A stretch of 64,000 bases of DNA. It comes from Candidatus Woesebacteria bacterium. Lineage in GTDB: Bacteria; Patescibacteriota; Microgenomatia; UBA1400; PJMF01. Positions within the stretch are counted from its first letter, which is position 1, and every line of letters begins with the position of its first letter. The notes beneath the pieces are model-generated. The model was not told the origin of the DNA. It worked only from the letters and a program-made list of their open reading frames with translations, and did not search any database. The stretch is from positions 40,558 to 104,557 of the forward strand of contig JASFHL010000004.1 in the NCBI GenBank assembly GCA_050123235.1, in the 5' to 3' direction. Position numbers and translations under genes: made by a program. Shown here piece after piece: positions 1 to 64,000 of this stretch.

Positions 1-1252
1 GGACAACTGTAGGAAAGACAGTCATCACTCCATTGGGAAAAAAACTATGTAAAGTGTATTCATTAGTGCCTACACCATAACCAAAACTAGGATTACGAAC
101 TAAAACATCTATTCCTTCTTCTAACAATCTTTTTCTAATAGGAATTCCTGCTCCTTCATAAAAAGCGTTAAAACTTAGCAATACTCTTGGAATAATGACA
201 TAAGAAAGTAAAATCAAAGATAAACTTAAATAGAGCAAAAATTTTTTTCTACTAAATTTATTAATCATGAGCAAAATTTCTTTAGCATATTTTTTGAAAA
301 TAAGCAAAAAAACTAAAAAACTAGCTATCCAAATAGAGCGGCTCTGTGTCAAAACAATAATTATCAAAGCCATTAACATTACTAAAACATCTTGTTTTCT
401 TTGCTTAATCAAAACAATTGGTAAATATAAACTAAGCAAAAACAGAGTTACTAAAGCTAATTGATTATGAAAAAGTAAAGTACCAGTAACTCTATGAACT
501 GCATTGTTTTCATCTAAACCCATAGCAAAACTACCACCATGAAGACTTTCTAAAGGAATTCCAATTCCAGATTGTAAAATAAACTGCCAAATGCTAATGC
601 AAAATTGAAAAACTATCACAGCAGCAATTACTACGAATAATAGGGGAAATTTTTTTCTTTTGGCAAAAAAGATATATAAAGTGATAAAAGATGCTAGTAA
701 AATTTGCATATATTGAGATAACCAAACCAAGGAAAAATCGAGAAATGGCGAAAACTTCAATGAAGAACCTAGCGCAATTATAAAGAAAATAAACAAAGAA
801 AGAAAAACAGGCGAAACTTTTTTAAATGAAGTCAATATTTGCCAATTATTATTTTTCCAAATATCTCTCAAAACCATTAGCAAAGATAAAACCCAAAAAA
901 CATTGGAAATATTGACCCCATATCCTTGCCAATAACCATCTTTATATTGTGGCAAAAGCATATCCCATCCTCTGATTATTTCCACAGCATAGTATTTATT
1001 AGGCGTAAAAAATTGAGATGAGAAAACAGCCATCAAAAAGCTAGTTATTGAGCAATCGCGAATTTTTAGATTTAGAAAAAAAGCAGCTATGGCGAATAAC
1101 AACACAATGACTTTGAAACTGGCAAAGCCACCAAAAACTAATAATAAAGATAAAACTATTAATAATAAAACTAAATAATTAGCATCGACTTTGATAAAAG
1201 ATAAAAAAGATTGGAATTTTTTATTTTTTATTGAAAAAAAAGATGTTATCAT
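1..1252 (-). CDS. O-antigen ligase/polymerase-family (Wzy_C-like) polytopic membrane protein, C-terminus outside window
   Basis: Continuous minus-strand reading frame from ATG at ~1250-1252 to window edge (not in ORF track because no stop in window); translation is highly hydrophobic with many TM helices and a 'GYGVGT...LHSFFPNG' segment resembling the conserved periplasmic loop of WaaL/Wzy_C proteins; sits in a glycosyltransferase locus. I did not verify every codon. Confidence 0.45.
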   Translation of the reverse strand, partial: MITSFFSIKNKKFQSFLSFIKVDANYLVLLLIVLSLLLVFGGFASFKVIVLLFAIAAFFLNLKIRDCSITSFLMAVFSSQFFTPNKYYAVEIIRGWDMLLPQYKDGYWQGYGVNISNVFWVLSLLMVLRDIWKNNNWQILTSFKKVSPVFLSLFIFFIIALGSSLKFSPFLDFSLVWLSQYMQILLASFITLYIFFAKRKKFPLLFVVIAAVIVFQFCISIWQFILQSGIGIPLESLHGGSFAMGLDENNAVHRVTGTLLFHNQLALVTLFLLSLYLPIVLIKQRKQDVLVMLMALIIIVLTQSRSIWIASFLVFLLIFKKYAKEILLMINKFSRKKFLLYLSLSLILLSYVIIPRVLLSFNAFYEGAGIPIRKRLLEEGIDVLVRNPSFGYGVGTNEYTLHSFFPNGVMTVFPTVV

Positions 1253-1286
1253 GTTTTGCAATTGTATTATATTTGTATTATTTTAA

Positions 1287-1471
1287 CAGTTAGGCTTTGT
1301 TCTTGTTAAAAAGTAGAACTTATGTTCAGTAAACTAATATTCTAAAAGTGAACCCTTGACGTTAGCCAGAGTTTCTGCGAAGCAGAAGAACATTCTGGCG
1401 AGAGTGGGTGAGTCTTTAGAATATTAGTTTACCAAACATATAAATAATTTAATCAACAAGAATAAAGCCTA
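1287..1471. repeat. ~185-bp nested palindromic element (outer 23-bp IR, inner 18-bp IR, GC-richer ~70-bp core) in divergent promoter region; distant relative of the MITE-like family
   Basis: aacagttaggctttgttcttgtt/aacaagaataaagcctaactgtt and gtaaactaatattctaaa/tttagaatattagtttac; core contains internal hairpins (gccagag..attctggc; ttctgc gaa gcagaa) and 'ttagccagag', '...gtgagtcttta' resembling family core. Confidence 0.6.
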
Positions 1472-1480
1472 ACTGTTAGA

Positions 1481-2680
1481 ATGAAAGCAAATAAAAAAAC
1501 AATTATCATCCCCTTCCAGATGCCTTGGGATTGGTCAGCGGATTATCAAAAGCAAACTTGTTTTGTCTTAGCGAAAAAACATCAGGTAATTGCATTCATG
1601 TATCTTGATGCTGTTTTTTTTCTAAAAAAATTTTTTCAGAAAGAAAAAAAATATCCTCAGCTTCCAAACATCAACTTTTATCAACCCTCATATTTTTTAC
1701 CCTTTCGCCGCCTTGCTCTCATAAACAAAATTAATCAAATTATCAATCTCAAAATTATTGCCTGGAAATACAATCAGGCTCAAAACCTGCTCCACTCATG
1801 GCTCAAAAATATTTTTAGCTTTGAGCAAAAACGAAAAAACGGAAAAGAAAAAAACTTGATTCTCTGGATTTTTGACCCTTCATTTTACTTTTATCCAAAA
1901 ACTCTCAAAGCTACTTCTATCTATGACTGTGTGGACTATCAATGGCGCATCAATGAAGCTGAAAAAAAACAAGTTCAAGCAATGGAAAAAAAATTAATTG
2001 ACAATGTTGACTATTTTCTTGTTAATTCCAAAGCCCTGCAAAAAATCCATCAAAAACAACGAGTAGCTGACTTACTAGTACCACAGGGTTTTCGTTCTGA
2101 TGATTTTCAAAAAGCAAAAGCCGCTAAATCGCTCCCAAAGAACAAACCATTAATAGGCTTTGTAGGAGCCTTAGGCTATCGCCTAGATTATCCGCTACTT
2201 TTTTCTCTCATTGAGAACAACCCCCAGTGGAACTTTGTACTTTGGGGGCCAAAACAAATTGAAAAAAATCTCAAAGCAGATGAGACAGCCAAAAACTTAA
2301 AAAAATTACTTCAGTATGAAAATGTAATCTCTGGCGAAAATAAAAACAGAAAAAAAATTCCTAGTATTATCAAACAATTTGACGTTTGTATGATTCCTTA
2401 CAATCCAAATTATGATTTCAATCGCTACTGCTATCCGATGAAGTTATTTGAATACTTTTACTTAGGCAAGCCAGTAATCTCTACAGAAATTGAAGAACTT
2501 AAATATTTTCCTAAATATGTGAAAATTAGCAATCAAGCTGCTGAATGGGAAAAGCATATTTGTCAGCTACTAAAAAAACCTTGGCAAAAAAAATATCAAC
2601 AGGAACAAAAACAGCTAGCAATAGAAAACAGTTGGGAGAAAAAGGTTGAGATGATTTTAAAATTAATTGCTCGCAGATAA
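1481..2680 (+). CDS. glycosyltransferase, GT1/GT4-like (C-terminal E-x7-E type motif 'PMKLFEYFYLGKPVIS')
   Basis: ORF track protein; C-terminal Rossmann-type GT-B motifs; genomic context. Confidence 0.55.
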   Translation: MKANKKTIIIPFQMPWDWSADYQKQTCFVLAKKHQVIAFMYLDAVFFLKKFFQKEKKYPQLPNINFYQPSYFLPFRRLALINKINQIINLKIIAWKYNQAQNLLHSWLKNIFSFEQKRKNGKEKNLILWIFDPSFYFYPKTLKATSIYDCVDYQWRINEAEKKQVQAMEKKLIDNVDYFLVNSKALQKIHQKQRVADLLVPQGFRSDDFQKAKAAKSLPKNKPLIGFVGALGYRLDYPLLFSLIENNPQWNFVLWGPKQIEKNLKADETAKNLKKLLQYENVISGENKNRKKIPSIIKQFDVCMIPYNPNYDFNRYCYPMKLFEYFYLGKPVISTEIEELKYFPKYVKISNQAAEWEKHICQLLKKPWQKKYQQEQKQLAIENSWEKKVEMILKLIARR

Positions 2681-2734
2681 GCACTGTATAATTAAGCCAG
2701 AAAAAACTATTAAAGCCTGTTAAAATCAATTTTC

Positions 2735-3712
2735 ATGAACTCAAAAATATTTATCGTTATCCCTACCATCCGCAATCTTGATTTTTTGAAAAAATGGAAG
2801 CAGCAATTCCAAAATGTCTCTATTATTATCTGTGAGGATCGTCCTCAAAAAACTATTAAAATTCCTAAAGTAGGAAAAAAAACTTATCATTATTCATGGC
2901 AAGAAATAGACAATGACTTAGGCAAAGATTCATGGATTGTACCCAGAAAAGTCTCTGGCATTCGTAATTATGGTTTTCTTAAAGCTTATCAAATGGGAGC
3001 TAAGATCATCATCACTATTGACGATGATTGTTATCCTGTTAAAGGGCACAAGTTGGTGGATCTGCACTCTCAAAATCTCCAACTTAAAGCTCCAGCAAAA
3101 TGGACCAATACTTACCCAGATGCCCGCCATCTCTATACCCGTGGCATGCCCTACCTAAATAGAGATGAACAGCCAGTGATGCTCAGTCATGGCTTATGGA
3201 CTCGTGTTTTAGATCATGATGGAGCTACTCATTTACAAAACTTAAAATTCAGAGCTAAATTTGCTGAACACTTCTTACAAATTATTCCCAGTGGGGCTTA
3301 TTTCCCAATGTGTTCTATGAATCTAGCTTTTAGAAGAGAAATAACAGCCTTGATGTATTTTCCCTTGATGGCTGAGGATAAAGAAGGTAAACAATGGGGA
3401 TATAATCGCTTTGATGATATTTGGGCAGGCATTTTTGCCAAAAAAATCATGGATCATTTAGGCTATGCTGTTGTCAATGGAGCGCCTTTTGTTAAACATA
3501 AAAAAGCATCTGATCCTTTTAAAAATCTGCAAAAAGAAGCCAAAGGTATTGAAACGAATGAGAAATTATGGAGAGCAGTAGATGAAGTAAAATTGACTAA
3601 AAAAACTACAGCAAGCTGTTATATTGAGCTGGCAAAAAAAACAAAATTCCCTAAGGAAAGATATTTTGAAAAACTAAGAGAGGCAATGCTGATTTGGGGA
3701 GAAATCTTATAA
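2735..3712 (+). CDS. reversibly glycosylated polypeptide / UDP-L-arabinopyranose mutase homolog (GT75 family)
   Basis: Near-diagnostic motif series shared with plant RGP/UAM: 'IVIPTIRNLDFL', 'DDDCY', 'FPMCSMNLAF', 'FDDIWAG', 'HKKASDPFKNLQKEAKGI' (recalled from plant RGP1, which has IVIPTIRNLDFL, DDDCF, FPMCGMNLAF, YDDMWAG, HSKASNPFVNLKKEYKGI). Confidence 0.75.
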   Translation: MNSKIFIVIPTIRNLDFLKKWKQQFQNVSIIICEDRPQKTIKIPKVGKKTYHYSWQEIDNDLGKDSWIVPRKVSGIRNYGFLKAYQMGAKIIITIDDDCYPVKGHKLVDLHSQNLQLKAPAKWTNTYPDARHLYTRGMPYLNRDEQPVMLSHGLWTRVLDHDGATHLQNLKFRAKFAEHFLQIIPSGAYFPMCSMNLAFRREITALMYFPLMAEDKEGKQWGYNRFDDIWAGIFAKKIMDHLGYAVVNGAPFVKHKKASDPFKNLQKEAKGIETNEKLWRAVDEVKLTKKTTASCYIELAKKTKFPKERYFEKLREAMLIWGEIL

Positions 3713-4933
3713 ATATTTTGTCAAAGATTTCAAAAAAGCTTTCTGGCTGTAACTCTTCTTTAATAAAGCACAATTTTTTTTAATCAATTGTTTTTTCTTA
3801 TTAGTGAGCATGGTATACCATTTGATTTTTTTAGCTAATGACTTAATTGATAAGCTATTAACAATCAAATCATCATTTACTCTTCCTAACAATTCAGGGG
3901 TTGCACCAGATCTAAAACCTAATACAGGAGTATTCAAAATCAAAGATTCTAGAGTAGTAAGTCCCAAGGTTTCATATTGAGCTGAAGGAAGAATTGTTAA
4001 ATCAGCAAGTTTAAAATACTTTAAGACATCATCATGTTTAATAGCGCCTAAAAAGAATACATTTTTATATAAAGAATGTCTGAAATAATAATCCCACAGA
4101 GAAAAATAATATTCTATTCTATCACTTGGACCTAGAATAAAGACTTTTATGTTAATCGTATTTTTAATCTCATTAAAAAACTTGATCGCCTTTAATAATA
4201 GATGGACTCCCTTCCTCGGCTCTAATCTAGAACCAATCACAATTAAAAAATCTTTATTAGATACAGAAATATCTTTTCTAGTAATGCTTTTTAATTTATC
4301 CTCATCTATAAAAATAGGGGGATTAATTTTTTCTATATTGTGACTTGAAAGTTTGAAATAATTTATCAGTATTTGTTTAGAAAAATCACTAAAGACAAAA
4401 ATTAAATCTACCTTTTTTAAAATAATTTTTTGCAAATGAAAGAAAAACACATTAGCAAGCTTAAATCTGATTCTTGCAAGCAATTTCCATTGTCTTAAAT
4501 CTTTTTTGGAATACAGGCTTTCTCTCTCTAAAGTTAAGGCGCCATGGAAAAAAAACATTACTTTAAGTTTTTTACTAATAGAACTAAGCAAAAAACCCAA
4601 ACCTGAAGACGTTAAGTTGAGGAAAATATAATCAATTTCATGCTTTGACAGAATTTTTGTTATTAATTTCTTTGTGTTTAGAGCTATAGTAAAACATGTT
4701 TTCAAATAAGATTTGCTTGGCTTTAAATTGTAAAAATAAACTTTTTCACAGGAATTTCTAGCCTGTTTTAGTAAAGGTCGATTTAAACTACTTTTAAAAA
4801 TTCCTGTTAATAAAAAAACATTAGCTTCATGGGACAATGCCTTCAGCATATTAAGATTAACTCTAGTCCCGCCTCCTAACTCCAAAAAATCAAAAATAAT
4901 TAGTATGTTTTTTCCTTGCAATGATTTTTTCAT
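3707..4933 (-). CDS. glycosyltransferase family 4 (GT-B, retaining)
   Basis: 'EPRKGVHLLLKA...LTILPSAQYETLGLTTLESLILNTPVLG' typical GT4 C-terminal domain. Confidence 0.7.
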   Translation of the reverse strand: MKKSLQGKNILIIFDFLELGGGTRVNLNMLKALSHEANVFLLTGIFKSSLNRPLLKQARNSCEKVYFYNLKPSKSYLKTCFTIALNTKKLITKILSKHEIDYIFLNLTSSGLGFLLSSISKKLKVMFFFHGALTLERESLYSKKDLRQWKLLARIRFKLANVFFFHLQKIILKKVDLIFVFSDFSKQILINYFKLSSHNIEKINPPIFIDEDKLKSITRKDISVSNKDFLIVIGSRLEPRKGVHLLLKAIKFFNEIKNTINIKVFILGPSDRIEYYFSLWDYYFRHSLYKNVFFLGAIKHDDVLKYFKLADLTILPSAQYETLGLTTLESLILNTPVLGFRSGATPELLGRVNDDLIVNSLSIKSLAKKIKWYTMLTNKKKQLIKKNCALLKKSYSQKAFLKSLTKYL

Positions 4934-6092
4934 AAAACTCTATACTTTTTTGAGCTGTTTCTTTTAAATTATATCTAGATGAAACAGTTTGAAAAGCGGC
5001 TTCTCCTATTTTTTTACGTAACTCACTACTTGATAATAAAAGACTAATTTTATCAACTGAATCCTTGATATCGTTTTTTTTAATTAACAAACCTGTTTTT
5101 TTGTGTTCAATAATATTTGCTATACCACCCACTTTACTAGCAACTACAGCCTTCTTAAGACTCATAGCTTCAATAATAGTTAAACCAAAGGATTCATATA
5201 ATGATGGAAAAATACAGACATCAGCTAATCGGTATAGTTTTTCCAAAAGATTTCGATCGCCAACATATCCCAGAAAGTGAACCTTCAATAAATCTTCAAC
5301 AGAGAAATGCTGATGTACAAAGTTCTTAAGTCCCAAGTTATCTTCACCAACAATTATAAAATTGGTGAAAGGATGTTTTTTTAGAATATATTTGATTGAT
5401 TTTAAAAAAACAAATATCCCTTTTCTCTTTTCCAATCTACCAAGAAAGAGAACATTTAAATTTTTTTCCTCAGAGGATGCGAGAATTGAATGCTGCTGTT
5501 TTTCCTTTGGTATCTTAATACCTATAGGAAGAATTTTAATTTTTTTATTTTTTAATTTATATATCCTTTTGCAAAAGCTGGCATGTTTGATGGTACTGCT
5601 TGTTAAGACAGTATCTTTACAAGAAACAAAAATTTTTTCCATTGTTGATATTAATCTGGCTGATAAACTATCGTCTTCTTCTATTTGGTATAAGGTTTTA
5701 CTAACAGTATGCAATCTGACCACAATAGGGATATTTAAGAAACCGTTAAAAAATAAAGTAAATATCGAACCTTCAGCCTCCCAATTAGGAAACTCTATCA
5801 GTGAAATTCCTTGTTGTAAATGAATGTAGATTAAATAAAAAGCGATCTGAAAATTATGTATAAAAAATTTTAAAAATCTTTTATTTAGAAAACCAGATTT
5901 AGGAAGCCACCCAAGCGAGTAAATAAAAATATTCCCCCTTTGAAAATGACCCTTCTGTTGCGATCTGGTTAGAATTATAATTTTATTCTTTTTGCTAATT
6001 TCTTTTGCCAGATTTTCAATATAAATTCCTATACCTGAATTTTTTTTATTAGTTAAAATAGGGTAATTCTTATAAACAAAACAAATATTCAT
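4890..6092 (-). CDS. glycosyltransferase family 4
   Basis: 'LGRLEKRKGIFVFL...CIFPSLYESFGLTIIEAMSLKKAVVASKVGG' GT4 motifs; overlaps the downstream GT4 by 44 nt (operon). Confidence 0.7.
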   Translation of the reverse strand: MNICFVYKNYPILTNKKNSGIGIYIENLAKEISKKNKIIILTRSQQKGHFQRGNIFIYSLGWLPKSGFLNKRFLKFFIHNFQIAFYLIYIHLQQGISLIEFPNWEAEGSIFTLFFNGFLNIPIVVRLHTVSKTLYQIEEDDSLSARLISTMEKIFVSCKDTVLTSSTIKHASFCKRIYKLKNKKIKILPIGIKIPKEKQQHSILASSEEKNLNVLFLGRLEKRKGIFVFLKSIKYILKKHPFTNFIIVGEDNLGLKNFVHQHFSVEDLLKVHFLGYVGDRNLLEKLYRLADVCIFPSLYESFGLTIIEAMSLKKAVVASKVGGIANIIEHKKTGLLIKKNDIKDSVDKISLLLSSSELRKKIGEAAFQTVSSRYNLKETAQKSIEFYEKIIARKKHTNYF

Positions 6093-6134
6093 ATCTTGAT
6101 GCTATATAAAAAATATCATATATAATAAGACCTC

Positions 6135-7058
6135 ATGGCTAAAATCTCTGTCGTCGTCTGCACGTATAATAGGAGCCCCCAAATTAATTTCTTCCTAAAA
6201 TACTTTTTACAACAAAAATTCACAAACTATGAATTGCTTATTATAGACCAAAGTACTAATAATAAAACAAAAAAAACTATAAAAAAATATCAAAATAGAC
6301 TAACAATTATTTATCATAGACTAAAGAAAAAAGGAATATCACTAGCTCGTAATTTTGCTATCAAAAAGGCTAAAGGCGAAATCATAGCTTTTACTGATGA
6401 CGATTGTATTGCTGATAAAAATTGGTTAAAGCAGATAAATCAGTCTTTCAAAAAATATAAAAACATCAACCTTATTTTTGGACAAACCTTACCTTTTCGG
6501 CCAGAAAAAAATAAAGGTTTAATCTGTCCTAGTATATTTACAAAAAAAACTATAAAAATTATCCAGCAACCTTGTGTTCATTATAAAAATATTGGCTTTG
6601 GTAACAATATGGCCTTCAGAAAAAAAATTTTTAATCAGATAGGAGTTTTTAAAACATGGTTAGGAATTGGAAGTATTGGTAAATCCGCAGATGATGCAGA
6701 GCTTGCTATCCGAGCATTAATTAAAGGCAACAAAATTTTGTACAAGCCAGATATTAAAATTTACCACAACCGTTGGCTAACAATAAAACAATATAAAAAT
6801 TTAGAACTGACTTATAACTGCGGAGAAATGGCATGCTATGGATACTTTGCTTTTCAAAAATACAATTTTGCTAATAAATTAGTCAAAGACAATTTGATGC
6901 ATTTTTTAAGAAACTGCCAACAAACTGTTATTTCAGTATTCAAATTTAAAAAAAATAGCTTTGTTAATTTCAGGGATCTGACAAAAGAATTTATATTTAA
7001 ATTAAAAGGTATAATAATAGCTTTTTATTTTTATCAATTTGATCCTTTAGTGAGATGA
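6135..7058 (+). CDS. glycosyltransferase family 2
   Basis: 'ISVVVCTYNR...' N-terminal GT-A fold, DxD-like 'FTDDDCIADKNWL'. Confidence 0.7.
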   Translation: MAKISVVVCTYNRSPQINFFLKYFLQQKFTNYELLIIDQSTNNKTKKTIKKYQNRLTIIYHRLKKKGISLARNFAIKKAKGEIIAFTDDDCIADKNWLKQINQSFKKYKNINLIFGQTLPFRPEKNKGLICPSIFTKKTIKIIQQPCVHYKNIGFGNNMAFRKKIFNQIGVFKTWLGIGSIGKSADDAELAIRALIKGNKILYKPDIKIYHNRWLTIKQYKNLELTYNCGEMACYGYFAFQKYNFANKLVKDNLMHFLRNCQQTVISVFKFKKNSFVNFRDLTKEFIFKLKGIIIAFYFYQFDPLVR

Positions 7059-7108
7059 AAAAATTAACAAAATTTATTCAATTAAGGAATCTAGATATAT
7101 CCTTCAAA

Positions 7109-7834
7109 CTATTTTAAATAATAACTCTTCAAAATATCTTTCTTACCATCTCTCTTCACCTTCCCCTTTTCCAACCACAAAATCCGTTCACAATTCTTTT
7201 TTAAAAACTCCAACCAGTGACTGACGATCACAATTGTCTTTTTCTTCTCAAAAAACTCATCGATTTTTTCTTCTGTTTTTATTCTGAATCTTTCATCACC
7301 TACAGCTACATTTTCATCTAAGACTAGAATATCAGGATCAGAATGCACTGCCACTGCAAATCCCAACCTCAAAGTCATGCCCGCAGAATAAGTATATAGC
7401 GGAGCATCGATAAACTGACCAATGTCTGCGAACTCAACAATTTTTTTAAACTTCTGTTTAATTTCTTTTTTGCTCATCCCTATTACCAGGCCATTCAAAA
7501 AAATATTTTCCTCACCTGTTAAATCAGGATGAAAGCCAGCTGATAAATCTATGAGTGATACGATTTTACCATTGGTTTTAACTTTACCTCTGCTTGGGGT
7601 AGTAATGCCAGTAATAATTTTTAGTAATGTAGTTTTACCAGAGCCATTTGCTCCAATGATACCAACTTTCTCTCCTTGATAAATTTTTAGATCAATTTTA
7701 TTTAGAGCTTTAAATTTTTCTTTACGACGACGACGGATAATGTTTTCAGCAAAGGTGGGTTTCTCATGGTGAAGAGTATAAATTTTAGTAATTTTTTGAA
7801 GTGAAACTGCCAATTTTCTTTTTTTCATGCACAT
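7109..7834 (-). CDS. ABC transporter ATP-binding protein, polysaccharide/teichoic-acid export type (Wzt/TagH/KpsT-like)
   Basis: Walker A 'GANGSGKTT', signature 'YSAGMTLRLGF', Walker B 'ILVLDE'; paired with ABC-2 permease. Confidence 0.8.
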   Translation of the reverse strand: MCMKKRKLAVSLQKITKIYTLHHEKPTFAENIIRRRRKEKFKALNKIDLKIYQGEKVGIIGANGSGKTTLLKIITGITTPSRGKVKTNGKIVSLIDLSAGFHPDLTGEENIFLNGLVIGMSKKEIKQKFKKIVEFADIGQFIDAPLYTYSAGMTLRLGFAVAVHSDPDILVLDENVAVGDERFRIKTEEKIDEFFEKKKTIVIVSHWLEFLKKNCERILWLEKGKVKRDGKKDILKSYYLK

Positions 7835-7876
7835 TGGATGGTAAATCAGGAGAGATAATCTGACAAGACGAGAACT

Positions 7877-8656
7877 TTACAACCAATCATCAAAATTAGG
7901 ACTTTCTCTGCGAAAAACAAAAATTGCTAACATCGCTAAAATTAGCGTACTCAACAAGCTGATCATTAAATAAAAAGTCTGCGGGGCAGGCAAAGCTAGA
8001 ATTGAAAAACGGCTAGCCTCGATTAAGGCTGTCATTGGATTAAGGTAAAACAAGAAGTGTAATGATTTTGGAATTAAATCAAGAGTATAAACCACTGGAG
8101 TGGCATAAAACCACAGCGGCATGATTGCTTTGACTACAAAATTAACATCCCGGAATCGAACATTTAAACTAGAGAAAAAAAGCGACAAAGCACTAGTTAA
8201 AACAATTAGCCAAATTAAAATTAGAGGCAAGAAAATTAATCGCGAAAAATTCATTTTTCCTAAAATTAAGACTACTATTAATAATAGTACAAGAGAAATT
8301 AAAAGATGAAATAAATTGGAAAGAACTATTGATAAAGTAATTGCTTCCCGAGGCAGCTTAGCTTTTTGAATTAAAGTTCTTTCAAAAACATAAATTGGGG
8401 TGCTTTTCATCACTGTCATCGAGAAAAAGTTCCAGGGCAGTAGGCCAACAAATAAAAATAAAAAGTAATTATCAATTTTGACTGGTATAAAAAATTGAAA
8501 CACAAAACCAATTACTAACATTTGCAAAAGTGGATTCAAAATTACCCATAAAAAGCCTAAAATTGCATGCTTGTAACGAGCTTTGATTTCTTTTTCAGTG
8601 AGGCTTAATAAAAACTCTAACCAATAATGAAAGTATCTTTTTGAAATTATTTTCAC
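7877..8656 (-). CDS. ABC-2 type transporter permease (Wzm/TagG-like)
   Basis: ~260 aa, 6 predicted TM helices, immediately upstream of Wzt-like ATPase. Confidence 0.7.
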   Translation of the reverse strand: MKIISKRYFHYWLEFLLSLTEKEIKARYKHAILGFLWVILNPLLQMLVIGFVFQFFIPVKIDNYFLFLFVGLLPWNFFSMTVMKSTPIYVFERTLIQKAKLPREAITLSIVLSNLFHLLISLVLLLIVVLILGKMNFSRLIFLPLILIWLIVLTSALSLFFSSLNVRFRDVNFVVKAIMPLWFYATPVVYTLDLIPKSLHFLFYLNPMTALIEASRFSILALPAPQTFYLMISLLSTLILAMLAIFVFRRESPNFDDWL

Positions 8657-8731
8657 AGCACTGAGCAGTATACCTCAAAACTCCCTATTGACGCCTATTA
8701 AAAAATATCTGTATTCTAGATATGTACTATT

Positions 8732-10870
8732 ATGATTAATGTTGTTGGTACTTCACCAATCCCGACCAGTTCTCAAACCCCTGCTGGACAAGCTGCCCCA
8801 CAGACTACTCCTCAAGCTGCCGCTCCAACACCTCCTCCGGCTGCAGCTCAAAAAGCTGGTGGTGCTGGAGTAACTCCTCCCCCTAGTGCTAAACCACCAG
8901 GTAATAAATCTGCTATGAGTCCTCAACTGCAAAATTTATTTAAACAGAAAAAATTATCACCCAAGATGATTATAGCTATTTTGCTATTGGTGTTATTAGT
9001 GGTGGGAGTAATCGTAGGTTTTATTCTCAGTCAACAAAAACAAGAAATTAGGCAGAAAGCTGCAGTAGGTGATTATTGCTTAACTGATGCACAATGCAAC
9101 GTTGCTGGTGGGGAATACTGTGCTCCAAATCATTACTGTGCTATCAGACCTACTGGTGGTGGCTGTCCTAATAATGACCACACTGCCACTAGGTGGATAA
9201 GATTTACCTGCCCAGATGGTTGTACCATAACCCATGAGCCAGGTGATCCCCCAGAGGGCCGATATCGCTGTTATTCAAATCGAGAAGACTTCACAACTCC
9301 AGTTTCCTTAAATGGCGAATGTGGACAAGTAGATGTTTTGGATGAGAATGGAGATTTCTGTGGCTGGACTGAATATAATTGCGATGGCCCATGTGCTGGA
9401 GATGGTGAAGGAGGCACTCCTGTTCCTGGTGCTGCTACTAGTACGCCTGCTCCAACTGGTGTAGGTGGAGTTGAACCAACTCCAATCAGCTATAGTTGTA
9501 ACAGTAGCTGTACCAATACTAGCCAATGCCAAGGAGTCAATCCAAACTATCGCTGCTACACTAGAGCTGAGGGTGAACCAAACTGGAATTTGGCTGAATC
9601 ATGGAATAGCTTCAGTATCTCAGAGATGCCTTCAGCTTGTACCTCTGTTACTGCTTCTGGCGCTTACTATACACCAACTGAATTTAGACAATCAGTTTGG
9701 TGCAATGGAGGTACTGTTTACTTCCGCACTGTTCCTTTAGGTAGCAACGGTGAACCTAATTATGGGAGTGCTGGTAGCTGGAATACTAGCAGTATTAGTG
9801 CTGAGGGTCTACCATCATCCTGTACTAGTATTACTGCCTATGATGCTTATTCTACTCCAACTGAACTTAGACAAGCTTTATGGTGTGGTACTACTGTTTA
9901 TTTCCGCACTGTACCATTAAATAGTAGTGGTGAGCCTAATTTTAGTAATGTTGGCAGCTGGAATAGTAGTAGCATTAGTGCTGAAGGTCTACCATCATCC
10001 TGTACTACTATAACTGGCTATGGAGCTTACATGACCGACTCCAACCTAAGACAATCCCTTTTATGTAACGGTAATGTGAGTTATTACCATGATGTACCAT
10101 TGAACAGTAGCGGAGAGCCTAATTTTAGTAATGTTGGCAGCTGGAATAGCATGAGTTTATCTGAATTTGGATTAGCATCATCTTGTACTACTATAAGTGC
10201 TTATGCAACAAGTAATAATGGAAATACACTTAGACAGGTATTCTGGTGCAATGGCACTAATGGTTATTTCCGTGCCGTAGGTATTGGCAGTCGCTGCAGG
10301 TTGGAAAGCAATCCTAGCTCCATGACTTGTTCTGTGGCCACAGCAGCAGCCCCAACTGCTACTCCAGAACCAGGTGTCTGCGGTTCCTCAGGTTGTAGTC
10401 TTGACAATCCATGTAGCGGTCAACTGGTTTGTATTACAGCTAATGATGGCAACAACTACTGTTCTGAAGCTGATCAAAGCGTCCGAGATGCCTGTGCTAT
10501 CAATCCAAATACAACGACTTGCTGTACAGCACCAACCAGTGCTGTTGCTACTGCTACTCCAACTGATACTGTGGTCAATACCACTATCGATTGTAATGAT
10601 GCTTGTGTGCAGAATTCAGATTGCAGTAATGTCAGTCACATCTGCTGGAATGGTCAATGTCGCTTGTCAGAAAATCCTTCTGACGAACTATGCAGATTAC
10701 CTGGCGGGGGTACCACTACTACTGTCACTTACGAAACCATCCAACAGAGACAAATTCAACCAACCCTACCTTCTCAACTACCAAGCTCTGGTCCTGCTGA
10801 TTGGTTAAAATACCTCAAGGCTGGACTAGGTGTCCTAGGCTTTGGGCTACTACTCTTCTTATTACTCTAA
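8732..10870 (+). CDS. large Cys-rich surface protein: Pro/Ala-rich N-terminal tail, signal-anchor TM with 'GFILSQQKQEIRQKA' motif, 4 x ~60-aa Cys-containing repeats, Cys-rich C-terminal module, C-terminal 'LPSSGPADWLKYLK'+TM tail
   Basis: ORF track protein; internal repeats visible at DNA and protein level (~9572-10293); many N-x-S/T sequons; codon composition raises local GC. Confidence 0.7.
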   Translation: MINVVGTSPIPTSSQTPAGQAAPQTTPQAAAPTPPPAAAQKAGGAGVTPPPSAKPPGNKSAMSPQLQNLFKQKKLSPKMIIAILLLVLLVVGVIVGFILSQQKQEIRQKAAVGDYCLTDAQCNVAGGEYCAPNHYCAIRPTGGGCPNNDHTATRWIRFTCPDGCTITHEPGDPPEGRYRCYSNREDFTTPVSLNGECGQVDVLDENGDFCGWTEYNCDGPCAGDGEGGTPVPGAATSTPAPTGVGGVEPTPISYSCNSSCTNTSQCQGVNPNYRCYTRAEGEPNWNLAESWNSFSISEMPSACTSVTASGAYYTPTEFRQSVWCNGGTVYFRTVPLGSNGEPNYGSAGSWNTSSISAEGLPSSCTSITAYDAYSTPTELRQALWCGTTVYFRTVPLNSSGEPNFSNVGSWNSSSISAEGLPSSCTTITGYGAYMTDSNLRQSLLCNGNVSYYHDVPLNSSGEPNFSNVGSWNSMSLSEFGLASSCTTISAYATSNNGNTLRQVFWCNGTNGYFRAVGIGSRCRLESNPSSMTCSVATAAAPTATPEPGVCGSSGCSLDNPCSGQLVCITANDGNNYCSEADQSVRDACAINPNTTTCCTAPTSAVATATPTDTVVNTTIDCNDACVQNSDCSNVSHICWNGQCRLSENPSDELCRLPGGGTTTTVTYETIQQRQIQPTLPSQLPSSGPADWLKYLKAGLGVLGFGLLLFLLL
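9572..10293 (+). repeat. intragenic tandem repeats: 4 x ~177-183 bp (~60 aa) units inside the 8732-10870 CDS
   Basis: Units start GEPN(W/Y/F)...SWN.SS.S..GL.SSCT.I.AY...LRQ..WC; units 3 and 4 share ~40 identical nt at their 5' ends. Confidence 0.75.
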
Positions 10871-10940
10871 TCTTAGAATAAAATCAAAGAAGGAAAAATA
10901 TAGATTGCTAGATATATATTCTGAAGAAGTGAATAAGCTA

Positions 10941-11098
10941 AAATTTACTATAAATAAATATTGCAGTGTTAAAGCGAGGTCTGGCTAAGCTTAATCTAGC
11001 ACTACATTTACTACCGAGCTTTACTGAGTGAGCTTTATATCTTAAAAATTAATAAGAGGTTGTCGCGAACGACTGCAATATTTATTTATACTAAATTT
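10941..11098 (+). repeat. MITE-like palindromic repeat, full copy A (27-bp TIR, conserved core)
   Basis: TIR aaatttactataaataaatattgcagt / actgcaatatttatttatactaaattt; core gttaaagcgaggtctggctaag...ctaccgagctttactgagtgagc...gcgaacgactg. Confidence 0.8.
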
Positions 11099-11219
11099 GG
11101 ACTGTGTTTTTCGAGCTCAGGATATTTTTTCTTCTTTGACTTTGCTCTAGAAATTGTATTATGATGATTATTAGGCAATAATTTTTGTAAAATTTTAATT
11201 TAGTGAGCAACAAAGAAAT

Positions 11220-12773
11220 ATGACTGATTCCATGAATCCTATGAATCAACAAAGCTCTAATTCAACAGCTAGCAGTAAGCCTAATTCTCAAAACCTCTTC
11301 CAAGGGATAACTAAGAAGATGGCTCAGAATACTAATGTTCAACGCGCAGCATTAAGCCAATTGGGAGCAAGTTCACTAGATAAAGCAAATCCCAACCCAT
11401 CCAGTACAAACAGCCAAAATCTATTAGACTCAATGCCTAGTTCAATAGAGGCAAAACCAAGCCAAGCTCCTATTAAAACAGCATTAAAACAACCATTGCC
11501 TAACACTCCAGCAGATCAAGGTGCAACATTAAAGCAAGCAAGCCCTCCTCCAACTCAAGAAAGTCTTACTGCTCCCAAAACAAAGTCATCAAAAAAAATA
11601 TTTTTAAGTATTGCAGTACTTTTATTTCTTGTATTTGGAGCTGGCGCTGGCTTTATTCTAAGTCAACAGTCACAAGACATTAACCGTCAAGCTACCACTC
11701 CAGAAACTGCCAAACCAACCCTAGCTGTGCTACCTGCCCCTGTTGCCACGCTTTCTGAAAAAGATCAAATTGCTAAAAAGGTACTTACTTGTTTAGACGG
11801 GATGAAGGATAACTCAGGACTTTATCCATATAAACAAAATTGTGACGAAAAAGGTAATTGTGAATCTTTACCAGATAATAATTCTGGTCCACGCCCTATT
11901 TATGCTAGATTTCATTACTACCAAAAAACTAAGGATCCTCAAGAACTTGCTATTTTTAAAAAAGATTTATCAATTAATAATACAGCTGTTTCAGGCATTC
12001 AGAATAACTTCTACAACTGTAAATTAATCGCTGAGATTCAAGCTAGCATTGATGAAATGTGGAACAACAATTTCTTGATGAAGCAAGAAAGAAATCAAGC
12101 TAGAAATATTTGCCTTCTTAGTAAAAACAACCAGCAATTAGAGCAAATCGCAGATCAAAACTTGGACAGTGAATTGGCTAAAAAACCTGATTTTGATCAA
12201 GTATATGACGATCTATCAAGTACAAAGTCAAGTAGTCAAGAAATTTTGCTCAAAACTGACCTCGCTAGTGCTAGCTATTACAGTTCTGAATATGCAGGTC
12301 GTTATTCATTACTCACCCAGAATAGAGAGACTGAATTAAAAAGAGCGATATTCTTTTACAATCAAGCCTTGCTTATGCTCTTTCAAGAAAAACAAACAGC
12401 TAATTTTAAAGATATTTGTACTTTTGGAGAAAGTTCGCTTGATCTCTACAGAGTTACTCAGGATGAGGATTATCTTAAGCTAGCCAAATATCTTTGGAGC
12501 TGGGGTGCTGATCAAACTAGCCATGACTTTTCTACCAAAACAATCTGTGCCTATTTCACTAATAGCCTTTACCAAGAAACACAAGAAGAATCTTATCAAA
12601 CAGCCAGAAGTAATTTAATTAATGATTTGATTGAAAATAATCTTGATAAAACTGGACAAATGAGTTTTGTGACTGGAGATGGCTGTTTTAATTCTGATAA
12701 AGATGCAGCTGGAAAGGTTAGTAAATCAAGTATAGATAATAGCTTATTAGTGAAAGTATTGCTAGCTGAGTAA
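11220..12773 (+). CDS. membrane-anchored secreted protein: Ser/Asn/Pro-rich N-terminal region, TM with 'GFILSQQSQDINRQA' motif, ~370-aa extracytoplasmic domain; no C-terminal anchor motif
   Basis: ORF track protein; shares N-terminal signal-anchor motif with flanking genes. Confidence 0.6.
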   Translation: MTDSMNPMNQQSSNSTASSKPNSQNLFQGITKKMAQNTNVQRAALSQLGASSLDKANPNPSSTNSQNLLDSMPSSIEAKPSQAPIKTALKQPLPNTPADQGATLKQASPPPTQESLTAPKTKSSKKIFLSIAVLLFLVFGAGAGFILSQQSQDINRQATTPETAKPTLAVLPAPVATLSEKDQIAKKVLTCLDGMKDNSGLYPYKQNCDEKGNCESLPDNNSGPRPIYARFHYYQKTKDPQELAIFKKDLSINNTAVSGIQNNFYNCKLIAEIQASIDEMWNNNFLMKQERNQARNICLLSKNNQQLEQIADQNLDSELAKKPDFDQVYDDLSSTKSSSQEILLKTDLASASYYSSEYAGRYSLLTQNRETELKRAIFFYNQALLMLFQEKQTANFKDICTFGESSLDLYRVTQDEDYLKLAKYLWSWGADQTSHDFSTKTICAYFTNSLYQETQEESYQTARSNLINDLIENNLDKTGQMSFVTGDGCFNSDKDAAGKVSKSSIDNSLLVKVLLAE

Positions 12774-12781
12774 AACAAGTA

Positions 12782-13906
12782 ATGAACATTCAAAAAAGCA
12801 GAGCCACCATTAAACGAAGCAAAAAAACTAATCTCAAATTGGTAATAAGTTTATTGTTTATTTTAATGTCAGTGACTGGTTTTTTGGCTGGACTTTATTT
12901 GACTCAGCAAAGACAAGATATTAGACAACAGGCTTATCCTGGGCAAGAATGTGACTATACTTCCCAATGTGATGGCGAAAACGAAGTTTGCAATCCTAAT
13001 ACTCATCGTTGCGAAGGTGGAGTTATCCCAAGTAGCTGTGATTGTACTGCTGCACATACTTGCACCAGTAGCAACCCTAGCTGTGGTAGCTGTGTGCGAT
13101 CGTACTGCTATATTTCACCAGTCACTGGCAACTGTGAACAATGGTGTGAGCCAGTTTGCGGTGATGTCAGTGAAGCATGTGACTTTTATTGTCTAGAATG
13201 TACCAATGCTTCTGATACTTGCGGCCCTCAGCCAACACCTGGCGGCCCGACTCCAACTCCATTCCAACCACCTACAATTACGCCTTATCACACACCGGCT
13301 GTTAGTCCTACACCGACTCCAGCTCAACCAACATCAACTCCGCCCCCAATCTCGAGCCCAACTCCTACAGTGACTGGCGCCCCTAGTTCCACTCCCACAC
13401 CGACTGCCACTTTAAGCCCAACTCCAACCGTGACTGCTAGTCCAACGCCAACTAGTCCTCCTTGGGCCTCACCAACTCCGACTAGCCCACCATGGGCATC
13501 ACCTACCCCCACCAGTCCTCCTTGGGCTTCACCAACTCCGACCTCTCCACCTTGGGTACCAACTAATACTCCAGTGCCTTGGTCAAGTCCGACCCCGATC
13601 GCTTGGACAGTACCAACTAATACTCCTGCTCCATGGGTAGTAGTACCAACTATGATTGATTGTAACTCTATCTGCTACTCTGACTCTGAATGTGCTCAAA
13701 TCGGCTTGATTTGCTATCAAGGCCGCTGCCGCTTGGCTGCTAATCCAGAAGATCAATATTGCCGTCTCCCAGCTAGTGAAGTGATGGTAGAACAACCAGT
13801 TACTCCTGAAGCATTACCAGTTGCTGGCCCAGAAGATTGGCTTAAATACCTGAAGATTGGCCTCAGTGTGCTTGGCATTGGTGCTTTACTCTTCTTGTTA
13901 ATTTAA
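12782..13906 (+). CDS. Cys-rich / Pro-Thr-rich surface protein: TM with 'GLYLTQQRQDIRQQA', Cys-rich domain, PT linker with 4x 'PTPTSPPWAS', C-terminal Cys module 'IDCNSICYSDSECAQ..CRL..NPED..CRLP', 'LPVAGPEDWLKYLK'+TM tail
   Basis: ORF track protein; C-terminal 90 aa paralogous to C-terminus of the 8732-10870 product. Confidence 0.7.
   Translation: MNIQKSRATIKRSKKTNLKLVISLLFILMSVTGFLAGLYLTQQRQDIRQQAYPGQECDYTSQCDGENEVCNPNTHRCEGGVIPSSCDCTAAHTCTSSNPSCGSCVRSYCYISPVTGNCEQWCEPVCGDVSEACDFYCLECTNASDTCGPQPTPGGPTPTPFQPPTITPYHTPAVSPTPTPAQPTSTPPPISSPTPTVTGAPSSTPTPTATLSPTPTVTASPTPTSPPWASPTPTSPPWASPTPTSPPWASPTPTSPPWVPTNTPVPWSSPTPIAWTVPTNTPAPWVVVPTMIDCNSICYSDSECAQIGLICYQGRCRLAANPEDQYCRLPASEVMVEQPVTPEALPVAGPEDWLKYLKIGLSVLGIGALLFLLI
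13441..13560 (+). repeat. intragenic tandem repeats: 4 x 30 bp (PTPTSPPWAS) inside the 12782-13906 CDS
   Basis: ccaac(g/t)cc(a/g)ac(t/c)agtcctccttgggc(c/t)tca units. Confidence 0.75.
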
Positions 13907-13974
13907 GCGATTTTTGAATATCCCAAATAAATTATATTTAAATTATATTAGAGTTATTGTTAAAAGAAGGATTG

Positions 13975-14166
13975 TTGAAACTAACAGTTTAAAATTTACT
14001 ATAGATAAATATTAGAGCGTTGAAGCGAGGTCTGGCTAAAATCGAATTAGCACATAACTTACTACCGAGCTTCACCGAGTGAGCCTTGTATCTTTAAAAT
14101 AAATACAATGTTGCAGCGAACGACTCTAAGATTCATCTATAGTAAATGAGACTGTTTCTGAGTTTA
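13975..14166 (+). repeat. MITE-like palindromic repeat, full copy B (extended ~45-bp imperfect TIR)
   Basis: Same core as copy A, ~85% identical; between surface-protein gene and tRNA. Confidence 0.8.
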
Positions 14167-14230
14167 ATAAACGATAAGTTAATAAAAAAATTAGTTTAGC
14201 TGATATAATTTACTGGGTAAATTCAAAAAC

Positions 14231-14304
14231 GCGCGCGTAGCTCAATTGGTTAGAGCACCAAGCTTATACCTTGGTGGTTCCAGGTTCGAGTCCTGGCGCG
14301 CGCA
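14231..14304 (+). tRNA. tRNA-Ile, anticodon UAU (decodes AUA); no encoded CCA
   Basis: Manual cloverleaf fold: acceptor GCGCGCG/CGCGCGC, D-stem GCTC/GAGC, anticodon stem CCAAG/CTTGG with loop cTTATAc, T-arm CCAGG-TTCGAGT-CCTGG, discriminator A. Confidence 0.8.
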
Positions 14305-14362
14305 CAAAAACACTTAAAAAGATATTTCTTGACTTTTGTAATAGAATATATGTGTATTTATT

Positions 14363-15007
14363 ATGCAAGAAAGATTAGAAATTAATACAGGAGTAACAGG
14401 CGCGGACAACCTCCTCCCTGTTGTTGTGCTACAAACAGCAGCGGGAGCAGCTGAAAAAAATGAAGCAGTAGCATATGAAGAACTAGAAACAGCTCCTATC
14501 ATAGAGATAGACCCTACTGCTATGCTTCATTTGCCTAAGGATGCTAGAAGACCAACAAAAGATGAAGTTTCTCTAAGAGTTTTTTGTTTCCAAATTACTA
14601 TGCCTGGTACAATAATAGAAACGGAAAATGCTCCTCCAATCTTAACTTTAGAAGCTTTATTTGAACTAGAACCAGAATTAAAACAAAGAAAGTCAGAGAT
14701 TAGATACTGTTTTATCCATACTTTTAACAGGTGCTGGGAAACAATCCCTCAATTAGAAAGGAATAGTTGGTTTATAACAATCAGTGTTTCTGCTCAGCCT
14801 CAAGCCGCTGATGATAAAAGAACTAATGGTCCAGCTGAAGCATTATCAGAAACTGCGTTATTAGTAGCTCGAGTCAAAACTTTAAGAGAGGCATATTTTT
14901 CAGCCTTAAAAATGGCTATTACCACTAGCTCTGCTGAAGATGAAGTTGATGAGATAGACGAGCAACCAGCAAAAACTAGATCAAAATTATTGGCAAGGCT
15001 TAACTAA
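14363..15007 (+). CDS. hypothetical acidic protein (no TM), GC-richer than surroundings, immediately downstream of tRNA
   Basis: ORF track; no recognisable motifs. Confidence 0.45.
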   Translation: MQERLEINTGVTGADNLLPVVVLQTAAGAAEKNEAVAYEELETAPIIEIDPTAMLHLPKDARRPTKDEVSLRVFCFQITMPGTIIETENAPPILTLEALFELEPELKQRKSEIRYCFIHTFNRCWETIPQLERNSWFITISVSAQPQAADDKRTNGPAEALSETALLVARVKTLREAYFSALKMAITTSSAEDEVDEIDEQPAKTRSKLLARLN

Positions 15008-15107
15008 CAATATTCCACCAGAACTCCAAAAACCTCAAAGTTCTCCTCATTGTCAATCTTAAATAATCTTTCAAGAAAAAATATGAAAATATGTTAAGAT
15101 ATACATC

Positions 15108-16271
15108 TTGCTTTCAAAAAATGATCGTAAATCAAAAACAAATGTTTTTCAGCAAAATCTCAGCAAAAGTAGTGTAAAATATATCTTTTTGATTAAAGAA
15201 TTTATGAAAAAACTTAAACGAGCAGCTAAACGAATCAAAAACTTGCCCAAAAAAATTATTAAAACCATTAAAAAAAGGTGGAAGCTTTTGCTGGTCTTAA
15301 TTTTGATCATCTCAGCCCTTGCTTTTTTCTTATACAAAAGACAAGAAGCTAATAAAATTATCCTTACTTTTGAAAAACCTCAACGTGAAGATATCACTGA
15401 AACTCTTGAGGTTTCTGGCATTATTGATGCCAAAGAAAAGGCCACCCTTAGATTTATTGCTGGCGGCAAAGTCACTTACCTCGGAGTTCAAGAAGGTGAT
15501 TATGTGAAAAAATGGCAAACCATTGTCATCATTGACCAGCGTGATTTACAAAAAAAATTACAACAGGATTTGAATGATTATATGAAAGAACGTTGGGATT
15601 GGGATCAAGTGCTGGATGATACCAAAGATCGTTGGATTCCCAAATCAGAAGAAAGAGAAAAAGATAAATCTCAATGGGATCTTGATAATACTGTTCTAGA
15701 TGTAGAAATCAGAGATATCGCTATTTCCAACACTGTCATGTCTGCTCCTTTCTCTGGCATTATTGTTAAATCACCCACCAGCACTGCCAATGTACAACTA
15801 CTGGCGACTGACACTTTTGAACTAATTAACCCAGAGACTTTAGTTTTTAGAGCTCAAGTTGATGAGGCTGATATTGCAGCAGTTAGCTTAGATCAAATTG
15901 CCAAACTCACATTTGATGCTTATCCAGATGAAAATATAACTACTCAAGTAAATTATATTGCCTACAAAAGTAGTCAAGCTAGTAGTGGCACTGTCTTTGA
16001 AATTGAATTTCCTATTCTGGAAGAGAATGCTGCTACTAAATATCGTTTGGGCATGAATGGTGATGCTGAAATTAAGTTGAGAAGCAAAGAAAATGTTCTA
16101 ACAATCCCTTTGATAGCTACTAGAGAAAGAAATGGTGAAACTTTTGTTGATCTCAAAACCGGAGAAGAAACTTATGAAGAGAGAAAAATAGAGATTGGCC
16201 TAGAGACTGAAGATAAGGTTGAAGTAATTGATGGCTTAACAGAAAATGATGAGATTTTAATTCCAGAATAA
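15108..16271 (+). CDS. efflux/export periplasmic adaptor (HlyD/MFP family; MacA-like)
   Basis: N-terminal TM, biotinyl-lipoyl-like and beta-barrel segments ('ATLRFIAGGKVTYLGVQEGDYVKKWQTIVIID'); upstream of MacB-like ABC pair. Confidence 0.7.
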   Translation: MLSKNDRKSKTNVFQQNLSKSSVKYIFLIKEFMKKLKRAAKRIKNLPKKIIKTIKKRWKLLLVLILIISALAFFLYKRQEANKIILTFEKPQREDITETLEVSGIIDAKEKATLRFIAGGKVTYLGVQEGDYVKKWQTIVIIDQRDLQKKLQQDLNDYMKERWDWDQVLDDTKDRWIPKSEEREKDKSQWDLDNTVLDVEIRDIAISNTVMSAPFSGIIVKSPTSTANVQLLATDTFELINPETLVFRAQVDEADIAAVSLDQIAKLTFDAYPDENITTQVNYIAYKSSQASSGTVFEIEFPILEENAATKYRLGMNGDAEIKLRSKENVLTIPLIATRERNGETFVDLKTGEETYEERKIEIGLETEDKVEVIDGLTENDEILIPE

Positions 16272-16292
16272 AAAATAGTTAAAATTGCCAAA

Positions 16293-17093
16293 GTGAAATC
16301 ATCCAAAAAAAATAAAACACCAGTGTTACAACTTGTTAAAGTTTCTAAAACTTATCAAGTTGGCTCTCAAACCATCCGAGCGCTCAGAAAAGTTGATTTT
16401 ACTGTTAACAAAGGTGAATTCATCTCAATCATGGGTCCTTCTGGTAGTGGTAAATCTACCTTTTTGCAAGTAGCGAGCATCTTAGCTGAGGCAAGTAGTG
16501 GACAAATCTTCATCCAAGGCAAAGATGTCACTGAATATGATGAAGTAGAAAGAGCTAAACTCAGAAATAAAGAAATTGGTTTTGTGTTTCAAAAATTTAA
16601 TCTGCTATCCAAAACTTCGGCCTTGGATAATGTGGCTCTACCATTACTCTACGCTGGAATCAAAGAAAGTGAGAGAAAAAAAAGGGCTGCAGCAGTCTTA
16701 GAAAAACTAGGATTAGCTGATCGACTAAATAATACTCCTGCTCAGCTTTCTGGTGGTCAACAACAAAGAGTGGCTATTGCTAGAGCCTTAGTCAATGAAC
16801 CTTCGATAATCTTTGCAGACGAACCAACTGGTAACCTTGATTCCAAAAGTGGTGAAGAAGTGGAAAAAATTCTCAAAAAACTGAGCCGAGAGGGTAAAAC
16901 TATTATCATGGTTACTCATGAAGCTTATATCGCCGAGCTAGCCCAAAGACAAGTAGTTATTAAAGATGGAGAGATTATTTCAGACACCCTAAATGGCTCT
17001 CAAACAGAATACACTAGCGAAGCTGTTGAGGAAGAAGATTATCCCAAAAAAAAAATTAATTACACTAAAAGGAAACGTAAAAAGAAAAAATGA
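16293..17093 (+). CDS. ABC transporter ATP-binding protein, MacB/LolD/FtsE-like
   Basis: Walker A 'GPSGSGKST', '[15 protein letters not shown]', Walker B '[12 protein letters not shown]'. Confidence 0.85.
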
Positions 17094-18301
17094 ACCTGAC
17101 TAATACTTTTATCATCGCTATCAAAGCCATTCTTACCAACAAAGTGAGAAGCTTTCTCACCATGTTAGGCATTATCATTGGTGTTAGCTCAGTGGTCATG
17201 CTCACTTCCATTGGCACTGGTCTAGAAGCCTACATCACTGAACAATTTGAAAGCTTAGGTTCAAATAACATTCTTGTTTTTCCTGGCGATATTTTTGGAG
17301 AAGGTGGCGGTTTTAGTCGTGAAAGACAAGCAAGTGCTTTGCTCAATAACAAACTTAAATTATCAGATGTCAATGAAATTAAAAAGTTAAGAGAATTTGT
17401 AGAAACAGCTGTGCCTTTTAATACACATACGGACAAGGTGTCTTTCCAAACTGAAACCAAAACAGTGAGTTTGCTAGCCACCACTCATGAATATGATGAA
17501 GTATTTAATACTAAAATGGAAAAAGGAAGATTCTTTGACAAAGTGGAAGAACAAACTGGCAAACGAGTAGCTATTTTAGGTTTTTCTACTGCAGATGAAC
17601 TTTTTGGACAAGTTGATCCAATTGGTAAAAAAGTAAAAGTTGGCAATCATGTCTTTAAAGTTATTGGAGTGGCTGAAAAAAAAGGCGGTGGTTTTGGCGG
17701 GCCTTCTTTTGATACCTATGTTTATTTACCTTTAAAAACTTTTTCCAAAATTTATGACAAAAATGATATTGTAGAAATAGTAGCTAAAGCTAAGGACAAA
17801 GATAGTATTCCAGAAACCATTGAAGCGATTGAAAAAACAATGCTCAAAAGACTGAAAGATGATGAATTTAGTGTGCTTGATCAGTCTGAAATCTTGGAAA
17901 TGATCAATGAGATTTTAGGAATTTTAACTATTGGCTTGGGCGGCATTGCTGCAATTTCACTTCTAGTAGGCGGAATTGGCATCATGAATATCATGCTGGT
18001 TTCTGTGACTGAGCGAACTAATGAGATTGGCTTAAGAAAAGCATTAGGGGCGACACCCAATCAAATTTTATTACAATTTCTAATTGAAGCTGCGCTTTTG
18101 TCTATCTTGGGGGGCTTGATTGGTTTGGGCTTGGCCTTCTTGGGAGCACTGGTTATCCAAGCTTACTTTCCTGCTAAAGTAACCATGGGGGCGGTGATAT
18201 TGGCTTTTACTGTCTCAACTGCAGTAGGTTTAATTTTTGGGGCTGCCCCAGCTAGAAGAGCTTCAAAGTTGTCGCCAATTGAAGCGTTGAGATATGAGTA
18301 G
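17090..18301 (+). CDS. ABC transporter permease, FtsX/MacB family
   Basis: N-terminal TM, large periplasmic domain, C-terminal 3-TM FtsX-like block; 4-nt overlap with ATPase gene. Confidence 0.8.
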   Translation: MNLTNTFIIAIKAILTNKVRSFLTMLGIIIGVSSVVMLTSIGTGLEAYITEQFESLGSNNILVFPGDIFGEGGGFSRERQASALLNNKLKLSDVNEIKKLREFVETAVPFNTHTDKVSFQTETKTVSLLATTHEYDEVFNTKMEKGRFFDKVEEQTGKRVAILGFSTADELFGQVDPIGKKVKVGNHVFKVIGVAEKKGGGFGGPSFDTYVYLPLKTFSKIYDKNDIVEIVAKAKDKDSIPETIEAIEKTMLKRLKDDEFSVLDQSEILEMINEILGILTIGLGGIAAISLLVGGIGIMNIMLVSVTERTNEIGLRKALGATPNQILLQFLIEAALLSILGGLIGLGLAFLGALVIQAYFPAKVTMGAVILAFTVSTAVGLIFGAAPARRASKLSPIEALRYE

Positions 18302-18638
18302 GCTTATTTAAAAATACTTTTTTAAGCTCAACTTTCAGCTTTAAATGATCTTTTAGATGATGGATTTTTATTATCCACTTTCTCTTTTCCCCTTGCTTTG
18401 CTTCACATTCACTCACTCTGACAGTCACTTTAAGTGTTTTAGCTGTTTTTGTACTTGCATCTACAATTTCATCTACAAGGATTTCATTTACCCGTACTTT
18501 TACTAGCTCTCCACTTTTAGTTCTAATGCGTATTATTTCTCCTTCTATTAAAGTTGAGCCATCTGGTAAACCTAGTGGTTTCTCTTCAGGACCTTTTTCA
18601 GTAAGTACATAGCCTATTGCAACTTCTGATTCTGGCAT
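18252..18638 (-). CDS. hypothetical protein (128 aa); convergent with and overlapping the 3' end of the FtsX gene by 50 nt
   Basis: ORF track only; non-junk composition. Confidence 0.35.
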   Translation of the reverse strand: MPESEVAIGYVLTEKGPEEKPLGLPDGSTLIEGEIIRIRTKSGELVKVRVNEILVDEIVDASTKTAKTLKVTVRVSECEAKQGEKRKWIIKIHHLKDHLKLKVELKKVFLNKPTHISTLQLATTLKLF

Positions 18639-18715
18639 TGTTATCCTTTCTTAGATTCAAAAATCCAAATTATTAATTCGTAATTAATAAAAATTTATAC
18701 TAAAATATAAACAGG

Positions 18716-19051
18716 ATGACGCTAATCAAAAAACTACTCTTCTTGGTACTGATTCTAACCATCGCTGGTGCTGGAGTTTACTGGGCAGCTAATCAAGGTT
18801 ATCTTAAAGATACTCCTTTGGCTAATATCAGTGGCCAAGATCTGACAGAGTTTGCCCAAGACACATCAGAACAAACTAAAATTTTAGGTTCTAGAGCTAG
18901 TGAAACTGGCCAACACATTCAAACTGTATTGGGGGAAAGCATCCAGGCTAGTGATGAAAATCAGGCAATTCATGAAAAAGCTTTTGAATATGGACGTTAT
19001 TTATATTGCAAAGCAGTAGTAGAGGAATATGAGCAGGAGAATAAAAAATAA
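18716..19051 (+). CDS. hypothetical small protein with N-terminal TM helix
   Basis: ORF track. Confidence 0.4.
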   Translation: MTLIKKLLFLVLILTIAGAGVYWAANQGYLKDTPLANISGQDLTEFAQDTSEQTKILGSRASETGQHIQTVLGESIQASDENQAIHEKAFEYGRYLYCKAVVEEYEQENKK

Positions 19052-19087
19052 TATAGTTAGTAAAATAAAAATCTTGGGGTAAATAGT

Positions 19088-19247
19088 AAAACATTACTAT
19101 ACTAAATATAAGAGCGTTAAAGCGAGGTCTGGCTAAGTTCAAATCAGCAATAAATATACTACCGAGCTTTACCGAGTGAGCTTCGTAGATTAAAAAAAGA
19201 AGTAATGTAGCGGCGAACGACTCTTATATTTAGTATAGTAATGTTTT
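19088..19247 (+). repeat. MITE-like palindromic repeat, full copy C (26-bp perfect TIR)
   Basis: aaacattactatactaaatataagag ... ctcttatatttagtatagtaatgttt; same core. Confidence 0.8.
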
Positions 19248-19296
19248 AGGCAAATGACCCCAGTTTTTTATCTCATCACTAACTCTACTATTTTTA

Positions 19297-20034
19297 TCAA
19301 CCTCCAAACCTTCTCTGCCTTTTAGCAAACTCTGCCAAAGCCTTATCTAACTCATCCTTATCAAAATCTGGCATTAGAACTTCAGTGAAATAATACTCAG
19401 CATAAATACCAGACCAAGTTAAAAATCCAGACATTCTTTGCTCACCACCAGTGCGGATAATTAAATCAGGATCTGGCAAATCAGCAGTATCTAAATACTT
19501 GGCAAATAATTTTTCTGTAATTAAACGTTTTTTTTTGGAATAAGCAACCTGACTAGGTTTTAATTTAAGTTTTCCAGATTGCAGATCTTGCAATAAAGCA
19601 GCCACAGCTCTCACAATCTCATCTCTACCACCATAATTGAGAGCAAAGGTGACAGTGATCTTATTATTGTCTTTTGTTTTCTCTATCCAGTCTTTTGTTT
19701 GTCTTTGAATGTCCTCATCGAAACGACTTAAATCACCGATTGTCTTAATCCTCACTCCTTTTTCATGCAATTTTTGAGAACTTTTACTAAACGAGTCACG
19801 AAATAATTGCATCAAATAATTGATTTCTTTCTGATCGCGCTTCCAATTCTCTGTACTAAAAGCCCAAAAAGTTATATAAGGAATCTGATATTCAATGCAA
19901 GCTTCAACTAAGCTTTCAATTTTTTCATTGGCTACTAATTGATGGCCTTTAAAAATTGCCAATCCTTTCTTTCTCGCCCAACGGCGGTTGCCATCCATAA
20001 TAATGGCCAGGTGTTTAAGAGGGTTTTTTTTCAT
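19297..20034 (-). CDS. uppS: isoprenyl transferase / undecaprenyl diphosphate synthase
   Basis: 'HLAIIMDGNRRWA' and 'ITFWAFSTENWKR' cis-prenyltransferase signatures. Confidence 0.9.
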   Translation of the reverse strand: MKKNPLKHLAIIMDGNRRWARKKGLAIFKGHQLVANEKIESLVEACIEYQIPYITFWAFSTENWKRDQKEINYLMQLFRDSFSKSSQKLHEKGVRIKTIGDLSRFDEDIQRQTKDWIEKTKDNNKITVTFALNYGGRDEIVRAVAALLQDLQSGKLKLKPSQVAYSKKKRLITEKLFAKYLDTADLPDPDLIIRTGGEQRMSGFLTWSGIYAEYYFTEVLMPDFDKDELDKALAEFAKRQRRFGG

Positions 20035-20117
20035 AAGGAAATTTTAACACAGATCAAGTATTTTTCTGAGATGGATGTAAAATTCAACGGATTGAATCTT
20101 TAAACTTATCCAAGACT

Positions 20118-22451
20118 CTACAGTTTCGCCCTAATTTTCATCTCAGCCTCAACCACTTCTCTGTCCTTACCATATTTAAGTCTAGACAGCTGTTTGATCA
20201 TTTCAGCCATCTTTGGATTCATTCTGGCTTTGACAGCATCCATATCTTTTTCCAAAGACATACTAAAAGCTGTCACTGGCTCATTTTTAACAATTGTTTT
20301 CACGTAAACATGATATTTTTCAATATTGATTAAATCACTTTCATTAAAAGTTGGAGAAAATTCATGTTGCAAAAAGTTGGCATCAGACACACCTACTCTA
20401 AATGAAATCATAGTACCGACGTTACCAAAAACAGCATTTTTTACTTCCTCATCAATCTGACTAATAAACTGGTTAGCGACTGTTAAGTTGAGACGATACT
20501 TTCGCGCCTCAGACAAAATTACAGCAAAATCTTCAGTGGCATAGTTTTGGAACTCGTCAACATATAAAAAGAAATCTTTACGCTGATCCATAGGAATATC
20601 TTGACGACTCATGGCAGCAGTAAGTACTTTTGGCACTAAAATTAAACCTAAAAATTTAGCATCTTCCTCACCTAGCGTACCCTTAGAGAGATTGACTAAA
20701 ATAATTTTTTCTTCATCCATGGCTTTTCTAAAATTAAAAGAGCTCTGCGTTTGACCAATAATATTACGCATGGTTTTATTGGTCACAAAACGGCCAAATT
20801 TAGACACAATATAATCCAAAACTTCTGATTTGTGAAAATCACTAGTTTGTGCCATCTGGTCTGTCCAATATCTTTTCACCACCGGGTCTTTAACAAAAGG
20901 CAACATTTCTTCCACAAATTTCTGGTCTGTCAAAACTCTTACCATTTCGATAAAAGTGGAATTCTGTTTACTCATAATGGTTAACATCGCATTACGAATA
21001 GCGTGTTCAAAACGAGGGCCAATAATACCAGTGCGATGTGGATCGTAAAGCTTGTACATCAATCCAATTACTGAGCTAACCACAAAATGTTTTTGCTCTT
21101 CAGTATCAGCTTCCATAATGTTTAAACCCATTGGGCGCTCTAAATCAGAAGGATTAAAGTAAATTACATCTTCCGCTCTTTCTGGAGGCATCAGTTGCAA
21201 AATATCTTCCACAAACTCACCATGAGGATCAATTGCACAAACACCATGGCCAGCTTCAATATCCTGAAGAATCATTTCTTTAAGAAATTCTGACTTACCT
21301 GTACCAGTTTTACCAATGATATAAGTATGCCTTCTTCTATCATCTAGACCCATATACACTTCTCTGACTTCACCACGATACATTGATCTACCCATATAAA
21401 GACCTTCATTGGGAATTTTATTGGGAGCTGGGGCGTTTTTGGCAGTCAGCCATTTGATATGATGTGTTTCAACAGTTTTATTGGGGAAGTGAAGAATAGT
21501 AGCCAATTCTTCTGTATTTAAAATAGCTGTGCCTCGATTGAAAAGAGGCATATAGCGATAAATAAAATCAATCATAAAAAGGTGTTTGATGAAAACTCTA
21601 GCCTCGGTAAAACTATTGTAAGCTGATTTAAACTGAGCAAAAGCACCTTTAATATTACTCAAATGAGAATCAGCTACTACTTCACTGGGCGAAGAAACAA
21701 CCATTCTGATTGATACTCTAAAGCCTGGTTTTTCTGCCTTGGTATTGATTGCCTCTATCTCTTTAGGGTCATGACTGTAAGTAGCTTTATCAGGGTCAGC
21801 TTCACGCTTTTTTTGTTTTTGTACGTGAGAACGACTTTTTTTCTGCCATTTGTTGCTAACCGGCTGAATTAAGATCTGCAAAATGCCACCTTCACCTTCA
21901 CCCATTTTGGAAAAAGCACTAGTAATAAGGGATAGACCATCAGTTGGCAGATCTTTGTAAGTTTTAATAGGATTGAAATGCTTATCATCCAATTTTAAAG
22001 CTGCTAACGATACTTTACCCTTTTCATTAAAAATATTAATTTCATCAACTTCTTTTATATTTGCCTGAGGATAAGCACCATGGATTTGCTTTTCTACTAA
22101 ATCTTGAATTTTACGCGCGCAACTAAGATAAAAGGCAATCTCTTCTTTAAGACCCACTATTTCAAAACTGATAATGTCATCTGTTTTGAGAAAGCTAGTC
22201 ACTCCAGTTTGTTTTAAAGACGAAAGGCCGGCAAACATTTGCTCAGCGGCATCAACCTTTATTTCATTGTCTTTGGGTACTCTCACTAAAAGAGTGACAA
22301 AGCTTAAAGCATAGTCTTCTCGTTTGCGATGTTTCAGCCACTGGATAAACATATAAGCAAAAACACCTAAGATAAGCCATGTGAGCACAATGGCTATTAA
22401 TAAAACAATTACAGCAATAAACTGGTTGATTAATAAATCAATTTTTCCCAT
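20118..22451 (-). CDS. type IV secretion system ATPase VirB4/TrbE/TraC-like with fused VirB3-like N-terminal TM segment
   Basis: N-terminal 2 TM helices, Walker A 'GKTGTGKS', Walker B-like 'LYVDEFQNY', ~780 aa typical of VirB4. Confidence 0.8.
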   Translation of the reverse strand: MGKIDLLINQFIAVIVLLIAIVLTWLILGVFAYMFIQWLKHRKREDYALSFVTLLVRVPKDNEIKVDAAEQMFAGLSSLKQTGVTSFLKTDDIISFEIVGLKEEIAFYLSCARKIQDLVEKQIHGAYPQANIKEVDEINIFNEKGKVSLAALKLDDKHFNPIKTYKDLPTDGLSLITSAFSKMGEGEGGILQILIQPVSNKWQKKSRSHVQKQKKREADPDKATYSHDPKEIEAINTKAEKPGFRVSIRMVVSSPSEVVADSHLSNIKGAFAQFKSAYNSFTEARVFIKHLFMIDFIYRYMPLFNRGTAILNTEELATILHFPNKTVETHHIKWLTAKNAPAPNKIPNEGLYMGRSMYRGEVREVYMGLDDRRRHTYIIGKTGTGKSEFLKEMILQDIEAGHGVCAIDPHGEFVEDILQLMPPERAEDVIYFNPSDLERPMGLNIMEADTEEQKHFVVSSVIGLMYKLYDPHRTGIIGPRFEHAIRNAMLTIMSKQNSTFIEMVRVLTDQKFVEEMLPFVKDPVVKRYWTDQMAQTSDFHKSEVLDYIVSKFGRFVTNKTMRNIIGQTQSSFNFRKAMDEEKIILVNLSKGTLGEEDAKFLGLILVPKVLTAAMSRQDIPMDQRKDFFLYVDEFQNYATEDFAVILSEARKYRLNLTVANQFISQIDEEVKNAVFGNVGTMISFRVGVSDANFLQHEFSPTFNESDLINIEKYHVYVKTIVKNEPVTAFSMSLEKDMDAVKARMNPKMAEMIKQLSRLKYGKDREVVEAEMKIRAKL

Positions 22452-22452
22452 A

Positions 22453-23562
22453 TTAAGCTTTTTCTTCAGCTGTGCGGTAGATTACCATACCTTTAAACAT
22501 TTTCATAATTTTTCTGCTAAATTCCACTAACCAACGCACACTAAATTTTGGACCTTTCCATTTACCCTTTTTTTCAGTTTTAGTAGTAATTGGAATGACA
22601 ATCACCGGCTTAGATGGCATTTGTGCTGGAGCAGGTAACTCTTCAGTGCCATCAGCCAAAACGACTTCCTGTGGTGGTAAAGTCGATTCATCTTTCACTT
22701 CTTGTAAAAAAGCTTCAACTTCAGGAGTAATCTCTGGGCTAGGAACTGGAGGCTCAACTTCAACTTGGCCCAGACCCGTCCCGGCATCAACTAGAGCCTG
22801 ATCTGGGCTAACAGCAGCATCAACTTTTTCTTTAACGCTACGTCCTGCATAGGCAGTGGCCAGTTGATCGTCTGCCTGATCAGCAGCTTGAGTAACTGCT
22901 GTGGGCACGGCTTGAGCGATGGCAGCAGGAATTGGGCTAGTGCTTGTTGGAGTAGTACTAGGACTGACGGCTGCCTGCGGCTGACCAGGCCTTGCCTGGG
23001 CTTGTGCTAATGGAGGGACTTTAGCAGTGTTGACTGGCGGGGTTGTAGTTGCTGCGACTTTGCTGCCTGGAGCTTGTGCTGCTGCCAAACCAGTAGTTAT
23101 TGTAACTGGGGCAGGAGTTTTAAGTTTCGCTGTCAGTTTTTTATCTGCAGCAATTTTCTGTTTTTTCTTTTGTTTCACAGTGCTGAGTAATGACTCTAGG
23201 GCATCCAGAGGAGATTGAGCTGGTTTTTGCGTAGTGCTTTGCCGAACTTTTGTTAGTGCTTGACTAGGCGAAGTAGTGATATTTGCTTTTGGACTTGCAG
23301 TTTGGATTTTATCAGCCCGCTGACTTGCTACATCATCTAGAACTTCCTCTAGAATATCTAATTTTCTGGCTGTAGAAATCTGTAGCTTAGTAGTTTGTGT
23401 ATCTTGAGTAGTTTGCTTTAGCTGAGTGGCTTGAGCAGCTGGAACTTGAGGTGAAATCGTTGCTTGCTGGTCATTAGAAGCTAAGCGAGAAGAAGAAGCT
23501 TGCCCAATATTTTGAGAAGACTGATTGTTCAGCGTTGGTTGAAATAATGATTGGTCTGTCAC
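22453..23562 (-). CDS. Pro/Ala/Thr/Gln-rich low-complexity protein, translationally coupled to VirB4 (stop/start 1 nt apart); GTG start
   Basis: ORF track; conserved-looking basic C-terminal ~50 aa. Confidence 0.5.
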   Translation of the reverse strand: MTDQSLFQPTLNNQSSQNIGQASSSRLASNDQQATISPQVPAAQATQLKQTTQDTQTTKLQISTARKLDILEEVLDDVASQRADKIQTASPKANITTSPSQALTKVRQSTTQKPAQSPLDALESLLSTVKQKKKQKIAADKKLTAKLKTPAPVTITTGLAAAQAPGSKVAATTTPPVNTAKVPPLAQAQARPGQPQAAVSPSTTPTSTSPIPAAIAQAVPTAVTQAADQADDQLATAYAGRSVKEKVDAAVSPDQALVDAGTGLGQVEVEPPVPSPEITPEVEAFLQEVKDESTLPPQEVVLADGTEELPAPAQMPSKPVIVIPITTKTEKKGKWKGPKFSVRWLVEFSRKIMKMFKGMVIYRTAEEKA

Positions 23563-23743
23563 TTATCCATGATAACATTTTAGAGGAGTGGCAGACAACG
23601 AGTTTGGAAATTGTTCCTGCATCTAGATGACTGTTTGTCTGCTCTGATACCATAGTTTGCTCCCTTTCAAATTTGTTAAAAATATTAATCTTTAGTATTT
23701 ATTATATATTATACTCAATTTTATAAAAAAATTAGCAAAATCA

Positions 23744-24025
23744 TTAATGTTGCTCATTAGGCCACTTGCCCCAGTGCTTAAGATCTGCTAGAAAAAAAAT
23801 AACATTACTAACACTAGGTTCATGAAATAACGTTCCAGTTACAATAGATTTATCAACCAATGTTTTAACTCCCTCTAAAACTACAACAGCTTCTCCAGTA
23901 AAATAAGCTGTTTTCAGTCTTCCATTTTTATGTGTACATAATTCACAAAAATGTAGTTCATCCTCATACCTTTTTACCAGAGCCACACTAATTCCATTTA
24001 ATAAAAATTTTTCTCGTTCTGGCAT
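23744..24025 (-). CDS. hypothetical protein (93 aa)
   Basis: ORF track. Confidence 0.4.
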   Translation of the reverse strand: MPEREKFLLNGISVALVKRYEDELHFCELCTHKNGRLKTAYFTGEAVVVLEGVKTLVDKSIVTGTLFHEPSVSNVIFFLADLKHWGKWPNEQH

Positions 24026-24040
24026 AAATTTTACTAACTT

Positions 24041-24574
24041 TTAGCTCTCTTCCAGCCCTAAACTAGCAGCCTTACCAGCCTCAAGTTCTAAAACTATGTT
24101 CACAGGTACTTTAGGATTGTAGATAGATAAATCTGATAATTGCATATCTTTAGTTGGAGCTGGGACATTTGCTGTGATATCTACTATTTTATCATCATCC
24201 ATCCAGACTAAATCCAGATCAAATCTCATTTCTTTCATCCAAAATTTAACAATCTCTTTCTCAGGAAAAACAAAAAGCATGCCATCACTGCCAATTTTAT
24301 CTCGACCACTTAAACCTTGATTGATACTCTCAGCTGTATTTACCACTTCTACAGTCAAAATATGCTCAGCAATTTTTATCTTGATTAATTGATGATCCTC
24401 TAAAGCCAAAAGTTTTTCTGCGGAAATTTCCTCTACCAAAAAATCTTCTTTATTATTAAAAAATATTTTGCCCTCTTTAAGTTCTAGAGAAATATTTGAA
24501 CCAGACCAATTTAAAAATAAAATGGAAAAAATTAAAGCTATAATTAAAATAAAAAGGAAAAATAATTTTTTCAT
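24041..24574 (-). CDS. DUF192-family protein (COG1430) with N-terminal signal/TM
   Basis: 'GLSGR...GMLFVF...FWMKEMRFDLDLVWMDDD' pattern. Confidence 0.6.
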   Translation of the reverse strand: MKKLFFLFILIIALIFSILFLNWSGSNISLELKEGKIFFNNKEDFLVEEISAEKLLALEDHQLIKIKIAEHILTVEVVNTAESINQGLSGRDKIGSDGMLFVFPEKEIVKFWMKEMRFDLDLVWMDDDKIVDITANVPAPTKDMQLSDLSIYNPKVPVNIVLELEAGKAASLGLEES

Positions 24575-24646
24575 AAATTAAGTGCTAGATCAAAATCCTA
24601 GCCAGACCTCGCTTCAACGTTCTTATATTTATCTATAGTAATGTTC
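24570..24646 (-). repeat. truncated copy of the MITE-like repeat (TIR + 'gttgaagcgaggtctggcta...agcac' half); abuts start codon of DUF192 gene
   Basis: sequence alignment to family. Confidence 0.65.
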
Positions 24647-24657
24647 TAAATAACTCT

Positions 24658-25491
24658 TCAAAGTTTAGCACGTCTCTGTCTTATTTTAACAAAATGGTGA
24701 ATAAATAGCGCAATTAACAAAAACAAAAGAAATAATTGATTAATTCCCAATCCCACTACTGGCAAAATCTCTTTTTCCACTCTCAAAAAATCCAAAAGAA
24801 AACGAATGCTGGCATAATAAAAGAAATAGAGTTGGAAATAAAGTCCGCTGCCCAGCTGCCAGGTTTGAGAAAGTTGCTGGCGTTGTTTGTTAAGTGTTTT
24901 GCTGTTTCCTTTCTTAGAAAAATTCTTCTCTAACCCCCAAATTAAAAAAGCAAAAGCTAGCATCAGAATTGCTTCATAAGCAAATAAAGGATGATAATAG
25001 GACAAGTCTTCATAATCAGCGATTCTGTTTTCAGGTTTGATATAAATCGCCCAAGGTAAATTGCTAGGCAAACCGTATAATTCTTGATTAAAATAATTTG
25101 CTAATCTACCTACGGCCTGAGCAAAAGGTAAGGCAAAAGCAAAAATATCTAAAAGTAAAATTACTGATAAACGACTCTTTTTTTTTCGCCAACTTTTACT
25201 AGCCAATCTACTCAGCAGCAACAAAGCTAAAAACCCACCTAATAGTGCCCCAATAATACTTAAGCCTCCTTGCCAAACTTTAAAAATATCCAAAAGCCGA
25301 CCTGTATACAAAGTAAAATCTGTAAAAATATGCCAAGCTCTGGCTCCAATTAAAGCAGCAATCATTAAAAAAATAAAAATTTTGAAAAAATAGTTTTCAT
25401 CAATGCCAGCAGCTTTTGCCTTTTTTTCTGATAAAAGAAAAAAAATAATTAGAGAAACGCCAATAATGATTCCATAATAATTGATAGTCAT
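24658..25491 (-). CDS. lgt: prolipoprotein diacylglyceryl transferase
   Basis: Lgt signature 'GRLANYFNQELYGLP', multi-TM. Confidence 0.8.
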   Translation of the reverse strand: MTINYYGIIIGVSLIIFFLLSEKKAKAAGIDENYFFKIFIFLMIAALIGARAWHIFTDFTLYTGRLLDIFKVWQGGLSIIGALLGGFLALLLLSRLASKSWRKKKSRLSVILLLDIFAFALPFAQAVGRLANYFNQELYGLPSNLPWAIYIKPENRIADYEDLSYYHPLFAYEAILMLAFAFLIWGLEKNFSKKGNSKTLNKQRQQLSQTWQLGSGLYFQLYFFYYASIRFLLDFLRVEKEILPVVGLGINQLFLLFLLIALFIHHFVKIRQRRAKL

Positions 25492-25524
25492 AGTAATGCA
25501 GAATAGTATTTTGCTTCACCTTTT

Positions 25525-25998
25525 CTAAAGCACAAATAACAATAAATTAAAAATTAAAATTAAAGCAAAGCTTATTCCGATCATGAGATTAATACCATCT
25601 TGATCTAAGTTTACTTTTACTTGCCACAAAAATCTTTGTTTAAAAAATTCGGGCCTATTTTTCAACTGCAGCATTTCCAATAAAAGACTTAGTGCTAAAC
25701 CCATGACGACACCATGACCAATTGTTTTTCCTCCCGAGGTAATAAGAAAAAAAGCTAAAACAATCAGTGTTATTAAAAAAACAACTGATCTGCTAATAAG
25801 ATGATAACGCTGATGCTCTAATTTATCTGTGAAGTCACTGGCATAATATTTATAAAGCAGATATTCATCGAGCAGTAAAAAAGCTAAACCTAAAAAAAGT
25901 CCTAAAACAAAAAAAATAAAAGCATTAAGTGGAGAGATAATAAAATAAAAAGGAATGCTATAGAGAGCGAGTAGTAAAATTTGGTTTAAAATTAACAT
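25525..25998 (-). CDS. hypothetical integral membrane protein
   Basis: ORF track, 4 predicted TM. Confidence 0.4.
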   Translation of the reverse strand: MLILNQILLLALYSIPFYFIISPLNAFIFFVLGLFLGLAFLLLDEYLLYKYYASDFTDKLEHQRYHLISRSVVFLITLIVLAFFLITSGGKTIGHGVVMGLALSLLLEMLQLKNRPEFFKQRFLWQVKVNLDQDGINLMIGISFALILIFNLLLFVL

Positions 25999-26016
25999 AA
26001 ATAGTTACTATTAATT

Positions 26017-27312
26017 TTATTCACCCTTCATCTGTTTTAACTCCAGCACCTTTTTTAAACTCCAATTAACTTTTCTTTCAAATTCTTCATTGCTCTCATA
26101 CTCTGCCGCTAGATCATCAATCACTTGATAAATATCATCCGCCTTTACTCCTTTACCAAAGACAAGTACATCATTGCCAGCAAGCATGGCTTCCTTTGCC
26201 ACTTGAGTTAGACTTTTAAGTTCTGCATTAGAACTCTCAGCATTACGGTCAATCCTAGCTGCCAACATATCCAAGGCGTCAGTAAAAATCAACACTTCTG
26301 GCAAAGACGAAGGAAAGGCAGCTAAACAGGTCTTGCTTAAACTACAAACTTGATTATCTAATTTATCCTTTAGCGCTACATGAGCAGTCATCACTCCGAC
26401 ATTAGGATATTTTTCCAAAATTTTTTGAAAAATTTGCGAATCAGCAGGTTCCAAACTAATAACATGAGAAAGATGATGAGGATCCTTAGTAATCTTACCA
26501 ATTCCTGGAAAATGTTTCACTACTGGCAAAATACCTGCTTGCGCAAAAGCTAAAATATATTGTTCAGCTCTTTTGGCTGTTATTTCCGCATCAGCACAAA
26601 CTCTATTTTTTAAGACATTATTATTTTTACCAAAATCCAAAACTGGAGCAAAAACCACATTGATACCCGCTGTTGAAAGCTCAACAGCTGATTTTTTGAA
26701 AAGTTCATTAACTGCTTCATCTTCCTGCTGGCAAACAGCTTGCCAACTAGGCAAAACAGTAAAATCCTCACCTGTTAAACGCTGAACAGCACCACCTTCG
26801 TGATCAACTGCAAAAAGAGGGAATAAAGCCTCTGCTTGATATTGATCCAAAATCACTGAAATTTCTTTTTGGGCTAAAGCAAAATTTATTTCTTGGCCAA
26901 AAATAAGGATGAAGCCAGGATTATTATTTTTAATCCAATCAATAGTAGTTGTGCCAGGAAGATTAGCTGCCTTATCAGAATATTCTTGAATAAGCACTCC
27001 AACGCCCGTGCTATCTTTAGCTTGCTCACTCTCTTCAGTTTTGCTCTCAGCTTCAGCTGAACTTTCAATTTCAGAATCTGATAGAGTCAAAGGAAAGGCG
27101 ATTAATTGACTAATTTTTTCTTTGACGCTCATCTCACCCAGAACTACAGCTACAGGATCTGGCGTAGCAGTAACTGCTGCCGGACTCGCTTCCTGTGCTG
27201 AATCCATTCTACTCAAAAATATATTATGAAAAGGTTTATAAAAATAATTTAAAGCTAGTAAAACAGTGACTACTAATAATAAGAATACAAAAAAAAACGT
27301 TGATTTTTTCAT
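26017..27312 (-). CDS. glycoside hydrolase family 3 (beta-N-acetylhexosaminidase NagZ-like) with N-terminal TM
   Basis: 'LFAVDHEGGAVQRL', 'KHFPGIGKITKDPH' GH3 motifs. Confidence 0.8.
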   Translation of the reverse strand: MKKSTFFFVFLLLVVTVLLALNYFYKPFHNIFLSRMDSAQEASPAAVTATPDPVAVVLGEMSVKEKISQLIAFPLTLSDSEIESSAEAESKTEESEQAKDSTGVGVLIQEYSDKAANLPGTTTIDWIKNNNPGFILIFGQEINFALAQKEISVILDQYQAEALFPLFAVDHEGGAVQRLTGEDFTVLPSWQAVCQQEDEAVNELFKKSAVELSTAGINVVFAPVLDFGKNNNVLKNRVCADAEITAKRAEQYILAFAQAGILPVVKHFPGIGKITKDPHHLSHVISLEPADSQIFQKILEKYPNVGVMTAHVALKDKLDNQVCSLSKTCLAAFPSSLPEVLIFTDALDMLAARIDRNAESSNAELKSLTQVAKEAMLAGNDVLVFGKGVKADDIYQVIDDLAAEYESNEEFERKVNWSLKKVLELKQMKGE

Positions 27313-27368
27313 TTTAGTTTTATAAAAATTGATTCTTTTGTTAAAAAAACTTTGGATCCAAAATTAGT

Positions 27369-27674
27369 TTAGTTTGCAGCTGCAGCTTTCCTCTTTTCTT
27401 CTCTAAGCTGCTTGACCTTCCACATAAACAATTTAGCTTTACTTTTAGCATTAGAATCTTTGACAAAAGATAAAGCTTGCTCCAAAATTGCCCGATCAAT
27501 CTCCTTTGCCATTTTAATATATAAACTCTTATGTTTCATATCATCTAATTCAAGAGCTAAACGATAGCCGAAATCCTGAAATTCTTGGGTGATATAGCCA
27601 CCTTTATCCTGAACTTGATAATTGGTGAATAAAGATTTGGCAGAAGTGAAGCCTTTGTTTTTTACTTTTGTCAT
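27369..27674 (-). CDS. hypothetical protein (101 aa)
   Basis: ORF track. Confidence 0.4.
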   Translation of the reverse strand: MTKVKNKGFTSAKSLFTNYQVQDKGGYITQEFQDFGYRLALELDDMKHKSLYIKMAKEIDRAILEQALSFVKDSNAKSKAKLFMWKVKQLREEKRKAAAAN

Positions 27675-27721
27675 TTAAAACAATTATTGTTGATGCTAGC
27701 ACAATATCCTAATTAACGTTA

Positions 27722-28948
27722 CTATAACTCTTTTTTCTCTTTAATCAATAAGCTGAGCATTACCCCTACACTAGCTATCACAAATAGAGCTTTCCAAGCA
27801 TCAGTAAAAAAGACAAAAACCGCTGCAAAGAGTAACCAAAAAATAATTGCTGCAATAGCTACCACCATTTCTCTATAAACAAAATATGATAAAGGCTCCC
27901 GGCCTTTAGCTCTAATCAACCAAAGTCTATCAAAAAACATCCAATGGAAATTACTAGTCAGTCTTCCCAAACTATCAACTACAGCGATACTCCAAACATT
28001 GGCAATTTGGGTACGCAGAAACCAAAGTAGTGACAAAACTCCCCCTGAAACAAAAAATGGTTTTTTATTTTTGTGCTGATCAATAAAAGAACCAATAAAA
28101 TAGCTTACTATCATGGCAATAAGCAAAGAAATACTATAAAGAAAACCAACTTTATCTACCGCTCCTAAGATCACAAACACGTATAGTGGCCAAATAGCTA
28201 AAACTGAATCATTAATGTAACGACCTGCAAAAGACAAGGATAATCTACGAAAAGTTCTTTCCTTTACCCAAGATAAAAACTCACTTAAATTAATCTCATC
28301 TTTCACCTTTTTGAAATTAATCAACATCGAGAAAATTAAAGAAAATAAAACTATCAATAAACCCATTAAAAATAAAACCGGATAACCAAAGTTTACAATC
28401 ACAAAACCACCAATTGCTGGAGAAATCATAGTTGCTAAACTCAAAAAAAATTGGATTACACCTAGATCTTTACCTAAACGACTCTGCCTAGCGTGTTTAC
28501 TTAAAATAGTATGATATGAATTCCAAAAAAAATTGATCTGAATACCATTTATCAAAGCTGCAAAAAAAATAAGGCAGCAATGTTCGCTGGCAAAAAACAT
28601 TGAAACCAGATACAAAGTATAAAGCAAATTAGCTATCACAAAAGACTTATCTAAACCAAGTTTCATCACGATCTGAGCTATAGGAATCCCTATTATCAAC
28701 GTAGTAAAACGCGTAATAATATAAAAAATCGCGATCATAAGCACTGCTTTTTGCAAATGGCTAAAAGACTGGAAAAAGAAAAAGTTCATTTCCGCACTGA
28801 GCTTAAATAAAAAAAGTGGAATAAAAAATAAAACCAATTTGTTGCTCAAAGCTCGGCTGACTCGAATTGCATAAAGTAAATTTAAGTCTCGACTTTTATC
28901 AAAAGTTAAATGTGGTAGGTGAAAGTGGTGAGATCCTATCCTAGGCAT
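27722..28948 (-). CDS. polytopic membrane transporter (MFS-like, ~12 TM)
   Basis: ORF track; hydrophobicity pattern. Confidence 0.5.
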   Translation of the reverse strand: MPRIGSHHFHLPHLTFDKSRDLNLLYAIRVSRALSNKLVLFFIPLFLFKLSAEMNFFFFQSFSHLQKAVLMIAIFYIITRFTTLIIGIPIAQIVMKLGLDKSFVIANLLYTLYLVSMFFASEHCCLIFFAALINGIQINFFWNSYHTILSKHARQSRLGKDLGVIQFFLSLATMISPAIGGFVIVNFGYPVLFLMGLLIVLFSLIFSMLINFKKVKDEINLSEFLSWVKERTFRRLSLSFAGRYINDSVLAIWPLYVFVILGAVDKVGFLYSISLLIAMIVSYFIGSFIDQHKNKKPFFVSGGVLSLLWFLRTQIANVWSIAVVDSLGRLTSNFHWMFFDRLWLIRAKGREPLSYFVYREMVVAIAAIIFWLLFAAVFVFFTDAWKALFVIASVGVMLSLLIKEKKEL

Positions 28949-28991
28949 TTTTTTAAGTTTAGCATTTTTTAGATAAGGAGAGTAGCTACAG

Positions 28992-29585
28992 CTAAGTGCT
29001 CAATAATTCCTCAGCTATCTCTTTTATCAGCATATCTAAACTTTTCCTTTCTTCCTCCTTAAAATCAGTCAGAACATAGCTGCTACCAGTCATACTGCGG
29101 TCGCCAGCCCTATTATCTACACCCACCCTAACATGCCAAAACTGCTCTGTTTTAAGATGCTGGTAAATAGATAAAAGTCCATTATGGATTCTTGGCCCTT
29201 TGCCAAATTGAATTTTATAGCGACCAGTCTCTAAATCAAGGTCATCGTGAATCACAAAAAGATTTGAATAAACTTTAGCTACTTTGTTATAAATTTGCCT
29301 TTGATTATCCTGACTTAACTTCTTTCTATCTTCAAGGGAATCACCTGCCTTAATATCAAAATATTTAAGCACTGCCTGTACTGCTTTACCTGATTCGTTC
29401 ATAAAGGTCTGAGGTTTGACTAAAAAGAAATCTTCACTTTTGCTAATTTCTGAGTGAATTTTTTTAAAACTTTGAAAATTTAGTCCCAAGCATCCAGCTA
29501 AATAATCTACTAACATAAAACCAATATTATGTCTGTTATTTTGATACTTCTGGCCAGGATTACCAAGACCGATGATTACTTTCAT
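28992..29585 (-). CDS. pth: peptidyl-tRNA hydrolase
   Basis: 'IIGLGNPGQKYQNNRHNIGF' Pth signature. Confidence 0.9.
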   Translation of the reverse strand: MKVIIGLGNPGQKYQNNRHNIGFMLVDYLAGCLGLNFQSFKKIHSEISKSEDFFLVKPQTFMNESGKAVQAVLKYFDIKAGDSLEDRKKLSQDNQRQIYNKVAKVYSNLFVIHDDLDLETGRYKIQFGKGPRIHNGLLSIYQHLKTEQFWHVRVGVDNRAGDRSMTGSSYVLTDFKEEERKSLDMLIKEIAEELLST

Positions 29586-29631
29586 ATTTACATTATAACC
29601 TTAAAAAAAATTTAAAGTTATAATAACAAGC

Positions 29632-30375
29632 ATGACAAAAAAACCTTTCTTTTCTATCATTATTCCTACCCTCAATGAGGAAAGATATCTCCCTAGATTG
29701 TTAAAAAATCTAGCTGAACAAACTTTTAAAAACTTTGAAGTGATTCATGTTGATGGTAACTCTGATGATCAAACAGTTAGCAAAGCAAAAGCATTTGCCA
29801 AAAAACTTTCAATCAAAACATTTGTTGTTAAAAAAAGAAGTGTCAGTTTTCAAAGAAACACTGGTGCCAAAAAAGCAAAAGCTAAATGGATTATTTTCAT
29901 GGATGCAGACATTGAATTACCAGCATCTTTTCTTGAAAAGATTGAAAAAAAACTTACTAAACTTAAAAAAAAGGTAGATTTCTTTACCTGTTATCAAGAA
30001 AGTAAAAACTATCCACTAAAATTTAAATTATTAGCGCACAGCAGTAATCTCATCAGCACAATCATGAAAAAATTTAGATCTTTAGCTCCAGGAGCATTAC
30101 TTGGTATTAGAAAAATTTATACAACTAAAATTTCTTTTAATCAAAAATTTGACGGCTATGAAGATTACGATTATTGTAATCAGGCTAGCAAAAAAGGATA
30201 TCAGTTCCAACTTTTTAAAAATCCAAAATTTACTTACTCAATGAGAAGAGTAAAAAAAGAAGGATTAATTAAAATTTTGTTTGAACAATTTAAGCTCAAT
30301 CTAGAATTAACTAGAAAAAAACAATTAGTTAATAAGTCAAAACGTAAAATGTTGGGTGGGGCTTCTTATAATTAA
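29632..30375 (+). CDS. glycosyltransferase family 2
   Basis: 'FSIIIPTLNEERYL', 'FMDADIE' GT-A motifs. Confidence 0.7.
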   Translation: MTKKPFFSIIIPTLNEERYLPRLLKNLAEQTFKNFEVIHVDGNSDDQTVSKAKAFAKKLSIKTFVVKKRSVSFQRNTGAKKAKAKWIIFMDADIELPASFLEKIEKKLTKLKKKVDFFTCYQESKNYPLKFKLLAHSSNLISTIMKKFRSLAPGALLGIRKIYTTKISFNQKFDGYEDYDYCNQASKKGYQFQLFKNPKFTYSMRRVKKEGLIKILFEQFKLNLELTRKKQLVNKSKRKMLGGASYN

Positions 30376-30401
30376 AGCTAATATAAAATAACTTGACTAA
30401 A

Positions 30402-31367
30402 CTATTTTTTAATTGTTTTTTCTAGTAAAAGCTTTCTTAATTCCTCTACATTCATCTTTTTTATCTTGTCTTTTAAAGCTTTGGTGGATAAAAGTTGTTT
30501 CAGTTTCACCAACAATTCATAATCATCAGCTAATAAAGATTTAGGATTTTTAACTCCTTTGACTAAATCAATTAAAGGGAAAATGTTCATCAGACGATTG
30601 ATAAACTTATAATCCTCTAGAGAAAGAGTTTTTTGGCGAGCAATTTCTCTTAAAATTTCAGCATATTCATTCAAATATTCTTTGATACCCCATAAATAAC
30701 CACCTTTGGCTGTCTTTAAAAGAGTGTCCAGACCTTTGAGGGAAATCCTGACTGTTTTTTTATCTTTAAGTGCATCATTGAGTAGCAACTCCACGCCAAA
30801 GCGACTTTTTGCCATTGCTCTAAGATAAGGCAAAAGATCTTTTTTATAATAAACCCTTTCTCCGGTAAAAGATGACCAACCGTGTTTCAGATAATTGTGA
30901 CAACCCAAAACAATATCTGCTTTTTTTTGCAGAATTGGACTTAATAGTTTTTCAATATGCTCATCAGTGAGATGAAGTAAATCAGCATCCATGAAAAGAA
31001 TAATCTCTCCTCTAGCTTTTTTAATCCCCTTAGCCATAGCATTACCTTTACCTTTATTTTTTTTAAGATTGATTAAAGTAATGTTTTTACCCAGTTGCTT
31101 GAGCTCAGCTAAACTAGCATCAGTAGAAGCATCGTTGATACAAATTACCTCTGTAATTAGAGGGTTATTGAATAGAGTTTCAGCCACTATCTTGACTGTT
31201 TTCTCTTCGTTGTAAACAGGAACAATAGCTGAGATCAAAAGGCGTTTGGAGCTAGAATCTTTTTTGTGAATCATCTTTCTTATTATAACCTCAATCATTA
31301 AGGTTATAATACACATATGAATTTTATTAAAAGCTTTGACGATAAAAAAATCGTTTACACTTGGCAA
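30402..31367 (-). CDS. glycosyltransferase family 2 (polyprenol-phosphate glycosyltransferase-like)
   Basis: 'ISAIVPVYNEEKTV', 'INDASTDAS', 'FMDADLLHL'; true start may be an internal Met. Confidence 0.75.
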   Translation of the reverse strand: MPSVNDFFIVKAFNKIHMCIITLMIEVIIRKMIHKKDSSSKRLLISAIVPVYNEEKTVKIVAETLFNNPLITEVICINDASTDASLAELKQLGKNITLINLKKNKGKGNAMAKGIKKARGEIILFMDADLLHLTDEHIEKLLSPILQKKADIVLGCHNYLKHGWSSFTGERVYYKKDLLPYLRAMAKSRFGVELLLNDALKDKKTVRISLKGLDTLLKTAKGGYLWGIKEYLNEYAEILREIARQKTLSLEDYKFINRLMNIFPLIDLVKGVKNPKSLLADDYELLVKLKQLLSTKALKDKIKKMNVEELRKLLLEKTIKK

Positions 31368-32141
31368 AGTAAAGACACCAACTCAAAAAATCAAAAAACC
31401 TTGGTTTTTATTCATGGTTTGGGTGGTAGTCCTAATGCGCTTATTCCGCTAATTAAAAAGGTCAGTGCTTTATTACCTAATTATCAAATAATTTTTTATG
31501 AATTAAGAGGACACGGCCGATCAAGCAAGACTTTTCCAAAAGATGCAAAGGATTTTGTTAGTACCCATGCCAGAGACCTGCAGCAATTATGTTTGAATCT
31601 AAAGCTAAATTCACCAATCTTCCTTGGTCACAGTCTGGGAGGTCTGGTTATTCAAGAATACTTAAATCAGCAACTTAATCCTTTGCCACAAAAAAAAGTC
31701 TTGATTTGCACAATGACTAAAACACCAAACTTATCAATTTCCAATAAATTCTGGTTCTCTTTACTCAAAAAACTACCTCAGCTGCAAAAAGAAATCACCA
31801 GCAGGCCAGTAGATTTTTATTTACAATTCCAAAATGGCCATGACATAAATCTAAAAAGACTATATGCTGATACAAAAGTGGTAGGAGGTCTTAAAAGGTG
31901 GCTGATTTTACTTGCCTCTTTATTTGGCTATGAAAATAGCAATTTAGAGAACCTTGACCAAGAAGATACACTTTTTATCATAGGCAAAAAAGACTGGTTC
32001 GTAGATGAACGAGGAGAACTAAAAAGATTAAAAAAATTAGAAAAGATCAATTTAGAATTTATCAACTCCAATCATATTAGTCCGCTCACCAATACAGAAA
32101 ATCTAGCTCAAGTAATAAACAATTTTATTATTAAAAATTAA
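31317..32141 (+). CDS. alpha/beta hydrolase
   Basis: 'LVFIHGLGGS' and nucleophile elbow 'GHSLGG'. Confidence 0.7.
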   Translation: MNFIKSFDDKKIVYTWQSKDTNSKNQKTLVFIHGLGGSPNALIPLIKKVSALLPNYQIIFYELRGHGRSSKTFPKDAKDFVSTHARDLQQLCLNLKLNSPIFLGHSLGGLVIQEYLNQQLNPLPQKKVLICTMTKTPNLSISNKFWFSLLKKLPQLQKEITSRPVDFYLQFQNGHDINLKRLYADTKVVGGLKRWLILLASLFGYENSNLENLDQEDTLFIIGKKDWFVDERGELKRLKKLEKINLEFINSNHISPLTNTENLAQVINNFIIKN

Positions 32142-32173
32142 TTAAATTTATCACAAAATTCCGCAGTAAGGTC

Positions 32174-33406
32174 TTGCCTTTAGGTAAAACCAGTCTCAAA
32201 ATCATGAAAAAGAAAATCCTTATCTTCTCTACTGTTCAAGGGCATGCCAGCATTGCTGAAGCTATTAGTGAATACCTAAATAAAAAAAACTTTGCTTGTC
32301 AAATTTATAGTTATCGGGAAAAATTTATAAGTTTTTATTGTCTTATTTATCAGTATAATCCCAGCATATTTGTTCATTTTTATCAATTGGGTGATAAAAA
32401 AAAATTTAACAAAATTTTTCGCCAATTGACAATTAAAAGATATAAGAGAATTTTATTAAAATCAATTCTAGAAACAAAACCAGACCTGATCATCAGCACC
32501 TATTTTGTTTTTAATCCAGCTCTCGAAAAAATTGCCAAAGAATTAAAAATTCCTTTTATTAATATCGTCTGTAATCCTTGGACTATTTCTCCTCTGGAAA
32601 TATCAAAACCTGCTCTAGTGAACTGCATTTTTGACAAGAATTCTCAAGAAGAAATTAAAAAAAGAGCCTTTCCAAGCAAAAACGATCAAAACCAAGCCAA
32701 GTTGCAAATAACAGGCTGGTTTGTGCGTAAACAATATCAAGAAAAATATAATGAAAAACAAGTAAAAAAATCACTAGGGCTCGATCCTGATCAACTCATT
32801 TTTCTTTTTGTCACTGGTTATGAAGGCACTAATGTTATTCTGGAGAATCTTAAAAACCTAATCAATGAAGATAGTGAGCAAGTTAAAAATAAAGCTGTAC
32901 AAATCCTTGTGGCTTGTGGCAAAAATAAAAAATTACTAAAAAAAGTGAAGGCACTAGTTAAACAAAAATTTCAAAAAGCAAAATTGGCTGATCAAGAAAA
33001 AAACAAAACTTCCAAGGGATCATATCTTATTCAAGAACATTTTCACTTAATCCCCATTGGCTTTACTGACAAACTTTATCAATACATGCAAGCTGCTGAT
33101 TTGGTGATTGGTAAAGCTGGCCCCAACACTTTATTTGAATCAGTGGCAACCCTTACTCCATTTTTTGCTACTACCCATATCGCTGGTCAAGAAACTGGTA
33201 ATTTGGATTTAATTAGAAAACATAACTTAGGCTTTGTGGAAGAAAATCCTGAACAGGCCCAAAAAAAACTTCTGGAAATTATTGATCAACCAGAAATGCT
33301 AAATAAATTTAAGCCTCATTTGAAAAAAATGGCGGAGTATAACTGCGAGGCAAAAAAAAAGTTGATGGAACTGATTGGGAGCTTAGAAGTGGAAAATAAT
33401 ATCTGA
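32174..33406 (+). CDS. GT28-family glycosyltransferase (MGDG synthase / UgtP / MurG-like)
   Basis: C-terminal 'GKAGPNTLFES...IAGQETGN' motif typical of GT28 diacylglycerol glycosyltransferases. Confidence 0.6.
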   Translation: MPLGKTSLKIMKKKILIFSTVQGHASIAEAISEYLNKKNFACQIYSYREKFISFYCLIYQYNPSIFVHFYQLGDKKKFNKIFRQLTIKRYKRILLKSILETKPDLIISTYFVFNPALEKIAKELKIPFINIVCNPWTISPLEISKPALVNCIFDKNSQEEIKKRAFPSKNDQNQAKLQITGWFVRKQYQEKYNEKQVKKSLGLDPDQLIFLFVTGYEGTNVILENLKNLINEDSEQVKNKAVQILVACGKNKKLLKKVKALVKQKFQKAKLADQEKNKTSKGSYLIQEHFHLIPIGFTDKLYQYMQAADLVIGKAGPNTLFESVATLTPFFATTHIAGQETGNLDLIRKHNLGFVEENPEQAQKKLLEIIDQPEMLNKFKPHLKKMAEYNCEAKKKLMELIGSLEVENNI

Positions 33407-33434
33407 TGAGCAATCAACTATATTGAACCAACCT

Positions 33435-35339
33435 CTACCCTCTAATCCTCTCAATCTCCTCCGCCGTAGTCACATCTTCCCAACCTTTATCTTTTCTAAA
33501 CTTCACCAATCTTGGAAAACGCAAAGCCACGCCCGCACTGTGAGCTGGAGATTTAGTAATAGCGTCAGCTGCTATTTCCACTACAATTTTGGGAGCGACC
33601 CAGACATCAGGTTTTAAATTCTTATTTACCTGATATGCTGCTGGTTTTTTTCCCACTTTAGCTTCATCGCAACGTTTTTTCATTTGTCGCAATTGCTCAT
33701 CAGTGAGCCCAGTGCCTATTTTAGCAATGGTAGTAATTTTTTCCTCTTTATCCAAAATCCCAGCCAAAAAAGCACCCATTCCAAAACTAGCTCTTTTACC
33801 ACGACCACGATAATAACCCATCACTAGTAAATCAAGCGTATCTCGCAATTGACCGTGCTTACCTTCTTCTTCTTTAATTTTGACCCAACGCCAACCCTTT
33901 CGCCCACTACGATAAACACTGTCGATGCGCTTGATTACTGCCCCTTCTAATCCTAAAGCCAATTGCTCTTCATGAAATTTTCTAAGTTTTTCTGCATCAG
34001 TAGTTTTTAAAAATGGAGTTTGTTGTAAAACTTGATTATTTTTAAAAAGTTTTTTAAGTATTTTTTTTCTTGATAACAAATCTTTGTTCAATAAGGATTT
34101 ATCATCAACTGCCAAAACATCAAATACATAAAAACGAATTGGTAATGTTTCAGCCTTCTTACCTACATGATGCTTACGTTTACGAGTGATAGTTTCTTGA
34201 AAAGATAAAATCTTAGCTGTTTTTTTATCTATCCCTACTGCCTCAGCATCTAAAATACAGGACGAACAATTAATTTTATCCAAAATCCTGCTTAACTCCG
34301 GAAACATGTGTGAAGCATTATCCAAGTTGCGAGTAAAAACTGCCACAGACAAAGACTTAGATTGCGTGGATTTTTTTTGATCTGACTCTAATGCTGCTGC
34401 AGCTAAATTTCTCTTTTTATTAATATGGATTTGCACTCGCAAGCCATCATATTTTGGTTCAGCCAGGACTTCATGCATTTTTTCAATGATCTCAGCTGCA
34501 GAATTTAAACGCTGACAAAGTGCTGGCATCACTGGCACACCCACTTCAATTGCATAACTAGCCAAAAATTTTTCAATTTCTTTTTGAGTAGCCTTTTTGC
34601 CTAACTGAACTAAAAGATAGCCTTTAGCTAATTTACCAATATCAGCTTTTTTTTGATAAGCTTCATCTAAAACTTGATTATCAGATTTATTGCCATGTTT
34701 AGCCCATGATAAAGCATCAATCATAGTCATGGTGGAAAAACCTAAACGCAATTTGCCAATAATAATTCTAATCACAAATTTGGCGGAAATTGCATCAAGC
34801 TTAGCTAAAAGTTCCACAGTGCCTTTAATTTTTCGTTCCTGTGAGCCTGTACCAGCTTCTTTGGCAATTAAAAGCAGCTCTTGGTAAACTTGATTTAAAG
34901 AAGTCTTAGCTTTTAAAGATAATTTTGCTGATTCCACAATTTTCTCACCCACCAAACCTAAATCCCCCATTTTCTTATATTGCTTCCAGACTTTTGTTTC
35001 ATAAAAACTAAAGTCTGATTCATTAAAAAGATTAACAGTATTAGCTGAAGCAGGAGAAGCTTGTGAACGATGTTTAGCTGAATCTTTTTTGAGTCTTGCC
35101 TCTAATCTGGCTAAAACTCTAATCAACATTTTTACAGATAAATTAAATTCTAAAGACTCATACTTAGGGACTAATTTCCCTTGCATTAAATAACAAGCTG
35201 CTTCTATTTCTGACTGTTCAAGTTTCTTAAATAAGTCTGCCAATTGTACTGTCATGGTGAGGCGAGAAGAGGTTTTTTCTAGTTTTTGTAGGTAAGAGGC
35301 GAATTCTTTAAAAGTCATAGTTTCAGATATAAAGCTCAA
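33435..35339 (-). CDS. ATP-dependent DNA ligase
   Basis: Adenylation motif I 'KYDGLRVQIH', OB-fold region; size 634 aa. Confidence 0.85.
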   Translation of the reverse strand: MSFISETMTFKEFASYLQKLEKTSSRLTMTVQLADLFKKLEQSEIEAACYLMQGKLVPKYESLEFNLSVKMLIRVLARLEARLKKDSAKHRSQASPASANTVNLFNESDFSFYETKVWKQYKKMGDLGLVGEKIVESAKLSLKAKTSLNQVYQELLLIAKEAGTGSQERKIKGTVELLAKLDAISAKFVIRIIIGKLRLGFSTMTMIDALSWAKHGNKSDNQVLDEAYQKKADIGKLAKGYLLVQLGKKATQKEIEKFLASYAIEVGVPVMPALCQRLNSAAEIIEKMHEVLAEPKYDGLRVQIHINKKRNLAAAALESDQKKSTQSKSLSVAVFTRNLDNASHMFPELSRILDKINCSSCILDAEAVGIDKKTAKILSFQETITRKRKHHVGKKAETLPIRFYVFDVLAVDDKSLLNKDLLSRKKILKKLFKNNQVLQQTPFLKTTDAEKLRKFHEEQLALGLEGAVIKRIDSVYRSGRKGWRWVKIKEEEGKHGQLRDTLDLLVMGYYRGRGKRASFGMGAFLAGILDKEEKITTIAKIGTGLTDEQLRQMKKRCDEAKVGKKPAAYQVNKNLKPDVWVAPKIVVEIAADAITKSPAHSAGVALRFPRLVKFRKDKGWEDVTTAEEIERIRG

Positions 35340-35404
35340 TTACAAAATAAATCTTGAGATAATTGTAATATATTTTAGCATTTAATACTTTAGACAGTAT
35401 TTTA

Positions 35405-35803
35405 TTAGAATAATTTGGATAACCATATTATGTGGTATTTTTTTGGAATTCGGTGATTAGATAAAGTTCTAGCTATTTGCTGAGCTGACTGAATAGGCAC
35501 GAATATAACTGAGGGTAAGCCAATTCTAAGCTTAGGATCAACGAATTGTAAATAGCTATGATCTAATAAATAAAATTGTCGACTGTTAGGAACTCTAAGT
35601 TTCATAAATTCGTGGCGAATTGACCCTAGAGCATAGCCAATTCTTTCAACTCTAATACCTGCTCGTTCCAAAATCTCAGCTAATTCTGGACCAATCATAA
35701 AACACATTCTGTCTAATGAATGAAGATTTTCTAGATTTAATTTTTTGGCGACATTTTTTCTAGATTGGTTTGTTGCTTGAGAAATAATCTTCTTATACTC
35801 CAT
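35405..35803 (-). CDS. hypothetical protein (132 aa)
   Basis: ORF track. Confidence 0.4.
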   Translation of the reverse strand: MEYKKIISQATNQSRKNVAKKLNLENLHSLDRMCFMIGPELAEILERAGIRVERIGYALGSIRHEFMKLRVPNSRQFYLLDHSYLQFVDPKLRIGLPSVIFVPIQSAQQIARTLSNHRIPKKYHIIWLSKLF

Positions 35804-35933
35804 AACTTAATTTTACTTGATTAACAGCCTCTTAGTTAAAGCAAAAATCATTAAAACAAACATTAATCACTAGACAAATCAATTATAATTAAAGTTAATA
35901 TCTAAAATATATCAAACTATTTCAAAAAAATAT

Positions 35934-37076
35934 ATGCCAAGCGCAAGAATAGAGCAACTAAGAAAGAGATTTAGCCCACTTGAGATAAGAAGGCGAAGAC
36001 ATGAACACGCTGAAGCTGCAGCTCAAGAAGAAGAAAGAGACTGGCAGTCTAAAAAAGCGCAGGCAGAATCTGCTTTATCAGATCTAGAGCGAGAAAAAAG
36101 GGGAATTACGCAAAAAATCCAAGCATTAGAAACAAGAAGAGACTTAATCAATTCAGATGAATATGAATTACAATCTCTTCACTTAAAATGCGAAAGATTA
36201 CAAAATTCTCTAGAAGAGAGACGTCGAAAACAAAATGTTGAAAAAGCAAAGATTAGACTTGGTGAGGAAGTCAGGCCCGATGAAAAATACTCTCCATATT
36301 ATTTAGAACAAGAAATAGCGAAGAAAAAAGTAGAATTAAGAGAATCAGTAGCAAGCTTAAAAGCAAGGAATGAAGAGATTGAGGATCTTAAAACTTTGTT
36401 GATGGCAGCTACAGAAGCAGATGAATTCGATAAAAGAATACAAGCCATAGCTGAACAAATAGAAATACTTAATGCAGCAAGACCATGGCTTAAAAAACTT
36501 TTAGGAACAGTGACTGAAGAGCAGGTTCAACTTTTAGCTAAGCTTGAAAAACTGAGAACGGCTCAAGTCAATGTGTCAACAATGGCAGCAGATCAAAGAG
36601 TAACACTCATCAATCAATGGCAAAAAACATTATTGAAAGCGAAAAAAGAAGCATTGGAAAATAAATGTGGAATTATAGATCTTCAAGCTGATCTTACTTT
36701 TCTAAAAAACTGTCCAGAAACTAATCTCCTACCAGACGATCTTGATAAAATAACTAAGCGCTGGCTCAAAAGATTAAGTAGAGAAGTTGCAGAGCTGGGA
36801 CTAAGTATTGCTGCTCCTGATGCTTTGTTTTCTCTACTAGCAATCATAGCTCAAGCAATTATTCTAAGCCAACAAGGCTATGATTATCTAAAACTACCTC
36901 CTCAAATATATCGAGAAGCTATTAATCATCTTACGCTGGTACTTGCATCTAATACTATCTTAGGAGCTACTCTTATCTATGGCTCAATAAGAATAAGTTC
37001 TAAACTTGAAACTTGGCCTTCTGATGTCTATTTAGGTCCTCTAAAAAGAAGAATGAAATCTCATCGCTCACGTTAA
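35934..37076 (+). CDS. coiled-coil protein with C-terminal TM helices, hypothetical; locally elevated GC
   Basis: ORF track; long heptad-like charged region. Confidence 0.5.
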   Translation: MPSARIEQLRKRFSPLEIRRRRHEHAEAAAQEEERDWQSKKAQAESALSDLEREKRGITQKIQALETRRDLINSDEYELQSLHLKCERLQNSLEERRRKQNVEKAKIRLGEEVRPDEKYSPYYLEQEIAKKKVELRESVASLKARNEEIEDLKTLLMAATEADEFDKRIQAIAEQIEILNAARPWLKKLLGTVTEEQVQLLAKLEKLRTAQVNVSTMAADQRVTLINQWQKTLLKAKKEALENKCGIIDLQADLTFLKNCPETNLLPDDLDKITKRWLKRLSREVAELGLSIAAPDALFSLLAIIAQAIILSQQGYDYLKLPPQIYREAINHLTLVLASNTILGATLIYGSIRISSKLETWPSDVYLGPLKRRMKSHRSR

Positions 37077-37095
37077 ATCTTAAGGTGTTGTTTAG

Positions 37096-37170
37096 AACAT
37101 TATTACCCATCAATCTAAAAGCCGTTCACTGCAACGTTTTATATTCTTTTAAAATACAAGGCTCACTTAG
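37096..37170 (-). repeat. truncated copy of the MITE-like repeat ('gcgaacg'-side half)
   Basis: gaacattatta...ccgttcactgcaacg...aaaatacaaggctcacttag aligns to copy E. Confidence 0.55.
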
Positions 37171-37469
37171 TTTAATTAAGATAGTTAATGAATAAAATAT
37201 CTTTCTGTCAATCCAACTTGAATCCATAAATAAACATACAGTAAACTAAACAATAAATTTATAAAAATCGGAATGCGAGGTTAAAATAAAAGCTAAGTTT
37301 AAAAGCTCCATTAACTTTAAAGACTCCGTGTGTCAAGCGAACAAGGAATAAAAGAAAGCTAATAATAAGAAAAAATAGAATCAATTTGGCGCTAAAAAAA
37401 AATTTGCAATTTAAATAGCAAACTAAGCTCCATTTTGGGATAAGTCTTTATTCAGCTACTGATAGAAAA

Positions 37470-38561
37470 TCAACTTTTTAACTGATATCTAACTCCTTTA
37501 GTCACACCCAGTTTCTCGATTACTCCTTTTTTAATCAAATCTTTCATATCTCTCAAAATGGTATCTACCGAAACATTGGGCAAAACCTTTTGCGCATCTT
37601 CTGAAGTCACCTCACCTTGGTTTTGGAAAAGTTCTAGCAAAATAATCTGTCTCTCAGATAAAGCAACCTGTTTGCCCAACTCTTTTTTCATTTTTAGATC
37701 TTTGGAAAGCTTCATTACTTGTTGTTTAATTTTCTCAATTTCAATAGCTAAACCATAACAAAAATACTCCAGCCAATAAGTCATATCTTTATTTGAATTC
37801 TGTTGCACAGATAATAAAGCCTGATAATACTGCTCCACATCATTATCAAAATATTGCTCTAATGAAAAAAACTTTTTAAAATCATAGCCTCCTGCATATA
37901 AAACTAAAGTTGCCAAAGCCCTAGCAGTACGGCCATTCCCTTCTATAAAAGGATGAATGTAGACCAATTGATAATGGGTAATTGCTGCTCGAAAAATAGG
38001 ATGAGCAGTTTTAGCGGTATCACTTTTCAACCAAGAAAAAAAATCTTTAAGTAAAAAAGGTACTTCCACTGACACTGGTGGCCTAAAAACCACCTCACCA
38101 CTGCTAGCTCCCCTGACGATCACTTGTTTTTTTCTAAAATCACCCACATCAGCATCATCTAACAATTTATACATTGTCAAGGAATGCAAAGTTTTAAGTG
38201 TTTCAATGGAAAAAAGATTGGCAAAATTGGCAATTTCCTGACTATCAATCCAGACAATCACATTACGATAATTAATTACCTCTTGGATATCACGCTCCCG
38301 GGCAATGATGCCTGTTTTTTTAATCACGTCTTTTGAGGTTTTAGCAGTATTCAAACGAACTATTTGTTTGGCCTGCTCTTCAGTAAGGTCATTGCCTTCA
38401 ATTTTAGTTCCAAAGTGAACAGTTCTGCTCATTGCATCATCACGAAACTTAGCTTCCCAGGCAGGAACCAATGGTGAATGATCAATCAAAGCCTTAGCTG
38501 ACTCAATACTAGCTACATAGGTAAGAAGATTATTGGTAATACGGAATTTAGGTTGGAACAT
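37470..38561 (-). CDS. Fic-family protein (AMPylase/Fido) with C-terminal winged-helix
   Basis: Canonical Fic motif 'HPFIEGNGRTAR'. Confidence 0.85.
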   Translation of the reverse strand: MFQPKFRITNNLLTYVASIESAKALIDHSPLVPAWEAKFRDDAMSRTVHFGTKIEGNDLTEEQAKQIVRLNTAKTSKDVIKKTGIIARERDIQEVINYRNVIVWIDSQEIANFANLFSIETLKTLHSLTMYKLLDDADVGDFRKKQVIVRGASSGEVVFRPPVSVEVPFLLKDFFSWLKSDTAKTAHPIFRAAITHYQLVYIHPFIEGNGRTARALATLVLYAGGYDFKKFFSLEQYFDNDVEQYYQALLSVQQNSNKDMTYWLEYFCYGLAIEIEKIKQQVMKLSKDLKMKKELGKQVALSERQIILLELFQNQGEVTSEDAQKVLPNVSVDTILRDMKDLIKKGVIEKLGVTKGVRYQLKS

Positions 38562-38638
38562 GGTAGAAACTTATTCTACCTTAATTTTTGCAAAAATTGC
38601 AGTAATATTTTTTGATATAAATCTATTACAATAAAATA

Positions 38639-39211
38639 ATGATCAAAATCATTGGCTTAGTTGGCACCTTGGCTAGCGGCAAGACTTCAGCCGCCAACTA
38701 CTTCAAAAAAAAGGGCTTTCATATTTATAAACTCTCAGACGTAATTAGAGACGAACTTAGACAAAGAAAAATGCCCATTACCAGGAAAAATCTCCAAGAT
38801 ATAGGTAATGAATTAAGAGAAAACTTTGGAGGTGACGTTCTAGTCAAAAGAGTAATTGCTAAAGCCAAAACTAATGGTGAAAACATGGTCTTTGATGGCA
38901 TTCGAAATCCTCAAGAAATTAAATATATCAAGAAAAAATATCAAGTGCCAATTTTAGGCATTACTGCTTTGGAACAAACCAGAATGAAAAGATTTATAGC
39001 TAGAACTAAAGATAGAAGAGATGAAGATGGCAAAACCAGTGAAGAATTCCAAATTGCCAATGATCGTGACTTAGGCAAAGGAGAAAATAATAATGGCCAG
39101 CAAGTAAGCAGGTGTCTGAAATTATGTGATTATTTAATTTTAAATGAAAAAAAAATTGCTGATTTGTATCGTAGTTGTGATTGTTTTTTGGAAGAATATA
39201 ACTTGGATTAA
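38639..39211 (+). CDS. P-loop nucleoside/nucleotide kinase (dephospho-CoA kinase-like)
   Basis: 'IGLVGTLASGKTS' Walker A at N-terminus, 190 aa. Confidence 0.5.
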   Translation: MIKIIGLVGTLASGKTSAANYFKKKGFHIYKLSDVIRDELRQRKMPITRKNLQDIGNELRENFGGDVLVKRVIAKAKTNGENMVFDGIRNPQEIKYIKKKYQVPILGITALEQTRMKRFIARTKDRRDEDGKTSEEFQIANDRDLGKGENNNGQQVSRCLKLCDYLILNEKKIADLYRSCDCFLEEYNLD

Positions 39212-39285
39212 AAATTTATAAAACACCATCCTCTCTTTTTTACTTTTGATAGAATATACAATAAATTTATAAGTTACACTAAAAA

Positions 39286-39609
39286 ATGATAACTATGGCA
39301 AAAATTCAAACACCCAAAGACATTCAAGACATGCCCTTATCTCTAGTCAAAAACATGATCACTCTGGCCACTAGTGGTTTTGGACTGGTGGTAGCACTAG
39401 CGTGGAATGAATTTATCAAAACAGCAGTGGCCGAATTTATTGATCCTATCTTAGGAAAAAGTGGCGGCTTAATTTCTTTATTTATTTATGCTGTAATCAT
39501 GACTTTTCTAGCAGTAGTGGTCACAATGCAGTTAGCTAGTTTACAAAAAAAGTTTGAAGAAATTCAAAGTATAGTCAATGGCAAAGACAAAAAAACAAAA
39601 AATGAATAA
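39286..39609 (+). CDS. small membrane protein, hypothetical
   Basis: ORF track; 2 TM. Confidence 0.4.
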   Translation: MITMAKIQTPKDIQDMPLSLVKNMITLATSGFGLVVALAWNEFIKTAVAEFIDPILGKSGGLISLFIYAVIMTFLAVVVTMQLASLQKKFEEIQSIVNGKDKKTKNE

Positions 39610-40684
39610 ACAAAGCTCAAATTCTGACGAAACTATTAAAAATTACCTTAAAAAAATCAAGTTAGCTCATCCCAATTCTCATAAGGGCCAAAATGGCAAA
39701 TTAATGATCATTGGTGGCTCTAAATTATTCCATGCTGCTAGCAAATGGAGCCTGGATATTGCGTCTAAATTTGTTGACATGGTTTTTTATTCTTCAATTC
39801 CAAGTAACAACCAGCTTATCCAGGAAGCTAAAAAAAATTTTTGGAATGGGATTGTGGTAGCTCGTCAAGACATTGAAAATTATATCCAAGAAGCAGATTG
39901 TGTTTTGATTGGTCCTGGAATGGAGCGAGCTGATGAATCAAAATCTAATAAAAAAATACTCGAAAAAGTTAATCTCCAAAGTGAAACTCAACGACTTCAA
40001 ATTCAAAAAAATAATCAGCATACTAGCCAAGAGCGACTATCTCAAGAAGAATGGCAAAACGATACGCAAAAAATTGTCAATTATCTACTTAACAAATACC
40101 CTCAAAAAAAATGGGTTCTTGATGCAGGCGCTTTGCAAATGATGAACCCTAATCTACTTAATAAAAATTGCATTATTACCCCACATAAAAAAGAATTAGA
40201 ACTTATCTTGGGAAAAATAAAAATTGACAAAAATGGAAGCAGCTCTTTTGGCCAAAATAAAAATTATTCTAGCCAGCAAATCTCAACACAGGAATTTCAA
40301 CAAGTAAGTGAACTTCTAAACAAAAGCACTATCTTACTTAAAGGCCCAGTGGACTATGTAATTAGCCCACAAGGACAAAAAAAAACAATTCTGGGAAAAT
40401 TAAAAACTGATATCAAGCAGCCAGATAGCCAAACAAAAATCATTCCAATTAAAGGCGGCAATGCTGGCATGACTAAAGGCGGCACCGGGGATGTTTTGGC
40501 TGGCCTGCTGGCTGCTCTCTATTGCCAACATGACGCTATCACCAGTGCTGTAGTAGCTAGTTACATTAACAAAAAAGCTGGCGACAAATTATATGAAAAA
40601 GTTGGACCATATTTTAATGCTAGTGATTTAGTAGAAGTAATTCCAGAAGTGATTTGGGAAGAAATAAGAAGTTGTGTATTATAA
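39578..40684 (+). CDS. ADP-dependent NAD(P)H-hydrate dehydratase (YjeF C-terminal / Nnr family) with long Lys/Gln-rich insert
   Basis: 'KGQNGKLMIIGGS' and 'GGTGDVLAGLLAAL' signatures. Confidence 0.75.
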   Translation: MAKTKKQKMNKQSSNSDETIKNYLKKIKLAHPNSHKGQNGKLMIIGGSKLFHAASKWSLDIASKFVDMVFYSSIPSNNQLIQEAKKNFWNGIVVARQDIENYIQEADCVLIGPGMERADESKSNKKILEKVNLQSETQRLQIQKNNQHTSQERLSQEEWQNDTQKIVNYLLNKYPQKKWVLDAGALQMMNPNLLNKNCIITPHKKELELILGKIKIDKNGSSSFGQNKNYSSQQISTQEFQQVSELLNKSTILLKGPVDYVISPQGQKKTILGKLKTDIKQPDSQTKIIPIKGGNAGMTKGGTGDVLAGLLAALYCQHDAITSAVVASYINKKAGDKLYEKVGPYFNASDLVEVIPEVIWEEIRSCVL

Positions 40685-40796
40685 TTACATATTAAAAAAA
40701 CTAAAACATAACGGGAATCTGAAAAATATCAAAACATTGTTGCTGCATTAGAAAAAGCAGAAATAACTTTTACTGATACTGATATTTCTGATTAAT

Positions 40797-41057
40797 TTGA
40801 AAAATAAAAAAATGACGGAGAATGAAAAAACACCAAACTATACAAGAGTAATCATCATTTCTGCATCAGCGGTAAGAGAAACTCTTCCAAAACTCATAAA
40901 TGCAGGTTATTTAATAGCAGGAGATGATGAAAAAAACAATCGTGCCCAAACCAAAGGATTACGATTCACTGTTCAAAATCAGCAAGAAGAAAGAACCATT
41001 ATGAGTTTTCTTCAATCAATTGGACAAATTCCAGTATCAAGACCTCGATCAAAATGA
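40797..41057 (+). CDS. hypothetical protein (86 aa)
   Basis: ORF track. Confidence 0.3.
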   Translation: MKNKKMTENEKTPNYTRVIIISASAVRETLPKLINAGYLIAGDDEKNNRAQTKGLRFTVQNQQEERTIMSFLQSIGQIPVSRPRSK

Positions 41058-41086
41058 AACTTTAGCAATAAAGAAATCTCGAACTT

Positions 41087-42238
41087 CTATTTACTTTTAT
41101 TCTCCAGTTCAATTTTTCCTAAATCTCCCACCACTTTTTCTATTCGCCCAGTCAATGAGGGATCTGTAGTGCTCACTACTGCCTGTCGCCTTCCCAACAA
41201 CCCCAAAGTCATCTCCCTACTCTCTTCATCCAATTCTGACAAAATATCATCAAGTAGCAAAACTGGTTCTTGCCTTGCCTTATTTCTAATGAAAAGCAAT
41301 TCCGCTAATTTTAGCCATAGAACTGCCATTCGCTGCTGTCCCCTAGAACCAAAACTCGCAATTGAGCGATGATCAACTTTTTTATATCCAATTTCAAAAT
41401 CATCTTTATGGGGCCCAATCAGTGTGTGCCCTGCCATGACTTCTTTATAAGCATATTGCTTTAATCTTTCTTCAGAAATTAAAGAAGGTAAATATTTAAT
41501 TGAAAAAGCTAGCGGGAAATCAACAGTTTGGATAAAGTCAATCAATCCTTGTCTCTTTTCTTGTAAAATTTGGCCATGTTTCAAAATTGTTAAATCCCAA
41601 TATTTCAAAATAGAACGATTAAACTCTCCTTCTCTGATCCCTAGTAAAAGCTTGTTTCTTTTTCTTAAAGCATTTTCATAAGTTTTCAAAGAAGCTGCAT
41701 ATTGAGGATCTAAGATTGAAAGCTGATGATCTAGGTAAGAACGTCTTCTTCCAGGAGAGCCTTCTATCAGTCTTAAATCTTCCGGACGAAAAACTACGCT
41801 ATAAAAATTGCCCAAAAATTTTTTCTTTTGCCTTCTTACGCCATTAACAGAATAAAGGGTTCTTAAAGTTCTTTTGCCTTGAACTATCCCTCTGGTAAGG
41901 ACAAGCTCTAAGTCAATTTCTTCCAAATCGTGGAACTTTGTTTCAGAATCTGCGCTAGAACTAGCAACACCTCTTTTTACAGACTCACCTCTATCCTTCC
42001 CTTCTTGCTCCACCATCACCTTCCCTTTCACCCGAGCTAATTCTTGCTCAAAGCGAATCATTTCTTCTACCTTTTGTGCGCGAAAACTAATCCCGGCAGA
42101 TAATAGATCAATAGCTTCAATAACTGAAGTCTTGCCACTGCCATTAGGACCAAGAATTAGAGTAGTTTTTTTAGAAAATTTAAAAACAGCAGTTTTGTGA
42201 TTACGAAAATTTTGTAAAGCAATTGATTGCAAGATCAT
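41087..42238 (-). CDS. recF: DNA replication and repair protein RecF
   Basis: 'LQNFRNH...LILGPNGSGKTSVIEAI' N-terminal Walker A, SMC-like C-terminal 'LLLDDILSELD'. Confidence 0.85.
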   Translation of the reverse strand: MILQSIALQNFRNHKTAVFKFSKKTTLILGPNGSGKTSVIEAIDLLSAGISFRAQKVEEMIRFEQELARVKGKVMVEQEGKDRGESVKRGVASSSADSETKFHDLEEIDLELVLTRGIVQGKRTLRTLYSVNGVRRQKKKFLGNFYSVVFRPEDLRLIEGSPGRRRSYLDHQLSILDPQYAASLKTYENALRKRNKLLLGIREGEFNRSILKYWDLTILKHGQILQEKRQGLIDFIQTVDFPLAFSIKYLPSLISEERLKQYAYKEVMAGHTLIGPHKDDFEIGYKKVDHRSIASFGSRGQQRMAVLWLKLAELLFIRNKARQEPVLLLDDILSELDEESREMTLGLLGRRQAVVSTTDPSLTGRIEKVVGDLGKIELENKSK

Positions 42239-42251
42239 AGCTAGCTTTTTT

Positions 42252-42638
42252 TTACTTTAAAAACACTCTCGAAAACCTAAACAACAAATATAGTAAAATT
42301 AATTGCCAATAAATGCAAAAAAAAGTTAAAAAATTAGACAAAAAAGGCAATGAATGACAAACAAGAGCCAAAGGGTTCTGGCTTAAAATGCTAAAAAGCG
42401 TTTGCTCAGTCGGCCAGCTAAAAGCAGGACAAGAAAAAACCAAATGCACAGTTGGGACAATCAAAAACTTCCATAAGACAGTAACAATCGCTAAAAAAAC
42501 AGTGGGCAACAAAGTCATCCATACAAATACTTTTTCTTTAACCAACGACTGCATGGTCTGATAAGGATGTAATAACAAACCTTGTGTGATCTGAAAAATT
42601 GAATAAAGTAAAGAGTTAAAAAGCTGAATTTTTTCCAT
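42252..42638 (-). CDS. hypothetical membrane protein
   Basis: ORF track. Confidence 0.35.
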   Translation of the reverse strand: MEKIQLFNSLLYSIFQITQGLLLHPYQTMQSLVKEKVFVWMTLLPTVFLAIVTVLWKFLIVPTVHLVFSCPAFSWPTEQTLFSILSQNPLALVCHSLPFLSNFLTFFCIYWQLILLYLLFRFSRVFLK

Positions 42639-42665
42639 AATTTTTTATTTTTTAAATTGCTTAAC

Positions 42666-42848
42666 TTAAAAAAAAGAAAACAAAGCTGCTGTTAACAGAG
42701 CTAAAATTGAGATTACCTGCCAAGGATGAGTCGCTATCAAACTGGCAACGCCATCTAACTGCTTAGGCAAAAGCTTTTCTTGCTCCAACTTAGCCTGGAG
42801 TCGTGCTTCTTCTTGTAACTTTTTTAAAAAATCTTTATTTTTTGGCAT
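42666..42848 (-). CDS. small single-TM protein downstream of ECF sigma (possible anti-sigma-like partner)
   Basis: ORF track; position. Confidence 0.3.
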   Translation of the reverse strand: MPKNKDFLKKLQEEARLQAKLEQEKLLPKQLDGVASLIATHPWQVISILALLTAALFSFF

Positions 42849-42862
42849 TAGTAAAATTAAAA

Positions 42863-43411
42863 TTATTTTTCTAATAACAAATATAACTCCCTAAATTCTT
42901 TTCTTGCCCTAAATAAATCTGACTCCACTGACTTTGTAGTTCTGCCTAGCCTTTTGGCAATCTCTTTAACTTTTTTCTTATCTACATACTTAAGTAAAAG
43001 AAGCTCTCTTTTTTCTTTCATCATCTTTTTTAGAACTTCTTTAACTTTATTTGAAGTCTCATGAGAATCATTAACCGGAGACTTCAATAATAATTCACCA
43101 AGTGGTAAAGTTCTAATCGCTTTTTTAGCATAAAGCTTACGATAATAGTCTGCAATTTCATGTCTCAAGATAGCAATCATCCAACTCTGTAAACTAGATT
43201 TTTCTTGAAAAAGAGTCGCGTTTTTCAAACAACTAATAAAGGTTTCTTGAACTAGCTCCTCCGCATCTTCCGTTGTTTTTACTTTTTTCAGAGCTATATT
43301 CAATAAAATTGGCTGATAAGACAGAAACCATTGTTTAATGGCAGCAGCATTTCCTCTTTTTATTTGGGAAATTAACTTTAAATCATTAAGCTGCTTATTT
43401 TTCTTAGACAT
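42863..43411 (-). CDS. RNA polymerase sigma factor, sigma-70 ECF subfamily
   Basis: Region 2 'LVQETFISCLKN...SWMIAILRHEIADYYR' and region 4 HTH 'VKEIAKRLGRTTKSVESDLFRARK'. Confidence 0.8.
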   Translation of the reverse strand: MSKKNKQLNDLKLISQIKRGNAAAIKQWFLSYQPILLNIALKKVKTTEDAEELVQETFISCLKNATLFQEKSSLQSWMIAILRHEIADYYRKLYAKKAIRTLPLGELLLKSPVNDSHETSNKVKEVLKKMMKEKRELLLLKYVDKKKVKEIAKRLGRTTKSVESDLFRARKEFRELYLLLEK

Positions 43412-43433
43412 AAAAATTGTATAATACTATTAT

Positions 43434-43781
43434 ATGCTATTAAACTTAATTTCCAAAGTTTATGCTCAAAATACTGGTGTTTCCGAACTTGACCTAAGTA
43501 AACAGCTTAAGCTTAATACGACAGAAGCTGTAGCTGATAAATATGATAATCCAATGACTTTAATTAACTTGCTTGTTCCCACCGTCTTTGTAATTGCAGG
43601 AATTATCTTTTTTATTCTCATTATTGTGGCTGGCTACAAATACATTGCCAAAGGTCAAAAAGGAATTGATGAAGCCAAAAGCCTTATTGGGGCAGCTGTA
43701 GCCGGTTTCATGCTGATGTTTGCAGCTTACTGGATTATTCAAATTATCAAAGGAATAACTGGGGCAGATATTCCTATTTAA
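43434..43781 (+). CDS. VirB2/TrbC-like small two-TM protein (T4SS pilin candidate), paralog 1
   Basis: TM1 - short basic loop ('KGQKGIDEAKS') - TM2; tandem paralog family. Confidence 0.5.
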   Translation: MLLNLISKVYAQNTGVSELDLSKQLKLNTTEAVADKYDNPMTLINLLVPTVFVIAGIIFFILIIVAGYKYIAKGQKGIDEAKSLIGAAVAGFMLMFAAYWIIQIIKGITGADIPI

Positions 43782-43884
43782 AGTTTTGATACCCTACAGA
43801 TTTAAGTTTCGAAATTAAAAAAGAGCCTTGCCCCCTGAAAAATAAATTTTTGTTATAATAGCTTGATTGACAAACTGACTGAAG

Positions 43885-44340
43885 ATGAAAAAAACTTTTT
43901 TAAATAAAACTCTGCAAAAAAAAACTTTTCCAAAAATCATAAGTTTATTTATATTTATTAATTTATTAATTAGTTCAATTTTCCCGGACGCAGCTTTGGC
44001 AGCAGATGATGTTTTAGGAGGAAAAATTAAACCTCCACCGGGAGTAGAAAAATATAACGTAGGAGGAAGAATTGGTATTATTGTTTTTATTTCCAATTTA
44101 ATTAAAGTGGCAACTGTAGTTGCTGGCATCTGGGTATTAATCAATGTTATTTTAGCTGGCTGGAAATACATCACTTCAAGTGGTGACTCTAAAGCTCACG
44201 GAGAAGTAAGTAGCAAAATTACTTACAGTATCATTGGCCTCGTTATTATTGTGCTAGCCTATACTATTACAGCTTTAATTAGTTTAATTATTTTTGGTGA
44301 TGCAGGCTTTATTTTGAATCCACAAATAGAAGGTATTTAA
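43885..44340 (+). CDS. VirB2/TrbC-like pilin candidate, paralog 2 (signal peptide ...ALA|A)
   Basis: signal peptide + 2 TM, loop 'SSGDSKAHGE'. Confidence 0.5.
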   Translation: MKKTFLNKTLQKKTFPKIISLFIFINLLISSIFPDAALAADDVLGGKIKPPPGVEKYNVGGRIGIIVFISNLIKVATVVAGIWVLINVILAGWKYITSSGDSKAHGEVSSKITYSIIGLVIIVLAYTITALISLIIFGDAGFILNPQIEGI

Positions 44341-44344
44341 AAAC

Positions 44345-44731
44345 ATGTTAATTAATCTTTATACTTTAGTTGCAAATAACCTTGATTTTGGCACAGGCTT
44401 TGAACCCCCTTCTACTGCCTATAGTGAAGGATCAACAACTCAAGAAGGTGCTATTAAAAACTTAGAATTATTTCTTTCCAATTTAATTGGTTTTTTGACT
44501 ATTTTAGCTAGTCTTTTCTTTTTAGTTTATTTTTTTGTTGCTTCTTTTCAGTGGGTTACTTCTGGAGGTGACAGTGGTAAAGCTCAAAAAGCTAGAGACC
44601 GCATGCTCCAAGGAGCTCTAGGACTAATTATTATAATAGCGGCTTATTCCATCATCGGCCTGATTGGTAAAATCGTTGGCTTAGACATTCTTAACCCAAG
44701 AGAAGCAATTGAAAGAATTATTCCAACATAA
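44345..44731 (+). CDS. VirB2/TrbC-like pilin candidate, paralog 3
   Basis: 'FQWVTSGGDSGKAQKARDRMLQGALGLIII' family motif. Confidence 0.55.
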   Translation: MLINLYTLVANNLDFGTGFEPPSTAYSEGSTTQEGAIKNLELFLSNLIGFLTILASLFFLVYFFVASFQWVTSGGDSGKAQKARDRMLQGALGLIIIIAAYSIIGLIGKIVGLDILNPREAIERIIPT

Positions 44732-44764
44732 AGTTTTAAAGTTAGCGAAAAATTCAAAAAAAAT

Positions 44765-45220
44765 ATGAAAAAAAACAACAATAGATTAAACACAAAAACT
44801 AAAAAACTAGGCATTGCATTAATCGCTGGTCTAGTTGGTTTGAAAAAATTAATCAGCGCCAAGCTAACTCAAGCTCAGATCACTAATCCAGCCTTAAAAG
44901 AAGATTCCGTGATTAATAAATATGAAAGTGCTGAATCGGGAGAAGCTTTTTTTGACTATTTTGCCATGCTCTGGCGTTCAGCTCTTAGCATGGGAATTTT
45001 AGTTGTTTTAGTTTTTTTTCTTTGGGGTGCTTTTGAATGGATGACAGCTGGCGGCGATAGTGCTAAAGTCCAAAAAGCCAGAGATAGGATTATAAATGCC
45101 ACTATTGGTCTAATTATCATGGCTAGTATTTTTGCCATTGTTGGCTTCTTTGGAGAGCTATTCTTTGGCGAAGACTTTAATATTTTAGAATTTACTTTCC
45201 CAACTCCATCAGGAACCTAA
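44765..45220 (+). CDS. VirB2/TrbC-like pilin candidate, paralog 4
   Basis: 'FEWMTAGGDSAKVQKARDRIINATIGLIIM'. Confidence 0.55.
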   Translation: MKKNNNRLNTKTKKLGIALIAGLVGLKKLISAKLTQAQITNPALKEDSVINKYESAESGEAFFDYFAMLWRSALSMGILVVLVFFLWGAFEWMTAGGDSAKVQKARDRIINATIGLIIMASIFAIVGFFGELFFGEDFNILEFTFPTPSGT

Positions 45221-45224
45221 AACT

Positions 45225-45557
45225 ATGATCACAACAATTGCGCAAGTCACCATTGATTTACAAGAAAAGGTAGCCAAGGAAGGAGTGCCTTTCGCAGAAG
45301 AAGAAGGCGGCGAAGGCATGGCTGTTTTGATTAGTAGAATGATGACCCTTGCCATGGTTGCTGCTACTATTCTTGTTTTACTTTATTTAATCTGGGGAGC
45401 CATAGAATGGATCACCTCTGGAGGTGACAGTGGTAAAGTCCAAAAAGCCAGAGATAAAATCATTCAAGCAATAATTGGGCTTTTGGTTCTATCTGCTAGC
45501 GGAGCTTTAATTATGTTAATTCAAAACTTTTTGGGCATTGAAGTGTTAGAATTTTAG
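45225..45557 (+). CDS. VirB2/TrbC-like pilin candidate, paralog 5
   Basis: 'IEWITSGGDSGKVQKARDKIIQAIIGLLVL'. Confidence 0.55.
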   Translation: MITTIAQVTIDLQEKVAKEGVPFAEEEGGEGMAVLISRMMTLAMVAATILVLLYLIWGAIEWITSGGDSGKVQKARDKIIQAIIGLLVLSASGALIMLIQNFLGIEVLEF

Positions 45558-45677
45558 CGACTCTTAAATAAAAACCAAATAATAAGAGTGAACTGATTGA
45601 CAGACGAAAAAAAATCTTGATATGATATAATTTAGAAAAAGAATTTTGATTTTAAAAACAATTAAAAAGGAGAAACA

Positions 45678-46082
45678 ATGAAAAGAATCCAAAAACTTGC
45701 TATTTCAGCTGGGTCTGTTTTAACAACTTTACAAATGACAGCTGTCTCCGCGCACGCAGCCATTACTGCTAAAAAAATCAGTCCAGGAACTGGTTATTCA
45801 ACTGATATTGGAGCAATGATCAATGGTTTGCTTAGAATCGTGATGGTCATAGCCGCTTTGCTTGTTTTTGCTTATTTAATTTGGGGTGGTATTGAATGGA
45901 TTACATCAGGTGGTGACAAAGGCAAAACCGAAAATGCTAGAAACAAGATTACTCAAGCAGTAATTGGTTTAGTTGTGATCGCTGCTTCTTATGCTATCTT
46001 AACTCTAGTGTTGAACTTCCTTGGCTTTGAAGAAGGCCTAGACACTGTTTTCCAACAAGATATTAATCTTTCCGGAGAATAA
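45678..46082 (+). CDS. VirB2/TrbC-like pilin candidate, paralog 6 (signal peptide ...AHA|A)
   Basis: 'IEWITSGGDKGKTENARNKITQAVIGLVVI'. Confidence 0.55.
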   Translation: MKRIQKLAISAGSVLTTLQMTAVSAHAAITAKKISPGTGYSTDIGAMINGLLRIVMVIAALLVFAYLIWGGIEWITSGGDKGKTENARNKITQAVIGLVVIAASYAILTLVLNFLGFEEGLDTVFQQDINLSGE

Positions 46083-46100
46083 AAATTATTTAGAAATTAG

Positions 46101-46127
46101 AAAAAGCCTCCGTATGGAGGCTTTTTT
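46101..46127 (+). terminator. rho-independent terminator (bidirectional A-tract/stem/T-tract)
   Basis: aaaaaGCCTCCgtatGGAGGCtttttt directly after paralog 6 stop. Confidence 0.75.
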
Positions 46128-46272
46128 GGTTTTATTGATATCTAAGACTTATAGAAATTTTAAAAAAAAGTTGTTTGAAATATTACTAAAACTAAAAAAA
46201 CCACCACAGAAGATTTATTCTATAATTGAGGTTATAATAAAATTGTTTTAAAATCCCAATTATTAGATCAAT

Positions 46273-46716
46273 ATGAAAAAAAAGCTTAAATCATTACAAA
46301 CTTTTATCTTTAGTCTCAGCTTATTGTTCATCCCTTTTTTCCTTCCTTCTCAATCTTACGCGCAAACTAGCACTTGGGAGGGCGTCTGTGTGGGACCCAC
46401 TGAAAAATCAAGTGATGTAGCTACCATCCAAGGAGCCCAATGTCTAATCGCTAATATTTTTTCCGTGGCTATTACCTTAATTGGCTTAGTCGGCTTTATA
46501 ATGTTAATTTTTGCTTCTTTAAAATGGATGCTAGCGGGCACTAATGCTCAAAACAAAGATAAAGCTCGAAATATGGCTGTTTATGCTTTTGTTGGTTTAA
46601 TTGTAGCTCTCTGTTCATTTATGATTTTGAAGTTAGTTTCAGACTTCACCGGAGTAAAAACAATTCTTAACTTCAGCATTCCCAGTTCTGATATTAATTG
46701 GGAAGAAAGACTTTAA
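46273..46716 (+). CDS. VirB2/TrbC-like pilin candidate, divergent paralog 7 (signal peptide, 2 Cys)
   Basis: 'LKWMLAGTNAQNKDKARNMAVYAFVGLIVAL'. Confidence 0.45.
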   Translation: MKKKLKSLQTFIFSLSLLFIPFFLPSQSYAQTSTWEGVCVGPTEKSSDVATIQGAQCLIANIFSVAITLIGLVGFIMLIFASLKWMLAGTNAQNKDKARNMAVYAFVGLIVALCSFMILKLVSDFTGVKTILNFSIPSSDINWEERL

Positions 46717-46748
46717 GTATTTTGAAGAATCAAAATCGAACGCAAAAA

Positions 46749-47732
46749 CTAAAATAAATGTTCTTCAATAAACTGAGGCTTTTCCCCTACCTTAGCTGTA
46801 ATTACTTTTTTAACCAAATCTAAATTCTTCAAACGCTTTTCAACAATTGCTTCAAATTTGGGTAAAGTCATCACGTGAACATTAAAACCTGTATTAATTG
46901 TAAAATAAGCTTCAATCCCCTCTTTCCTCATTTTTTGCACTTCATGCATTACTTGAAGCGTACCGGGATACCAGAAAATTAAAGGTGGCTGACTAGTTAG
47001 TAAGATACTGTGAAACTCCAAAGCTTCTGCCTCAATTAATTCCCCCAATTTTCTAAAATCTCTATCTTTAATAGCATCTTTAATTTGAAATATTTTCTTT
47101 TTTATATTTTGTAACCTCGCTGGATAAAAAAGACTTGTACCAGCTTTTTTGTGTCCTGCTGTGCTCGAAACTTCTTTTCTACTAGTGCTCACTACCGCCA
47201 CCATATCTCTCAAATCCCAATGATTGGCTAGAAAAATTGTTTCTGAAAAAGATGTCTTAGAAGTGTTGCCATCTTTCCACTCAACAAAGCCAGCACAAGC
47301 GCAACGACAAGCAGTTCCAGAGGCTTGTCGCCCCAGAATACTTAATTCCTTTTCTGATAAATTTAAATCTAAAGCTTTACTAGCAGCATAAGTCAAAGCC
47401 GCCATCCCTGAGCCAGAACTTGATAAACCCGTGCTTCTCGGGAAGTTGTTTTCAGAAATAACTTTAGCAAAAATATTTTTATTAGCCAGTTTCCTAATTC
47501 TATTTAGTTGCTTGACCACTCTGGCTGCTTCTCTACCTTCTGCCTTTTTCCCTGCTATTTTAATTTCATCTGCTTTTAACTTGGAATCAAAATCTACAGT
47601 GGTAGTTGTTTCCAGACCAGCCAAAACCATGGAAATACTACCATTTTCTGGCAAACGCAAAATTTCATTTTTTTTCCCCCAATATTTGATAAAGGCAATA
47701 TCAGGAGATGCTTTGACTGTTGTTTTATGCAT
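46749..47732 (-). CDS. mvaD: diphosphomevalonate (or phosphomevalonate) decarboxylase, GHMP kinase family
   Basis: 'DIAFIKYWGKKNEILRLPENGSISMVL' N-terminal signature. Confidence 0.8.
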   Translation of the reverse strand: MHKTTVKASPDIAFIKYWGKKNEILRLPENGSISMVLAGLETTTTVDFDSKLKADEIKIAGKKAEGREAARVVKQLNRIRKLANKNIFAKVISENNFPRSTGLSSSGSGMAALTYAASKALDLNLSEKELSILGRQASGTACRCACAGFVEWKDGNTSKTSFSETIFLANHWDLRDMVAVVSTSRKEVSSTAGHKKAGTSLFYPARLQNIKKKIFQIKDAIKDRDFRKLGELIEAEALEFHSILLTSQPPLIFWYPGTLQVMHEVQKMRKEGIEAYFTINTGFNVHVMTLPKFEAIVEKRLKNLDLVKKVITAKVGEKPQFIEEHLF

Positions 47733-47773
47733 ATTCTTTTATTAAGCGATGTAAGAGTAATGAAGTTAGAGTT

Positions 47774-47910
47774 ATATTAAAAACAGAATACGTTCGCTGT
47801 AACATTTTTTTATTTTTAAAAAACTAGGCTCACTTGGTGAAGCTCGGCAGTATACAAAGTGCTAACTTAAATCTAGCTAGACCTCGCTTCAACACTCTGT
47901 TTTTAATATA
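47774..47910 (-). repeat. MITE-like palindromic repeat, full copy D (reverse orientation)
   Basis: Reverse complement aligns to core; TIR tatattaaaaacagaatacg / actctgtttttaatata. Confidence 0.75.
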
Positions 47911-47913
47911 ATT

Positions 47914-48921
47914 CTAATTCTCTAGCCTTACTCCCTCAACATCTAAATTTACTTTAATTAGTTTACCACCGGCGTTTTTCAGGCTAGCAGCAACTTTTTC
48001 AATCTTGGATTCTTCTGCTACAGCAATCATACAATCCCCTCCTCCAGCTCCAGACAATTTAGCTCCTGTTGCTCCAGCTTTTTCTGCTGCCCTAATCAGT
48101 TTTTCTAACTCTAAACTGCTTACTTCCAATTTTCTTAACAAAGTCTGATTTGCTTTCATTAAATCTCCTAGTTTTTTTATGTCGTTGCTTGCCAAAACTT
48201 TCTTAGCCTGTTCTACAATCCTATCAATTTCTTCAAAAACCTCCCCTATTTTCACTGGATTTTTATCTTTTAAGTTAGCAACCATTCTAATCAAAGTTGG
48301 AGTGTCAGCTTTAACGCCAGTATAGCCTACTAATAATGGCAAGTTCTTGATTTGAATTGTTTCCACCTTATCAGCTGGGGGCACATAATAGATTGTGCCT
48401 CCCCAAATTGCGGCTGCGAGATCAAAACCAGATCCTACGCCTTGTACCTCCAAAACAGCTTGATAACAAAGATCAAATAGCTCTTTTTTGCTTAAATTAA
48501 AACCATATAAAGTAGTTAATGCCTTAGCAAAGGCCACAGTCACAGCACTACTAGAACCAAAACCAAAAGAGCTGGAGAAATCACTCTTTGTAATCACATG
48601 AACACCCTTCTTCTGAGGATATTTTTCCAAAAAGCGTTTATACAAAGTTTCTACAAAACGCACAGACTTCGGAGGTTTTTTGCCCAAATCTGCTATTGTC
48701 TTAGAATAAATCTTTAAACCCAAATCAGGAGCTTCCAAAGAAAAAACATCATTTCCATTTTGTTTTACAGTCACAAATAGATGCTGATCTACAGCTGTCA
48801 CAATACAGGGATGGCCATGAACGACACTATGTTCGCCAAAAAGCATTAATTTTCCTGGAGCTGAAGCAGTGACTGCTTTCATAAGACATATATTATAGTC
48901 GTAAAAATTGGAGAAAATCAT
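47914..48921 (-). CDS. mvk: mevalonate kinase (GHMP kinase)
   Basis: 'SAPGKLMLFGEHSVVHG', GHMP motif 'GFGSSSAVTVAF'. Confidence 0.8.
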   Translation of the reverse strand: MIFSNFYDYNICLMKAVTASAPGKLMLFGEHSVVHGHPCIVTAVDQHLFVTVKQNGNDVFSLEAPDLGLKIYSKTIADLGKKPPKSVRFVETLYKRFLEKYPQKKGVHVITKSDFSSSFGFGSSSAVTVAFAKALTTLYGFNLSKKELFDLCYQAVLEVQGVGSGFDLAAAIWGGTIYYVPPADKVETIQIKNLPLLVGYTGVKADTPTLIRMVANLKDKNPVKIGEVFEEIDRIVEQAKKVLASNDIKKLGDLMKANQTLLRKLEVSSLELEKLIRAAEKAGATGAKLSGAGGGDCMIAVAEESKIEKVAASLKNAGGKLIKVNLDVEGVRLEN

Positions 48922-48966
48922 GCAAGTAAATTTTTAGCCGACGGCTCTCAAACTACTTGATTAATT

Positions 48967-49173
48967 TTAGTTTTTCTCATCACTCTTTCTCTGACCATTT
49001 CTCAAAACCTTATAAACAACTTGGACTCCCAGTTGTGTGGCAGCATCAAACACTCCTCTAACAATGATAACGTCTTTCCCTTTTCCATTTAAAATAACAG
49101 TCTGCTTATCTGGGCGCAAAGCATAGCGCCAAGCTTGTCCTCTCCAGTTTGAAATATGTTCCGAATTTCCCAC
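48967..49173 (-). CDS. hypothetical small protein (68 aa), possibly spurious or a remnant
   Basis: ORF track only. Confidence 0.2.
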   Translation of the reverse strand: MGNSEHISNWRGQAWRYALRPDKQTVILNGKGKDVIIVRGVFDAATQLGVQVVYKVLRNGQRKSDEKN

Positions 49174-49366
49174 AATACTCCTCTCTAAAGCTGGCCAGCA
49201 AAAATTGCTAAGTTAAAATTTTTAAAATATTAATTTTTTCCAAAGACAACAATTTAGTCGCTAAAAATTAAGAAAAACATTCAAAGTAATAAAGAAGCTT
49301 TGTCCTGTAAAGAGACAAGTTTATGCTTAATCTAAGTTTCTCAGACTGAAAAATTATCTTTTCTAT

Positions 49367-50173
49367 TTAAGAAAGAAGCTCCTTCAAATTCTTTTCCAAA
49401 CGCCCATCTTGCGCCATCATAATTGTCCACGGAACCAGCTCGATGGTTTTTTCCGATATATCAACTGTTTTGCCGCCAACCCTCTTTCTTAACTGAGTTA
49501 AGTTCATGGTTAGACTGTCTTTTGGATCAGGCATTTCAACTAGTCGCATTTTTGCTAATAATTCATTTAAATTAAACCAAGCTACTTCAGAAACCTCATC
49601 AGGATTAATCTTTACTTTGCCGTTGTATTTACCAATAAAAACTTTATCAATTTCATGTTCGGAGTATTGCTCATTACCATAAGCTTTATAAGAAAAAGTG
49701 TAAATAGGTTTTAATTGCAGCAATTTCTTTTTTGCTGTCTTCTCACTAAGGCCCTCTCTATCTTTTTGCCCATACACCGGTTTTTTTCCACCGCGCTTGC
49801 ATCCGCCATCAGCACTGTTATCCTTTTTACTATTTTCCCCCATCAAAACTTTTTCCATTCCCAATTCTTCTTTTAATCTTCTGAAAGCACAAGCTTTATA
49901 GCTCTCCCCCAAGCGAACATTGCCACAAATAGTATTAGCCCATAAACCAGCCCCTACAATTTTCTTCTTACTTCTTTTTTGAAATAAAACCTCTCCGTTA
50001 TCATTAATCAACCACACAGAAACAGCGCGATGCAATTTGGGAGGATTTTCATGTACTTGATATTTCTCCATTACTCCAATTTCACGATCATCCTGATCAA
50101 CCAGAGCTAGTTTTTCTTGAATTTTTGATTTCATAATCTGAATAATTGTAATATATTTGGATAATTTTAGCAT
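49367..50173 (-). CDS. idi: isopentenyl-diphosphate delta-isomerase type 1 (Nudix) with ~40-aa Gly/Lys-rich insertion
   Basis: 'LHRAVSVWLINDNGEVLFQKRS', Nudix box 'GESYKACAFRRLKEELGM'. Confidence 0.75.
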   Translation of the reverse strand: MLKLSKYITIIQIMKSKIQEKLALVDQDDREIGVMEKYQVHENPPKLHRAVSVWLINDNGEVLFQKRSKKKIVGAGLWANTICGNVRLGESYKACAFRRLKEELGMEKVLMGENSKKDNSADGGCKRGGKKPVYGQKDREGLSEKTAKKKLLQLKPIYTFSYKAYGNEQYSEHEIDKVFIGKYNGKVKINPDEVSEVAWFNLNELLAKMRLVEMPDPKDSLTMNLTQLRKRVGGKTVDISEKTIELVPWTIMMAQDGRLEKNLKELLS

Positions 50174-50274
50174 TGTAATAATTCATTTCTTATGGGGGTA
50201 AAGAAAAAATATATAAACTAGGGCATTGAGCTGTGCCCTGGTTTAATAAGATACTAGGTGAAACAAAAAACTAT

Positions 50275-50316
50275 TTTGCAGCGAACGACCCTAATTCTTA
50301 TATATTGTGAGAATGA
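50275..50316 (+). repeat. solo right-end fragment of the MITE-like repeat (ttgcagcgaacgaccctaa...)
   Basis: alignment to right end of copy B. Confidence 0.5.
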
Positions 50317-50365
50317 ATTAAAATTCTTCGCGATGTTTAAAGCAATTATGATAAAATAACCAGAT

Positions 50366-52720
50366 ATGGACAAACGCTACAACCATCTCCAGTTTGAAAA
50401 AAAAATCTATCAACTTTGGGAAAAAAACAATTGTTTTAACCCTGACTATTCCAAAAAAAAACAAGGCGACTCCGCCACTACAAAAAAAAACAAAAAAACT
50501 TTTACCATCATCATGCCCCCTCCCAACGCTAATGATCCTTTGCACATCGGTCATGCCATGTTTGTTAGCCTTGAAGACATTATGATCCGTTATCATCGAA
50601 TGCTCGGAGAAGATACTTTGTGGCTACCAGGAACAGATCACGCTGGAATTGAAACTCAATTTGTATTTGAAAAAAAATTAAAAAAACAGGGCAAGAGCCG
50701 TTTTCAATATGATCGAGAAACTCTTTATCAAAAAATTTGGGACTATGTCCAAGAGAACTCTGATGTAGCTGTTGATCAAATTAAAAAACTGGGAGCCAGT
50801 GCTGATTGGAGTAGATTTAAATTTACGCTTGACGAAGACGTAGTTGATTCCGTACTTGATTCTTTTGAAAAACTAAAGAAAGGAAAACTGATTTATCGTT
50901 CTAATAACTTAGTTAATTATTGTACCAATTGCGGAACTGCTTTTAGTAATCTTGAGGTCAAACAGCAAGAACAACAATCCCCACTCTACTATTTAAAATA
51001 TGGGCCCTTAACAGTTGCTACCACCAGACCAGAAACTAAATTTGCAGATATTGCTTTGGCTGTTAATCCTCAAGATAAACGCTATCAAAAATATGTTGGT
51101 CAGGAAATTAAAATTAACTGCCTGGCAGACGAAAAAGAAGCTCTTCAAAATGATCAAGTTCTCAAACTAAAAGTGATTGCTGATGAATTTGTTGATCCAG
51201 AGTTCGGAACTGGAGTAGTAAAAATTACTCCTTTCCATGATTTTAATGATTTTGAATTCTGGACTAAATATCAAAAACAACTGCCAAAGCCAGCCACAGC
51301 AATTGATTTCAATGGTCGTTTAACAGCGTTAGCCGGCAAATATGCTGGCCTTAAAGTACATATAGCCAGAGAACAAATCGTTAAAGACTTAAAAGAAAAA
51401 AAATTATTAATTAAAGTTAATGAAAAATATCAAAACAAGGTGGGCACTTGCTATCGCTGTGGCAAAGCCATTGAGCCTCTTCCCCTCCCTCAATTTTATA
51501 TCAAAGTTAAACCTTTGGTAAAAGCTGTCTTAAAAGCAATAGCTCAAGGAGAACTTGAGGTTTTAGGAGCTGGGCATGATAAGATTCTAAGACATTGGTT
51601 GGAAATTCTTGATGATTGGAATATTAGCCGACAGATTGTTTGGGGTATCAGAATGCCAGTTTGGTATGACATCAGCGAAAACTCAAACATTCAAATTAGT
51701 TTTATTGATAAAAATGGTCAAAAAGTTAGTGGCACAATTGGCGATTTACTAAAAGAAAGAACTACATCTACTACCACTAAAAGCTCTCAAGTAAATTTAA
51801 AAAATTCAAAAAAAACAATCTCCAGCAATAAACAAGGCTATTCTCTAACAGAAATCAATGCCGGACTTCAAGAATTGATGGCTCCAATTACTGCCGCTTA
51901 TAAAATTTCTAAAAAATCACCTGGTAAAAACTATATTCAAGAGACAGACACTTTTGACACCTGGTTTTCATCTAGCCAATGGCCTTTTGTAACTCTAAAA
52001 AATACTCAGGCTGGGGACTTTGAACGTTTCTACCCCACTCAAGTTATGGAAACAGCTTATGACATTTTAATGTTTTGGGTGATGAGAATGTTGATGATGG
52101 GAAAATTTATTACTGGTAAACTTCCTTTTAATCAAGTTTACTTACACGGCCTAATTAGAGATGCCAAAGGCCAAAAGATGAGCAAAAGTAAAGGCAATGT
52201 AGTTAATCCTTTGGAAATAAGCGAAAAATATAGCGCTGACGCGCTCAGAATGGCATTAGTAATTCGCTCATCACCTGGTTTAGACAAAGCTGTGGGAATG
52301 CCTGATTTTAAAGCAGCCAGAAATTTGAACAATAAACTTTGGAATGCTAGTAGGTTTGTGCTTTTGATACTAGAAAACAAGCAAGAAGCTGCAAAAAAGA
52401 ATGAAAAACAAGAAGAAGCTTTTGATAAAAAGCTGAAAAAACTGATCATCCAGATAAACCAACAACTTAAAAAACAAAAAATTGGTCTGGCAGCAGAGAC
52501 TCTTTATAATGAGTTTTGGCACTGGTATTGTGACCAAGTAATTGAAGAATGTAAAAAAGGGCAAATTTCTCAAGCAGCACTACTTAAAGGTTTGATTACT
52601 TTTCTCAAGCTCTTTCATCCTTTTTTACCTTTTATCACCGAAGCTATTTGGCAGGAATTAAAAAAGAAGAAATTAGTTAATGAAAAATTTTTAATTAGAG
52701 CTTCTTGGCCAGGGGTGTAA
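50366..52720 (+). CDS. valS: valine--tRNA ligase (compact, 784 aa)
   Basis: 'PPPNANDPLHIGHA' HIGH region followed by 'LWLPGTDHAGIETQ', 'KMSKSKGNVVNP' KMSKS. Confidence 0.9.
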   Translation: MDKRYNHLQFEKKIYQLWEKNNCFNPDYSKKKQGDSATTKKNKKTFTIIMPPPNANDPLHIGHAMFVSLEDIMIRYHRMLGEDTLWLPGTDHAGIETQFVFEKKLKKQGKSRFQYDRETLYQKIWDYVQENSDVAVDQIKKLGASADWSRFKFTLDEDVVDSVLDSFEKLKKGKLIYRSNNLVNYCTNCGTAFSNLEVKQQEQQSPLYYLKYGPLTVATTRPETKFADIALAVNPQDKRYQKYVGQEIKINCLADEKEALQNDQVLKLKVIADEFVDPEFGTGVVKITPFHDFNDFEFWTKYQKQLPKPATAIDFNGRLTALAGKYAGLKVHIAREQIVKDLKEKKLLIKVNEKYQNKVGTCYRCGKAIEPLPLPQFYIKVKPLVKAVLKAIAQGELEVLGAGHDKILRHWLEILDDWNISRQIVWGIRMPVWYDISENSNIQISFIDKNGQKVSGTIGDLLKERTTSTTTKSSQVNLKNSKKTISSNKQGYSLTEINAGLQELMAPITAAYKISKKSPGKNYIQETDTFDTWFSSSQWPFVTLKNTQAGDFERFYPTQVMETAYDILMFWVMRMLMMGKFITGKLPFNQVYLHGLIRDAKGQKMSKSKGNVVNPLEISEKYSADALRMALVIRSSPGLDKAVGMPDFKAARNLNNKLWNASRFVLLILENKQEAAKKNEKQEEAFDKKLKKLIIQINQQLKKQKIGLAAETLYNEFWHWYCDQVIEECKKGQISQAALLKGLITFLKLFHPFLPFITEAIWQELKKKKLVNEKFLIRASWPGV

Positions 52721-52756
52721 ATTAAGGTTATAATGCCTTTTAGAATTCTCAATTAA

Positions 52757-53224
52757 TTGTTTGGAATAAGTCATCTTATGAATCACCTGCTCTTCTCTAT
52801 TTTTATTTTTAGATTGGCAGTATCACTTAAAGTTTTTCTTTTCCGGCTCTTTCTAATTAAAATTCAACATCTTAAAATATTTTTTTTAACTCTTTTTCTA
52901 CTCTCTTCTCAGATCCTTTTATTACTCAATCAAGTAAAAACAAAAACAATTATCCCTTCAATAAATATACCAAAACAAAGAGAATCATTACTAAAACTCA
53001 ACTCTGTCTATAATTACCAGATAGAAAATAAAAAACAAACACTTAAATTAGAACTTGAGAAATATCAGGCTGCATTAGAAAAACAAGCAAATCATCGTGA
53101 TGTCTTGCTTAATCTGGCTATAATTAACTTAGAATTGGAAAACAAAGAAGAATCACAATCCTATTTGGAAAAAGCCAGGCAGCTTGATCCAAATAACGAG
53201 CTTTTCAAAAAAATAAAAGAATAA
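52757..53224 (+). CDS. hypothetical protein with N-terminal hydrophobic segment and TPR-like C-terminus
   Basis: ORF track. Confidence 0.4.
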   Translation: MFGISHLMNHLLFSIFIFRLAVSLKVFLFRLFLIKIQHLKIFFLTLFLLSSQILLLLNQVKTKTIIPSINIPKQRESLLKLNSVYNYQIENKKQTLKLELEKYQAALEKQANHRDVLLNLAIINLELENKEESQSYLEKARQLDPNNELFKKIKE

Positions 53225-53228
53225 CTTA

Positions 53229-53945
53229 CTATTTACCCTCTTTTTTCTCCTCTACAGCTTCTTTTTCTGTAGCTTTTTCTTCTGTTTTTTCTGCACTTGG
53301 TTCTTCTGTTTCAGCTTTAGCTTCTTTATCAGTCTCTTCCCCTTCTCCCTCTAATTCTTCTTCAACTTCCACAGGCTCCTCTTCTTCTTCTTTAACCTCT
53401 TGGACTAAAACCACGGGTGCTTCCATCCCCTCTTCTCCAATCACAATCTCAACTTTTTCTTTATCATACTCAAGATCAGCCAGAGTCACTGACTGCCCAA
53501 TTTCACTTAGTTTCTCTACATTTATTTCAAACTTTTCTGGTAAATCTGTAGGAAGAGCTTCTACTTCAATACTGTCTCTAACAGTTACTAAGACAGCATC
53601 TTTTACCTCAAATTCCCCTACTAGCTCTACAGGCACTTCTGCTTTTAATTTGTCTTTAAGATCAACTTGTTTAAAAACAACATGAATTAATCTACCCTTT
53701 ACAGGAGAAAGCTGTACATCATCTATCAAGACAGGAATTTGTTTTTTATCAGCAATTTGTAAATACACCAATCCTGTTTCACCCACTTTATCACTTAATT
53801 TTTCAAAAGCTAGAGTTTTAGCTTGGATTGCTTGAGATTTTTTACCAGGTCCATAAACATTAGCTGGGATTATCCCCTCTTCTCTGAGTTGCTTGTTTTT
53901 TTTAGCAGAGTCGCGCAAATCAACTTTAAAAACTACTTTATCCAT
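53229..53945 (-). CDS. rplY: 50S ribosomal protein L25 / general stress protein Ctc with acidic C-terminal extension
   Basis: 'MDKVVFKVDLRDSAKKNKQLREEGIIPANVYG' L25 N-terminus. Confidence 0.85.
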   Translation of the reverse strand: MDKVVFKVDLRDSAKKNKQLREEGIIPANVYGPGKKSQAIQAKTLAFEKLSDKVGETGLVYLQIADKKQIPVLIDDVQLSPVKGRLIHVVFKQVDLKDKLKAEVPVELVGEFEVKDAVLVTVRDSIEVEALPTDLPEKFEINVEKLSEIGQSVTLADLEYDKEKVEIVIGEEGMEAPVVLVQEVKEEEEEPVEVEEELEGEGEETDKEAKAETEEPSAEKTEEKATEKEAVEEKKEGK

Positions 53946-54356
53946 AAAACTTTCCTTTAAAATAAATAAAGATTCCTTAATTCATAATCAAGTTGTATTT
54001 AAACTTAAGAGTTAAGTTTGTCTTTGAAAAAAAGACACATGCAATTGTATCATATTTTTTCAAATAAAAATTTTAAAAACTAAGTGTTTTTTTAAAAAAG
54101 CTAATTAGCTCTATTTAAGGGTCTTTTTAAAGTGGAAGTTTCTTTTTAAAACTCTAATTTAATAATCAGATAAAAATGGCTTTTATTACACACTGGATAC
54201 TCATTTTTTTCACGTGCTGAAAAAACTTTGTTAAAAAAAAGGCTCATGGGTCAAGTAAAAACTTATGTTTCTCCAACTTACTTAAAAAAGGGCCTTTGTT
54301 ATAGAAAGATATGGTGGTTATTGAAAACCAAAACATTCTATTAACAGCTACAAATC

Positions 54357-57284
54357 TTATTCAAAACTCACACCAAAAAAAGCATGAGTTTTCTGATCAT
54401 CTTCAAATTCTATTACTTGACCATTTACCTGTGCTTTGGGAGCAATTAAACTTGGCTTTAGAGTCAATGGGTAAATTAAGAGGACAGGATGGCTTTTTTC
54501 TACTAAACCAGCTTGTTTCTGGCTAAAAAATAAATAGGAAAAGGGTTTTTCCAGACTTTTATTAATGCTATAAGAAATTTCTAGATCAGCTTCTTCTTGA
54601 GAGGGGACTTCTATTAAAACTCCAAAAACTTGTCTGCCCTTATCTTGATAACTTAGTATTTCTTGACTACTTAACTTGCTTTGATTAAAACTAATCTCTG
54701 CCAACTTAGCTCCTGAAGGAACAAAGAATCTTAAATAAGTTTTATAATCTCCTAAAGGCCACAAATTTGATCTAGAATTATTCTTAAACTTAATTTGACG
54801 TTTATGAACTATTCCTTGTTCATTCAATTTAATAATGTGTTTTGTTTCTCGATCAATATAATTATTTACCTGTTTGATATTTACATTTGCTTCCACTTGA
54901 TAAAAAGTGTCAATAAAACAATTGCTGCTAGCAAAATAAACTGGGCACTCTGGATCTACAAAAGCCCCAGACCAGGCAATATTATCAACTACCGATAATT
55001 CATTTTTATCTGAAAAATTAAGATAGCTTTGTTTTGAATCTAAAGAATCTCTAAAAATTTTCATTAAGATTAAAATCTTATCTTCTGCTGCATTTTGAAT
55101 TTGATAAATTACCCTTTTTAAAAGTAGAGTAGAGTAATCGCGATCTTTGGCATGAAACTCCAATCTCTCAAATAAATTTTTATCAGTAATTGTTTCATTG
55201 TTTTCTGGAATATTAATCGGCCCTAATTCCTTAATTAAATCCCTAATCAAAAAATAATTGACAGCCACAACACCATCAACTTCCTTTCCCAGAGATTCTT
55301 TTAAAAACCACTTACTATGTGAGGCTGTATTTATAAAATTCGGATCCCAATTGCTATCTCTGAAATAAAAGTTTTTCTCTCCTAAAAAATTAACAATTTC
55401 CACTGGGGGAGAGATAAAACCAGCCAATCTATTATCCACCTCATAGGAACTTAAAACTTGACTGTCAATTAAAACCCCTTGGTCAAAAGTTATTAATGCA
55501 ACCGCTTGAATAAAACCTCCAGTGGGTCTTAACTCTAAATTGTTTTGCAATAAAACGGCATAGGTTCTTTTACTTTTACCAGCAAAAACATTTAACAAAA
55601 TTGATTTTAATTGCTCAAAAGCAGCTGCTCTTTTTTTGTTTTCAGTTACTTTCTCTTGATAATCTTCAATCGTTTTTTGATTTTCAAGAGAAAAACTCTC
55701 AACGTTAATCTCTTTCATTTCTGCCTGCAAAAGAGAAAGCCCTTCATAATACTTTTTAGACAAGGCGGAAATATCATTAAAATTTTTATTTAAGTTGCCA
55801 TCTTTACGTCCCAAAACATACAAAGCCATTTCTTTTTTTGCTTGATTTAAGCTTTTTAAAGCCTCACCAAGTTCTATAATCTTATTAGAGATATTTACAA
55901 TCTTTGAAGACTCTTCTAAAGCTTCTGCGCTTAAAAAGGATTGGTAAAACCCAAGTTGTTTTTCTTGAAAACTTGTAAATTTAGATTTTTCTAATTCTTG
56001 CTCAACAACTTGATTTATGAGAAAAGAATCTGTTAGTAAGCCTATTAATGTTTTTTTTGTCTGGTAATTAGAAAAGTTAAAAGTAAATAATAAAAACAAA
56101 GGTAAAATACCTAGAAAAATAAAGGCAATTCCTCCCCAAAATAAGAATTTTTTTCTTTTACTTTTTTTGGTAATTTTCTTAATCTTTTGAAAATTACTAA
56201 CTGTTCTTTCTATCTTTTCTTCTAAACGATTTTCTTTAAAAATGTTTTTTAACTCATGATCAAGAGGATCAACAGCTTTGTCTTTGCTTATTGTTTCTTT
56301 TGCCTTGGACTTGATTATTTTAAGCTTATCTTTTCTCAAGATATCTTTTTTAGCTGCTCTACTAGAGCCTGTCTTTTTATTTACTGACAAAGCTAAGTCT
56401 AGCTCTTCTGGTTTTAAAACCTGTTTTAATTTGCTAGTAACTTGGAATATTTCTTGATTATTAAGATGAGAAAGCAAATCTAATTCATCAACTAAAGCAG
56501 GTAGTAAGCGAAGCTTTCCGTCAAGTAAACGGTTGATGTCTTCTTCTATTTTACAAATGATCATTGTCGATTTATCAAAGCTTTTTCTTTTAGCAAAAAG
56601 TTTCACAATTTTAAATTTTTGATCAAAGTATTGATAATAAAGTTCAGCTAAATCTTGACAGAGTTTAGTGCTAGACACAGCTTGCCCTTTAACTAAAATA
56701 TTTTTAGATTCATGAGGTTTTAAGATTTGATTTTTTATAGCTTTAAAAAACTCCTGATCTGAGTGCAAGTAAAAATCTATTTGAGGATTAAGCAAAATTC
56801 CTTTTTTAATTCCAGAAAATAAAAATCTTAAAGGATAAGAAATCTTTTCGTTACTTTCAACTAAATCTTGAGCTGTAATAATTAAAGCGTCCTTAAGTTG
56901 TTCTTGGCAGGTTTCTAAAAAAAACAACTCATCTTTGTATTTATCCTGCCAGTCTTTAAAAATTTTTTCACTTTGTTTTACTGTAGAACAAATTTTTGTT
57001 AGAATTATTTTTGCTTCATCTCTTGTCTTTAGAAACTCAATTATCTTGTTATAGAGTAGAGAATCGTAATCTGAAAATCCATAAATAAAAATAATTTTAT
57101 AAAAGTTTAAGTTTTTAAATTTTTGAAAATCTGACAAGTTTTTAAAAGTTTGTGGGGAAAGATAGCTTGCTTCAATTTCTTGTTCTTGCAAAAAACTTTT
57201 CAAGAATTCACTCAAAGCACAAGTTTCGGAAATTAACAGTATTTTTAAATTTTCTTCAGTAGATTGGGTAAGCAAAGAAGCCAT
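54357..57284 (-). CDS. large membrane-anchored protein (975 aa), DUF4012-like C-terminal domain
   Basis: single mid-protein TM 'FLFWGGIAFIFLGILPLFLLF'; C-terminal 'RPTGGFIQAV...FRDSNWDPNF' resembles DUF4012 as I remember it. Confidence 0.5.
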   Translation of the reverse strand: MASLLTQSTEENLKILLISETCALSEFLKSFLQEQEIEASYLSPQTFKNLSDFQKFKNLNFYKIIFIYGFSDYDSLLYNKIIEFLKTRDEAKIILTKICSTVKQSEKIFKDWQDKYKDELFFLETCQEQLKDALIITAQDLVESNEKISYPLRFLFSGIKKGILLNPQIDFYLHSDQEFFKAIKNQILKPHESKNILVKGQAVSSTKLCQDLAELYYQYFDQKFKIVKLFAKRKSFDKSTMIICKIEEDINRLLDGKLRLLPALVDELDLLSHLNNQEIFQVTSKLKQVLKPEELDLALSVNKKTGSSRAAKKDILRKDKLKIIKSKAKETISKDKAVDPLDHELKNIFKENRLEEKIERTVSNFQKIKKITKKSKRKKFLFWGGIAFIFLGILPLFLLFTFNFSNYQTKKTLIGLLTDSFLINQVVEQELEKSKFTSFQEKQLGFYQSFLSAEALEESSKIVNISNKIIELGEALKSLNQAKKEMALYVLGRKDGNLNKNFNDISALSKKYYEGLSLLQAEMKEINVESFSLENQKTIEDYQEKVTENKKRAAAFEQLKSILLNVFAGKSKRTYAVLLQNNLELRPTGGFIQAVALITFDQGVLIDSQVLSSYEVDNRLAGFISPPVEIVNFLGEKNFYFRDSNWDPNFINTASHSKWFLKESLGKEVDGVVAVNYFLIRDLIKELGPINIPENNETITDKNLFERLEFHAKDRDYSTLLLKRVIYQIQNAAEDKILILMKIFRDSLDSKQSYLNFSDKNELSVVDNIAWSGAFVDPECPVYFASSNCFIDTFYQVEANVNIKQVNNYIDRETKHIIKLNEQGIVHKRQIKFKNNSRSNLWPLGDYKTYLRFFVPSGAKLAEISFNQSKLSSQEILSYQDKGRQVFGVLIEVPSQEEADLEISYSINKSLEKPFSYLFFSQKQAGLVEKSHPVLLIYPLTLKPSLIAPKAQVNGQVIEFEDDQKTHAFFGVSFE

Positions 57285-57365
57285 AAGCAGTATTAATTAT
57301 AAAGCGAGTTCCAAATTAAAGCAGGATTGAAATAGTGATTTAAACTAGATATTATTTTTAGAAAG

Positions 57366-57412
57366 GAACATTGTTTTATAGCGAACGACTCTAAATTAAA
57401 GTATTATGAGTT
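57366..57412 (+). repeat. deleted/solo fragment of the MITE-like repeat (gaacattg...tttatagcgaacgactctaa)
   Basis: alignment to family ends. Confidence 0.45.
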
Positions 57413-57424
57413 TTAAATAACTCT

Positions 57425-57883
57425 CTAAAGCAATTCTGAGTCACTATTATCAATCGCTTCATTAGCTAAGCGATCAGCTTCTTTGTTTTTTTCACGAGAG
57501 ATGTATGTTACTTTTGTAGGGTAGGGGAGCAATGCTAATTTTTGCCAAGCCTCCTTAACAAAAACTTTTAATCTATCTTCTTTTACTTTCCAATTTTTAT
57601 TTATCTGTTCCACCACTAGCTTTGAGTCTAAATGCCACTTAGCAGCATCAATCTCGTGTTTTTGACTATAATTACTTATCCAAACTAAAGATTTTAAAAA
57701 AGCTAGATATTCTGCTTCATTATTAGTTTTTTTTCCCAAAAATAAAGATTGCTGAAAAACTTCATCTTTATCTTGATCAATAACATAGATTCCAGCTCCA
57801 GCCAAGCCGGGATTTCCACGAGAAGCTCCGTCTGTAAAAATTATTAATTGTTTTTTATTTTTAAAATGATGATTAGCAGACAT
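57425..57883 (-). CDS. rnhA: ribonuclease HI
   Basis: 'IFTDGASRGNPGLAGAGIYV...NNEAEYLAFLKSL'. Confidence 0.85.
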   Translation of the reverse strand: MSANHHFKNKKQLIIFTDGASRGNPGLAGAGIYVIDQDKDEVFQQSLFLGKKTNNEAEYLAFLKSLVWISNYSQKHEIDAAKWHLDSKLVVEQINKNWKVKEDRLKVFVKEAWQKLALLPYPTKVTYISREKNKEADRLANEAIDNSDSELL

Positions 57884-57897
57884 TTTTATTTTTAAAA

Positions 57898-58356
57898 CTA
57901 TTCTTCTTTTAATCTAATTGTCAAAACTCTTCCTTCTGGGGTGTCTTCTGAAACAGTTTCCAATGAATCAGCAGATTCACTTTCAGCAATCACCGTATGA
58001 ATCAAATGCCTTTCATAAGAATTTAAATCAAAAAACAAATAAGGCTTAGCTGTATCTAAAACAAGCTGAGCCTTTCTTAAAGCTCTATCTTTTACTTTTT
58101 CATCTTTATCAGCTTTATAATGATTAATATCAACTACTATTTTCTTTTCTTCTTTATCTTGGAAGATAGTTCTTAATAAATGCTCTATTGATTTAAGAGT
58201 TTCTCCGTTTTTCCCAATAAATAGGCTTGATTGGTTTTTATCTAAATCTAATGAAAATTCAATCCTTGAGTCTGTTTCATTAATTTTAATATCAAATTCA
58301 TCTTCAGCTAAATCTAAATAAGCAAAAAATTTTTTTAAATACGATTTAATTGTCAT
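57898..58356 (-). CDS. Jag/KhpB-like RNA-binding protein (KH + R3H)
   Basis: 'LFIGKNGETLKSIEHLL' KH-like, C-terminal R3H-like; conserved position after yidC. Confidence 0.7.
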   Translation of the reverse strand: MTIKSYLKKFFAYLDLAEDEFDIKINETDSRIEFSLDLDKNQSSLFIGKNGETLKSIEHLLRTIFQDKEEKKIVVDINHYKADKDEKVKDRALRKAQLVLDTAKPYLFFDLNSYERHLIHTVIAESESADSLETVSEDTPEGRVLTIRLKEE

Positions 58357-58382
58357 AAATTTTTTATTTTTATTAAAATTTT

Positions 58383-59150
58383 TTAGTCTGTTTTTCTAGC
58401 AAGCAGTCTTTGAGTATATAGCTTTAAGCCTCCCAAACCAGAAACAAAATATTGTTGGATAATACTAAAAACAGTGGTTGTAATCCAATACAAAGCCATA
58501 CCTGAAGGAAATCTTAAAGCAATTAAAGCCGTCATCACTGGCATCACAAAAATCATTTGCTTTTGCATCATGGCAGCCATTTCAGCCATGTCTTCTTCTT
58601 TTTCATTAGCTTTTTTAACTTTTTTTGATCTACTTTTATTAGGCACAATATCTGGAACTTCTCCTCCTGGAGAAATCATCAAGGCCAAAAACAATTGACT
58701 TATTCCTGCAAAAATAGGCAAGAAGTATCGCTGATCAGGCTGAGTTAAATCAAGCCATAAAAAACTATTGTTGATTACCTGACCATCAATTTCAACAGCT
58801 CCATTGTTAATAAAAGACATCAAAGCCTTATACAAAACAATTAAGATAAGCAATTGCAAAATTTGAGGCAAGCAGCCGGCCACTGGATTTACATTATATT
58901 TTTTATAAAGTTCGAGTTGAGCCATCTGTAAAGCTTTTTTATCATTTTTATGTTTTTTCTTAAGTTTGTCGAGTTCTGGCTTCATCTTTGTCATTTTTTT
59001 TCTTGATTTTAAAGAAGGTAGAGTTAGGGGAATCAATAAAGATCTGATTGCTATTGTAAAAACAATAATAGCAATGCCCATATTTCCTACAAGAGAGTAG
59101 AGCATTAACAATAAATTAGAAAAAAGTTCGACTAAAGTTGACATAATCAA
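58383..59150 (-). CDS. yidC: membrane protein insertase YidC (short form)
   Basis: 5-TM 60 kDa-IMP core, 'QQKQMIFVMPVMTALIALRFPSGMALYWITTTVFSIIQQYF' conserved C-terminal region. Confidence 0.85.
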   Translation of the reverse strand: MIMSTLVELFSNLLLMLYSLVGNMGIAIIVFTIAIRSLLIPLTLPSLKSRKKMTKMKPELDKLKKKHKNDKKALQMAQLELYKKYNVNPVAGCLPQILQLLILIVLYKALMSFINNGAVEIDGQVINNSFLWLDLTQPDQRYFLPIFAGISQLFLALMISPGGEVPDIVPNKSRSKKVKKANEKEEDMAEMAAMMQKQMIFVMPVMTALIALRFPSGMALYWITTTVFSIIQQYFVSGLGGLKLYTQRLLARKTD

Positions 59151-59175
59151 TAAATCCTTTTAATTAATGAAAAAA

Positions 59176-59367
59176 CTACCAGCAACTGATAATTCTCCAT
59201 AAAGCTCTAATTAACCCAACAATTGTACCATGTTTTTTGATTTCTACTATCGCATATTGACTACAGCTAGGATTATGCTTACAAACACTAACATAACCAA
59301 AAACAGAAAATAAAATTTGTTCTTTTATTTTTGCTAAGTGCTGGTAAAATTTAATTATTAAAAACAT
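59176..59367 (-). CDS. yidD: membrane protein insertion efficiency factor YidD
   Basis: 'CKHNPSCSQYAIVEIKKHGTIVG' YidD signature. Confidence 0.75.
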   Translation of the reverse strand: MFLIIKFYQHLAKIKEQILFSVFGYVSVCKHNPSCSQYAIVEIKKHGTIVGLIRALWRIISCW

Positions 59368-59447
59368 ATTTTCAAATTTTTATTTAATAATGTATTATAT
59401 ACTTTTGTTTTACTTATAAAATTAAAATAAAAAAAGAAAAATAGATT

Positions 59448-59714
59448 ATGAAATGGAGAAGGAAAGACGATGAACCAATTTCTGAAGGACCACCCTGTCC
59501 AAGGTGTTACAGCACTATGTATGCTAAAAGTTCCCAGTGGTTCTGCCCCAACCCGAAGTGTGATTTCAGCGAGGGCGGGTCTTTATCCAATTATCCAAAA
59601 TACTTTGGATCCATTGATGATGATGTCCAAAAAGCAAGATTACTAGCTGCTGCTAGAAGACGCAGAGAAAAAGCTGAAAAGAAAAAGAAAAAACGAGGAA
59701 AAAAGAGAAGATAA
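59448..59714 (+). CDS. small zinc-ribbon protein (CPRC...CPNPKC) with Lys/Arg-rich C-terminal tail, antisense to the rnpA-yidD operon
   Basis: ORF track; fills a 356-bp gap between rnpA and yidD; GC slightly elevated. Confidence 0.4.
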   Translation: MKWRRKDDEPISEGPPCPRCYSTMYAKSSQWFCPNPKCDFSEGGSLSNYPKYFGSIDDDVQKARLLAAARRRREKAEKKKKKRGKKRR

Positions 59715-59723
59715 TCCTTCTCT

Positions 59724-60092
59724 CTAAAATATTTTTTTTAAACTCTTAAACAACTCTTTTCTCAATCCCTCAAAACTTAGATCTTTCAACTTAGACTTTG
59801 CCATCAGAATCATTTTTAAGCTATTTTTCCTTTTGTTTTCAAGAGATAAAGCTTTATCTTTTAAATAAAATTCTTTTATTAGCTGATAAAGCTGTCGCTT
59901 TAATTTATTTCTAAGCACTGCTTTATTAGCAATTTTTTTGGGAATAACAACTGCAAACTGATCAAAGTTTTCTTTTTGATCTTCTAAAAGATAAAAAATA
60001 GTAAAATAGGGAGAGAATATCTTCTTTGCTTTTTTAAAAAAGATAGAGTTTACTTGAAGTCTTAAGTTTAAGCGATTTTTTTTAGCAAGCAT
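59724..60092 (-). CDS. rnpA: ribonuclease P protein component
   Basis: basic 122-aa protein, 'KKIANKAVLRNKLKRQL' RnpA motif; follows rpmH. Confidence 0.8.
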   Translation of the reverse strand: MLAKKNRLNLRLQVNSIFFKKAKKIFSPYFTIFYLLEDQKENFDQFAVVIPKKIANKAVLRNKLKRQLYQLIKEFYLKDKALSLENKRKNSLKMILMAKSKLKDLSFEGLRKELFKSLKKIF

Positions 60093-60131
60093 TATCTTAT
60101 TTTAAACCTCAATTATAAAAAGGCAAAACTA

Positions 60132-60281
60132 CTAGACTTTCTTTTTAACAGTTAGCTTTTTTCTGCCTTTTTTTCTTCGTCTCTTAAGCACTAATCTACC
60201 AGTTAAGCTTTTCATTCTCTTTAAAAAGCCATGCTTTCTCATTCTTTTTTTCTTTTTGGGATTCCAGGTTCTCTTTGGCAT
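60132..60281 (-). CDS. rpmH: 50S ribosomal protein L34
   Basis: Manual translation of the minus strand (not in ORF track, below its length cut-off): [49 protein letters not shown]. Confidence 0.85.
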
Positions 60282-60350
60282 AAGTGGCAATTATATCAAT
60301 AAAATTAAATAATTAAAACTACTGATATCTTAAAAATGAGTAGATCTGTT

Positions 60351-60509
60351 GAACATTAATTTAGATAAATTTTGGACACGTTCGCTGCAGCATTAGTCTT
60401 ATTTTTAAGATACAAGGCTCACTCGGTGAAGCTCGGTAGTGAATAAATTGCTTATTCAAGTCTAACCAGACCTCGCTTCAACGGTCAAAATTTATCTAAA
60501 TTAATATTC
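60351..60509 (-). repeat. MITE-like palindromic repeat, full copy E (reverse orientation, ~28-bp TIR) between dnaN and rpmH
   Basis: gaacattaatttagataaattttggacacg ... cggtcaaaatttatctaaattaatattc; same core. Confidence 0.8.
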
Positions 60510-60526
60510 TAACTAATCTATTATTT

Positions 60527-61642
60527 TTAATTATTAACCCTAAACGGCATAATTATATGTTTATATCCTTCAAGCTCCTCTGGCTTAAACATAGCTGGTT
60601 TTAAGCTTTCATTTATTCCTATCCAAACTGTCTCGGCTTTAGTGTTATTTAAAAAATCTAATAAATACCTAGCATTAAAAGCAATTTCTTCTTCAAAATC
60701 ACTTTTATTTTTCTTCAGCAACTCAATTGTTCCTTGATAATTACCAAAACTGGGCGAGGAAGAATTAACACAAATTTTTTCATTGTTAATTTTAAGTTTA
60801 ATAATATTAGAAACATCTTTAGCTAAAATATAAGCTCTTTTAATCTCTGCTAAAAGTAAATCAGCACTTAGCACCACTTGATAGTTATAAGAATCAGGAA
60901 TTATTTTTTCATAAGGTGGGAAATCACCTTCAATTAATCTAACAAATAATTCATAGCCATTAATAATAAATTTTATTTGTTTTAACTCTTCAGAAACCTC
61001 CAAAATAGTTTTTTCAGACTGAGACTGATTCATCATTCTAAAAACTTCTGATATAGCCTTTACAGGGACTAAAAAAGTTCTTTCTCGTTTAAATTTAAGA
61101 CTATCTTCTAATAAAACACTTAATCTAAAACCATCTGTAGCAACTACTTCTAAACCATTATTACTTAATTTTAATAAAATTGAAGTTAAGATCGGTCGAG
61201 TTTGGTCTGTGCTGGTACTAAAACTAACCAATTTTTCAATTTTCTCTAAAACTTCCTTTGAAAGTTCATATTTTTCTCCTTTAATTTTAGGAAAATCAGG
61301 ATATTCACTTGCATCTTGAAATGGTAATTTAACTTTGCTCTGATTTGATTTTACATTGATAGCTGATTTTTTTTGTTCAAAGGAAATTTTACCTGGATTA
61401 AATGAATAGATCATTTGTTTAAACACATCTCCTGGAATCACTATTGAACCTGGCTTTTCAACTTCTGCCAAAATTTTACCTTTGATCCCTAAATAAAGGT
61501 CTGTAGCTGAAAAAACAACTTCATTATCTTTGGCTTCCATTAAAATAGAAGAGAGAATAGGTAAGTTTGGCTTGTTAGGAATTGCTTTTTGTAAAAAGTT
61601 TAAACATTGTTTTAAGTTTTCTTGTAAACAGTTGAATTTCAT
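60527..61642 (-). CDS. dnaN: DNA polymerase III subunit beta (sliding clamp)
   Basis: 371 aa, three-domain clamp pattern, directly downstream of dnaA. Confidence 0.9.
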   Translation of the reverse strand: MKFNCLQENLKQCLNFLQKAIPNKPNLPILSSILMEAKDNEVVFSATDLYLGIKGKILAEVEKPGSIVIPGDVFKQMIYSFNPGKISFEQKKSAINVKSNQSKVKLPFQDASEYPDFPKIKGEKYELSKEVLEKIEKLVSFSTSTDQTRPILTSILLKLSNNGLEVVATDGFRLSVLLEDSLKFKRERTFLVPVKAISEVFRMMNQSQSEKTILEVSEELKQIKFIINGYELFVRLIEGDFPPYEKIIPDSYNYQVVLSADLLLAEIKRAYILAKDVSNIIKLKINNEKICVNSSSPSFGNYQGTIELLKKNKSDFEEEIAFNARYLLDFLNNTKAETVWIGINESLKPAMFKPEELEGYKHIIMPFRVNN

Positions 61643-61981
61643 AAAATTGATTATACTTTACTTTAATATCTAATAAATTAATAAATTTAGTTGTAGTAAT
61701 AGTAAGCGTTGTTGAAAAGTTAATAACTTTTATTTTTTTATCTAAAAAACGAATAAATAAAGTTGTGAAAAAAACGCTTTTTTTCCTTAATAAAGTTCTT
61801 AGTAAAATTGGTAAATATTTTTTAGAACTCTTATTTTTTTCACTTTTAAGATTTTTTTTTAACAATAATTCACGATTAATTAAGTATGTTTTTTACATAG
61901 TTTTCCACAAAAGTGGAAAAGTTATTGGTAAAAGATATTTTTTTAATTCAACTTGTTTTAAAAAAAGACTTATAGATAAGT
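61643..61981. promoter_or_regulatory. dnaA-dnaN intergenic AT-rich region with DnaA-box palindrome (candidate oriC / DUE)
   Basis: 'TTTTCCACA aa AGTGGAAAA' at ~61901-61920 (TTWTNCACA consensus and an inverted near-copy); >85% AT. Confidence 0.5.
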
Positions 61982-63550
61982 TTAAAAAGAGTTTTTTATC
62001 AACTTTCTTCTTAGTTCACTAATATCTTGTTTTAGAAAACTATCTTGATCAATTAAAGCAGTTATTTTTCTAAAAGCATGCATAACACTAGTATGATCTC
62101 TGTTGGAAAACCACTTACCAATCTCTACAAATGAAATATGAAGCTCAGTTTTGAGTAAGAACATTGCTACATGTCTGGCTTTTACTAGATCTTTGTTTCT
62201 TCTTTTGCCTTTGATAGATATTTGTTTAAAGTTGTAAAACTTGGCAACTTCTTTAATCACTGTATCAGGTCTAATTCTGATTCTGGGTTTATTTTTACTT
62301 TCTTCCTTGGCAAGGATTGAGTCTATTAATTCGCTTGATAAGGGCTGTTGTTTAAGTTCTATAGCAGATCTAACAGAAGTAATAACACCTTCAATTTTTC
62401 TAGCACTGTCAACTTTTTCAGCAATCTGTTGAGCTAGATCAATAGCTAGGTTTAGATTATTTGCTTGCGCTTTAATTAAGACAATGGCTGCTCTAAGTTC
62501 AAGAGAGGGTTGTTGAATGTCTATCATTAAACCTGCTTGAAAGCGAGAGCGAAGTCTATCTTCCATGAGATTAATTTCATGAGGTGGTCGGTCTGAAGTT
62601 AAGATGATTTGTGATTGTAAGCTAATCAAGGCATTAAAGGTATGAAAAAATTCTTCTTGGACAGCGTTTTTACCAGCAATAAATTGAACATCATCAAGCA
62701 ATAAAATTTGAATGTTTCTAAATTTTTGTTTAAAGCGAAGTGCTTTTTTGGTTTGAATAGCACTGATGATTTCATTGGTAAATTCTTCACCAGTGCAATA
62801 AATGATTCTGGTTTCTGGGTTGCTTTTTAAAATATTATGACCAATAGCGTGCATTAGATGAGTTTTGCCAACTCCTACACCGCCGTATAAAAAAAGAGGG
62901 TTGTAGGCAGTGCCAGGTTTTTTTGAGACAGCAACAGCAGCAGCATGAGCCATTTCATTGGTGGTGGAGACAGCAAAGTTTTTAAAAGTATGATTTGGTC
63001 TAAGACCAATTCGTCTAGCAGCATTAATGGCTCTATCTTGAAGAGTTTGCTGGATAGTTTGTTTAGAAAAAAGATCTTCTACTCGTGGAGAAATATTACT
63101 GCTAGCATTAGTAATTGAAGCAAAGTTGAGTTTGGGGTTAAGATTAGGTTTATGTTGATTTGTTGAGGATTGAAGATTTTGAGAAGCTTGGTTAGGATTT
63201 ATTTTTCGAAAACCTTGTTTTTGTTTAAAATTTGATTGTTTTTTTGTAGCAGAATCTATTTGTTGAGGATCTCTTACTTGAAATTCTAAGTCAATTGTTT
63301 TTTTTAAAATCCTTTCAATTGAGTTTTTTAGTTGAGTGTAAAGATTTTTTTTAAGATTTGCTGCATGAAAGGCAGTTGGGGTACTAATTACTCCAGAAGC
63401 CCTGTTCTGATCTGTGTTTTTAATTTCTGTTAAAGGATTTGTAAGAATCCAAGTGTTAAAAGCCGCTGGAGTAAGTTGGCTTTTTAGATCTTCGCAAACC
63501 AGTTGCCAAATGTTTTTTACTTCTTCTGGAGGGAGAGCTTGATCAATCAT
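61982..63550 (-). CDS. dnaA: chromosomal replication initiator protein DnaA
   Basis: AAA+ 'GGVGVGKTHLMHAIG', C-terminal DNA-binding signature 'FSNRDHTSVMHAFRKI'. Confidence 0.95.
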   Translation of the reverse strand: MIDQALPPEEVKNIWQLVCEDLKSQLTPAAFNTWILTNPLTEIKNTDQNRASGVISTPTAFHAANLKKNLYTQLKNSIERILKKTIDLEFQVRDPQQIDSATKKQSNFKQKQGFRKINPNQASQNLQSSTNQHKPNLNPKLNFASITNASSNISPRVEDLFSKQTIQQTLQDRAINAARRIGLRPNHTFKNFAVSTTNEMAHAAAVAVSKKPGTAYNPLFLYGGVGVGKTHLMHAIGHNILKSNPETRIIYCTGEEFTNEIISAIQTKKALRFKQKFRNIQILLLDDVQFIAGKNAVQEEFFHTFNALISLQSQIILTSDRPPHEINLMEDRLRSRFQAGLMIDIQQPSLELRAAIVLIKAQANNLNLAIDLAQQIAEKVDSARKIEGVITSVRSAIELKQQPLSSELIDSILAKEESKNKPRIRIRPDTVIKEVAKFYNFKQISIKGKRRNKDLVKARHVAMFLLKTELHISFVEIGKWFSNRDHTSVMHAFRKITALIDQDSFLKQDISELRRKLIKNSF

Positions 63551-63745
63551 ATCTTTAGTGGGCTAAAGTATAGTTAATTATTAATTTTTAGGCAGGAAAA
63601 ATAAAGTGAGTTTATTCTATTGATCTTTTATACACAGATTTATCCACAGTTGGCAAGAAGGGATTTTTATTAAAAAAAACATTAAAGAAATAAAAATTTT
63701 TTTTGATATTATTAAACTTGAAGTTATTTTTTTTAAAAGAAGTAA
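63551..63745. promoter_or_regulatory. dnaA upstream region with two direct DnaA boxes (candidate oriC / dnaA promoter autoregulation)
   Basis: 'TTATACACA gat TTATCCACA' at ~63628-63648 (second is a perfect consensus box). Confidence 0.55.
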
Positions 63746-64000
63746 ATGGAAAAAAAAGATTTTTCTAGAAGAGAATTATTGAATTTAGCTGCCTGGTTTA
63801 CTGCTTTAACAGCTGGTGGATATGTGATTTCTCAGTTACCAAGAGTGCCTCAATTAATAATGATTAAAGAAAGAAGAGAAGGTTTAAGACAACTACAGCA
63901 ACTTGCTCTTTTTATAGATTTTCCAGAAGATGCTAATTTCGATCCAGTTTTAAGAAGGCTTTTAGGGGCATTATATAAATCAAGAAAAGATTTGTTTATG
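63746..64000 (+). CDS. hypothetical protein, N-terminal fragment (Tat-like 'SRRELLNLAA' motif), continues beyond window
   Basis: Open frame from ATG to window end. Confidence 0.35.
   Translation, partial: MEKKDFSRRELLNLAAWFTALTAGGYVISQLPRVPQLIMIKERREGLRQLQQLALFIDFPEDANFDPVLRRLLGALYKSRKDLFM

Follow-up and report, generated by a model that had tools for sequence, protein, structure and literature searches.

A predicted ABC-transporter-dependent glycan island beside LPXTG-type envelope proteins in Candidatus Woesebacteria

Described glycan islands and the present locus

Experimentally proven analogues of the locus described here include Geobacillus WsaB (PMC2943079) and the SLCT-11 island of C. 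difficile (PMC6254364). Both combine an ABC transporter, a ligase and a nearby target gene, and both occur in some strains only (PMC2943079, PMC6254364). In the slg clusters of Geobacillus stearothermophilus NRS 2004/3a and G. tepidamans, which also encode Wzm/Wzt, WsaB contains a Wzy_C domain and is proposed to move the lipid-linked glycan to Ser/Thr/Tyr (PMC2943079). The 24-kb SLCT-11 island (strain Ox247) lies within the S-layer cassette and is co-transcribed with its neighbours; the O-glycan on Thr-38 of SlpA and the orf19 phenotype are proven (PMC6254364). The related enzymes PglL, PilO and PglS typically have Ala/Pro/Ser-rich low-complexity stretches as acceptor sites.

The window, by which is meant the whole 64-kb stretch of DNA that was analysed, comes from a MAG of an uncultivated, ultra-small Candidatus Woesebacteria (CPR/Patescibacteria). 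It opens with two modules, glycan genes (1–8656) followed by three envelope-protein genes (8732–13906; Table 1). As with slg, the host is expected to be monoderm, a low-G+C island contains glycosyltransferases, Wzm/Wzt and a Wzy_C enzyme, and the target gene, a candidate one here, is near the cluster in some species and distant in others. The slg targets, however, are self-assembling S-layer proteins, whereas the candidates here are LPXTG-type, probably wall-anchored and Cys-rich; rml genes are absent and a putative GT75 pyranose mutase is found instead; Wzy_C is present as two paralogues, accompanied by a DUF4330 gene, no initiating transferase is in the window, and the system as a whole is a predicted one. 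The likeness to SLCT-11 is in the position beside a hypervariable surface-protein gene, in some lineages only, and in transfer of the glycan on the outer face (PMC6254364), as proposed for the window locus. Unlike in SLCT-11, transcription is divergent in the window and the coupling of island and surface genes is a putative one.

Table 1. Features of the glycan and envelope-protein modules and their downstream neighbour (window coordinates).
Feature	Position	Strand	Basis
Wzy_C (WaaL/PglL superfamily) membrane enzyme	2..1252	-	PF04932, 36.3 bits, cutoff 31.7, E=6e-9
GT-B glycosyltransferase, TuaH-like	1481..2680	+	PF00534 E=1.6e-8; NF047676 TuaH E=3e-24, well short of its cutoff
GT75/RGP homologue	2735..3712	+	PF03214 E=4e-56
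GT4 glycosyltransferase	3707..4933	-	PF00534 E=2e-21, PF13439
GT4 glycosyltransferase	4890..6092	-	PF00534 E=6e-38
GT2 glycosyltransferase	6135..7058	+	PF00535 E=9e-24
Wzt-type ABC ATPase, short form, 241 aa, without extra C-terminal domain	7109..7834	-	PF00005 E=2e-23
Wzm-type ABC-2 permease	7877..8656	-	PF01061 E=2e-20
712-aa Cys-rich envelope protein	8732..10870	+	translation
Signal-anchor and post-TM motif GFILSQQKQEIRQKA of 712-aa protein, N-terminal	8966..9061	+	
Four tandem ~60-aa repeats (…GEPN…SWN.SSIS…SSCT.IT.Y…LRQ..WC…) of 712-aa protein	9572..10291	+	sequence listing
C-terminal sorting signal LPSSGPADWLKYLKAGLGVLGFGLLLFLLL of 712-aa protein, LPXTG-type, no charged tail	10778..10867	+	
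517-aa membrane-anchored protein, same leader motif, orphan mostly helical C-domain	11220..12773	+	
374-aa protein	12782..13906	+	translation
Tandem repeat of a 30-bp unit (3.8 copies), coding for (SPTPTSPPWA)n	13442..13556	+	TRF score 125
HlyD-like adaptor, MacB-type ABC ATPase, MacB/FtsX permease	15108..18301	+	Pfam; outside glycan island

Gene content of the island

Judged by its domain assignments, the first module is an ABC-transporter-dependent glycan island, and the original prediction of a lipid-carrier glycan locus with an ABC exporter holds. Indeed, Pfam matches bear out each component that had been named: the O-antigen-ligase-family (Wzy_C) protein, four glycosyltransferases (three GT-B, namely one TuaH-like and two GT4, and one GT2), the GT75 (RGP/UAM) homologue and the Wzm/Wzt pair. 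The locus does not begin at base 1, as had been supposed, since on the source contig it extends leftwards over a further 9.7 kb or more, with a DUF4330 gene, three GT4 genes, an unassigned 315-aa gene and another Wzy_C, at least 839 aa long. The DUF4330 gene adjoins the full-length gene of the first Wzy_C, for which the window holds the N-terminal 417 of 512 aa, the C-terminus lying past its edge. The window itself has no initiating transferase; in the homologous locus L006 a Bac_transf initiating enzyme is directly 5' of Wzy_C. Among those ORFs of the window that were scanned there was no LCP ligase, Wzx flippase or N-oligosaccharyltransferase (STT3/PglB/AglB), and neither of the first two was seen in the compared loci.

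The WaaL-type Arg/Arg/His residues, on which the original prediction had been made to depend, are kept in the Wzy_C family. R305, R373 and E379 are invariant in the family alignment, where R356 and GxGxG are also listed as invariant, and the His, conserved in 5/5 full-length homologues, is one codon beyond base 1 and so outside the window. The sole PDB relative by sequence is the WaaL of C. metallidurans (7TPG; profile match, E=3e-4), and the two align at the TxSR arginine, at the second arginine and over an H-N…E…G motif. The N-terminal half of the window enzyme is longer and contains a conserved GLDENN…FR…G…HNQ loop. The same putative catalytic His/Arg/Glu set is found in PglL, PilO and PglS, of the same superfamily (PMC12800693). 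Unlike these, the window enzyme contains no PglL_A or Wzy_C_2 domain, nor TPR, that a domain search could take as marking a protein O-transferase; its host is expected to be monoderm and its acceptor is putative. On sequence grounds, the conserved Arg/Arg/His would fit a protein O-transferase, other ligases or polymerases alike, with no distinction between them. In monoderms, Wzy_C proteins can be polymerases too, TuaE being an example.

The GT75 family comprises NDP-pyranose mutases (PMC9937993), and the homologue here is probably an NDP-pyranose-to-furanose mutase. As with plant UAM/RGP and bacterial MtdL and Hyg20 (PMC9937993), the match is full-length, and the DDD motif and the reactive Arg of 'YTRGMPY' are both kept; the protein is nearer to the plant UDP-arabinopyranose mutase (8cid, E=3e-29) than to MtdL (7xpr, E=4e-12). 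In contrast to MtdL and Hyg20, the predicted mutase is set in an envelope-glycan island and not in an antibiotic pathway. The TuaH-like glycosyltransferase gene adjoins that of the RGP in L002, L003, L006, L007 and L012 and shares a cluster with it in L004. Wzt homologues stand beside Wzm in L001–L004, L006 and L007 (E=1e-51 to 1e-99), and the top NCBIfam match of Wzm, short of the model's cutoff, is Wzm/RfbD of galactan export (E=1e-22).

The three envelope proteins

Surface proteins had been placed directly downstream of the glycan locus, and the three envelope proteins found there are fast-evolving. Each has a CPR-type N-terminal signal-anchor with the post-TM motif GFILSQQKQEIRQKA, which recurs at 11595–11693 and 12836–12934 and within the 64-kb window is confined to these three ORFs; the motif is also present in relatives. 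The 712-aa protein (NCBI: hypothetical protein PVJ09_02685, Candidatus Woesebacteria), with no Pfam or NCBIfam match, runs from a long N-terminal extension through a TM and QQKQEIRQKA leader, four ~60-aa repeats and a Cys-rich C-module to an LPSSGP sorting signal. The 374-aa protein consists of the leader motif, a Cys-rich N-module, a ~160-aa Pro/Thr/Ser stalk, a Cys-rich C-module and an LPVAGP sorting signal (13814–13903); its gene starts 9 bp past the stop of the 517-aa gene, and the two are therefore probably co-transcribed. The 517-aa protein has no C-terminal anchor, a homologue search returned itself alone, similarities to GH127 (E=0.0018) and GH76 (E=2.6) are faint, and its AF2 model (pLDDT 36) is unusable. 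It is also not Pro/Thr-rich, contrary to the character ascribed to the surface proteins. The reported four-fold PTPTSPPWASP repeat, in the 374-aa protein, is real. Sortase substrates ordinarily have Pro-rich stalks that span the wall, and Pro/Thr stalks are common across the family and not longer beside islands than away from them (6.0 % vs 5.1 %, p=0.18); both points count against O-glycosylation of these proteins by the island.

The sorting-signal profile matches at least 371 cluster representatives, nearly all at the extreme C-terminus, with the consensus LPQ(T/S)GPxDWxNWLKAGL…, and TIGR01167 scores at cutoff in relatives. This LPXTG-type signal makes it probable that a sortase anchors the 712- and 374-aa proteins to the wall. 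In common with Gram-positive LPXTG substrates, LPx(T/S)G stands between a Pro/Thr/Ser stalk and a hydrophobic helix at the extreme C-terminus. The differences are the absent basic tail, the conserved GPxDWxNWLK segment after the pentapeptide, the degenerate window copies (LPSSG, LPVAG), the non-classical N-terminal signal with its long cytoplasmic extension and the lack of a nearby sortase gene, which was found neither in the window nor in any compared locus. Sortase processing is a predicted step.

Synteny and the candidate acceptors

CPR bacteria are monoderm and are not known to have lipid A or a lipid A-core, unlike the host of WaaL. The acceptor is therefore expected to be other than LPS, and Ser/Thr of envelope proteins is taken as the likeliest, as for Geobacillus WsaB and C. 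difficile SLCT-11 Orf19. In this regard, O-glycosylation of the neighbouring envelope proteins by the island is a reasonable, if tentative, reading, with a somewhat less than even chance. In the fuller scheme of two side-by-side envelope modules, to which we give slightly less than an even chance, the GT-B and GT2 transferases would assemble a chain on a polyprenol carrier at the cytoplasmic face, the GT75 mutase probably supplying one sugar as the furanose and its TuaH-like partner adding it; Wzm/Wzt would export the completed lipid-linked chain, and Wzy_C, with Arg/Arg/(His) intact, would transfer it on the outer face to Ser/Thr, the extracellular Pro/Thr/Ser stalks being obvious candidate acceptors.

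The expected synteny stands in part. An RGP-type island borders the surface-protein block in five lineages (the window, L001, L005, L006 and L055). It is missing from the upstream side of about nine related blocks, each with 4.5 kb or more in view there, where no glycan gene was found and housekeeping genes lie instead (one ORF Pgk-like and one S1-like on inspection of the sequences by eye). The junction gene varies between Wzm, RGP and the TuaH-like transferase. Two of the five junctions are co-directional, L001 with a 137-bp gap and L055, which looks operonic, with stop and start overlapping as called; wzm and the first surface gene point away from each other in the window, as they do in L006. 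All four RGP-anchored clusters with a visible edge abut surface genes, as does L055, which was reached by way of the protein. In L003, L004 and L007, the ~10 kb on each side of the RGP showed no surface protein, and family members P0003, P0008 and P0013, on short contigs, have no glycan neighbours. Another family member (L046) adjoins PMT/PMT_2 and DPM-synthase-like genes, a point in favour of the two-module scheme.

The missing islands, the three loci with no surface protein in view and the divergent genes all favour a different reading, to which a substantial minority share of the probability is given: the product of the island would be a teichuronic-acid-like or rhamnan-like glycan, whether secondary cell-wall polysaccharide, capsular polysaccharide or lipoglycan, and not a protein glycan, Wzy_C would be a polymerase and/or a glycan–glycan or glycan–lipid ligase, the DUF4330 protein would be co-polymerase-like, and the adjacency would reflect a shared variable-region hotspot. 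The two Wzy_C paralogues with their constant single-TM partner, and TuaH as best NCBIfam match of the neighbouring glycosyltransferase, point the same way. A fully assembled, ABC-exported chain, however, requires a ligase and not a polymerase, neither the window nor the loci showed an LCP ligase or Wzx, and the four abutting clusters, together with L055, count against this reading.

It is unlikely that Wzy_C is a protein O-transferase whose targets lie elsewhere in the envelope, such as pilins or a general O-glycoproteome, and to which the three neighbours are not special. PglL-type enzymes are often general, PilO/TfpO act on pilins, five T4SS-pilin paralogues occur within the window and a lineage-restricted adjacency would fit, but pilin genes are absent beside the island and the adjacency recurs across five lineages.

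The 'very many' N-x-S/T sequons amount to 14 in the 712-aa protein, chiefly in its four repeats, where the composition of that protein would by itself give 9.9±2.6 (p about 0.1), with 3 in the 517-aa and 1 in the 374-aa protein, and are not enriched over composition. N-linked glycosylation of the 712-aa protein within an S-layer, which those 14 sites might suggest, is thus highly improbable, given also that no STT3/PglB/AglB enzyme was found among the ORFs scanned, that Wzy_C enzymes form O-links or glycan links and not N-links, and that the S-layer-like coat first envisaged finds no support in proteins with LPXTG-type signals and no SLH or other recognisable S-layer domain.

Beyond the glycan genes, the constant downstream neighbour of the surface block is the HlyD/MacB transporter, in the same order in 15 metagenome loci and in L001, L005 and L059.

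Gene content of the glycan island

The locus belongs to the known class of ABC-transporter/Wzy_C glycan islands and adds to it an example from an under-studied phylum. Domain searches bear out the gene list of the original prediction, namely a Wzy_C enzyme, glycosyltransferases (GTs), an RGP homologue, Wzm/Wzt and three surface open reading frames, the Wzm and Wzt genes being adjacent with GT genes on their flanks, as in ABC-transporter-dependent glycan pathways. The locus had been bounded too tightly, however, in that the window edge cuts it. The upstream sequence completes the Wzy_C gene (512 aa in total) and adds a DUF4330 gene, three GT4 genes beyond those in the window, one unknown gene and another Wzy_C, at least 839 aa long. 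The island is unusual for its GT75 mutase, for its pair of Wzy_C genes with DUF4330, and for candidate targets that are of sortase type instead of S-layer type. Window 1-13906 and the listed upstream genes contain no polyprenol-phosphate initiating transferase of the WecA/WbaP type; in L006, a homologous locus, a Bac_transf initiating enzyme (E = 2e-40) stands immediately 5' of Wzy_C, which fits a chain assembled on a polyprenol carrier. Scans of 8500-15200 for promoters and terminators gave no more signal than expected from shuffled sequence.

The RGP homologue matches GT75 over its full length. Its similarity to the plant UDP-arabinopyranose mutase (8cid, E = 3e-29) exceeds that to MtdL (E = 4e-12), and the DDD of its ITIDDDCYP and the R of its YTRGMPY align to 8cid. 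In GT75 enzymes, for which the roles of the DxD motif and the reactive Arg have been described, an NDP-pyranose is converted to an NDP-furanose, and the only two characterised bacterial members are both from antibiotic pathways (PMC9937993). A scan of one genome per GTDB species with RGP as query returned 23 loci; in six of the seven closest CPR loci (L001-L004, L006 and L007, but not L005) RGP occurs together with Wzm/Wzt, and five of these six also carry a TuaH-like GT and the ~510-aa Wzy_C. If the island does glycosylate its neighbours, GT75 furanose mutases would gain a bacterial envelope role. GT75/RGP homologues of 30-42 % identity also occur in Solirubrobacteraceae (Actinobacteria; L013-L023), where one or two GT4 genes lie directly 3' of RGP in at least seven loci, and where no locus contains a Wzm/Wzt pair or Wzy_C.

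The G+C content of the window is 27-41 %, and its remainder is made up of housekeeping and T4SS-like genes (DnaA/DnaN, YidC, UppS, Lgt, mevalonate genes, a VirD4-like ATPase and five T4SS pilins, the latter in tandem downstream of an ECF-type sigma factor gene). The remainder also includes an ATP-dependent DNA ligase of archaeal/eukaryotic type, a DUF4012 protein and a tRNA-Ile with the anticodon UAU, which is uncommon in bacteria, AUA usually being read by a lysidine-modified CAU.

Table. Coordinates of features in the window and in related loci (L numbers)
Sequence	Feature	Position	Strand	Assignment
Window	Wzy_C gene	2-1252	-	PF04932
Window	TuaH-like GT-B	1481-2680		
Window	RGP/GT75	2735-3712		PF03214, 191 bits
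Window	Two GT4 genes		minus	
Window	GT2	6135-7058		
Window	Wzt ABC ATPase	7109-7834	-	PF00005
Window	Wzm ABC-2 permease	7877-8656	-	PF01061
Window	Three surface ORFs (712 + 517 + 374 aa)		plus	
Window	N-terminal stretches of surface ORFs	8732-9061, 11220-11693, 12782-12934		
Window	tRNA-Ile (UAU)	14231-14305		ARAGORN; Rfam tRNA 74.5 bits
Window	HlyD/MacB-VirD4 order	15108-23562		
Window	UppS	19297-20034		
Window	ATP-dependent DNA ligase	33435-35339		
Window	ECF-type sigma factor gene	42863-43411		
Window	Five T4SS pilin paralogues (128-151 aa)	43885-46716		T4SS_pilin, PF18895
Window	Mevalonate-pathway kinase and decarboxylase genes	46749-48921		
Window	975-aa protein	54357-57284		DUF4012
L003	Wzy_C paralogue / single-TM partner	374-2746, 6411-7301		
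L004	Wzy_C paralogue / single-TM partner	9186-9998		
L006	Wzy_C paralogue / single-TM partner	1984-2886, 2912-5269		
L007	Wzy_C paralogue / single-TM partner	6358-7269		
L046/L047	PMT/PMT_2 genes and sorting-signal protein	1529-8946		

Surface proteins and their C-terminal sorting signal

The 712-, 517- and 374-aa proteins have a leader in common, a signal-anchor followed by GF(I/Y)L(S/T)QQxQ(D/E)I(R/N)(R/Q)(K/Q)A, and this motif is found in no other part of the 64-kb window. A Cys-rich N-module is further common to the 712- and 374-aa proteins, as is a C-terminal module (45 % identity over 125 residues), the end of which reads LP(S/V)(S/A)GP(A/E)DWLKYLK and then a hydrophobic helix. These proteins had been described as an S-layer-like coat rich in Pro/Thr linkers and N-x-S/T sequons. 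The PTPTSPPWASP array is real, encoded by a 30-bp tandem repeat, but the rest of this description needs revision: neither the 712- nor the 374-aa protein has any Pfam or NCBIfam domain (no SLH or equivalent), the anchor being of LPXTG type instead, and the 517-aa protein is not Pro/Thr-rich and has no C-terminal anchor. Sequon enrichment is rejected on a composition-based expectation, the 712-aa protein having 14 where its own composition predicts 9.9±2.6, with 3 and 1 in the other two.

The 517-aa protein has an orphan C-domain, whose sole match among 5.8 billion proteins is itself. A faint similarity of the protein to (α/α)6-type glycosidases (GH127, E = 0.0018; GH76, E = 2.6) is unsubstantiated as an identity, there being no PDB match below E = 2 and an AF2 single-sequence model of pLDDT 36; a glycosidase-like protein, if true, would be intriguing beside a probable donor pathway for L-arabinofuranose or another furanose.

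When the 712-aa protein, its C-terminal module and the C-domain of the 517-aa protein were used in word-indexed searches, they matched sequences of the same contig alone; the family to which the C-terminal module belongs came to light only in an exhaustive search with a profile. Against 1.84 billion representatives, this profile matches at least 371 proteins or clusters, 163 of them at E ≤ 1e-10. They are 85-1504 aa long and are matched nearly always at their very C-terminus, with the consensus QPxLPxELPQ(T/S)GPxDWxNWLKAGLGxLGxGAxLLLLL and with [LIVM]PxxG within the last 48 residues in 116 of the 151 members listed. The window signals are LPSSG and LPVAG, with a helix some 20 residues long after each. 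Canonical relatives reach 17.8 and 16.2 bits with the NCBIfam LPXTG_anchor model TIGR01167 (cutoff 15.9), which covers them over profile positions 1-28 of 34; in other words, the basic tail is missing. The window proteins, which have no match to this model, likewise end in …LLFLLL or …LLFLLI with no positively charged tail after the helix. The family appears to be undescribed by current family models; the LPXTG model reaches it only at cutoff. From the LPXTG-type module and the scores at cutoff in relatives, the 712- and 374-aa proteins and their relatives are probably sortase-type, wall-anchored proteins with hypervariable middles, and not recognisable S-layer proteins. A search for the TLxTC motif of a sortase, covering ORFs of 60 aa or more in the window and in 55 loci, found none.

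Across the family the leader after the TM helix comes in two conserved types, '…GAGAGFYLTQQSQDVRQQA' and '…ISLRQR…VAPNAPESxPxA', and these N-terminal leaders look like a CPR-specific export or processing signal. Ahead of the helix, in the window proteins and in family members P0003-P0070, the N-termini begin MIN(A/V)… and continue into a long low-complexity stretch which, judged by the basic residues just before the helix, is probably cytoplasmic. The C-terminal family (at least 371 clusters) and the two leader types are handles for predicting CPR surface proteomes, whether or not these are glycosylated.

Genomic neighbourhood of the surface block

Starting from the glycan genes, each of the four RGP-type clusters with a visible edge (the window, L001, L005 and L006) adjoins leader- or LPxxG-bearing Cys-rich proteins, the junction gene being Wzm in the window and L006 and RGP in L001 and L005; in L002, L003, L004 and L007 the island runs to the end of the locus sequence. 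Starting from the surface proteins, 32 loci were obtained by scanning metagenomes with the sorting-signal alignment. Here the surface block is followed by HlyD, MacB ATPase and MacB permease genes in about 15 of the 18 loci with enough downstream DNA, and a VirD4-like ATPase comes next in at least 10 of those, as it does in the window. Upstream of the block, about nine loci with at least 4.5 kb visible contain no glycan-island genes, and have Pgk-like and S1-like ORFs by a by-eye call from the sequences. L055 is the exception, in which the tail of a Wzy_C gene runs in the same direction as a TuaH-like GT (E = 1e-54) and the first surface gene, and the genes as called overlap at their stops and starts. 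Of four further family members, P0010 again accompanies a MacB block and the other three, on short contigs, are without glycan genes.

Synteny of island and block, whose conservation had been proposed as a check, is mixed: the two are adjacent in the window, L001, L005, L006 and L055, and about nine related blocks lack the island. The surface block has its constant partner in the HlyD/MacB unit, and the glycan island is a lineage-restricted insertion beside the block. The HlyD/MacB neighbourhood may reflect function, in export or extraction of anchored proteins, or only a conserved genome backbone. Its fuller order, from the surface block through a HlyD-like adaptor, MacB ATPase and MacB/FtsX permease to a VirD4/TraG-like DUF87 ATPase and the conserved gene U369, is seen in the window and in L024, L027, L031, L033-L035, L037, L041, L042, L044, L045, L049, L051 and L059.

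Such a pattern has precedents. In C. difficile SLCT-11 a 24-kb island of GTs, ABC transporter and ligase, proven to O-glycosylate SlpA, lies beside slpA in some strains only (PMC6254364), and in the Geobacillus slg clusters it differs between species whether the target gene lies close by or far away (PMC2943079). Here too, the island sits beside surface genes in some lineages only, and the closeness of glycan cluster to candidate target varies; unlike those of the slg clusters, the candidate targets are without an S-layer/SLH domain and have an LPXTG-type anchor instead. Since both known systems show the same pattern, incomplete synteny is compatible with glycosylation of the adjacent proteins, while being no proof of it.

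Wzy_C enzymes and the acceptor of the glycan

The window Wzy_C scores 36.3 bits against a gathering cutoff of 31.7, and PF04932 alone is reported for both the fragment and the 512-aa full-length product, with no PglL_A (PF15864), Wzy_C_2 (PF11846) or TPR domain in either. Alignment of the fragment with five full-length homologues reveals as invariant the Arg of TQSR (R305), R356, R373, E379 and a GxGxG motif. The His of VH(N) is kept in all five homologues; in the window its codon falls just past base 1, where the complementary base, C, is compatible with CAY. The sole match in a PDB profile search is WaaL of C. metallidurans (7TPG, E = 3e-4), to both arginines of which R305 and R373 align, together with a His-Asn…Glu…Gly motif. 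The catalytic residues on which the original prediction depended are thus in place. They are, however, common to WaaL and PglL/PglS (PMC12800693), and so do not tell which acceptor Wzy_C uses.

Every RGP-type island seen whole has two Wzy_C paralogues, of about 510 aa and about 790-840 aa (~790 aa in L003 and L006). Downstream of the shorter there is always a single-TM protein, about 270-300 aa long; it matches DUF4330 on the source contig and in L004 and L006, whereas the L007 protein does not. Searching the full text of the literature for DUF4330 yielded nothing.

CPR bacteria are monoderm and are not known to have lipid A-core, and a complete chain exported by an ABC transporter needs a ligase. 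Given this, and with no LCP ligase or Wzx seen in the window or the related loci, O-glycosylation of protein acceptors in general is the reading ranked first, as a tentative preference; that these neighbouring surface proteins specifically are the acceptors is plausible but less likely. Ranked after protein O-glycosylation, a role for the island in wall polysaccharide or lipoglycan is possible. N-glycosylation of the PglB/AglB kind is effectively excluded, as no STT3-family oligosaccharyltransferase was matched among the scanned ORFs and sequons are within composition expectation. Pro/Thr-stalk content is no different between island-adjacent family members and the rest (p = 0.18), and longer stalks beside islands are accordingly rejected.

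Protein O-glycosylation enters a wider joint reading, itself unlikely, in which Patescibacteria build a covalently wall-anchored glycoprotein coat. The coat would consist of CPR-specific hypervariable proteins with the leader …QQxQDxRQQA, the signal LPx(T/S)GPxDWxNWLK and a helix without a basic tail; the Wzy_C/DUF4330 ligase would O-glycosylate their Pro/Thr stalks with a glycan that contains furanose and leaves the cell through the ABC transporter, after which a dedicated sortase would attach them to the wall, and the neighbouring HlyD/MacB machine might take part in release or assembly. If true, no protein-glycosylation and sorting system would have been defined earlier for CPR, whose envelopes determine how these ultra-small episymbionts attach to hosts and are, to our knowledge, almost uncharacterised. 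Glycosylation of the neighbours by the island would, moreover, extend the Gram-positive slg/SLCT-11 paradigm to CPR and to sortase-type proteins.

Elsewhere, in L046/L047, a member of the LPxTG-GPxDW family directly follows two PMT/PMT_2 (GT-C) genes, with a GtrA/DPM-synthase-like GT2 and sugar epimerase/dehydratase-like ORFs close by, a set which forms a different, putative glycosylation kit of the polyprenol-monophosphate type.

What the first reader, a model, noticed from the sequence alone, without database searches (positions are those of the whole stretch)
2735..3712. Plant-type RGP / UDP-arabinopyranose mutase (GT75) homolog in a bacterial glycan locus
The 325-aa product aligns along its full length with plant reversibly glycosylated polypeptides. 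It has their hallmark motifs (IVIPTIRNLDFL, DDDC[YF], FPMC[SG]MNLAF, [FY]DD[IM]WAG, [HS]KAS[DN]PF.NL[QK]KE.KGI). In plants this enzyme interconverts UDP-Arap and UDP-Araf. Bacterial GT75 members are rare, and its presence implies furanosyl-arabinose or a related mutase product in this organism's surface glycan. The biochemical role of bacterial RGP homologs is essentially unexplored.
Basis: partly seen in the sequence, partly recalled or inferred. Interest (0 to 1): 0.65.

Follow-up and report, generated by a model that had tools for sequence, protein, structure and literature searches.

The report
Plant-like GT75 sugar mutase in CPR bacterium
A Candidatus Woesebacteria (candidate phyla radiation) genome carries an intact bacterial relative of the plant enzyme that makes the ring-contracted (furanose) form of UDP-arabinose; it lies inside a surface-sugar gene cluster and is a new member of a known enzyme family whose exact sugar is still unproven.

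Summary
ORF 2735..3712 (+, 325 aa) is a full-length GT75 / reversibly glycosylated polypeptide. Pfam PF03214 gives E 3.8e-56. It is 40-43% identical to authentic plant and algal class-1 UDP-arabinopyranose mutases. The AlphaFold model (pLDDT 94) superposes on rice UAM2 (TM 0.86) and on the bacterial mutase MtdL (TM 0.75).

All catalytic residues are present: DDD 96-98, Arg136, Arg143, Asp160, Arg225, Asp228 and His255. All eight sugar-contact positions are in the plant class-1 state. It is therefore most likely an active, Mn2+-dependent, flavin-free NDP-sugar pyranose/furanose mutase. It would feed the surrounding glycosyltransferases, the Wzy_C protein and the ABC-2 exporter.

- The family is not especially rare. 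It has 1,381 clusters at 50% identity, occurs in 565 GTDB species, and forms a well-supported Microgenomates clade.
- Two bacterial members, MtdL and Hyg20, are already characterised, and MtdL has crystal structures.
- Arabinose itself is not established. No UDP-pentose pathway genes lie in the annotated part of the window (about the first 52 kb), and only one UXS-like gene was found across roughly 80 related loci. UDP-galactose remains a live alternative.

Verdict: new member of a known kind, moderate-to-low interest.

The parts
2735..3712 (+). GT75 / RGP-family NDP-sugar pyranose-furanose mutase gene (325 aa)
   Evidence: ORF. Pfam PF03214 E 3.8e-56. PDB sequence hits OsUAM2 and MtdL. AF2 pLDDT 94. 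Foldseek TM 0.86 and 0.75. 40-43% identity to plant class-1 UAMs.
3020..3028 (+). Codons for the central DxD motif, D96-D97-D98. It corresponds to OsUAM1 D110-D112 and MtdL D109-D111. The third Asp coordinates Mn2+ in MtdL.
   Evidence: D96 and D98 are invariant and D97 is present in 43 of 45 diverse family members. Role taken from PMC9937993. The motif is DDD (class 1, active), not DDN (class 2).
3140..3142 (+). Codon for Arg136. It is equivalent to the autoglycosylated, nucleophilic arginine OsUAM1 R158 / MtdL R159.
   Evidence: Invariant in 45 of 45 members. Position mapping from HMMER alignments and alignment A2. Role.
3161..3163 (+). Codon for Arg143, equivalent to OsUAM1 R165, which is essential for mutase activity.
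   Evidence: Present in 35 of 45 members. Role from PMC6861824.
3407..3418 (+). Codons R225-F-D-D228. R225 corresponds to MtdL R257 (beta-phosphate and sugar binding). D228 corresponds to MtdL D260 (proposed general base).
   Evidence: R225 is present in 43 of 45 and D228 in 45 of 45 members. R257 is replaced in inactive class-2 proteins: Thr in OsUAM2 (alignment), and non-conserved in AtRGP5.
3497..3499 (+). Codon for His255, equivalent to MtdL H287, the second Mn2+ ligand.
   Evidence: Invariant in 45 of 45 members. Lost in inactive class-2 proteins: Arg in OsUAM2, and non-conserved in AtRGP5.
2954..2956 (+). Codon for Ser74, the variable sugar-pocket position equivalent to MtdL D87. Ser is the plant class-1 state.
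   Evidence: Across 75 labelled loci this position splits into S (28), A (29) and D (18), and the split tracks clade and gene context. A D87S change abolishes the GDP-L-Fuc mutase activity of MtdL.
1481..2680 (+). GT-B-fold glycosyltransferase (399 aa) immediately upstream on the same strand with a 54-nt gap. It is a conserved partner of the mutase and a candidate furanosyltransferase.
   Evidence: Pfam Glycos_transf_1 E 1.6e-8. The same gene family lies at position -1 in 9 loci and is present in 13 loci. It overlaps the RGP gene by 8 nt in a Chisholmbacteria genome. No terminator was found in the gap. It has no PDB relative by sequence.
1..1252 (-). Wzy_C (O-antigen ligase/polymerase-like) membrane protein. 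Its 3' end runs off the left edge of the window.
   Evidence: The JGI gene call is 512 aa with PF04932. Translation of 2-1252 on the - strand is open throughout. It forms part of the conserved block DUF4330-Wzy_C-GT-B-RGP in the window's clade.
3707..4933 (-). GT4 glycosyltransferase (408 aa), convergent with the mutase gene; the two 3' ends overlap by 6 nt.
   Evidence: Pfam Glycos_transf_1 E 2.2e-21.
4890..6092 (-). GT4 glycosyltransferase (400 aa).
   Evidence: Pfam Glycos_transf_1 E 5.7e-38.
6135..7058 (+). GT2 glycosyltransferase (307 aa). This is the gene family most often found near RGP homologs and a second candidate furanosyltransferase.
   Evidence: Pfam Glycos_transf_2 E 8.8e-24. 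The family occurs in 31 of 76 loci, 11 times at position +1. PDB relatives are generic GT2 enzymes.
7109..7834 (-). ABC transporter ATPase (Wzt-like).
   Evidence: Pfam ABC_tran E 1.9e-23. The family recurs in 16 of 76 loci.
7877..8656 (-). ABC-2 type permease (Wzm-like) for polysaccharide export.
   Evidence: Pfam ABC2_membrane E 2.4e-20. The family recurs in 17 of 76 loci.

Best explanation
The gene encodes a catalytically competent, class-1-type GT75 enzyme. It is a cytoplasmic, Mn2+-dependent, flavin-independent mutase that interconverts the pyranose and furanose forms of a nucleotide sugar.

By analogy with MtdL and the plant UAMs, the proposed mechanism runs as follows. The nucleotide diphosphate is held by Mn2+ bound to Asp98 and His255 and by Arg225. 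Asp228 deprotonates Arg136, which attacks C1 of the sugar to give the transient Arg-sugar adduct (the 'reversible glycosylation'). The ring then opens and recloses through O4, and the NDP-furanose is released.

The most likely substrate is UDP-beta-L-arabinopyranose, giving UDP-L-arabinofuranose; UDP-D-galactopyranose is the main alternative. The furanosyl donor would be used by the co-located glycosyltransferases: the conserved upstream GT-B partner, the GT2 and the GT4s. They would build a furanose-containing surface glycan that is handled by the adjacent Wzy_C protein and the Wzm/Wzt-type ABC-2 exporter of this Woesebacteria cell.

Shown here: family membership, fold, conservation of every catalytic residue, and the glycan-locus context. 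Inferred: enzymatic activity, metal dependence, nucleotide and sugar identity, and which glycosyltransferase uses the product.
For: Family and fold:
- Pfam RGP at 191 bits over the full length.
- A profile of 45 bacterial homologs hits OsUAM2 at E 1.6e-50 and MtdL at E 6.9e-40.
- The AF2 model has pLDDT 94 and pTM 0.93. Foldseek gives OsUAM2 TM 0.86 and MtdL TM 0.74-0.76, and the next-best fold scores TM 0.43 or less.

Catalytic machinery:
- D96, D98, R136, D160, M195, D228 and H255 are invariant in 45 diverse members. D97, N196 and R225 are present in 43 of 45.
- Their roles were established by structures and mutagenesis of MtdL and by plant mutants.
- The markers that separate active class 1 from inactive class 2 are all in the active state: DDD rather than DDN, R225 and H255.

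Substrate type:
- 21 of 23 key positions equal the plant class-1 state.
- All 8 positions that contact the sugar in MtdL are in the plant state: S74, D96, R136, D160, M195, N196, R225 and D228.
- P10 replaces MtdL T13, and the T13P change weakens GDP binding about 28-fold.
- S74 places the protein in the plant-like subtype of the three subtypes found in bacteria.

Context:
- In 76 related loci the neighbours are GT2 (31 loci), SDR epimerase/dehydratase (22), GT4 (20 or more), DUF4330 (19), ABC-2 permease and ATPase (17 and 16), Wzy_C (15 and 14), the GT-B partner (13), a priming phosphoglycosyl transferase (11) and WecG/TagA (8).
- In the window's own clade the block DUF4330-Wzy_C-GT-B-RGP is conserved.
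Against: - No biochemical data exist for any member of this bacterial branch.
- Nucleotide specificity is uncertain. Of the three positions proposed to select the base (MtdL 13, 42 and 86, which are P, D, D in plants), only the first is plant-like; the query has R36 and V73.
- The first plant DxD motif (DGD at 52-54) is not conserved; the query reads ED-R.
- No UDP-glucose dehydrogenase, UDP-xylose synthase or UDP-xylose 4-epimerase gene is seen in the annotated ~52 kb of the window.
- Across about 80 loci with 10-kb flanks there was no UGD-like gene and only one UXS-like gene.
- The SDR enzymes next to RGP are heterogeneous. Only one passes the GalE cut-off, and others look RmlB- or LegB-like.
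- Plant UAMs also convert UDP-Galp, so a plant-like pocket does not exclude galactose.
- The rest of the genome could not be inspected.
Confidence: 0.7

Rival explanations
1. The enzyme is chiefly a UDP-D-galactopyranose to UDP-D-galactofuranose mutase. It would be a flavin-free substitute for the FAD-dependent Glf/UGM in a cofactor-poor CPR cell, and the locus would make a Galf-containing glycan.
For: Plant GT75 enzymes (OsUAM1, AtRGP2) produce UDP-D-Galf from UDP-D-Galp. UDP-Gal needs only a GalE-type epimerase, and a bona fide GalE (289 bits against a 262-bit cut-off) lies two genes from RGP in L026; GalE-like SDRs lie at -1 in L035 and L067. No UDP-pentose pathway genes are co-located. GT2 enzymes, the family of the known galactofuranosyltransferase GlfT2, are the most frequent neighbours.
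Against: In the characterised plant enzymes, galactose conversion is described as inefficient compared with arabinose. All eight sugar-contact positions match the arabinose-preferring plant class-1 enzymes. Presence or absence of glf in this genome could not be checked. The window's GT2 shows only generic GT2 similarity and nothing specific to GlfT.
Confidence: 0.2
2. It is an MtdL/Hyg20-type GDP-sugar mutase acting on GDP-L-fucose or GDP-L-galactose, supplying L-Fucf or L-Galf.
For: [quoted passage not shown] The catalytic core is shared. A D74 subtype resembling MtdL exists in other bacterial phyla.
Against: At the six positions that distinguish MtdL from plant UAMs (T13, N42, S86, D87, S228, Q229) the query has P10, R36 or P37 depending on the alignment (neither is Asn), V73, S74, M195 and N196. 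That is zero of six in the MtdL state. The T13P, S86D and D87S changes each weaken or abolish GDP binding or activity in MtdL. Sequence similarity to MtdL is much weaker (49 bits) than to OsUAM2 (105 bits). No GDP-mannose dehydratase or GDP-fucose synthase gene was identified nearby.
Confidence: 0.06
3. It is not a working mutase. It would instead be a self-glycosylating arginine glycosyltransferase or primer, or a non-catalytic scaffold like the plant class-2 RGPs (OsUAM2, AtRGP5).
For: GT75 proteins were first known only as reversibly autoglycosylated polypeptides, and class-2 members are inactive as mutases. The best PDB match by sequence and by fold is the class-2 protein OsUAM2.
Against: The residues lost in class-2 proteins are retained here and across the whole bacterial family: DDD rather than DDN, R225 rather than Thr, and H255 rather than Arg. 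OsUAM2 ranks first because it is the only plant GT75 chain returned by the PDB sequence and fold searches; identity to class-1 UAMs is 40-43% against 27% to OsUAM2. Strong purifying conservation of the full active site across more than 500 species argues for catalysis.
Confidence: 0.04

Closest known systems
Plant and green-algal class-1 UDP-L-arabinopyranose mutases (OsUAM1/3, AtRGP1-3, HvUAM1; CAZy GT75, Pfam PF03214, EC 5.4.99.30)
   Same: Collinear over the full length at 40-43% identity. The IVIPTIRNLDFL 12-mer is identical. DDDC, FPMC(S/G)MNLAF, (F/Y)DD(I/M)WAG and KAS(D/N)PF motifs are shared. The same residues occupy the autoglycosylated Arg, the second Arg, the Mn2+ ligands, the general base and all eight sugar-contact positions. 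Both are single-domain proteins without signal peptide or transmembrane segment.
   Different: The protein is bacterial (Woesebacteria) and about 40 residues shorter, lacking the plant N- and C-terminal extensions. The first DxD motif (DGD) is not conserved: R36 stands in place of D54. V73 replaces the Asp proposed to exclude guanine. The third DxD reads DHD, not DYD. The gene sits in a prokaryotic glycan operon rather than serving Golgi cell-wall synthesis. Activity is untested.
MtdL (Marinactinospora thermotolerans, A201A pathway) and Hyg20 (Streptomyces hygroscopicus, hygromycin A pathway): bacterial GT75 GDP-L-galactose / GDP-L-fucose pyranose mutases; PDB 7xpr, 7xps, 7xpt, 7xpu, 7yua, 8hl8
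   Same: Same fold (TM 0.74-0.76). Same catalytic set: DxD, R159/R136, D195/D160, R257/R225, D260/D228 and H287/H255. Both are bacterial and both are predicted to depend on Mn2+ and not on FAD.
   Different: Only about 20% identity. The query differs at all six positions tied to GDP and sugar specificity (T13, N42, S86, D87, S228, Q229). MtdL and Hyg20 act in actinomycete antibiotic biosynthesis, whereas this gene lies in a cell-surface glycan locus.
Plant class-2 RGPs (OsUAM2, PDB 8cid; AtRGP5)
   Same: Best solved-structure match: TM 0.86, 27% identity, E 3e-29 by sequence.
   Different: Class 2 has DDN and lacks the Mn2+-binding His and the beta-phosphate Arg, and it is inactive. The query keeps DDD, H255 and R225.
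UDP-galactopyranose mutase (Glf/UGM), the flavoenzyme route to furanose nucleotide sugars in bacteria
   Same: Analogous reaction, a ring contraction of an NDP-pyranose through a covalent C1 adduct. It has the same biological role of supplying furanosyl donors to surface-glycan glycosyltransferases.
   Different: Unrelated sequence and fold, and dependent on FAD. The GT75 route uses an arginine nucleophile and Mn2+. There is no homology, so this is a functional analogue only.

Membership tests
GT75 / RGP family (Pfam PF03214) | Full-length match to the family profile above the curated cut-off | tested here: met
   191.2 bits against a 23.8-bit cut-off; residues 3-321 against profile positions 4-333 of 342.
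GT75 / RGP family (Pfam PF03214) | GT75 fold: an N-terminal Rossmann-like GT-A region, a family-specific core and a C-terminal helical region | tested here: met
   AF2 model pLDDT 94. Foldseek gives OsUAM2 TM 0.86 and MtdL TM 0.74-0.76, and other GT-A folds score TM 0.43 or less. Fold description.
GT75 / RGP family (Pfam PF03214) | Central DxD motif (OsUAM1 110-112; MtdL 109-111), which binds Mn2+ and the nucleotide sugar | tested here: met
   D96-D97-D98. D96 and D98 are invariant in 45 of 45 members.
GT75 / RGP family (Pfam PF03214) | Conserved autoglycosylated, nucleophilic arginine (OsUAM1 R158; MtdL R159) | tested here: met
   R136 lies in the TRGMPY motif and is invariant in 45 of 45 members.
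GT75 / RGP family (Pfam PF03214) | Second Mn2+ ligand His (MtdL H287), beta-phosphate Arg (R257), general-base Asp (D260) and Asp195 | tested here: met
   H255, R225, D228 and D160 are all present and are invariant or near-invariant.
GT75 / RGP family (Pfam PF03214) | Reversible autoglycosylation and divalent-cation-dependent NDP-pyranose mutase activity | not testable with these tools
   Needs purified protein and an HPLC or MS assay.
Class-1 (active) UDP-L-arabinopyranose mutase, EC 5.4.99.30 | DDD (not DDN), together with the His and Arg that are lost in inactive class-2 proteins | tested here: met
   DDD, H255 and R225 are present, whereas OsUAM2 has DDN, Arg and Thr at these positions.
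Class-1 (active) UDP-L-arabinopyranose mutase, EC 5.4.99.30 | Second essential arginine (OsUAM1 R165) | tested here: met
   R143.
Class-1 (active) UDP-L-arabinopyranose mutase, EC 5.4.99.30 | Sugar-contact residues in the plant class-1 state (positions equivalent to MtdL D87, D109, R159, D195, S228, Q229, R257, D260) | tested here: met
   S74, D96, R136, D160, M195, N196, R225 and D228 are identical to six plant and algal class-1 sequences.
Class-1 (active) UDP-L-arabinopyranose mutase, EC 5.4.99.30 | First DxD motif DGD (OsUAM1 52-54) and the uridine-selecting residues (P, D, D at MtdL positions 13, 42, 86) | tested here: inconclusive
   P10 is plant-like, but R36 replaces D54 and V73 replaces the Asp. 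The review notes that the first motif is not conserved across GT75.
Class-1 (active) UDP-L-arabinopyranose mutase, EC 5.4.99.30 | A supply of UDP-L-Arap in the same organism (UGD, then UXS, then UDP-Xyl 4-epimerase, or a salvage route) | tested here: inconclusive
   None was found in the annotated ~52 kb of the window. Across about 80 related loci there was no UGD-like gene and one UXS-like gene.
Class-1 (active) UDP-L-arabinopyranose mutase, EC 5.4.99.30 | Preferential interconversion of UDP-L-Arap and UDP-L-Araf | not testable with these tools
   Enzyme assay required.
MtdL/Hyg20-type GDP-sugar pyranose mutase | GDP- and sugar-specificity residues T13, N42, S86, D87, S228 and Q229 | tested here: not met
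   The query has P10, R36 or P37 depending on the alignment (neither is Asn), V73, S74, M195 and N196, which is zero of six in the MtdL state.

The most novel reading that the evidence does not exclude
Microgenomates-type CPR bacteria use this flavin-free, Mn2+-dependent GT75 mutase as their only route to furanose sugars. With it they decorate their cell surface, possibly including the adjacent Cys-rich repeat proteins or pilins through the Wzy_C protein, with L-arabinofuranose, a sugar usually regarded as typical of plants. The three pocket subtypes (S74, A74, D74) would then be three distinct, uncharacterised substrate specificities. The eukaryotic UAMs would descend from this old bacterial family by horizontal transfer.
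Probability: 0.15. Interest if true: 0.6.

Novelty: new member of a known kind. Interest (0 to 1): 0.35.

Why it matters
If the enzyme is active as predicted, it gives a concrete biochemical handle on the almost unknown surface-glycan chemistry of candidate-phyla-radiation bacteria, whose episymbiotic lifestyle depends on cell-cell contact. It would also extend the cofactor-independent route to furanosyl nucleotide sugars from plants and two actinomycete antibiotic pathways to a broad set of environmental bacteria. The S74, A74 and D74 subtypes offer ready-made natural variants for defining what sets sugar specificity in GT75 enzymes, which are of interest for enzymatic synthesis of scarce NDP-furanoses. 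The significance is limited: the family, fold and mechanism are already described, and automated pipelines already give these proteins the correct family name.

Tried and rejected
1. Two context look-ups failed because I trimmed the wrong end of minus-strand ORFs. I repeated them correctly.
2. I searched the MtdL paper's supplement for an alignment of characterised GT75 proteins and found none held as text. Instead I recalled an OsUAM1 sequence from memory. I checked it against the published numbering (DxD at 52, 110 and 182; R158; R165; 364 aa). I used it only as bait to retrieve authentic plant sequences.
3. I tried to infer the sugar from the SDR enzymes adjacent to RGP. They are heterogeneous: one true GalE, one UXS-like plus epimerase-like pair in L047, and others RmlB- or LegB-like below cut-offs. 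This is not diagnostic.
4. I looked for UDP-glucose dehydrogenase with an N-terminal motif screen (GxG[YF]VG in ORFs of 370-500 aa) and for UDP-xylose synthase by BLAST across all fetched loci. There were no UGD-like genes and a single UXS-like gene.
5. A neighbour-joining tree of 209 sequences rooted on MtdL placed the plant clade as sister to the Microgenomates clade. Bootstrap support for that split was 0 of 100; only the Microgenomates clade itself was supported, at 84 of 100. I make no claim about the origin of plant UAMs.
6. The unnamed sequences nearest the plant clade are metagenomic singletons. The closest, P0233, sits on a eukaryotic contig, so it adds nothing about bacteria.
7. The GH127 beta-L-arabinofuranosidase lead for ORF 11220..12773 did not hold up. 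The hit stays below the Pfam cut-off (18.8 against 24.9 bits). PDB hits are marginal GH76 matches (E about 0.7). The protein has no homolog in any other RGP locus. I rejected it as evidence for arabinose.
8. PDB sequence searches for the two candidate partner glycosyltransferases gave nothing for the GT-B. The GT2 gave only generic GT2 relatives.
9. The promoter and terminator scan around the gene did not exceed the shuffled expectation.
Full report
OBSERVATION. It matches Pfam PF03214 (reversibly glycosylated polypeptide) from end to end, with E 3.8e-56 and 191 bits against a 23.8-bit cut-off. NCBIfam has no model for it. Four of the five quoted motifs are present literally. The identical protein is on record as a 'hypothetical protein' of a Candidatus Woesebacteria MAG. 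It occurs on a 115.9-kb JGI contig and on an independent 8.5-kb Logan contig with the same neighbours. The window is therefore from a Patescibacteria (CPR) genome. It has low G+C (about 27-41%) and a single tRNA gene.

FAMILY AND FOLD. By sequence, the best solved relatives are rice UAM2 (8cid, E 3e-29) and the bacterial mutase MtdL (7xpr, 7yua and related entries, E 4e-12). A profile built from 45 diverse bacterial homologs raises these to E 1.6e-50 and 6.9e-40 and aligns MtdL over residues 7-338. An AlphaFold2 model built on that alignment is confident, with pLDDT 94 and pTM 0.93. By Foldseek it matches OsUAM2 at TM 0.86 and MtdL at TM 0.74-0.76. The next-best folds are generic GT-A enzymes at TM 0.43 or less. 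To compare with active plant enzymes I recalled an OsUAM1 sequence from memory and checked it against the published residue numbering. I used it only as bait to fetch authentic database sequences. The window protein is 40-43% identical over its full length to six class-1 UAMs from angiosperms, a moss and green algae.

ACTIVE SITE. The MtdL structural paper (PMC9937993) and the plant UAM review (PMC6861824) define the functional residues. These are the central DxD, whose third Asp binds Mn2+; a His as second Mn2+ ligand (MtdL H287); and the autoglycosylated, nucleophilic Arg (OsUAM1 R158 / MtdL R159). They also include a second essential Arg (OsUAM1 R165), the beta-phosphate and sugar-binding Arg (R257), the proposed general base Asp (D260) and Asp195. 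The window protein has all of them: D96-D97-D98, H255, R136, R143, R225, D228 and D160. Among 45 diverse homologs, D96, D98, R136, D160, M195, D228 and H255 are invariant. The residues that inactive class-2 proteins have lost are retained here (DDD rather than DDN; R225; H255). In OsUAM2 these read DDN, Thr and Arg. The gene thus encodes a class-1-type enzyme that is very probably active.

SUBSTRATE. At 21 of 23 tabulated key positions the protein equals the plant class-1 state. This includes all eight positions that contact the sugar in MtdL (S74, D96, R136, D160, M195, N196, R225, D228). None of the six positions that distinguish the GDP-sugar enzymes MtdL and Hyg20 (T13, N42, S86, D87, S228, Q229) is in the MtdL state. 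The mutations T13P, S86D and D87S each damage GDP binding or activity in MtdL. This favours a UDP-sugar and a plant-like pocket, so UDP-L-Arap is the leading candidate. The inference is not secure, for four reasons:
- Two positions proposed to select the base are neither plant-like nor MtdL-like (R36 and V73).
- Plant UAMs also convert UDP-Galp.
- I found no UDP-pentose pathway genes in the annotated ~52 kb of the window, and in about 80 related loci there was no UGD-like gene and one UXS-like gene.
- The SDR enzymes near RGP are heterogeneous.

Position 74, equivalent to MtdL D87, divides the bacterial family into three subtypes that follow clade and context. S74 is the plant state and includes the window's clade, which is rich in GT2, GT4 and GT-B partners. 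A74 marks Gottesman- and Roizman-type Microgenomates, linked to a long Wzy_C protein. D74 is the MtdL state, and its named members are mostly from non-CPR phyla. These subtypes probably reflect different sugar specificities.

CONTEXT. In the window the gene is flanked by several glycan-synthesis genes:
- a truncated Wzy_C gene (1..1252, - strand);
- a GT-B glycosyltransferase 54 nt upstream on the same strand (1481..2680);
- two convergent GT4 genes;
- a GT2;
- a Wzt/Wzm-type ABC-2 exporter.

No terminator separates the GT-B gene from the mutase gene, but the promoter scan was uninformative.

I called ORFs in 76 non-redundant loci around homologs from GTDB species genomes and clustered the neighbours. 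The recurrent families were GT2 (31 loci), SDR epimerase/dehydratase (22), GT4 (20 or more) and DUF4330 (19). ABC-2 permease and ATPase (17 and 16), Wzy_C (15 and 14), the GT-B partner (13, at -1 in 9), a phosphoglycosyl transferase (11) and WecG/TagA (8) also recurred. The window's clade keeps the block DUF4330-Wzy_C-GT-B-RGP. In a Chisholmbacteria genome the GT-B and RGP genes overlap by 8 nt. The biological role is therefore clearly surface-glycan synthesis. The GT-B partner and the GT2 are the best candidates for the furanosyltransferase; this is an inference.

HOW COMMON, HOW KNOWN. An exhaustive HMMER scan of 1.84 billion cluster representatives found 1,381 clusters at E <= 1e-3 and 345 at E <= 1e-30. 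A scan of one genome per GTDB species found 565 encoding loci among 185,579 species. Of the 80 best-matching loci kept, most named ones are Patescibacteria. Others come from Chloroflexota, Planctomycetota, Acidobacteriota, Bacteroidota, Nitrospirota, Armatimonadota and further phyla. The family is sparse (about 0.3% of species) but not a curiosity. Within Microgenomates it forms a coherent clade with 84 of 100 bootstrap support. CAZy listed 9 bacterial and 43 archaeal GT75 entries in 2019 and 308 entries in total in 2023. MtdL and Hyg20 are characterised bacterial members. [quoted passage not shown] None of the top-listed papers from a search combining RGP/UAM terms with Patescibacteria/CPR terms contained an RGP term. 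Searches on bacterial UDP-arabinofuranose returned only plant literature.

EVOLUTION (NOT RESOLVED). A neighbour-joining tree placed the plant and algal UAMs as sister to the Microgenomates clade, but that split had 0 of 100 bootstrap support. The nearest non-plant sequence lies on a eukaryotic contig. I make no claim on direction or donor.

VERDICT. This is a new, uncharacterised member of a known enzyme family, GT75. It very probably acts as a Mn2+-dependent, flavin-free NDP-sugar pyranose/furanose mutase for a CPR surface glycan. UDP-L-arabinose is the leading candidate substrate but remains unproven. Novelty: new member of a known kind. Interest: 0.35.

Noticed in passing
window 14231-14305 (+): The only tRNA gene in the window is tRNA-Ile with anticodon UAU (TAT), found by ARAGORN and by Rfam at 74.5 bits. 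From my own knowledge, most bacteria read AUA with a lysidine-modified CAU tRNA made by TilS, so a genomic UAU tRNA-Ile is unusual and may indicate loss of tilS in this lineage.
   Followed up: no
window 8732-10870 (+), 12782-13906 (+); also L004, L006, L013, L035, L083/L084: A 712-aa protein with no Pfam match has a Pro/Ala-rich N-terminus, a transmembrane segment and about four ~60-aa Cys-containing repeats. It also has a Cys-rich C-terminal module and a tail reading 'LPSSGP' followed by a hydrophobic stretch. The C-terminal module is shared with the 374-aa ORF downstream and with proteins near the RGP gene in related genomes. In a 73%-identical relative's genome this type of protein directly follows RGP. 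It is possibly a sortase-type surface protein and a candidate glycosylation target.
   Followed up: partly
window 11220-12773 (+): A 517-aa membrane-anchored protein has a C-terminal domain that gives a sub-threshold hit to the GH127 beta-L-arabinofuranosidase catalytic domain (E 9e-4, 18.8 against 24.9 bits). It gives marginal hits to GH76 mannanases in the PDB. It has no homolog in the other 80 RGP loci. It is probably an (alpha/alpha)6-barrel glycosidase-like protein of unknown family.
   Followed up: partly
L016, L019, L029, L032, L036, L053 (also L021, L025, L028 with one gene between): In a Gottesmanbacteria-type clade (the A74 subtype) the RGP homolog sits divergently next to dnaA-dnaN, at the presumed replication origin. 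A long Wzy_C protein of about 600-750 aa follows it. This fixed, core-genome-like position contrasts with the variable glycan-island context seen elsewhere.
   Followed up: no
L018, L040, L045: Some loci carry two RGP paralogues within a few genes of each other. This would fit two furanose donors, or a catalytic and non-catalytic pair like plant class 1 and class 2.
   Followed up: no
window 43885-46716 (+) and 20118-22451 (-): There is an array of six small paralogous genes with PF18895 T4SS_pilin matches. A VirB4-like ATPase (DUF87/TrwB) lies elsewhere in the window. This fits the Patescibacteria type IV secretion or conjugation-like apparatus described in the literature listed.
   Followed up: no
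window 46749-48921 (-): Adjacent genes encode a mevalonate diphosphate decarboxylase-like protein and a GHMP kinase. A UPP synthase (Prenyltransf) lies at 19297-20034. This suggests a mevalonate-type isoprenoid route that could supply the lipid carrier for the glycan locus.
   Followed up: no
window 1-8000 versus 8000-14000: The glycan locus is markedly AT-rich (G+C 0.28-0.34) compared with the adjacent surface-protein genes (0.39-0.41). Such a drop is typical of horizontally exchanged polysaccharide gene clusters.
   Followed up: no
GTDB loci L004, L005, L008-L011, L013, L014, L025, L026, L028, L031, L032, L035, L046 and others: Many public records titled 'uncultured Pseudomonadales' or 'Gammaproteobacteria bacterium' carry RGP genes that fall inside the Microgenomates clade and share its synteny. 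One such isolate is even named HK-STAS-PATE-15. These record titles look like taxonomic mislabels of Patescibacteria MAGs and should not be read as evidence for GT75 in Proteobacteria.
   Followed up: partly

Follow-up and report, generated by a model that had tools for sequence, protein, structure and literature searches.

The LPXTG sorting signal of monoderm bacteria (TIGR01167; Gram_pos_anchor, PF00746) places an LPx(T/S)G pentapeptide with an invariant Gly near the C-terminus, followed by a hydrophobic helix, on proteins that also carry an N-terminal export signal. A basic tail is a defining element of canonical sortase signals, and in Firmicutes this basic stop-transfer tail is considered essential. 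Genes for housekeeping sortases usually lie apart from those of their substrates; in pilus operons an adjacent class C sortase is the rule. A subset of surface proteins in staphylococci and streptococci has a conserved motif, YSIRK-G/S (TIGR01168), where the n- and h-regions of a cleaved, ∼40-residue signal peptide meet, often together with a C-terminal sortase signal. Canonical Sec/SPase I signal peptides have a short n-region, an h-region of 7–15 residues and small residues at −3 and −1. The PEP-CTERM/exosortase, PGF-CTERM/archaeosortase and GlyGly-CTERM/rhombosortase systems also put a short motif before a helix at the extreme C-terminus, with other signature motifs and a terminal basic cluster, and their genes lie near polysaccharide biosynthesis genes. 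The CPR/Patescibacteria live as epibionts and rely on surface structures for their biology, and ‘hypothetical’ is the annotation of most proteins in their envelope.

The locus described here lies in a 64-kb window, the whole stretch of DNA that was analysed, and comprises three consecutive ORFs on the + strand, all present as earlier described. P1 (712 aa; 8732..10870, +) consists of an N-terminal leader, a Cys-rich ectodomain with 40 Cys and four repeats of ∼60 aa, a 6-Cys module and an LPXTG-like tail; it is identical to NCBI MGD9129366.1 from a Candidatus Woesebacteria MAG, which bears the PGAP name ‘hypothetical protein’. P2 (517 aa; 11220..12773, +) has a long low-complexity N-terminus, a leader helix with its box and an all-helical domain, and lacks the C-terminal tail. 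A weak Pfam match of P2 to GH127 was obtained (E = 0.0018), PDB sequence searches with P2 and with the tail module gave best matches of only E ∼0.6–0.9, and the AF2 model of the P2 domain from a single sequence (pLDDT 34) was not usable. P3 (374 aa; 12782..13906, +) combines a short N-terminus, the leader, a Cys-rich segment, a Pro/Thr linker, a 6-Cys module and an LPXTG-like tail. The Pro/Thr linker includes a 30-bp tandem repeat. We take the three to be, probably, cell-envelope proteins made of lineage-specific sorting modules, from a bacterium of the Woesebacteria/Pacebacteria type (Microgenomates, CPR), and give the whole sortase-based explanation developed below a probability of ∼0.6.

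The 6-Cys modules of P1 (IDCNDACVQNSDCSNVSHICWNGQCRLSENPSDELCRLP, 10586..10702, +) and P3 (IDCNSICYSDSECAQIGLICYQGRCRLAANPEDQYCRLP, 13655..13771, +) precede the tails, and the P1 module is predicted by AF2 to be a small beta-hairpin domain (pLDDT ∼90). In P1 the pentapeptide LPSSG (10778..10792, +), a variant of the LPx(T/S)G of the family, is followed by the 25-residue tail PADWLKYLKAGLGVLGFGLLLFLLL (10793..10867, +), the last 16 residues of which are uncharged and make up a hydrophobic segment. In the AF2 prediction the P1 tail is a single unbroken helix that runs from +1, the residue next to the Gly, to +24 (pLDDT 94–96). In P3, LPVAG (13814..13828) and the 25-residue tail PEDWLKYLKIGLSVLGIGALLFLLI together occupy 13814..13903 (+). 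The shared Cys-rich module and C-terminus proposed in the earlier note were borne out: the last 95 residues of P1 and 84 of P3 are 54% identical, the two sharing every one of the six Cys, the LP..GP.DWLKYLK motif and the helix's Gly pattern without change, and this likeness is far beyond chance. A six-frame scan of the window found the DWLKYLK tail only where P1 and P3 end.

Profile searches showed that the tail recurs among relatives. The C-terminal profile, run in an exhaustive HMMER search, retrieved 371 of 1.84 billion cluster representatives at E ≤ 1e-3 (163 at E ≤ 1e-10), nearly all aligned at the extreme C-terminus. The clade concerned is one of Pacebacteria, Woesebacteria and Patescibacteria MAGs. 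A word-indexed search of 5.8 billion sequences with the P1 + P3 C-terminal profile retrieved only the source protein, an outcome uninformative on absence. The family consensus is QPxLPxE-LP(Q/E)(T/S)G-PEDWxNWLK-AGLxxLGxGAxLLLLL-COOH. Over 110 relatives the pentapeptide has L in 99 (90%), P in 101 (92%) and G in all 110 (100%), while the Thr position is occupied by T in 65, S in 36 and A in 9, so that T or S is present in 101/110 (92%). The sortase-like character suggested earlier from an LPxxG context is much stronger than could then be seen; the family has an LPXTG-type pentapeptide, and LPSSG and LPVAG, with Ser in P1 and Ala in P3 at the Thr position, are minority variants of it. The tail helix has invariant Gly residues at +11 and +18 within a GLxxLGxG pattern. 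The placing of charge before rather than after the helix also held throughout: the only conserved Lys, at +9, precedes the hydrophobic stretch and lies to the outside of the helix, no charged residue occurs in the last 16 of any of 110 sequences, and the end is Leu +25. Exactly 25 residues follow the Gly in 110/129 sequences; stop-codon read-through behind the missing basic tail was rejected because the stop stands at +25 in these relatives.

The tail thus resembles the LPXTG signal in its LPx(T/S)G, its invariant Gly, its position near the C-terminus and the hydrophobic helix that follows, and the resemblance extends to the N-terminal export signal and to the cargo. Among 111 relatives, DUF11 was found in 20, the RrgB-type isopeptide-forming fimbrial domain TIGR04226 in 11 and bMG10 in 10; DUF11 and isopeptide-forming fimbrial domains are typical of sortase substrates. 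It differs in being without positive charge at its end, which is LLLLL-COOH exactly 25 residues past the Gly, and in the added PEDWxNWLK and Gly-zipper-like helix after the motif, QPxLPxE before it and the 6-Cys module upstream. Canonical HMMs detect just 1–5 of the 111 relatives (TIGR01167, LPXTG_anchor, 5, weakly, best E = 0.003; PF00746, 1), and the P1 and P3 tails match neither model at E ≤ 10. It had been allowed that the tail might simply match a known signal whose enzyme is encoded elsewhere; it is best seen as a divergent LPXTG signal, with its enzyme presumably elsewhere, although there is no simple match to existing models.

At the N-terminus, the helix followed by a shared motif was confirmed in all three proteins, as Q-x-x-Q-(D/E)-I-(R/N)-x-x-A right after a hydrophobic helix, and a six-frame regular-expression scan of the 64-kb window found this box in P1, P2 and P3 only. 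The motif had been called amphipathic; it is instead polar (Q/D/R-rich). P1 begins with the conserved MINVVG (8732..8749, +). After a low-complexity region of Pro, Ala, Thr and Gln, presumably in the cytoplasm, come a Lys-rich patch, the helix MIIAILLLVLLVVGVIVGFIL (8966..9028, +) and the box SQQKQEIRQKA (9029..9061, +), with which the leader ends. In P2 the helix, from KKIFLSIAV onwards, and the box SQQSQDINRQA (11661..11693) span 11592..11693 (+), and in P3 the helix and the box TQQRQDIRQQA (12902..12934) span 12833..12934 (+). A DNA pattern for the box matched 96 metagenomic ORFs, and in 90 of them a membrane helix lies immediately upstream. The leader as a whole is laid out as an often conserved start (MIN[AV]), a low-complexity cytoplasmic stretch of 10–190 residues, a Lys-rich patch, a helix of ∼22 residues with GxGxG and the box Q-x-x-Q-D-(I/V/L)-R-Q-Q-A, and about one quarter of leader proteins start with M-[ILV]-N-[AV]. 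Paralogs on one contig have leaders identical through RQQAS and unrelated sequences beyond, so the module boundary falls exactly after RQQA(S). The polar box marks the exact end of the leader module, and may also be a processing site.

Measured against SPase I signals, the n-region can span 50–190 residues, the h-region is ∼22 and the c-region 10–11 residues long, −3 is Gln, and −1 is always Ala in this set, which was selected by regular expression. With its long h-region and the Gln at −3, the leader appears to depart from a canonical SPase I site, and its removal is uncertain. Reading ‘GFILSQQ’ as a type IV prepilin-like signal was discarded, since the motif stands after the helix, not before it. 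Like YSIRK-G/S, the box is a conserved motif that some surface proteins carry in their export signal, but it follows a helix of ∼22 residues instead of lying at an n/h-region boundary, the leader can carry a cytoplasmic extension of 50–190 residues unlike YSIRK peptides, and there is neither sequence similarity nor a match to TIGR01168. Two N-leader profiles gave no match at E ≤ 10 in a word-indexed search of 5.8 billion sequences, which is uninformative on absence since short motifs cannot reach significance against that number. The earlier description of the N-terminal motif as undescribed stands, and the tail is in the same position: neither leader nor tail has a dedicated model in Pfam-A or NCBIfam, and no literature description of either was found.

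The two elements were earlier read as a paired signature of one dedicated pathway. Conserved termini on divergent cargo were upheld, but a strictly paired signature was not borne out, the pairing being not exclusive. P2 has no tail, the tail is present on only 16/63 complete leader proteins from metagenomes, and the leader is thus broader in distribution. Conversely, tail proteins use at least two distinct N-terminal leader classes; 103 of 134 Met-starting tail representatives match class A or B by regular expression, and many of the other 31 resemble degenerate forms or genes called too short. In P1 and P3 the export signal comprises both a Lys-rich patch and an N-terminal helix.

That no sortase gene is present in the window was confirmed and extended to ±10 kb flanks (∼84 kb of contig), 29 related genome loci and 88 metagenome loci; the related-genome loci were drawn with a 6-sequence subfamily alignment that covers the DWL[KN]YL branch only. 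Sortases were sought by phmmer with S. aureus SrtA as query and by a TLxTC/His/Arg regular expression, of limited sensitivity for divergent CPR sortases, with the Pfam gene tables of window and flanks as a second line. A recurring ‘YVITCG’ ORF was rejected as a sortase, having its Cys at the N-terminus and no membrane helix. The lack of a nearby gene fits the usual non-linkage of housekeeping sortases to their substrates. The host clade, likewise monoderm, is reported to encode sortase: a sortase family is described as near-ubiquitous in Microgenomates, alongside an MdbA/VKOR disulfide-forming system (PMC6744442), and one complete Microgenomates genome encodes a sortase (PMC7143001).

We therefore favour, at the probability given above, a tail that is a divergent, lineage-specific variant of the LPXTG signal, handled by an unlinked housekeeping sortase. 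This reading is supported by LPx(T/S)G, by the constant spacing between the invariant Gly and the C-terminus and by the isopeptide and DUF11 cargo. The leader would insert the protein N-in/C-out via Sec, so displaying the Cys-rich cargo outside the cell; the 6-Cys module would be a disulfide-rich stalk ahead of the divergent LPXTG-type signal, and the 25-residue helix would hold the precursor in the membrane. We infer that the sortase would cut between T/S/A and G and join the ectodomain to the cell wall, or to another subunit in the case of relatives with pilin-like cargo. Against a sortase stand the missing basic tail and the position of the sole conserved Lys to the outside of the helix, the few relatives and neither tail of P1 or P3 matched by canonical models, with Ala in P3 and Ser in P1, and the lack of a sortase in the window, the ∼84 kb of contig and 117 related loci.

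Leader and tail recur in many related genomes, a probable sortase-signal variant plus a leader for which no description was found, both without a Pfam or NCBIfam model. Recognizing them would flag hundreds of surface-displayed Microgenomates proteins overlooked by current LPXTG models, and the tail family would define a likely substrate motif of the CPR sortase and be a natural case of a sortase-type signal without basic stop-transfer tail. These predictions are directly accessible with recombinant sortase and synthetic peptides such as QPELPEELPQTGPEDWLNW.

The missing basic tail and the lack of a sortase nearby would also suit a tail helix that is a permanent, uncleaved anchor. The proteins would then be stapled to the membrane at both ends, perhaps with the two Gly-rich helices packing, and the LPxTG-like stretch would serve next to the membrane as a conserved element of structure or recognition. 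The unusual conservation of the helix (Gly +11, +18, GLxxLGxG) suggests specific helix–helix contacts rather than a disposable anchor, and the leader helix has its own conserved GxGxG. We nevertheless consider a permanent anchor possible but unlikely, since an LPx(T/S)G whose Gly is 100% conserved and stands at a constant distance from the C-terminus, together with isopeptide/DUF11 cargo, specifically marks sortase substrates, and sortase is reported as almost universal in the clade (PMC6744442).

A bolder, tentative extension of the sortase reading, to which we give no great weight, is that surface display in Microgenomates follows a two-part code peculiar to them. A modular leader, running from a MIN[AV] start through a disordered stretch in the cytoplasm, a Lys patch and a helix to the QDxRQQA box, would be processed or recognized by a dedicated factor, and the PEDWxNWLK/Gly-zipper helix of the basic-tail-less LPXTG signal would be read by a co-evolved CPR sortase or pair with the leader helix. 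Attachment to a non-canonical acceptor in an unusual CPR envelope could follow, and an adjoining MacB-type ABC transporter and 111-aa protein could participate.

That transporter belongs to a block conserved in ∼25 related loci, Wzt/Wzm, tail genes, YknX-ABC-FtsX (MacB-type) and the 111-aa membrane protein, and the tail genes also adjoin a large glycosylation/EPS locus with Wzy_C proteins, a sort of surrounding where PEP-CTERM/exosortase systems are also found. Both would accord with processing of the tail by an exosortase-, archaeosortase-, rhombosortase-like or other non-sortase enzyme, possibly coupled to YknX-ABC-FtsX and the 111-aa protein. However, the synteny could reflect mere close relatedness because the VirB4-like neighbour is 75–89% identical across the related loci, and the consensus is LPXTG, not PEP, PGF or GG, without their terminal basic cluster. 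Neither the tails (NCBIfam, E ≤ 10) nor the top families of the 111 relatives gave a PEP-CTERM, PGF-CTERM or GlyGly-CTERM match, and the gene tables for ∼84 kb contain no exosortase or rhomboid Pfam family or other cognate enzyme. ORF clustering of related loci found no conserved neighbouring enzyme absent from the window. The PGF-CTERM or exosortase-like processing once named as a possibility for this locus was accordingly not supported, and non-sortase processing in general is improbable.

That P1 and P3 are subunits of a sortase-polymerized pilus or fibre, not wall-anchored monomers, would agree with the RrgB-type domain in 11/111 relatives and with the arrangement of tail genes in related loci in tandem sets of 2–3, as in pilus operons. 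It is highly doubtful, as a domain model search found no pilin or isopeptide domain in P1 or P3 and no pilus-specific (class C) sortase is adjacent. A recent gene duplication in one genome, without signal function, would account for two proteins clearly paralogous at both ends, but is refuted for practical purposes by the retention of both elements on hundreds of otherwise unrelated proteins in many genomes, with completely divergent cargo.

The forward strand at 8732–13906 carries three neighbouring surface-protein genes, encoding P1 (8732–10870, 712 aa), P2 (11220–12773, 517 aa) and P3 (12782–13906, 374 aa). Each product has an N-terminal leader made up of a Lys-rich patch, a strongly hydrophobic helix and a polar box (SQQKQEIRQKA, SQQSQDINRQA and TQQRQDIRQQA, respectively), and a six-frame regular-expression scan placed the box in these three proteins only within the 64 kb. 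P1 and P3 contain 40 and 23 Cys residues and end in a second hydrophobic segment. Their last 95 and 84 residues, respectively, are 54% identical, with the six Cys of a CN..C.....C......C....CRL........C module, the LP..GP.DWLKYLK motif and the Gly pattern of the terminal helix all invariant. The boxes, the six-Cys module and the tail described in the earlier note were thus all recovered, with one correction, that the box is polar rather than amphipathic. GenBank MGD9129366.1, a 'hypothetical protein' from a Candidatus Woesebacteria MAG, has exactly the sequence of P1, and a contig of 115,926 bp in JGI metagenome 3300042731 matches the window.

No significant Pfam-A or NCBIfam match was obtained for P1, P2 or P3. 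The isolated tails of P1 and P3 gave no match in these databases at E ≤ 10, and the isolated leaders matched generic membrane-anchor regions only, such as FliL. The LPXTG, PEP-CTERM, PGF-CTERM and GlyGly-CTERM models were absent from the matches of the window proteins, tails and leaders. Neither element has a Pfam or NCBIfam model, and no description of either was found in the literature searched. For P2, the leads were limited to a weak GH127 Pfam match (E = 0.0018) and GH76 matches in the PDB (E = 0.7–0.9); it would be a leader-only protein, exported or anchored, with an all-helical domain. P3 includes a 30-bp tandem repeat (13442–13556, 3.8 copies) encoding PTPTSPPWAS units; it was split into 74-aa and 84-aa genes by the JGI gene caller and is present at its full 374 aa in the Logan assembly. 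The 350-nt spacer between P1 and P2 holds two long inverted repeats, one nested in the other, at 10941–10967/11072–11098 (27 nt, 96% complementary) and 10874–10901/11122–11149 (28 nt, 86% complementary), with no matching family in Rfam.

Two leader classes, defined C-terminal of the helix, were apparent among tail-bearing representatives: class A, the window type, G(F/Y)YL(T/S)QxxQD(V/I/L)RQQA, and class B, GVLI(S/A)(L/Q)RQR...VAPNAPES(R/K)PxA. The 134 representatives that start with Met comprised 41 of class A, 62 of class B and 31 of neither, many of the last resembling degenerate variants or truncated gene calls and a few having ordinary signal peptides. A degenerate DNA pattern for L-x-Q-x-x-Q-D-x-R-Q-Q-A, scanned over metagenome contigs, found 96 ORFs, in 90 of which the box comes straight after a hydrophobic helix. 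Just 16 of the 63 leader ORFs with a complete 3′ end had an LPXTG-like tail; the leader is therefore the more general of the two modules, as is also suggested by P2. Many class A proteins that lack this tail carry another C-terminal Cys motif, ..G.Y.AQCQ(I/V)CT....C..WE.. (related loci L014, L019, L020, L026, L033, L039, L041, L043, L053, L058, L095, L096 and others). Paralogs on the same contig have leaders that are identical (100%; locus L035, 2144–5044 and 6553–9948) or nearly so (locus L052, 4421–4912 and 7853–9292) as far as RQQAS and are unrelated right after it, so that the box forms a sharp module boundary; these alignments suggest shuffling of leader cassettes or gene conversion.

About a quarter of leader proteins, in both classes, start with M-[ILV]-N-[AV] (among 150, MINA in 18, MINV in 9 and MVNA in 6; P1 starts MINVVG, 8732–8749), followed by a low-complexity stretch of 50–190 residues up to the Lys patch. 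The conserved start indicates that this long N-terminal extension is genuinely translated. In 103 non-redundant leaders, whose box columns were partly fixed by the regular expression used to collect them, the residue following the box was Ser in 58, Ala in 20, Tyr in 9 and Asp in 7. The Gln at −3, the h-region of ∼22 residues and the c-region of 10–11 residues are unlike those of a canonical SPase I site. The box is not this organism's universal export signal, being absent from other exported proteins of the window, whose N-terminal signals are ordinary.

A word-indexed search with a C-terminal profile returned nothing beyond the query protein itself. HMMER, run exhaustively against 1.84 billion cluster representatives with the P1 and P3 profile, retrieved 371 proteins of 85 to 1504 aa at E ≤ 1e-3, of which 163 reached E ≤ 1e-10; the alignment takes in the last residues of nearly all of the 371. 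A pentapeptide could be recognised in 129 of the top 150 matches, and in 110 of these its Gly is followed by exactly 25 residues. In these 110, the pentapeptide has L in 99, P in 101, Q (49) or E (30) at the third position, T (65), S (36) or A (9) at the fourth, and G in all. Its N-terminal flank reads Q(−7) P(−6) x L(−4) P(−3) x E(−1) and its C-terminal flank P-(E/A)-D-W-x-N-W-L-K-A-G-L-x-x-L-G-x-G-A-x-L-L-L-L-L; in all 110, the final 16 residues are uncharged. The family signal is therefore LPx(T/S)G, of which LPSSG of P1 and LPVAG of P3 are minority variants. An AF2 model based on 32 family members gave the Cys module as a confident small beta-hairpin (pLDDT about 90), a disordered spacer and then a single continuous helix from immediately after the Gly (pLDDT 94–96).

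On the best-supported reading, P1 and P3 would be sortase substrates, exported through the lineage-specific leader. The C-terminal helix would retain them until a sortase with an unlinked gene cuts between LPx(T/S/A) and G and joins the ectodomain to the wall. The tail family differs from the textbook LPXTG signal in having no basic tail and a length fixed at 25 residues, and in that PEDWxNWLK and the helix Gly pattern are strongly conserved. Such differences point to specific recognition, by a co-evolved sortase or another helix, rather than to a generic anchor. A permanent double membrane anchor has less support than sortase processing. In all likelihood the known sortase mechanism applies, and the signal is of use for annotating surface proteomes of the CPR (Patescibacteria) and for defining the minimal requirements of a sortase signal. 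A new principle would be involved only if Microgenomates have a two-part surface-display code of their own, which we consider unlikely.

No sortase was found in the window by SrtA phmmer or a TLxTC/His/Arg regular expression, in Pfam gene tables covering the window (except 36.7–40.4 kb) and roughly 10 kb past each end, or in 29 genome and 88 metagenome loci. One recurring ORF with YVITCG was considered as a sortase and rejected on inspection. The genes of housekeeping sortases usually lie apart from those of their substrates. A sortase family is reported to be almost universal in Microgenomates, and CPR are reported to have an MdbA-like oxidoreductase and VKOR, a pair known from the sortase/pilus pathway of actinobacteria (PMC6744442); this pair fits the disulfide-rich modules of the tail proteins. 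One closed genome from the Microgenomates has a sortase gene (PMC7143001).

The 29 genome loci were found by scanning a single genome from each GTDB species with the tail subfamily of the window. They belong to Candidatus Pacebacteria, Woesebacteria, 'Paceibacterota' and Patescibacteria MAGs. Implausible labels are attached to a set of auto-named MAGs; two weak 'Halomonas' matches were false positives with no tail ORF. Tail genes lie in tandem sets of one to three, often beside a leader-only gene, as in P1-P2-P3. In about 25 loci they are flanked by a conserved block, running from a Wzt-Wzm ABC-2 exporter (minus strand) through the tail genes to a YknX-like adaptor/ABC ATPase/FtsX-MacB permease trio, the 111-aa membrane protein p111 and a VirB4-like ATPase. 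The window copy downstream of the tail genes occupies 15108–19051 (related loci L002–L027), with p111, which has an invariant C-terminal EKAxEYGxYxYCKQVVE motif, at 18716–19051. In eight loci without the ABC trio, the 111-aa gene immediately follows the tail gene. A non-sortase processing system, possibly involving these ABC and p111 genes, is also less supported than the sortase reading; the VirB4-like protein is 75–89% identical across loci, so the conserved gene order may reflect either inheritance or functional linkage, and the clustered ORFs of related loci included no candidate processing enzyme. Their sole widely recurring member missing from the window was the leader protein with the AQC motif, the commonest tail-gene neighbour (14 genome loci), in place of which the window has P2.

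Among 111 full-length tail representatives, the domains found were DUF11 (20), the isopeptide-forming fimbrial domain TIGR04226 (11), bMG10 (10) and DUF7927 (6), cargo as expected for sortase substrates; pilus polymerisation again has less support than the sortase reading. The canonical models matched few of the 111, TIGR01167 LPXTG_anchor five (best E = 0.003) and PF00746 one. The signal is too divergent for them, and no one model covers the family, nearly all of which a dedicated model would match.

Directly upstream of P1 (1481–8656 and ∼10 kb further on the source contig) lies a glycosylation/polysaccharide locus with several GT1/GT4/GT2 genes, one RGP gene, two Wzy_C genes (O-antigen ligase/O-OTase-like) and the Wzm/Wzt exporter. 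Its enzymes could glycosylate P1 and P3 on their Pro/Thr-rich linkers. The window's sole tRNA is a tRNA-Ile with anticodon UAU (14231–14305); in most bacteria, AUA is read by a lysidine-modified CAU tRNA. An array of seven small two-helix genes (43434–46716), six marked T4SS_pilin (VirB2-like) in the JGI Pfam table, and the VirB4-like ATPase (DUF8128/DUF87/TrwB, 20118–22451) match the T4SS that PMC12857230 describes from Patescibacteria, which includes a pilin array. On a Logan contig (L032), another DUF87/TraG-type ATPase is encoded close to dnaA. The rnpA, rpmH, dnaN and dnaA cluster at 59724–63550 indicates that the window probably adjoins the replication origin.
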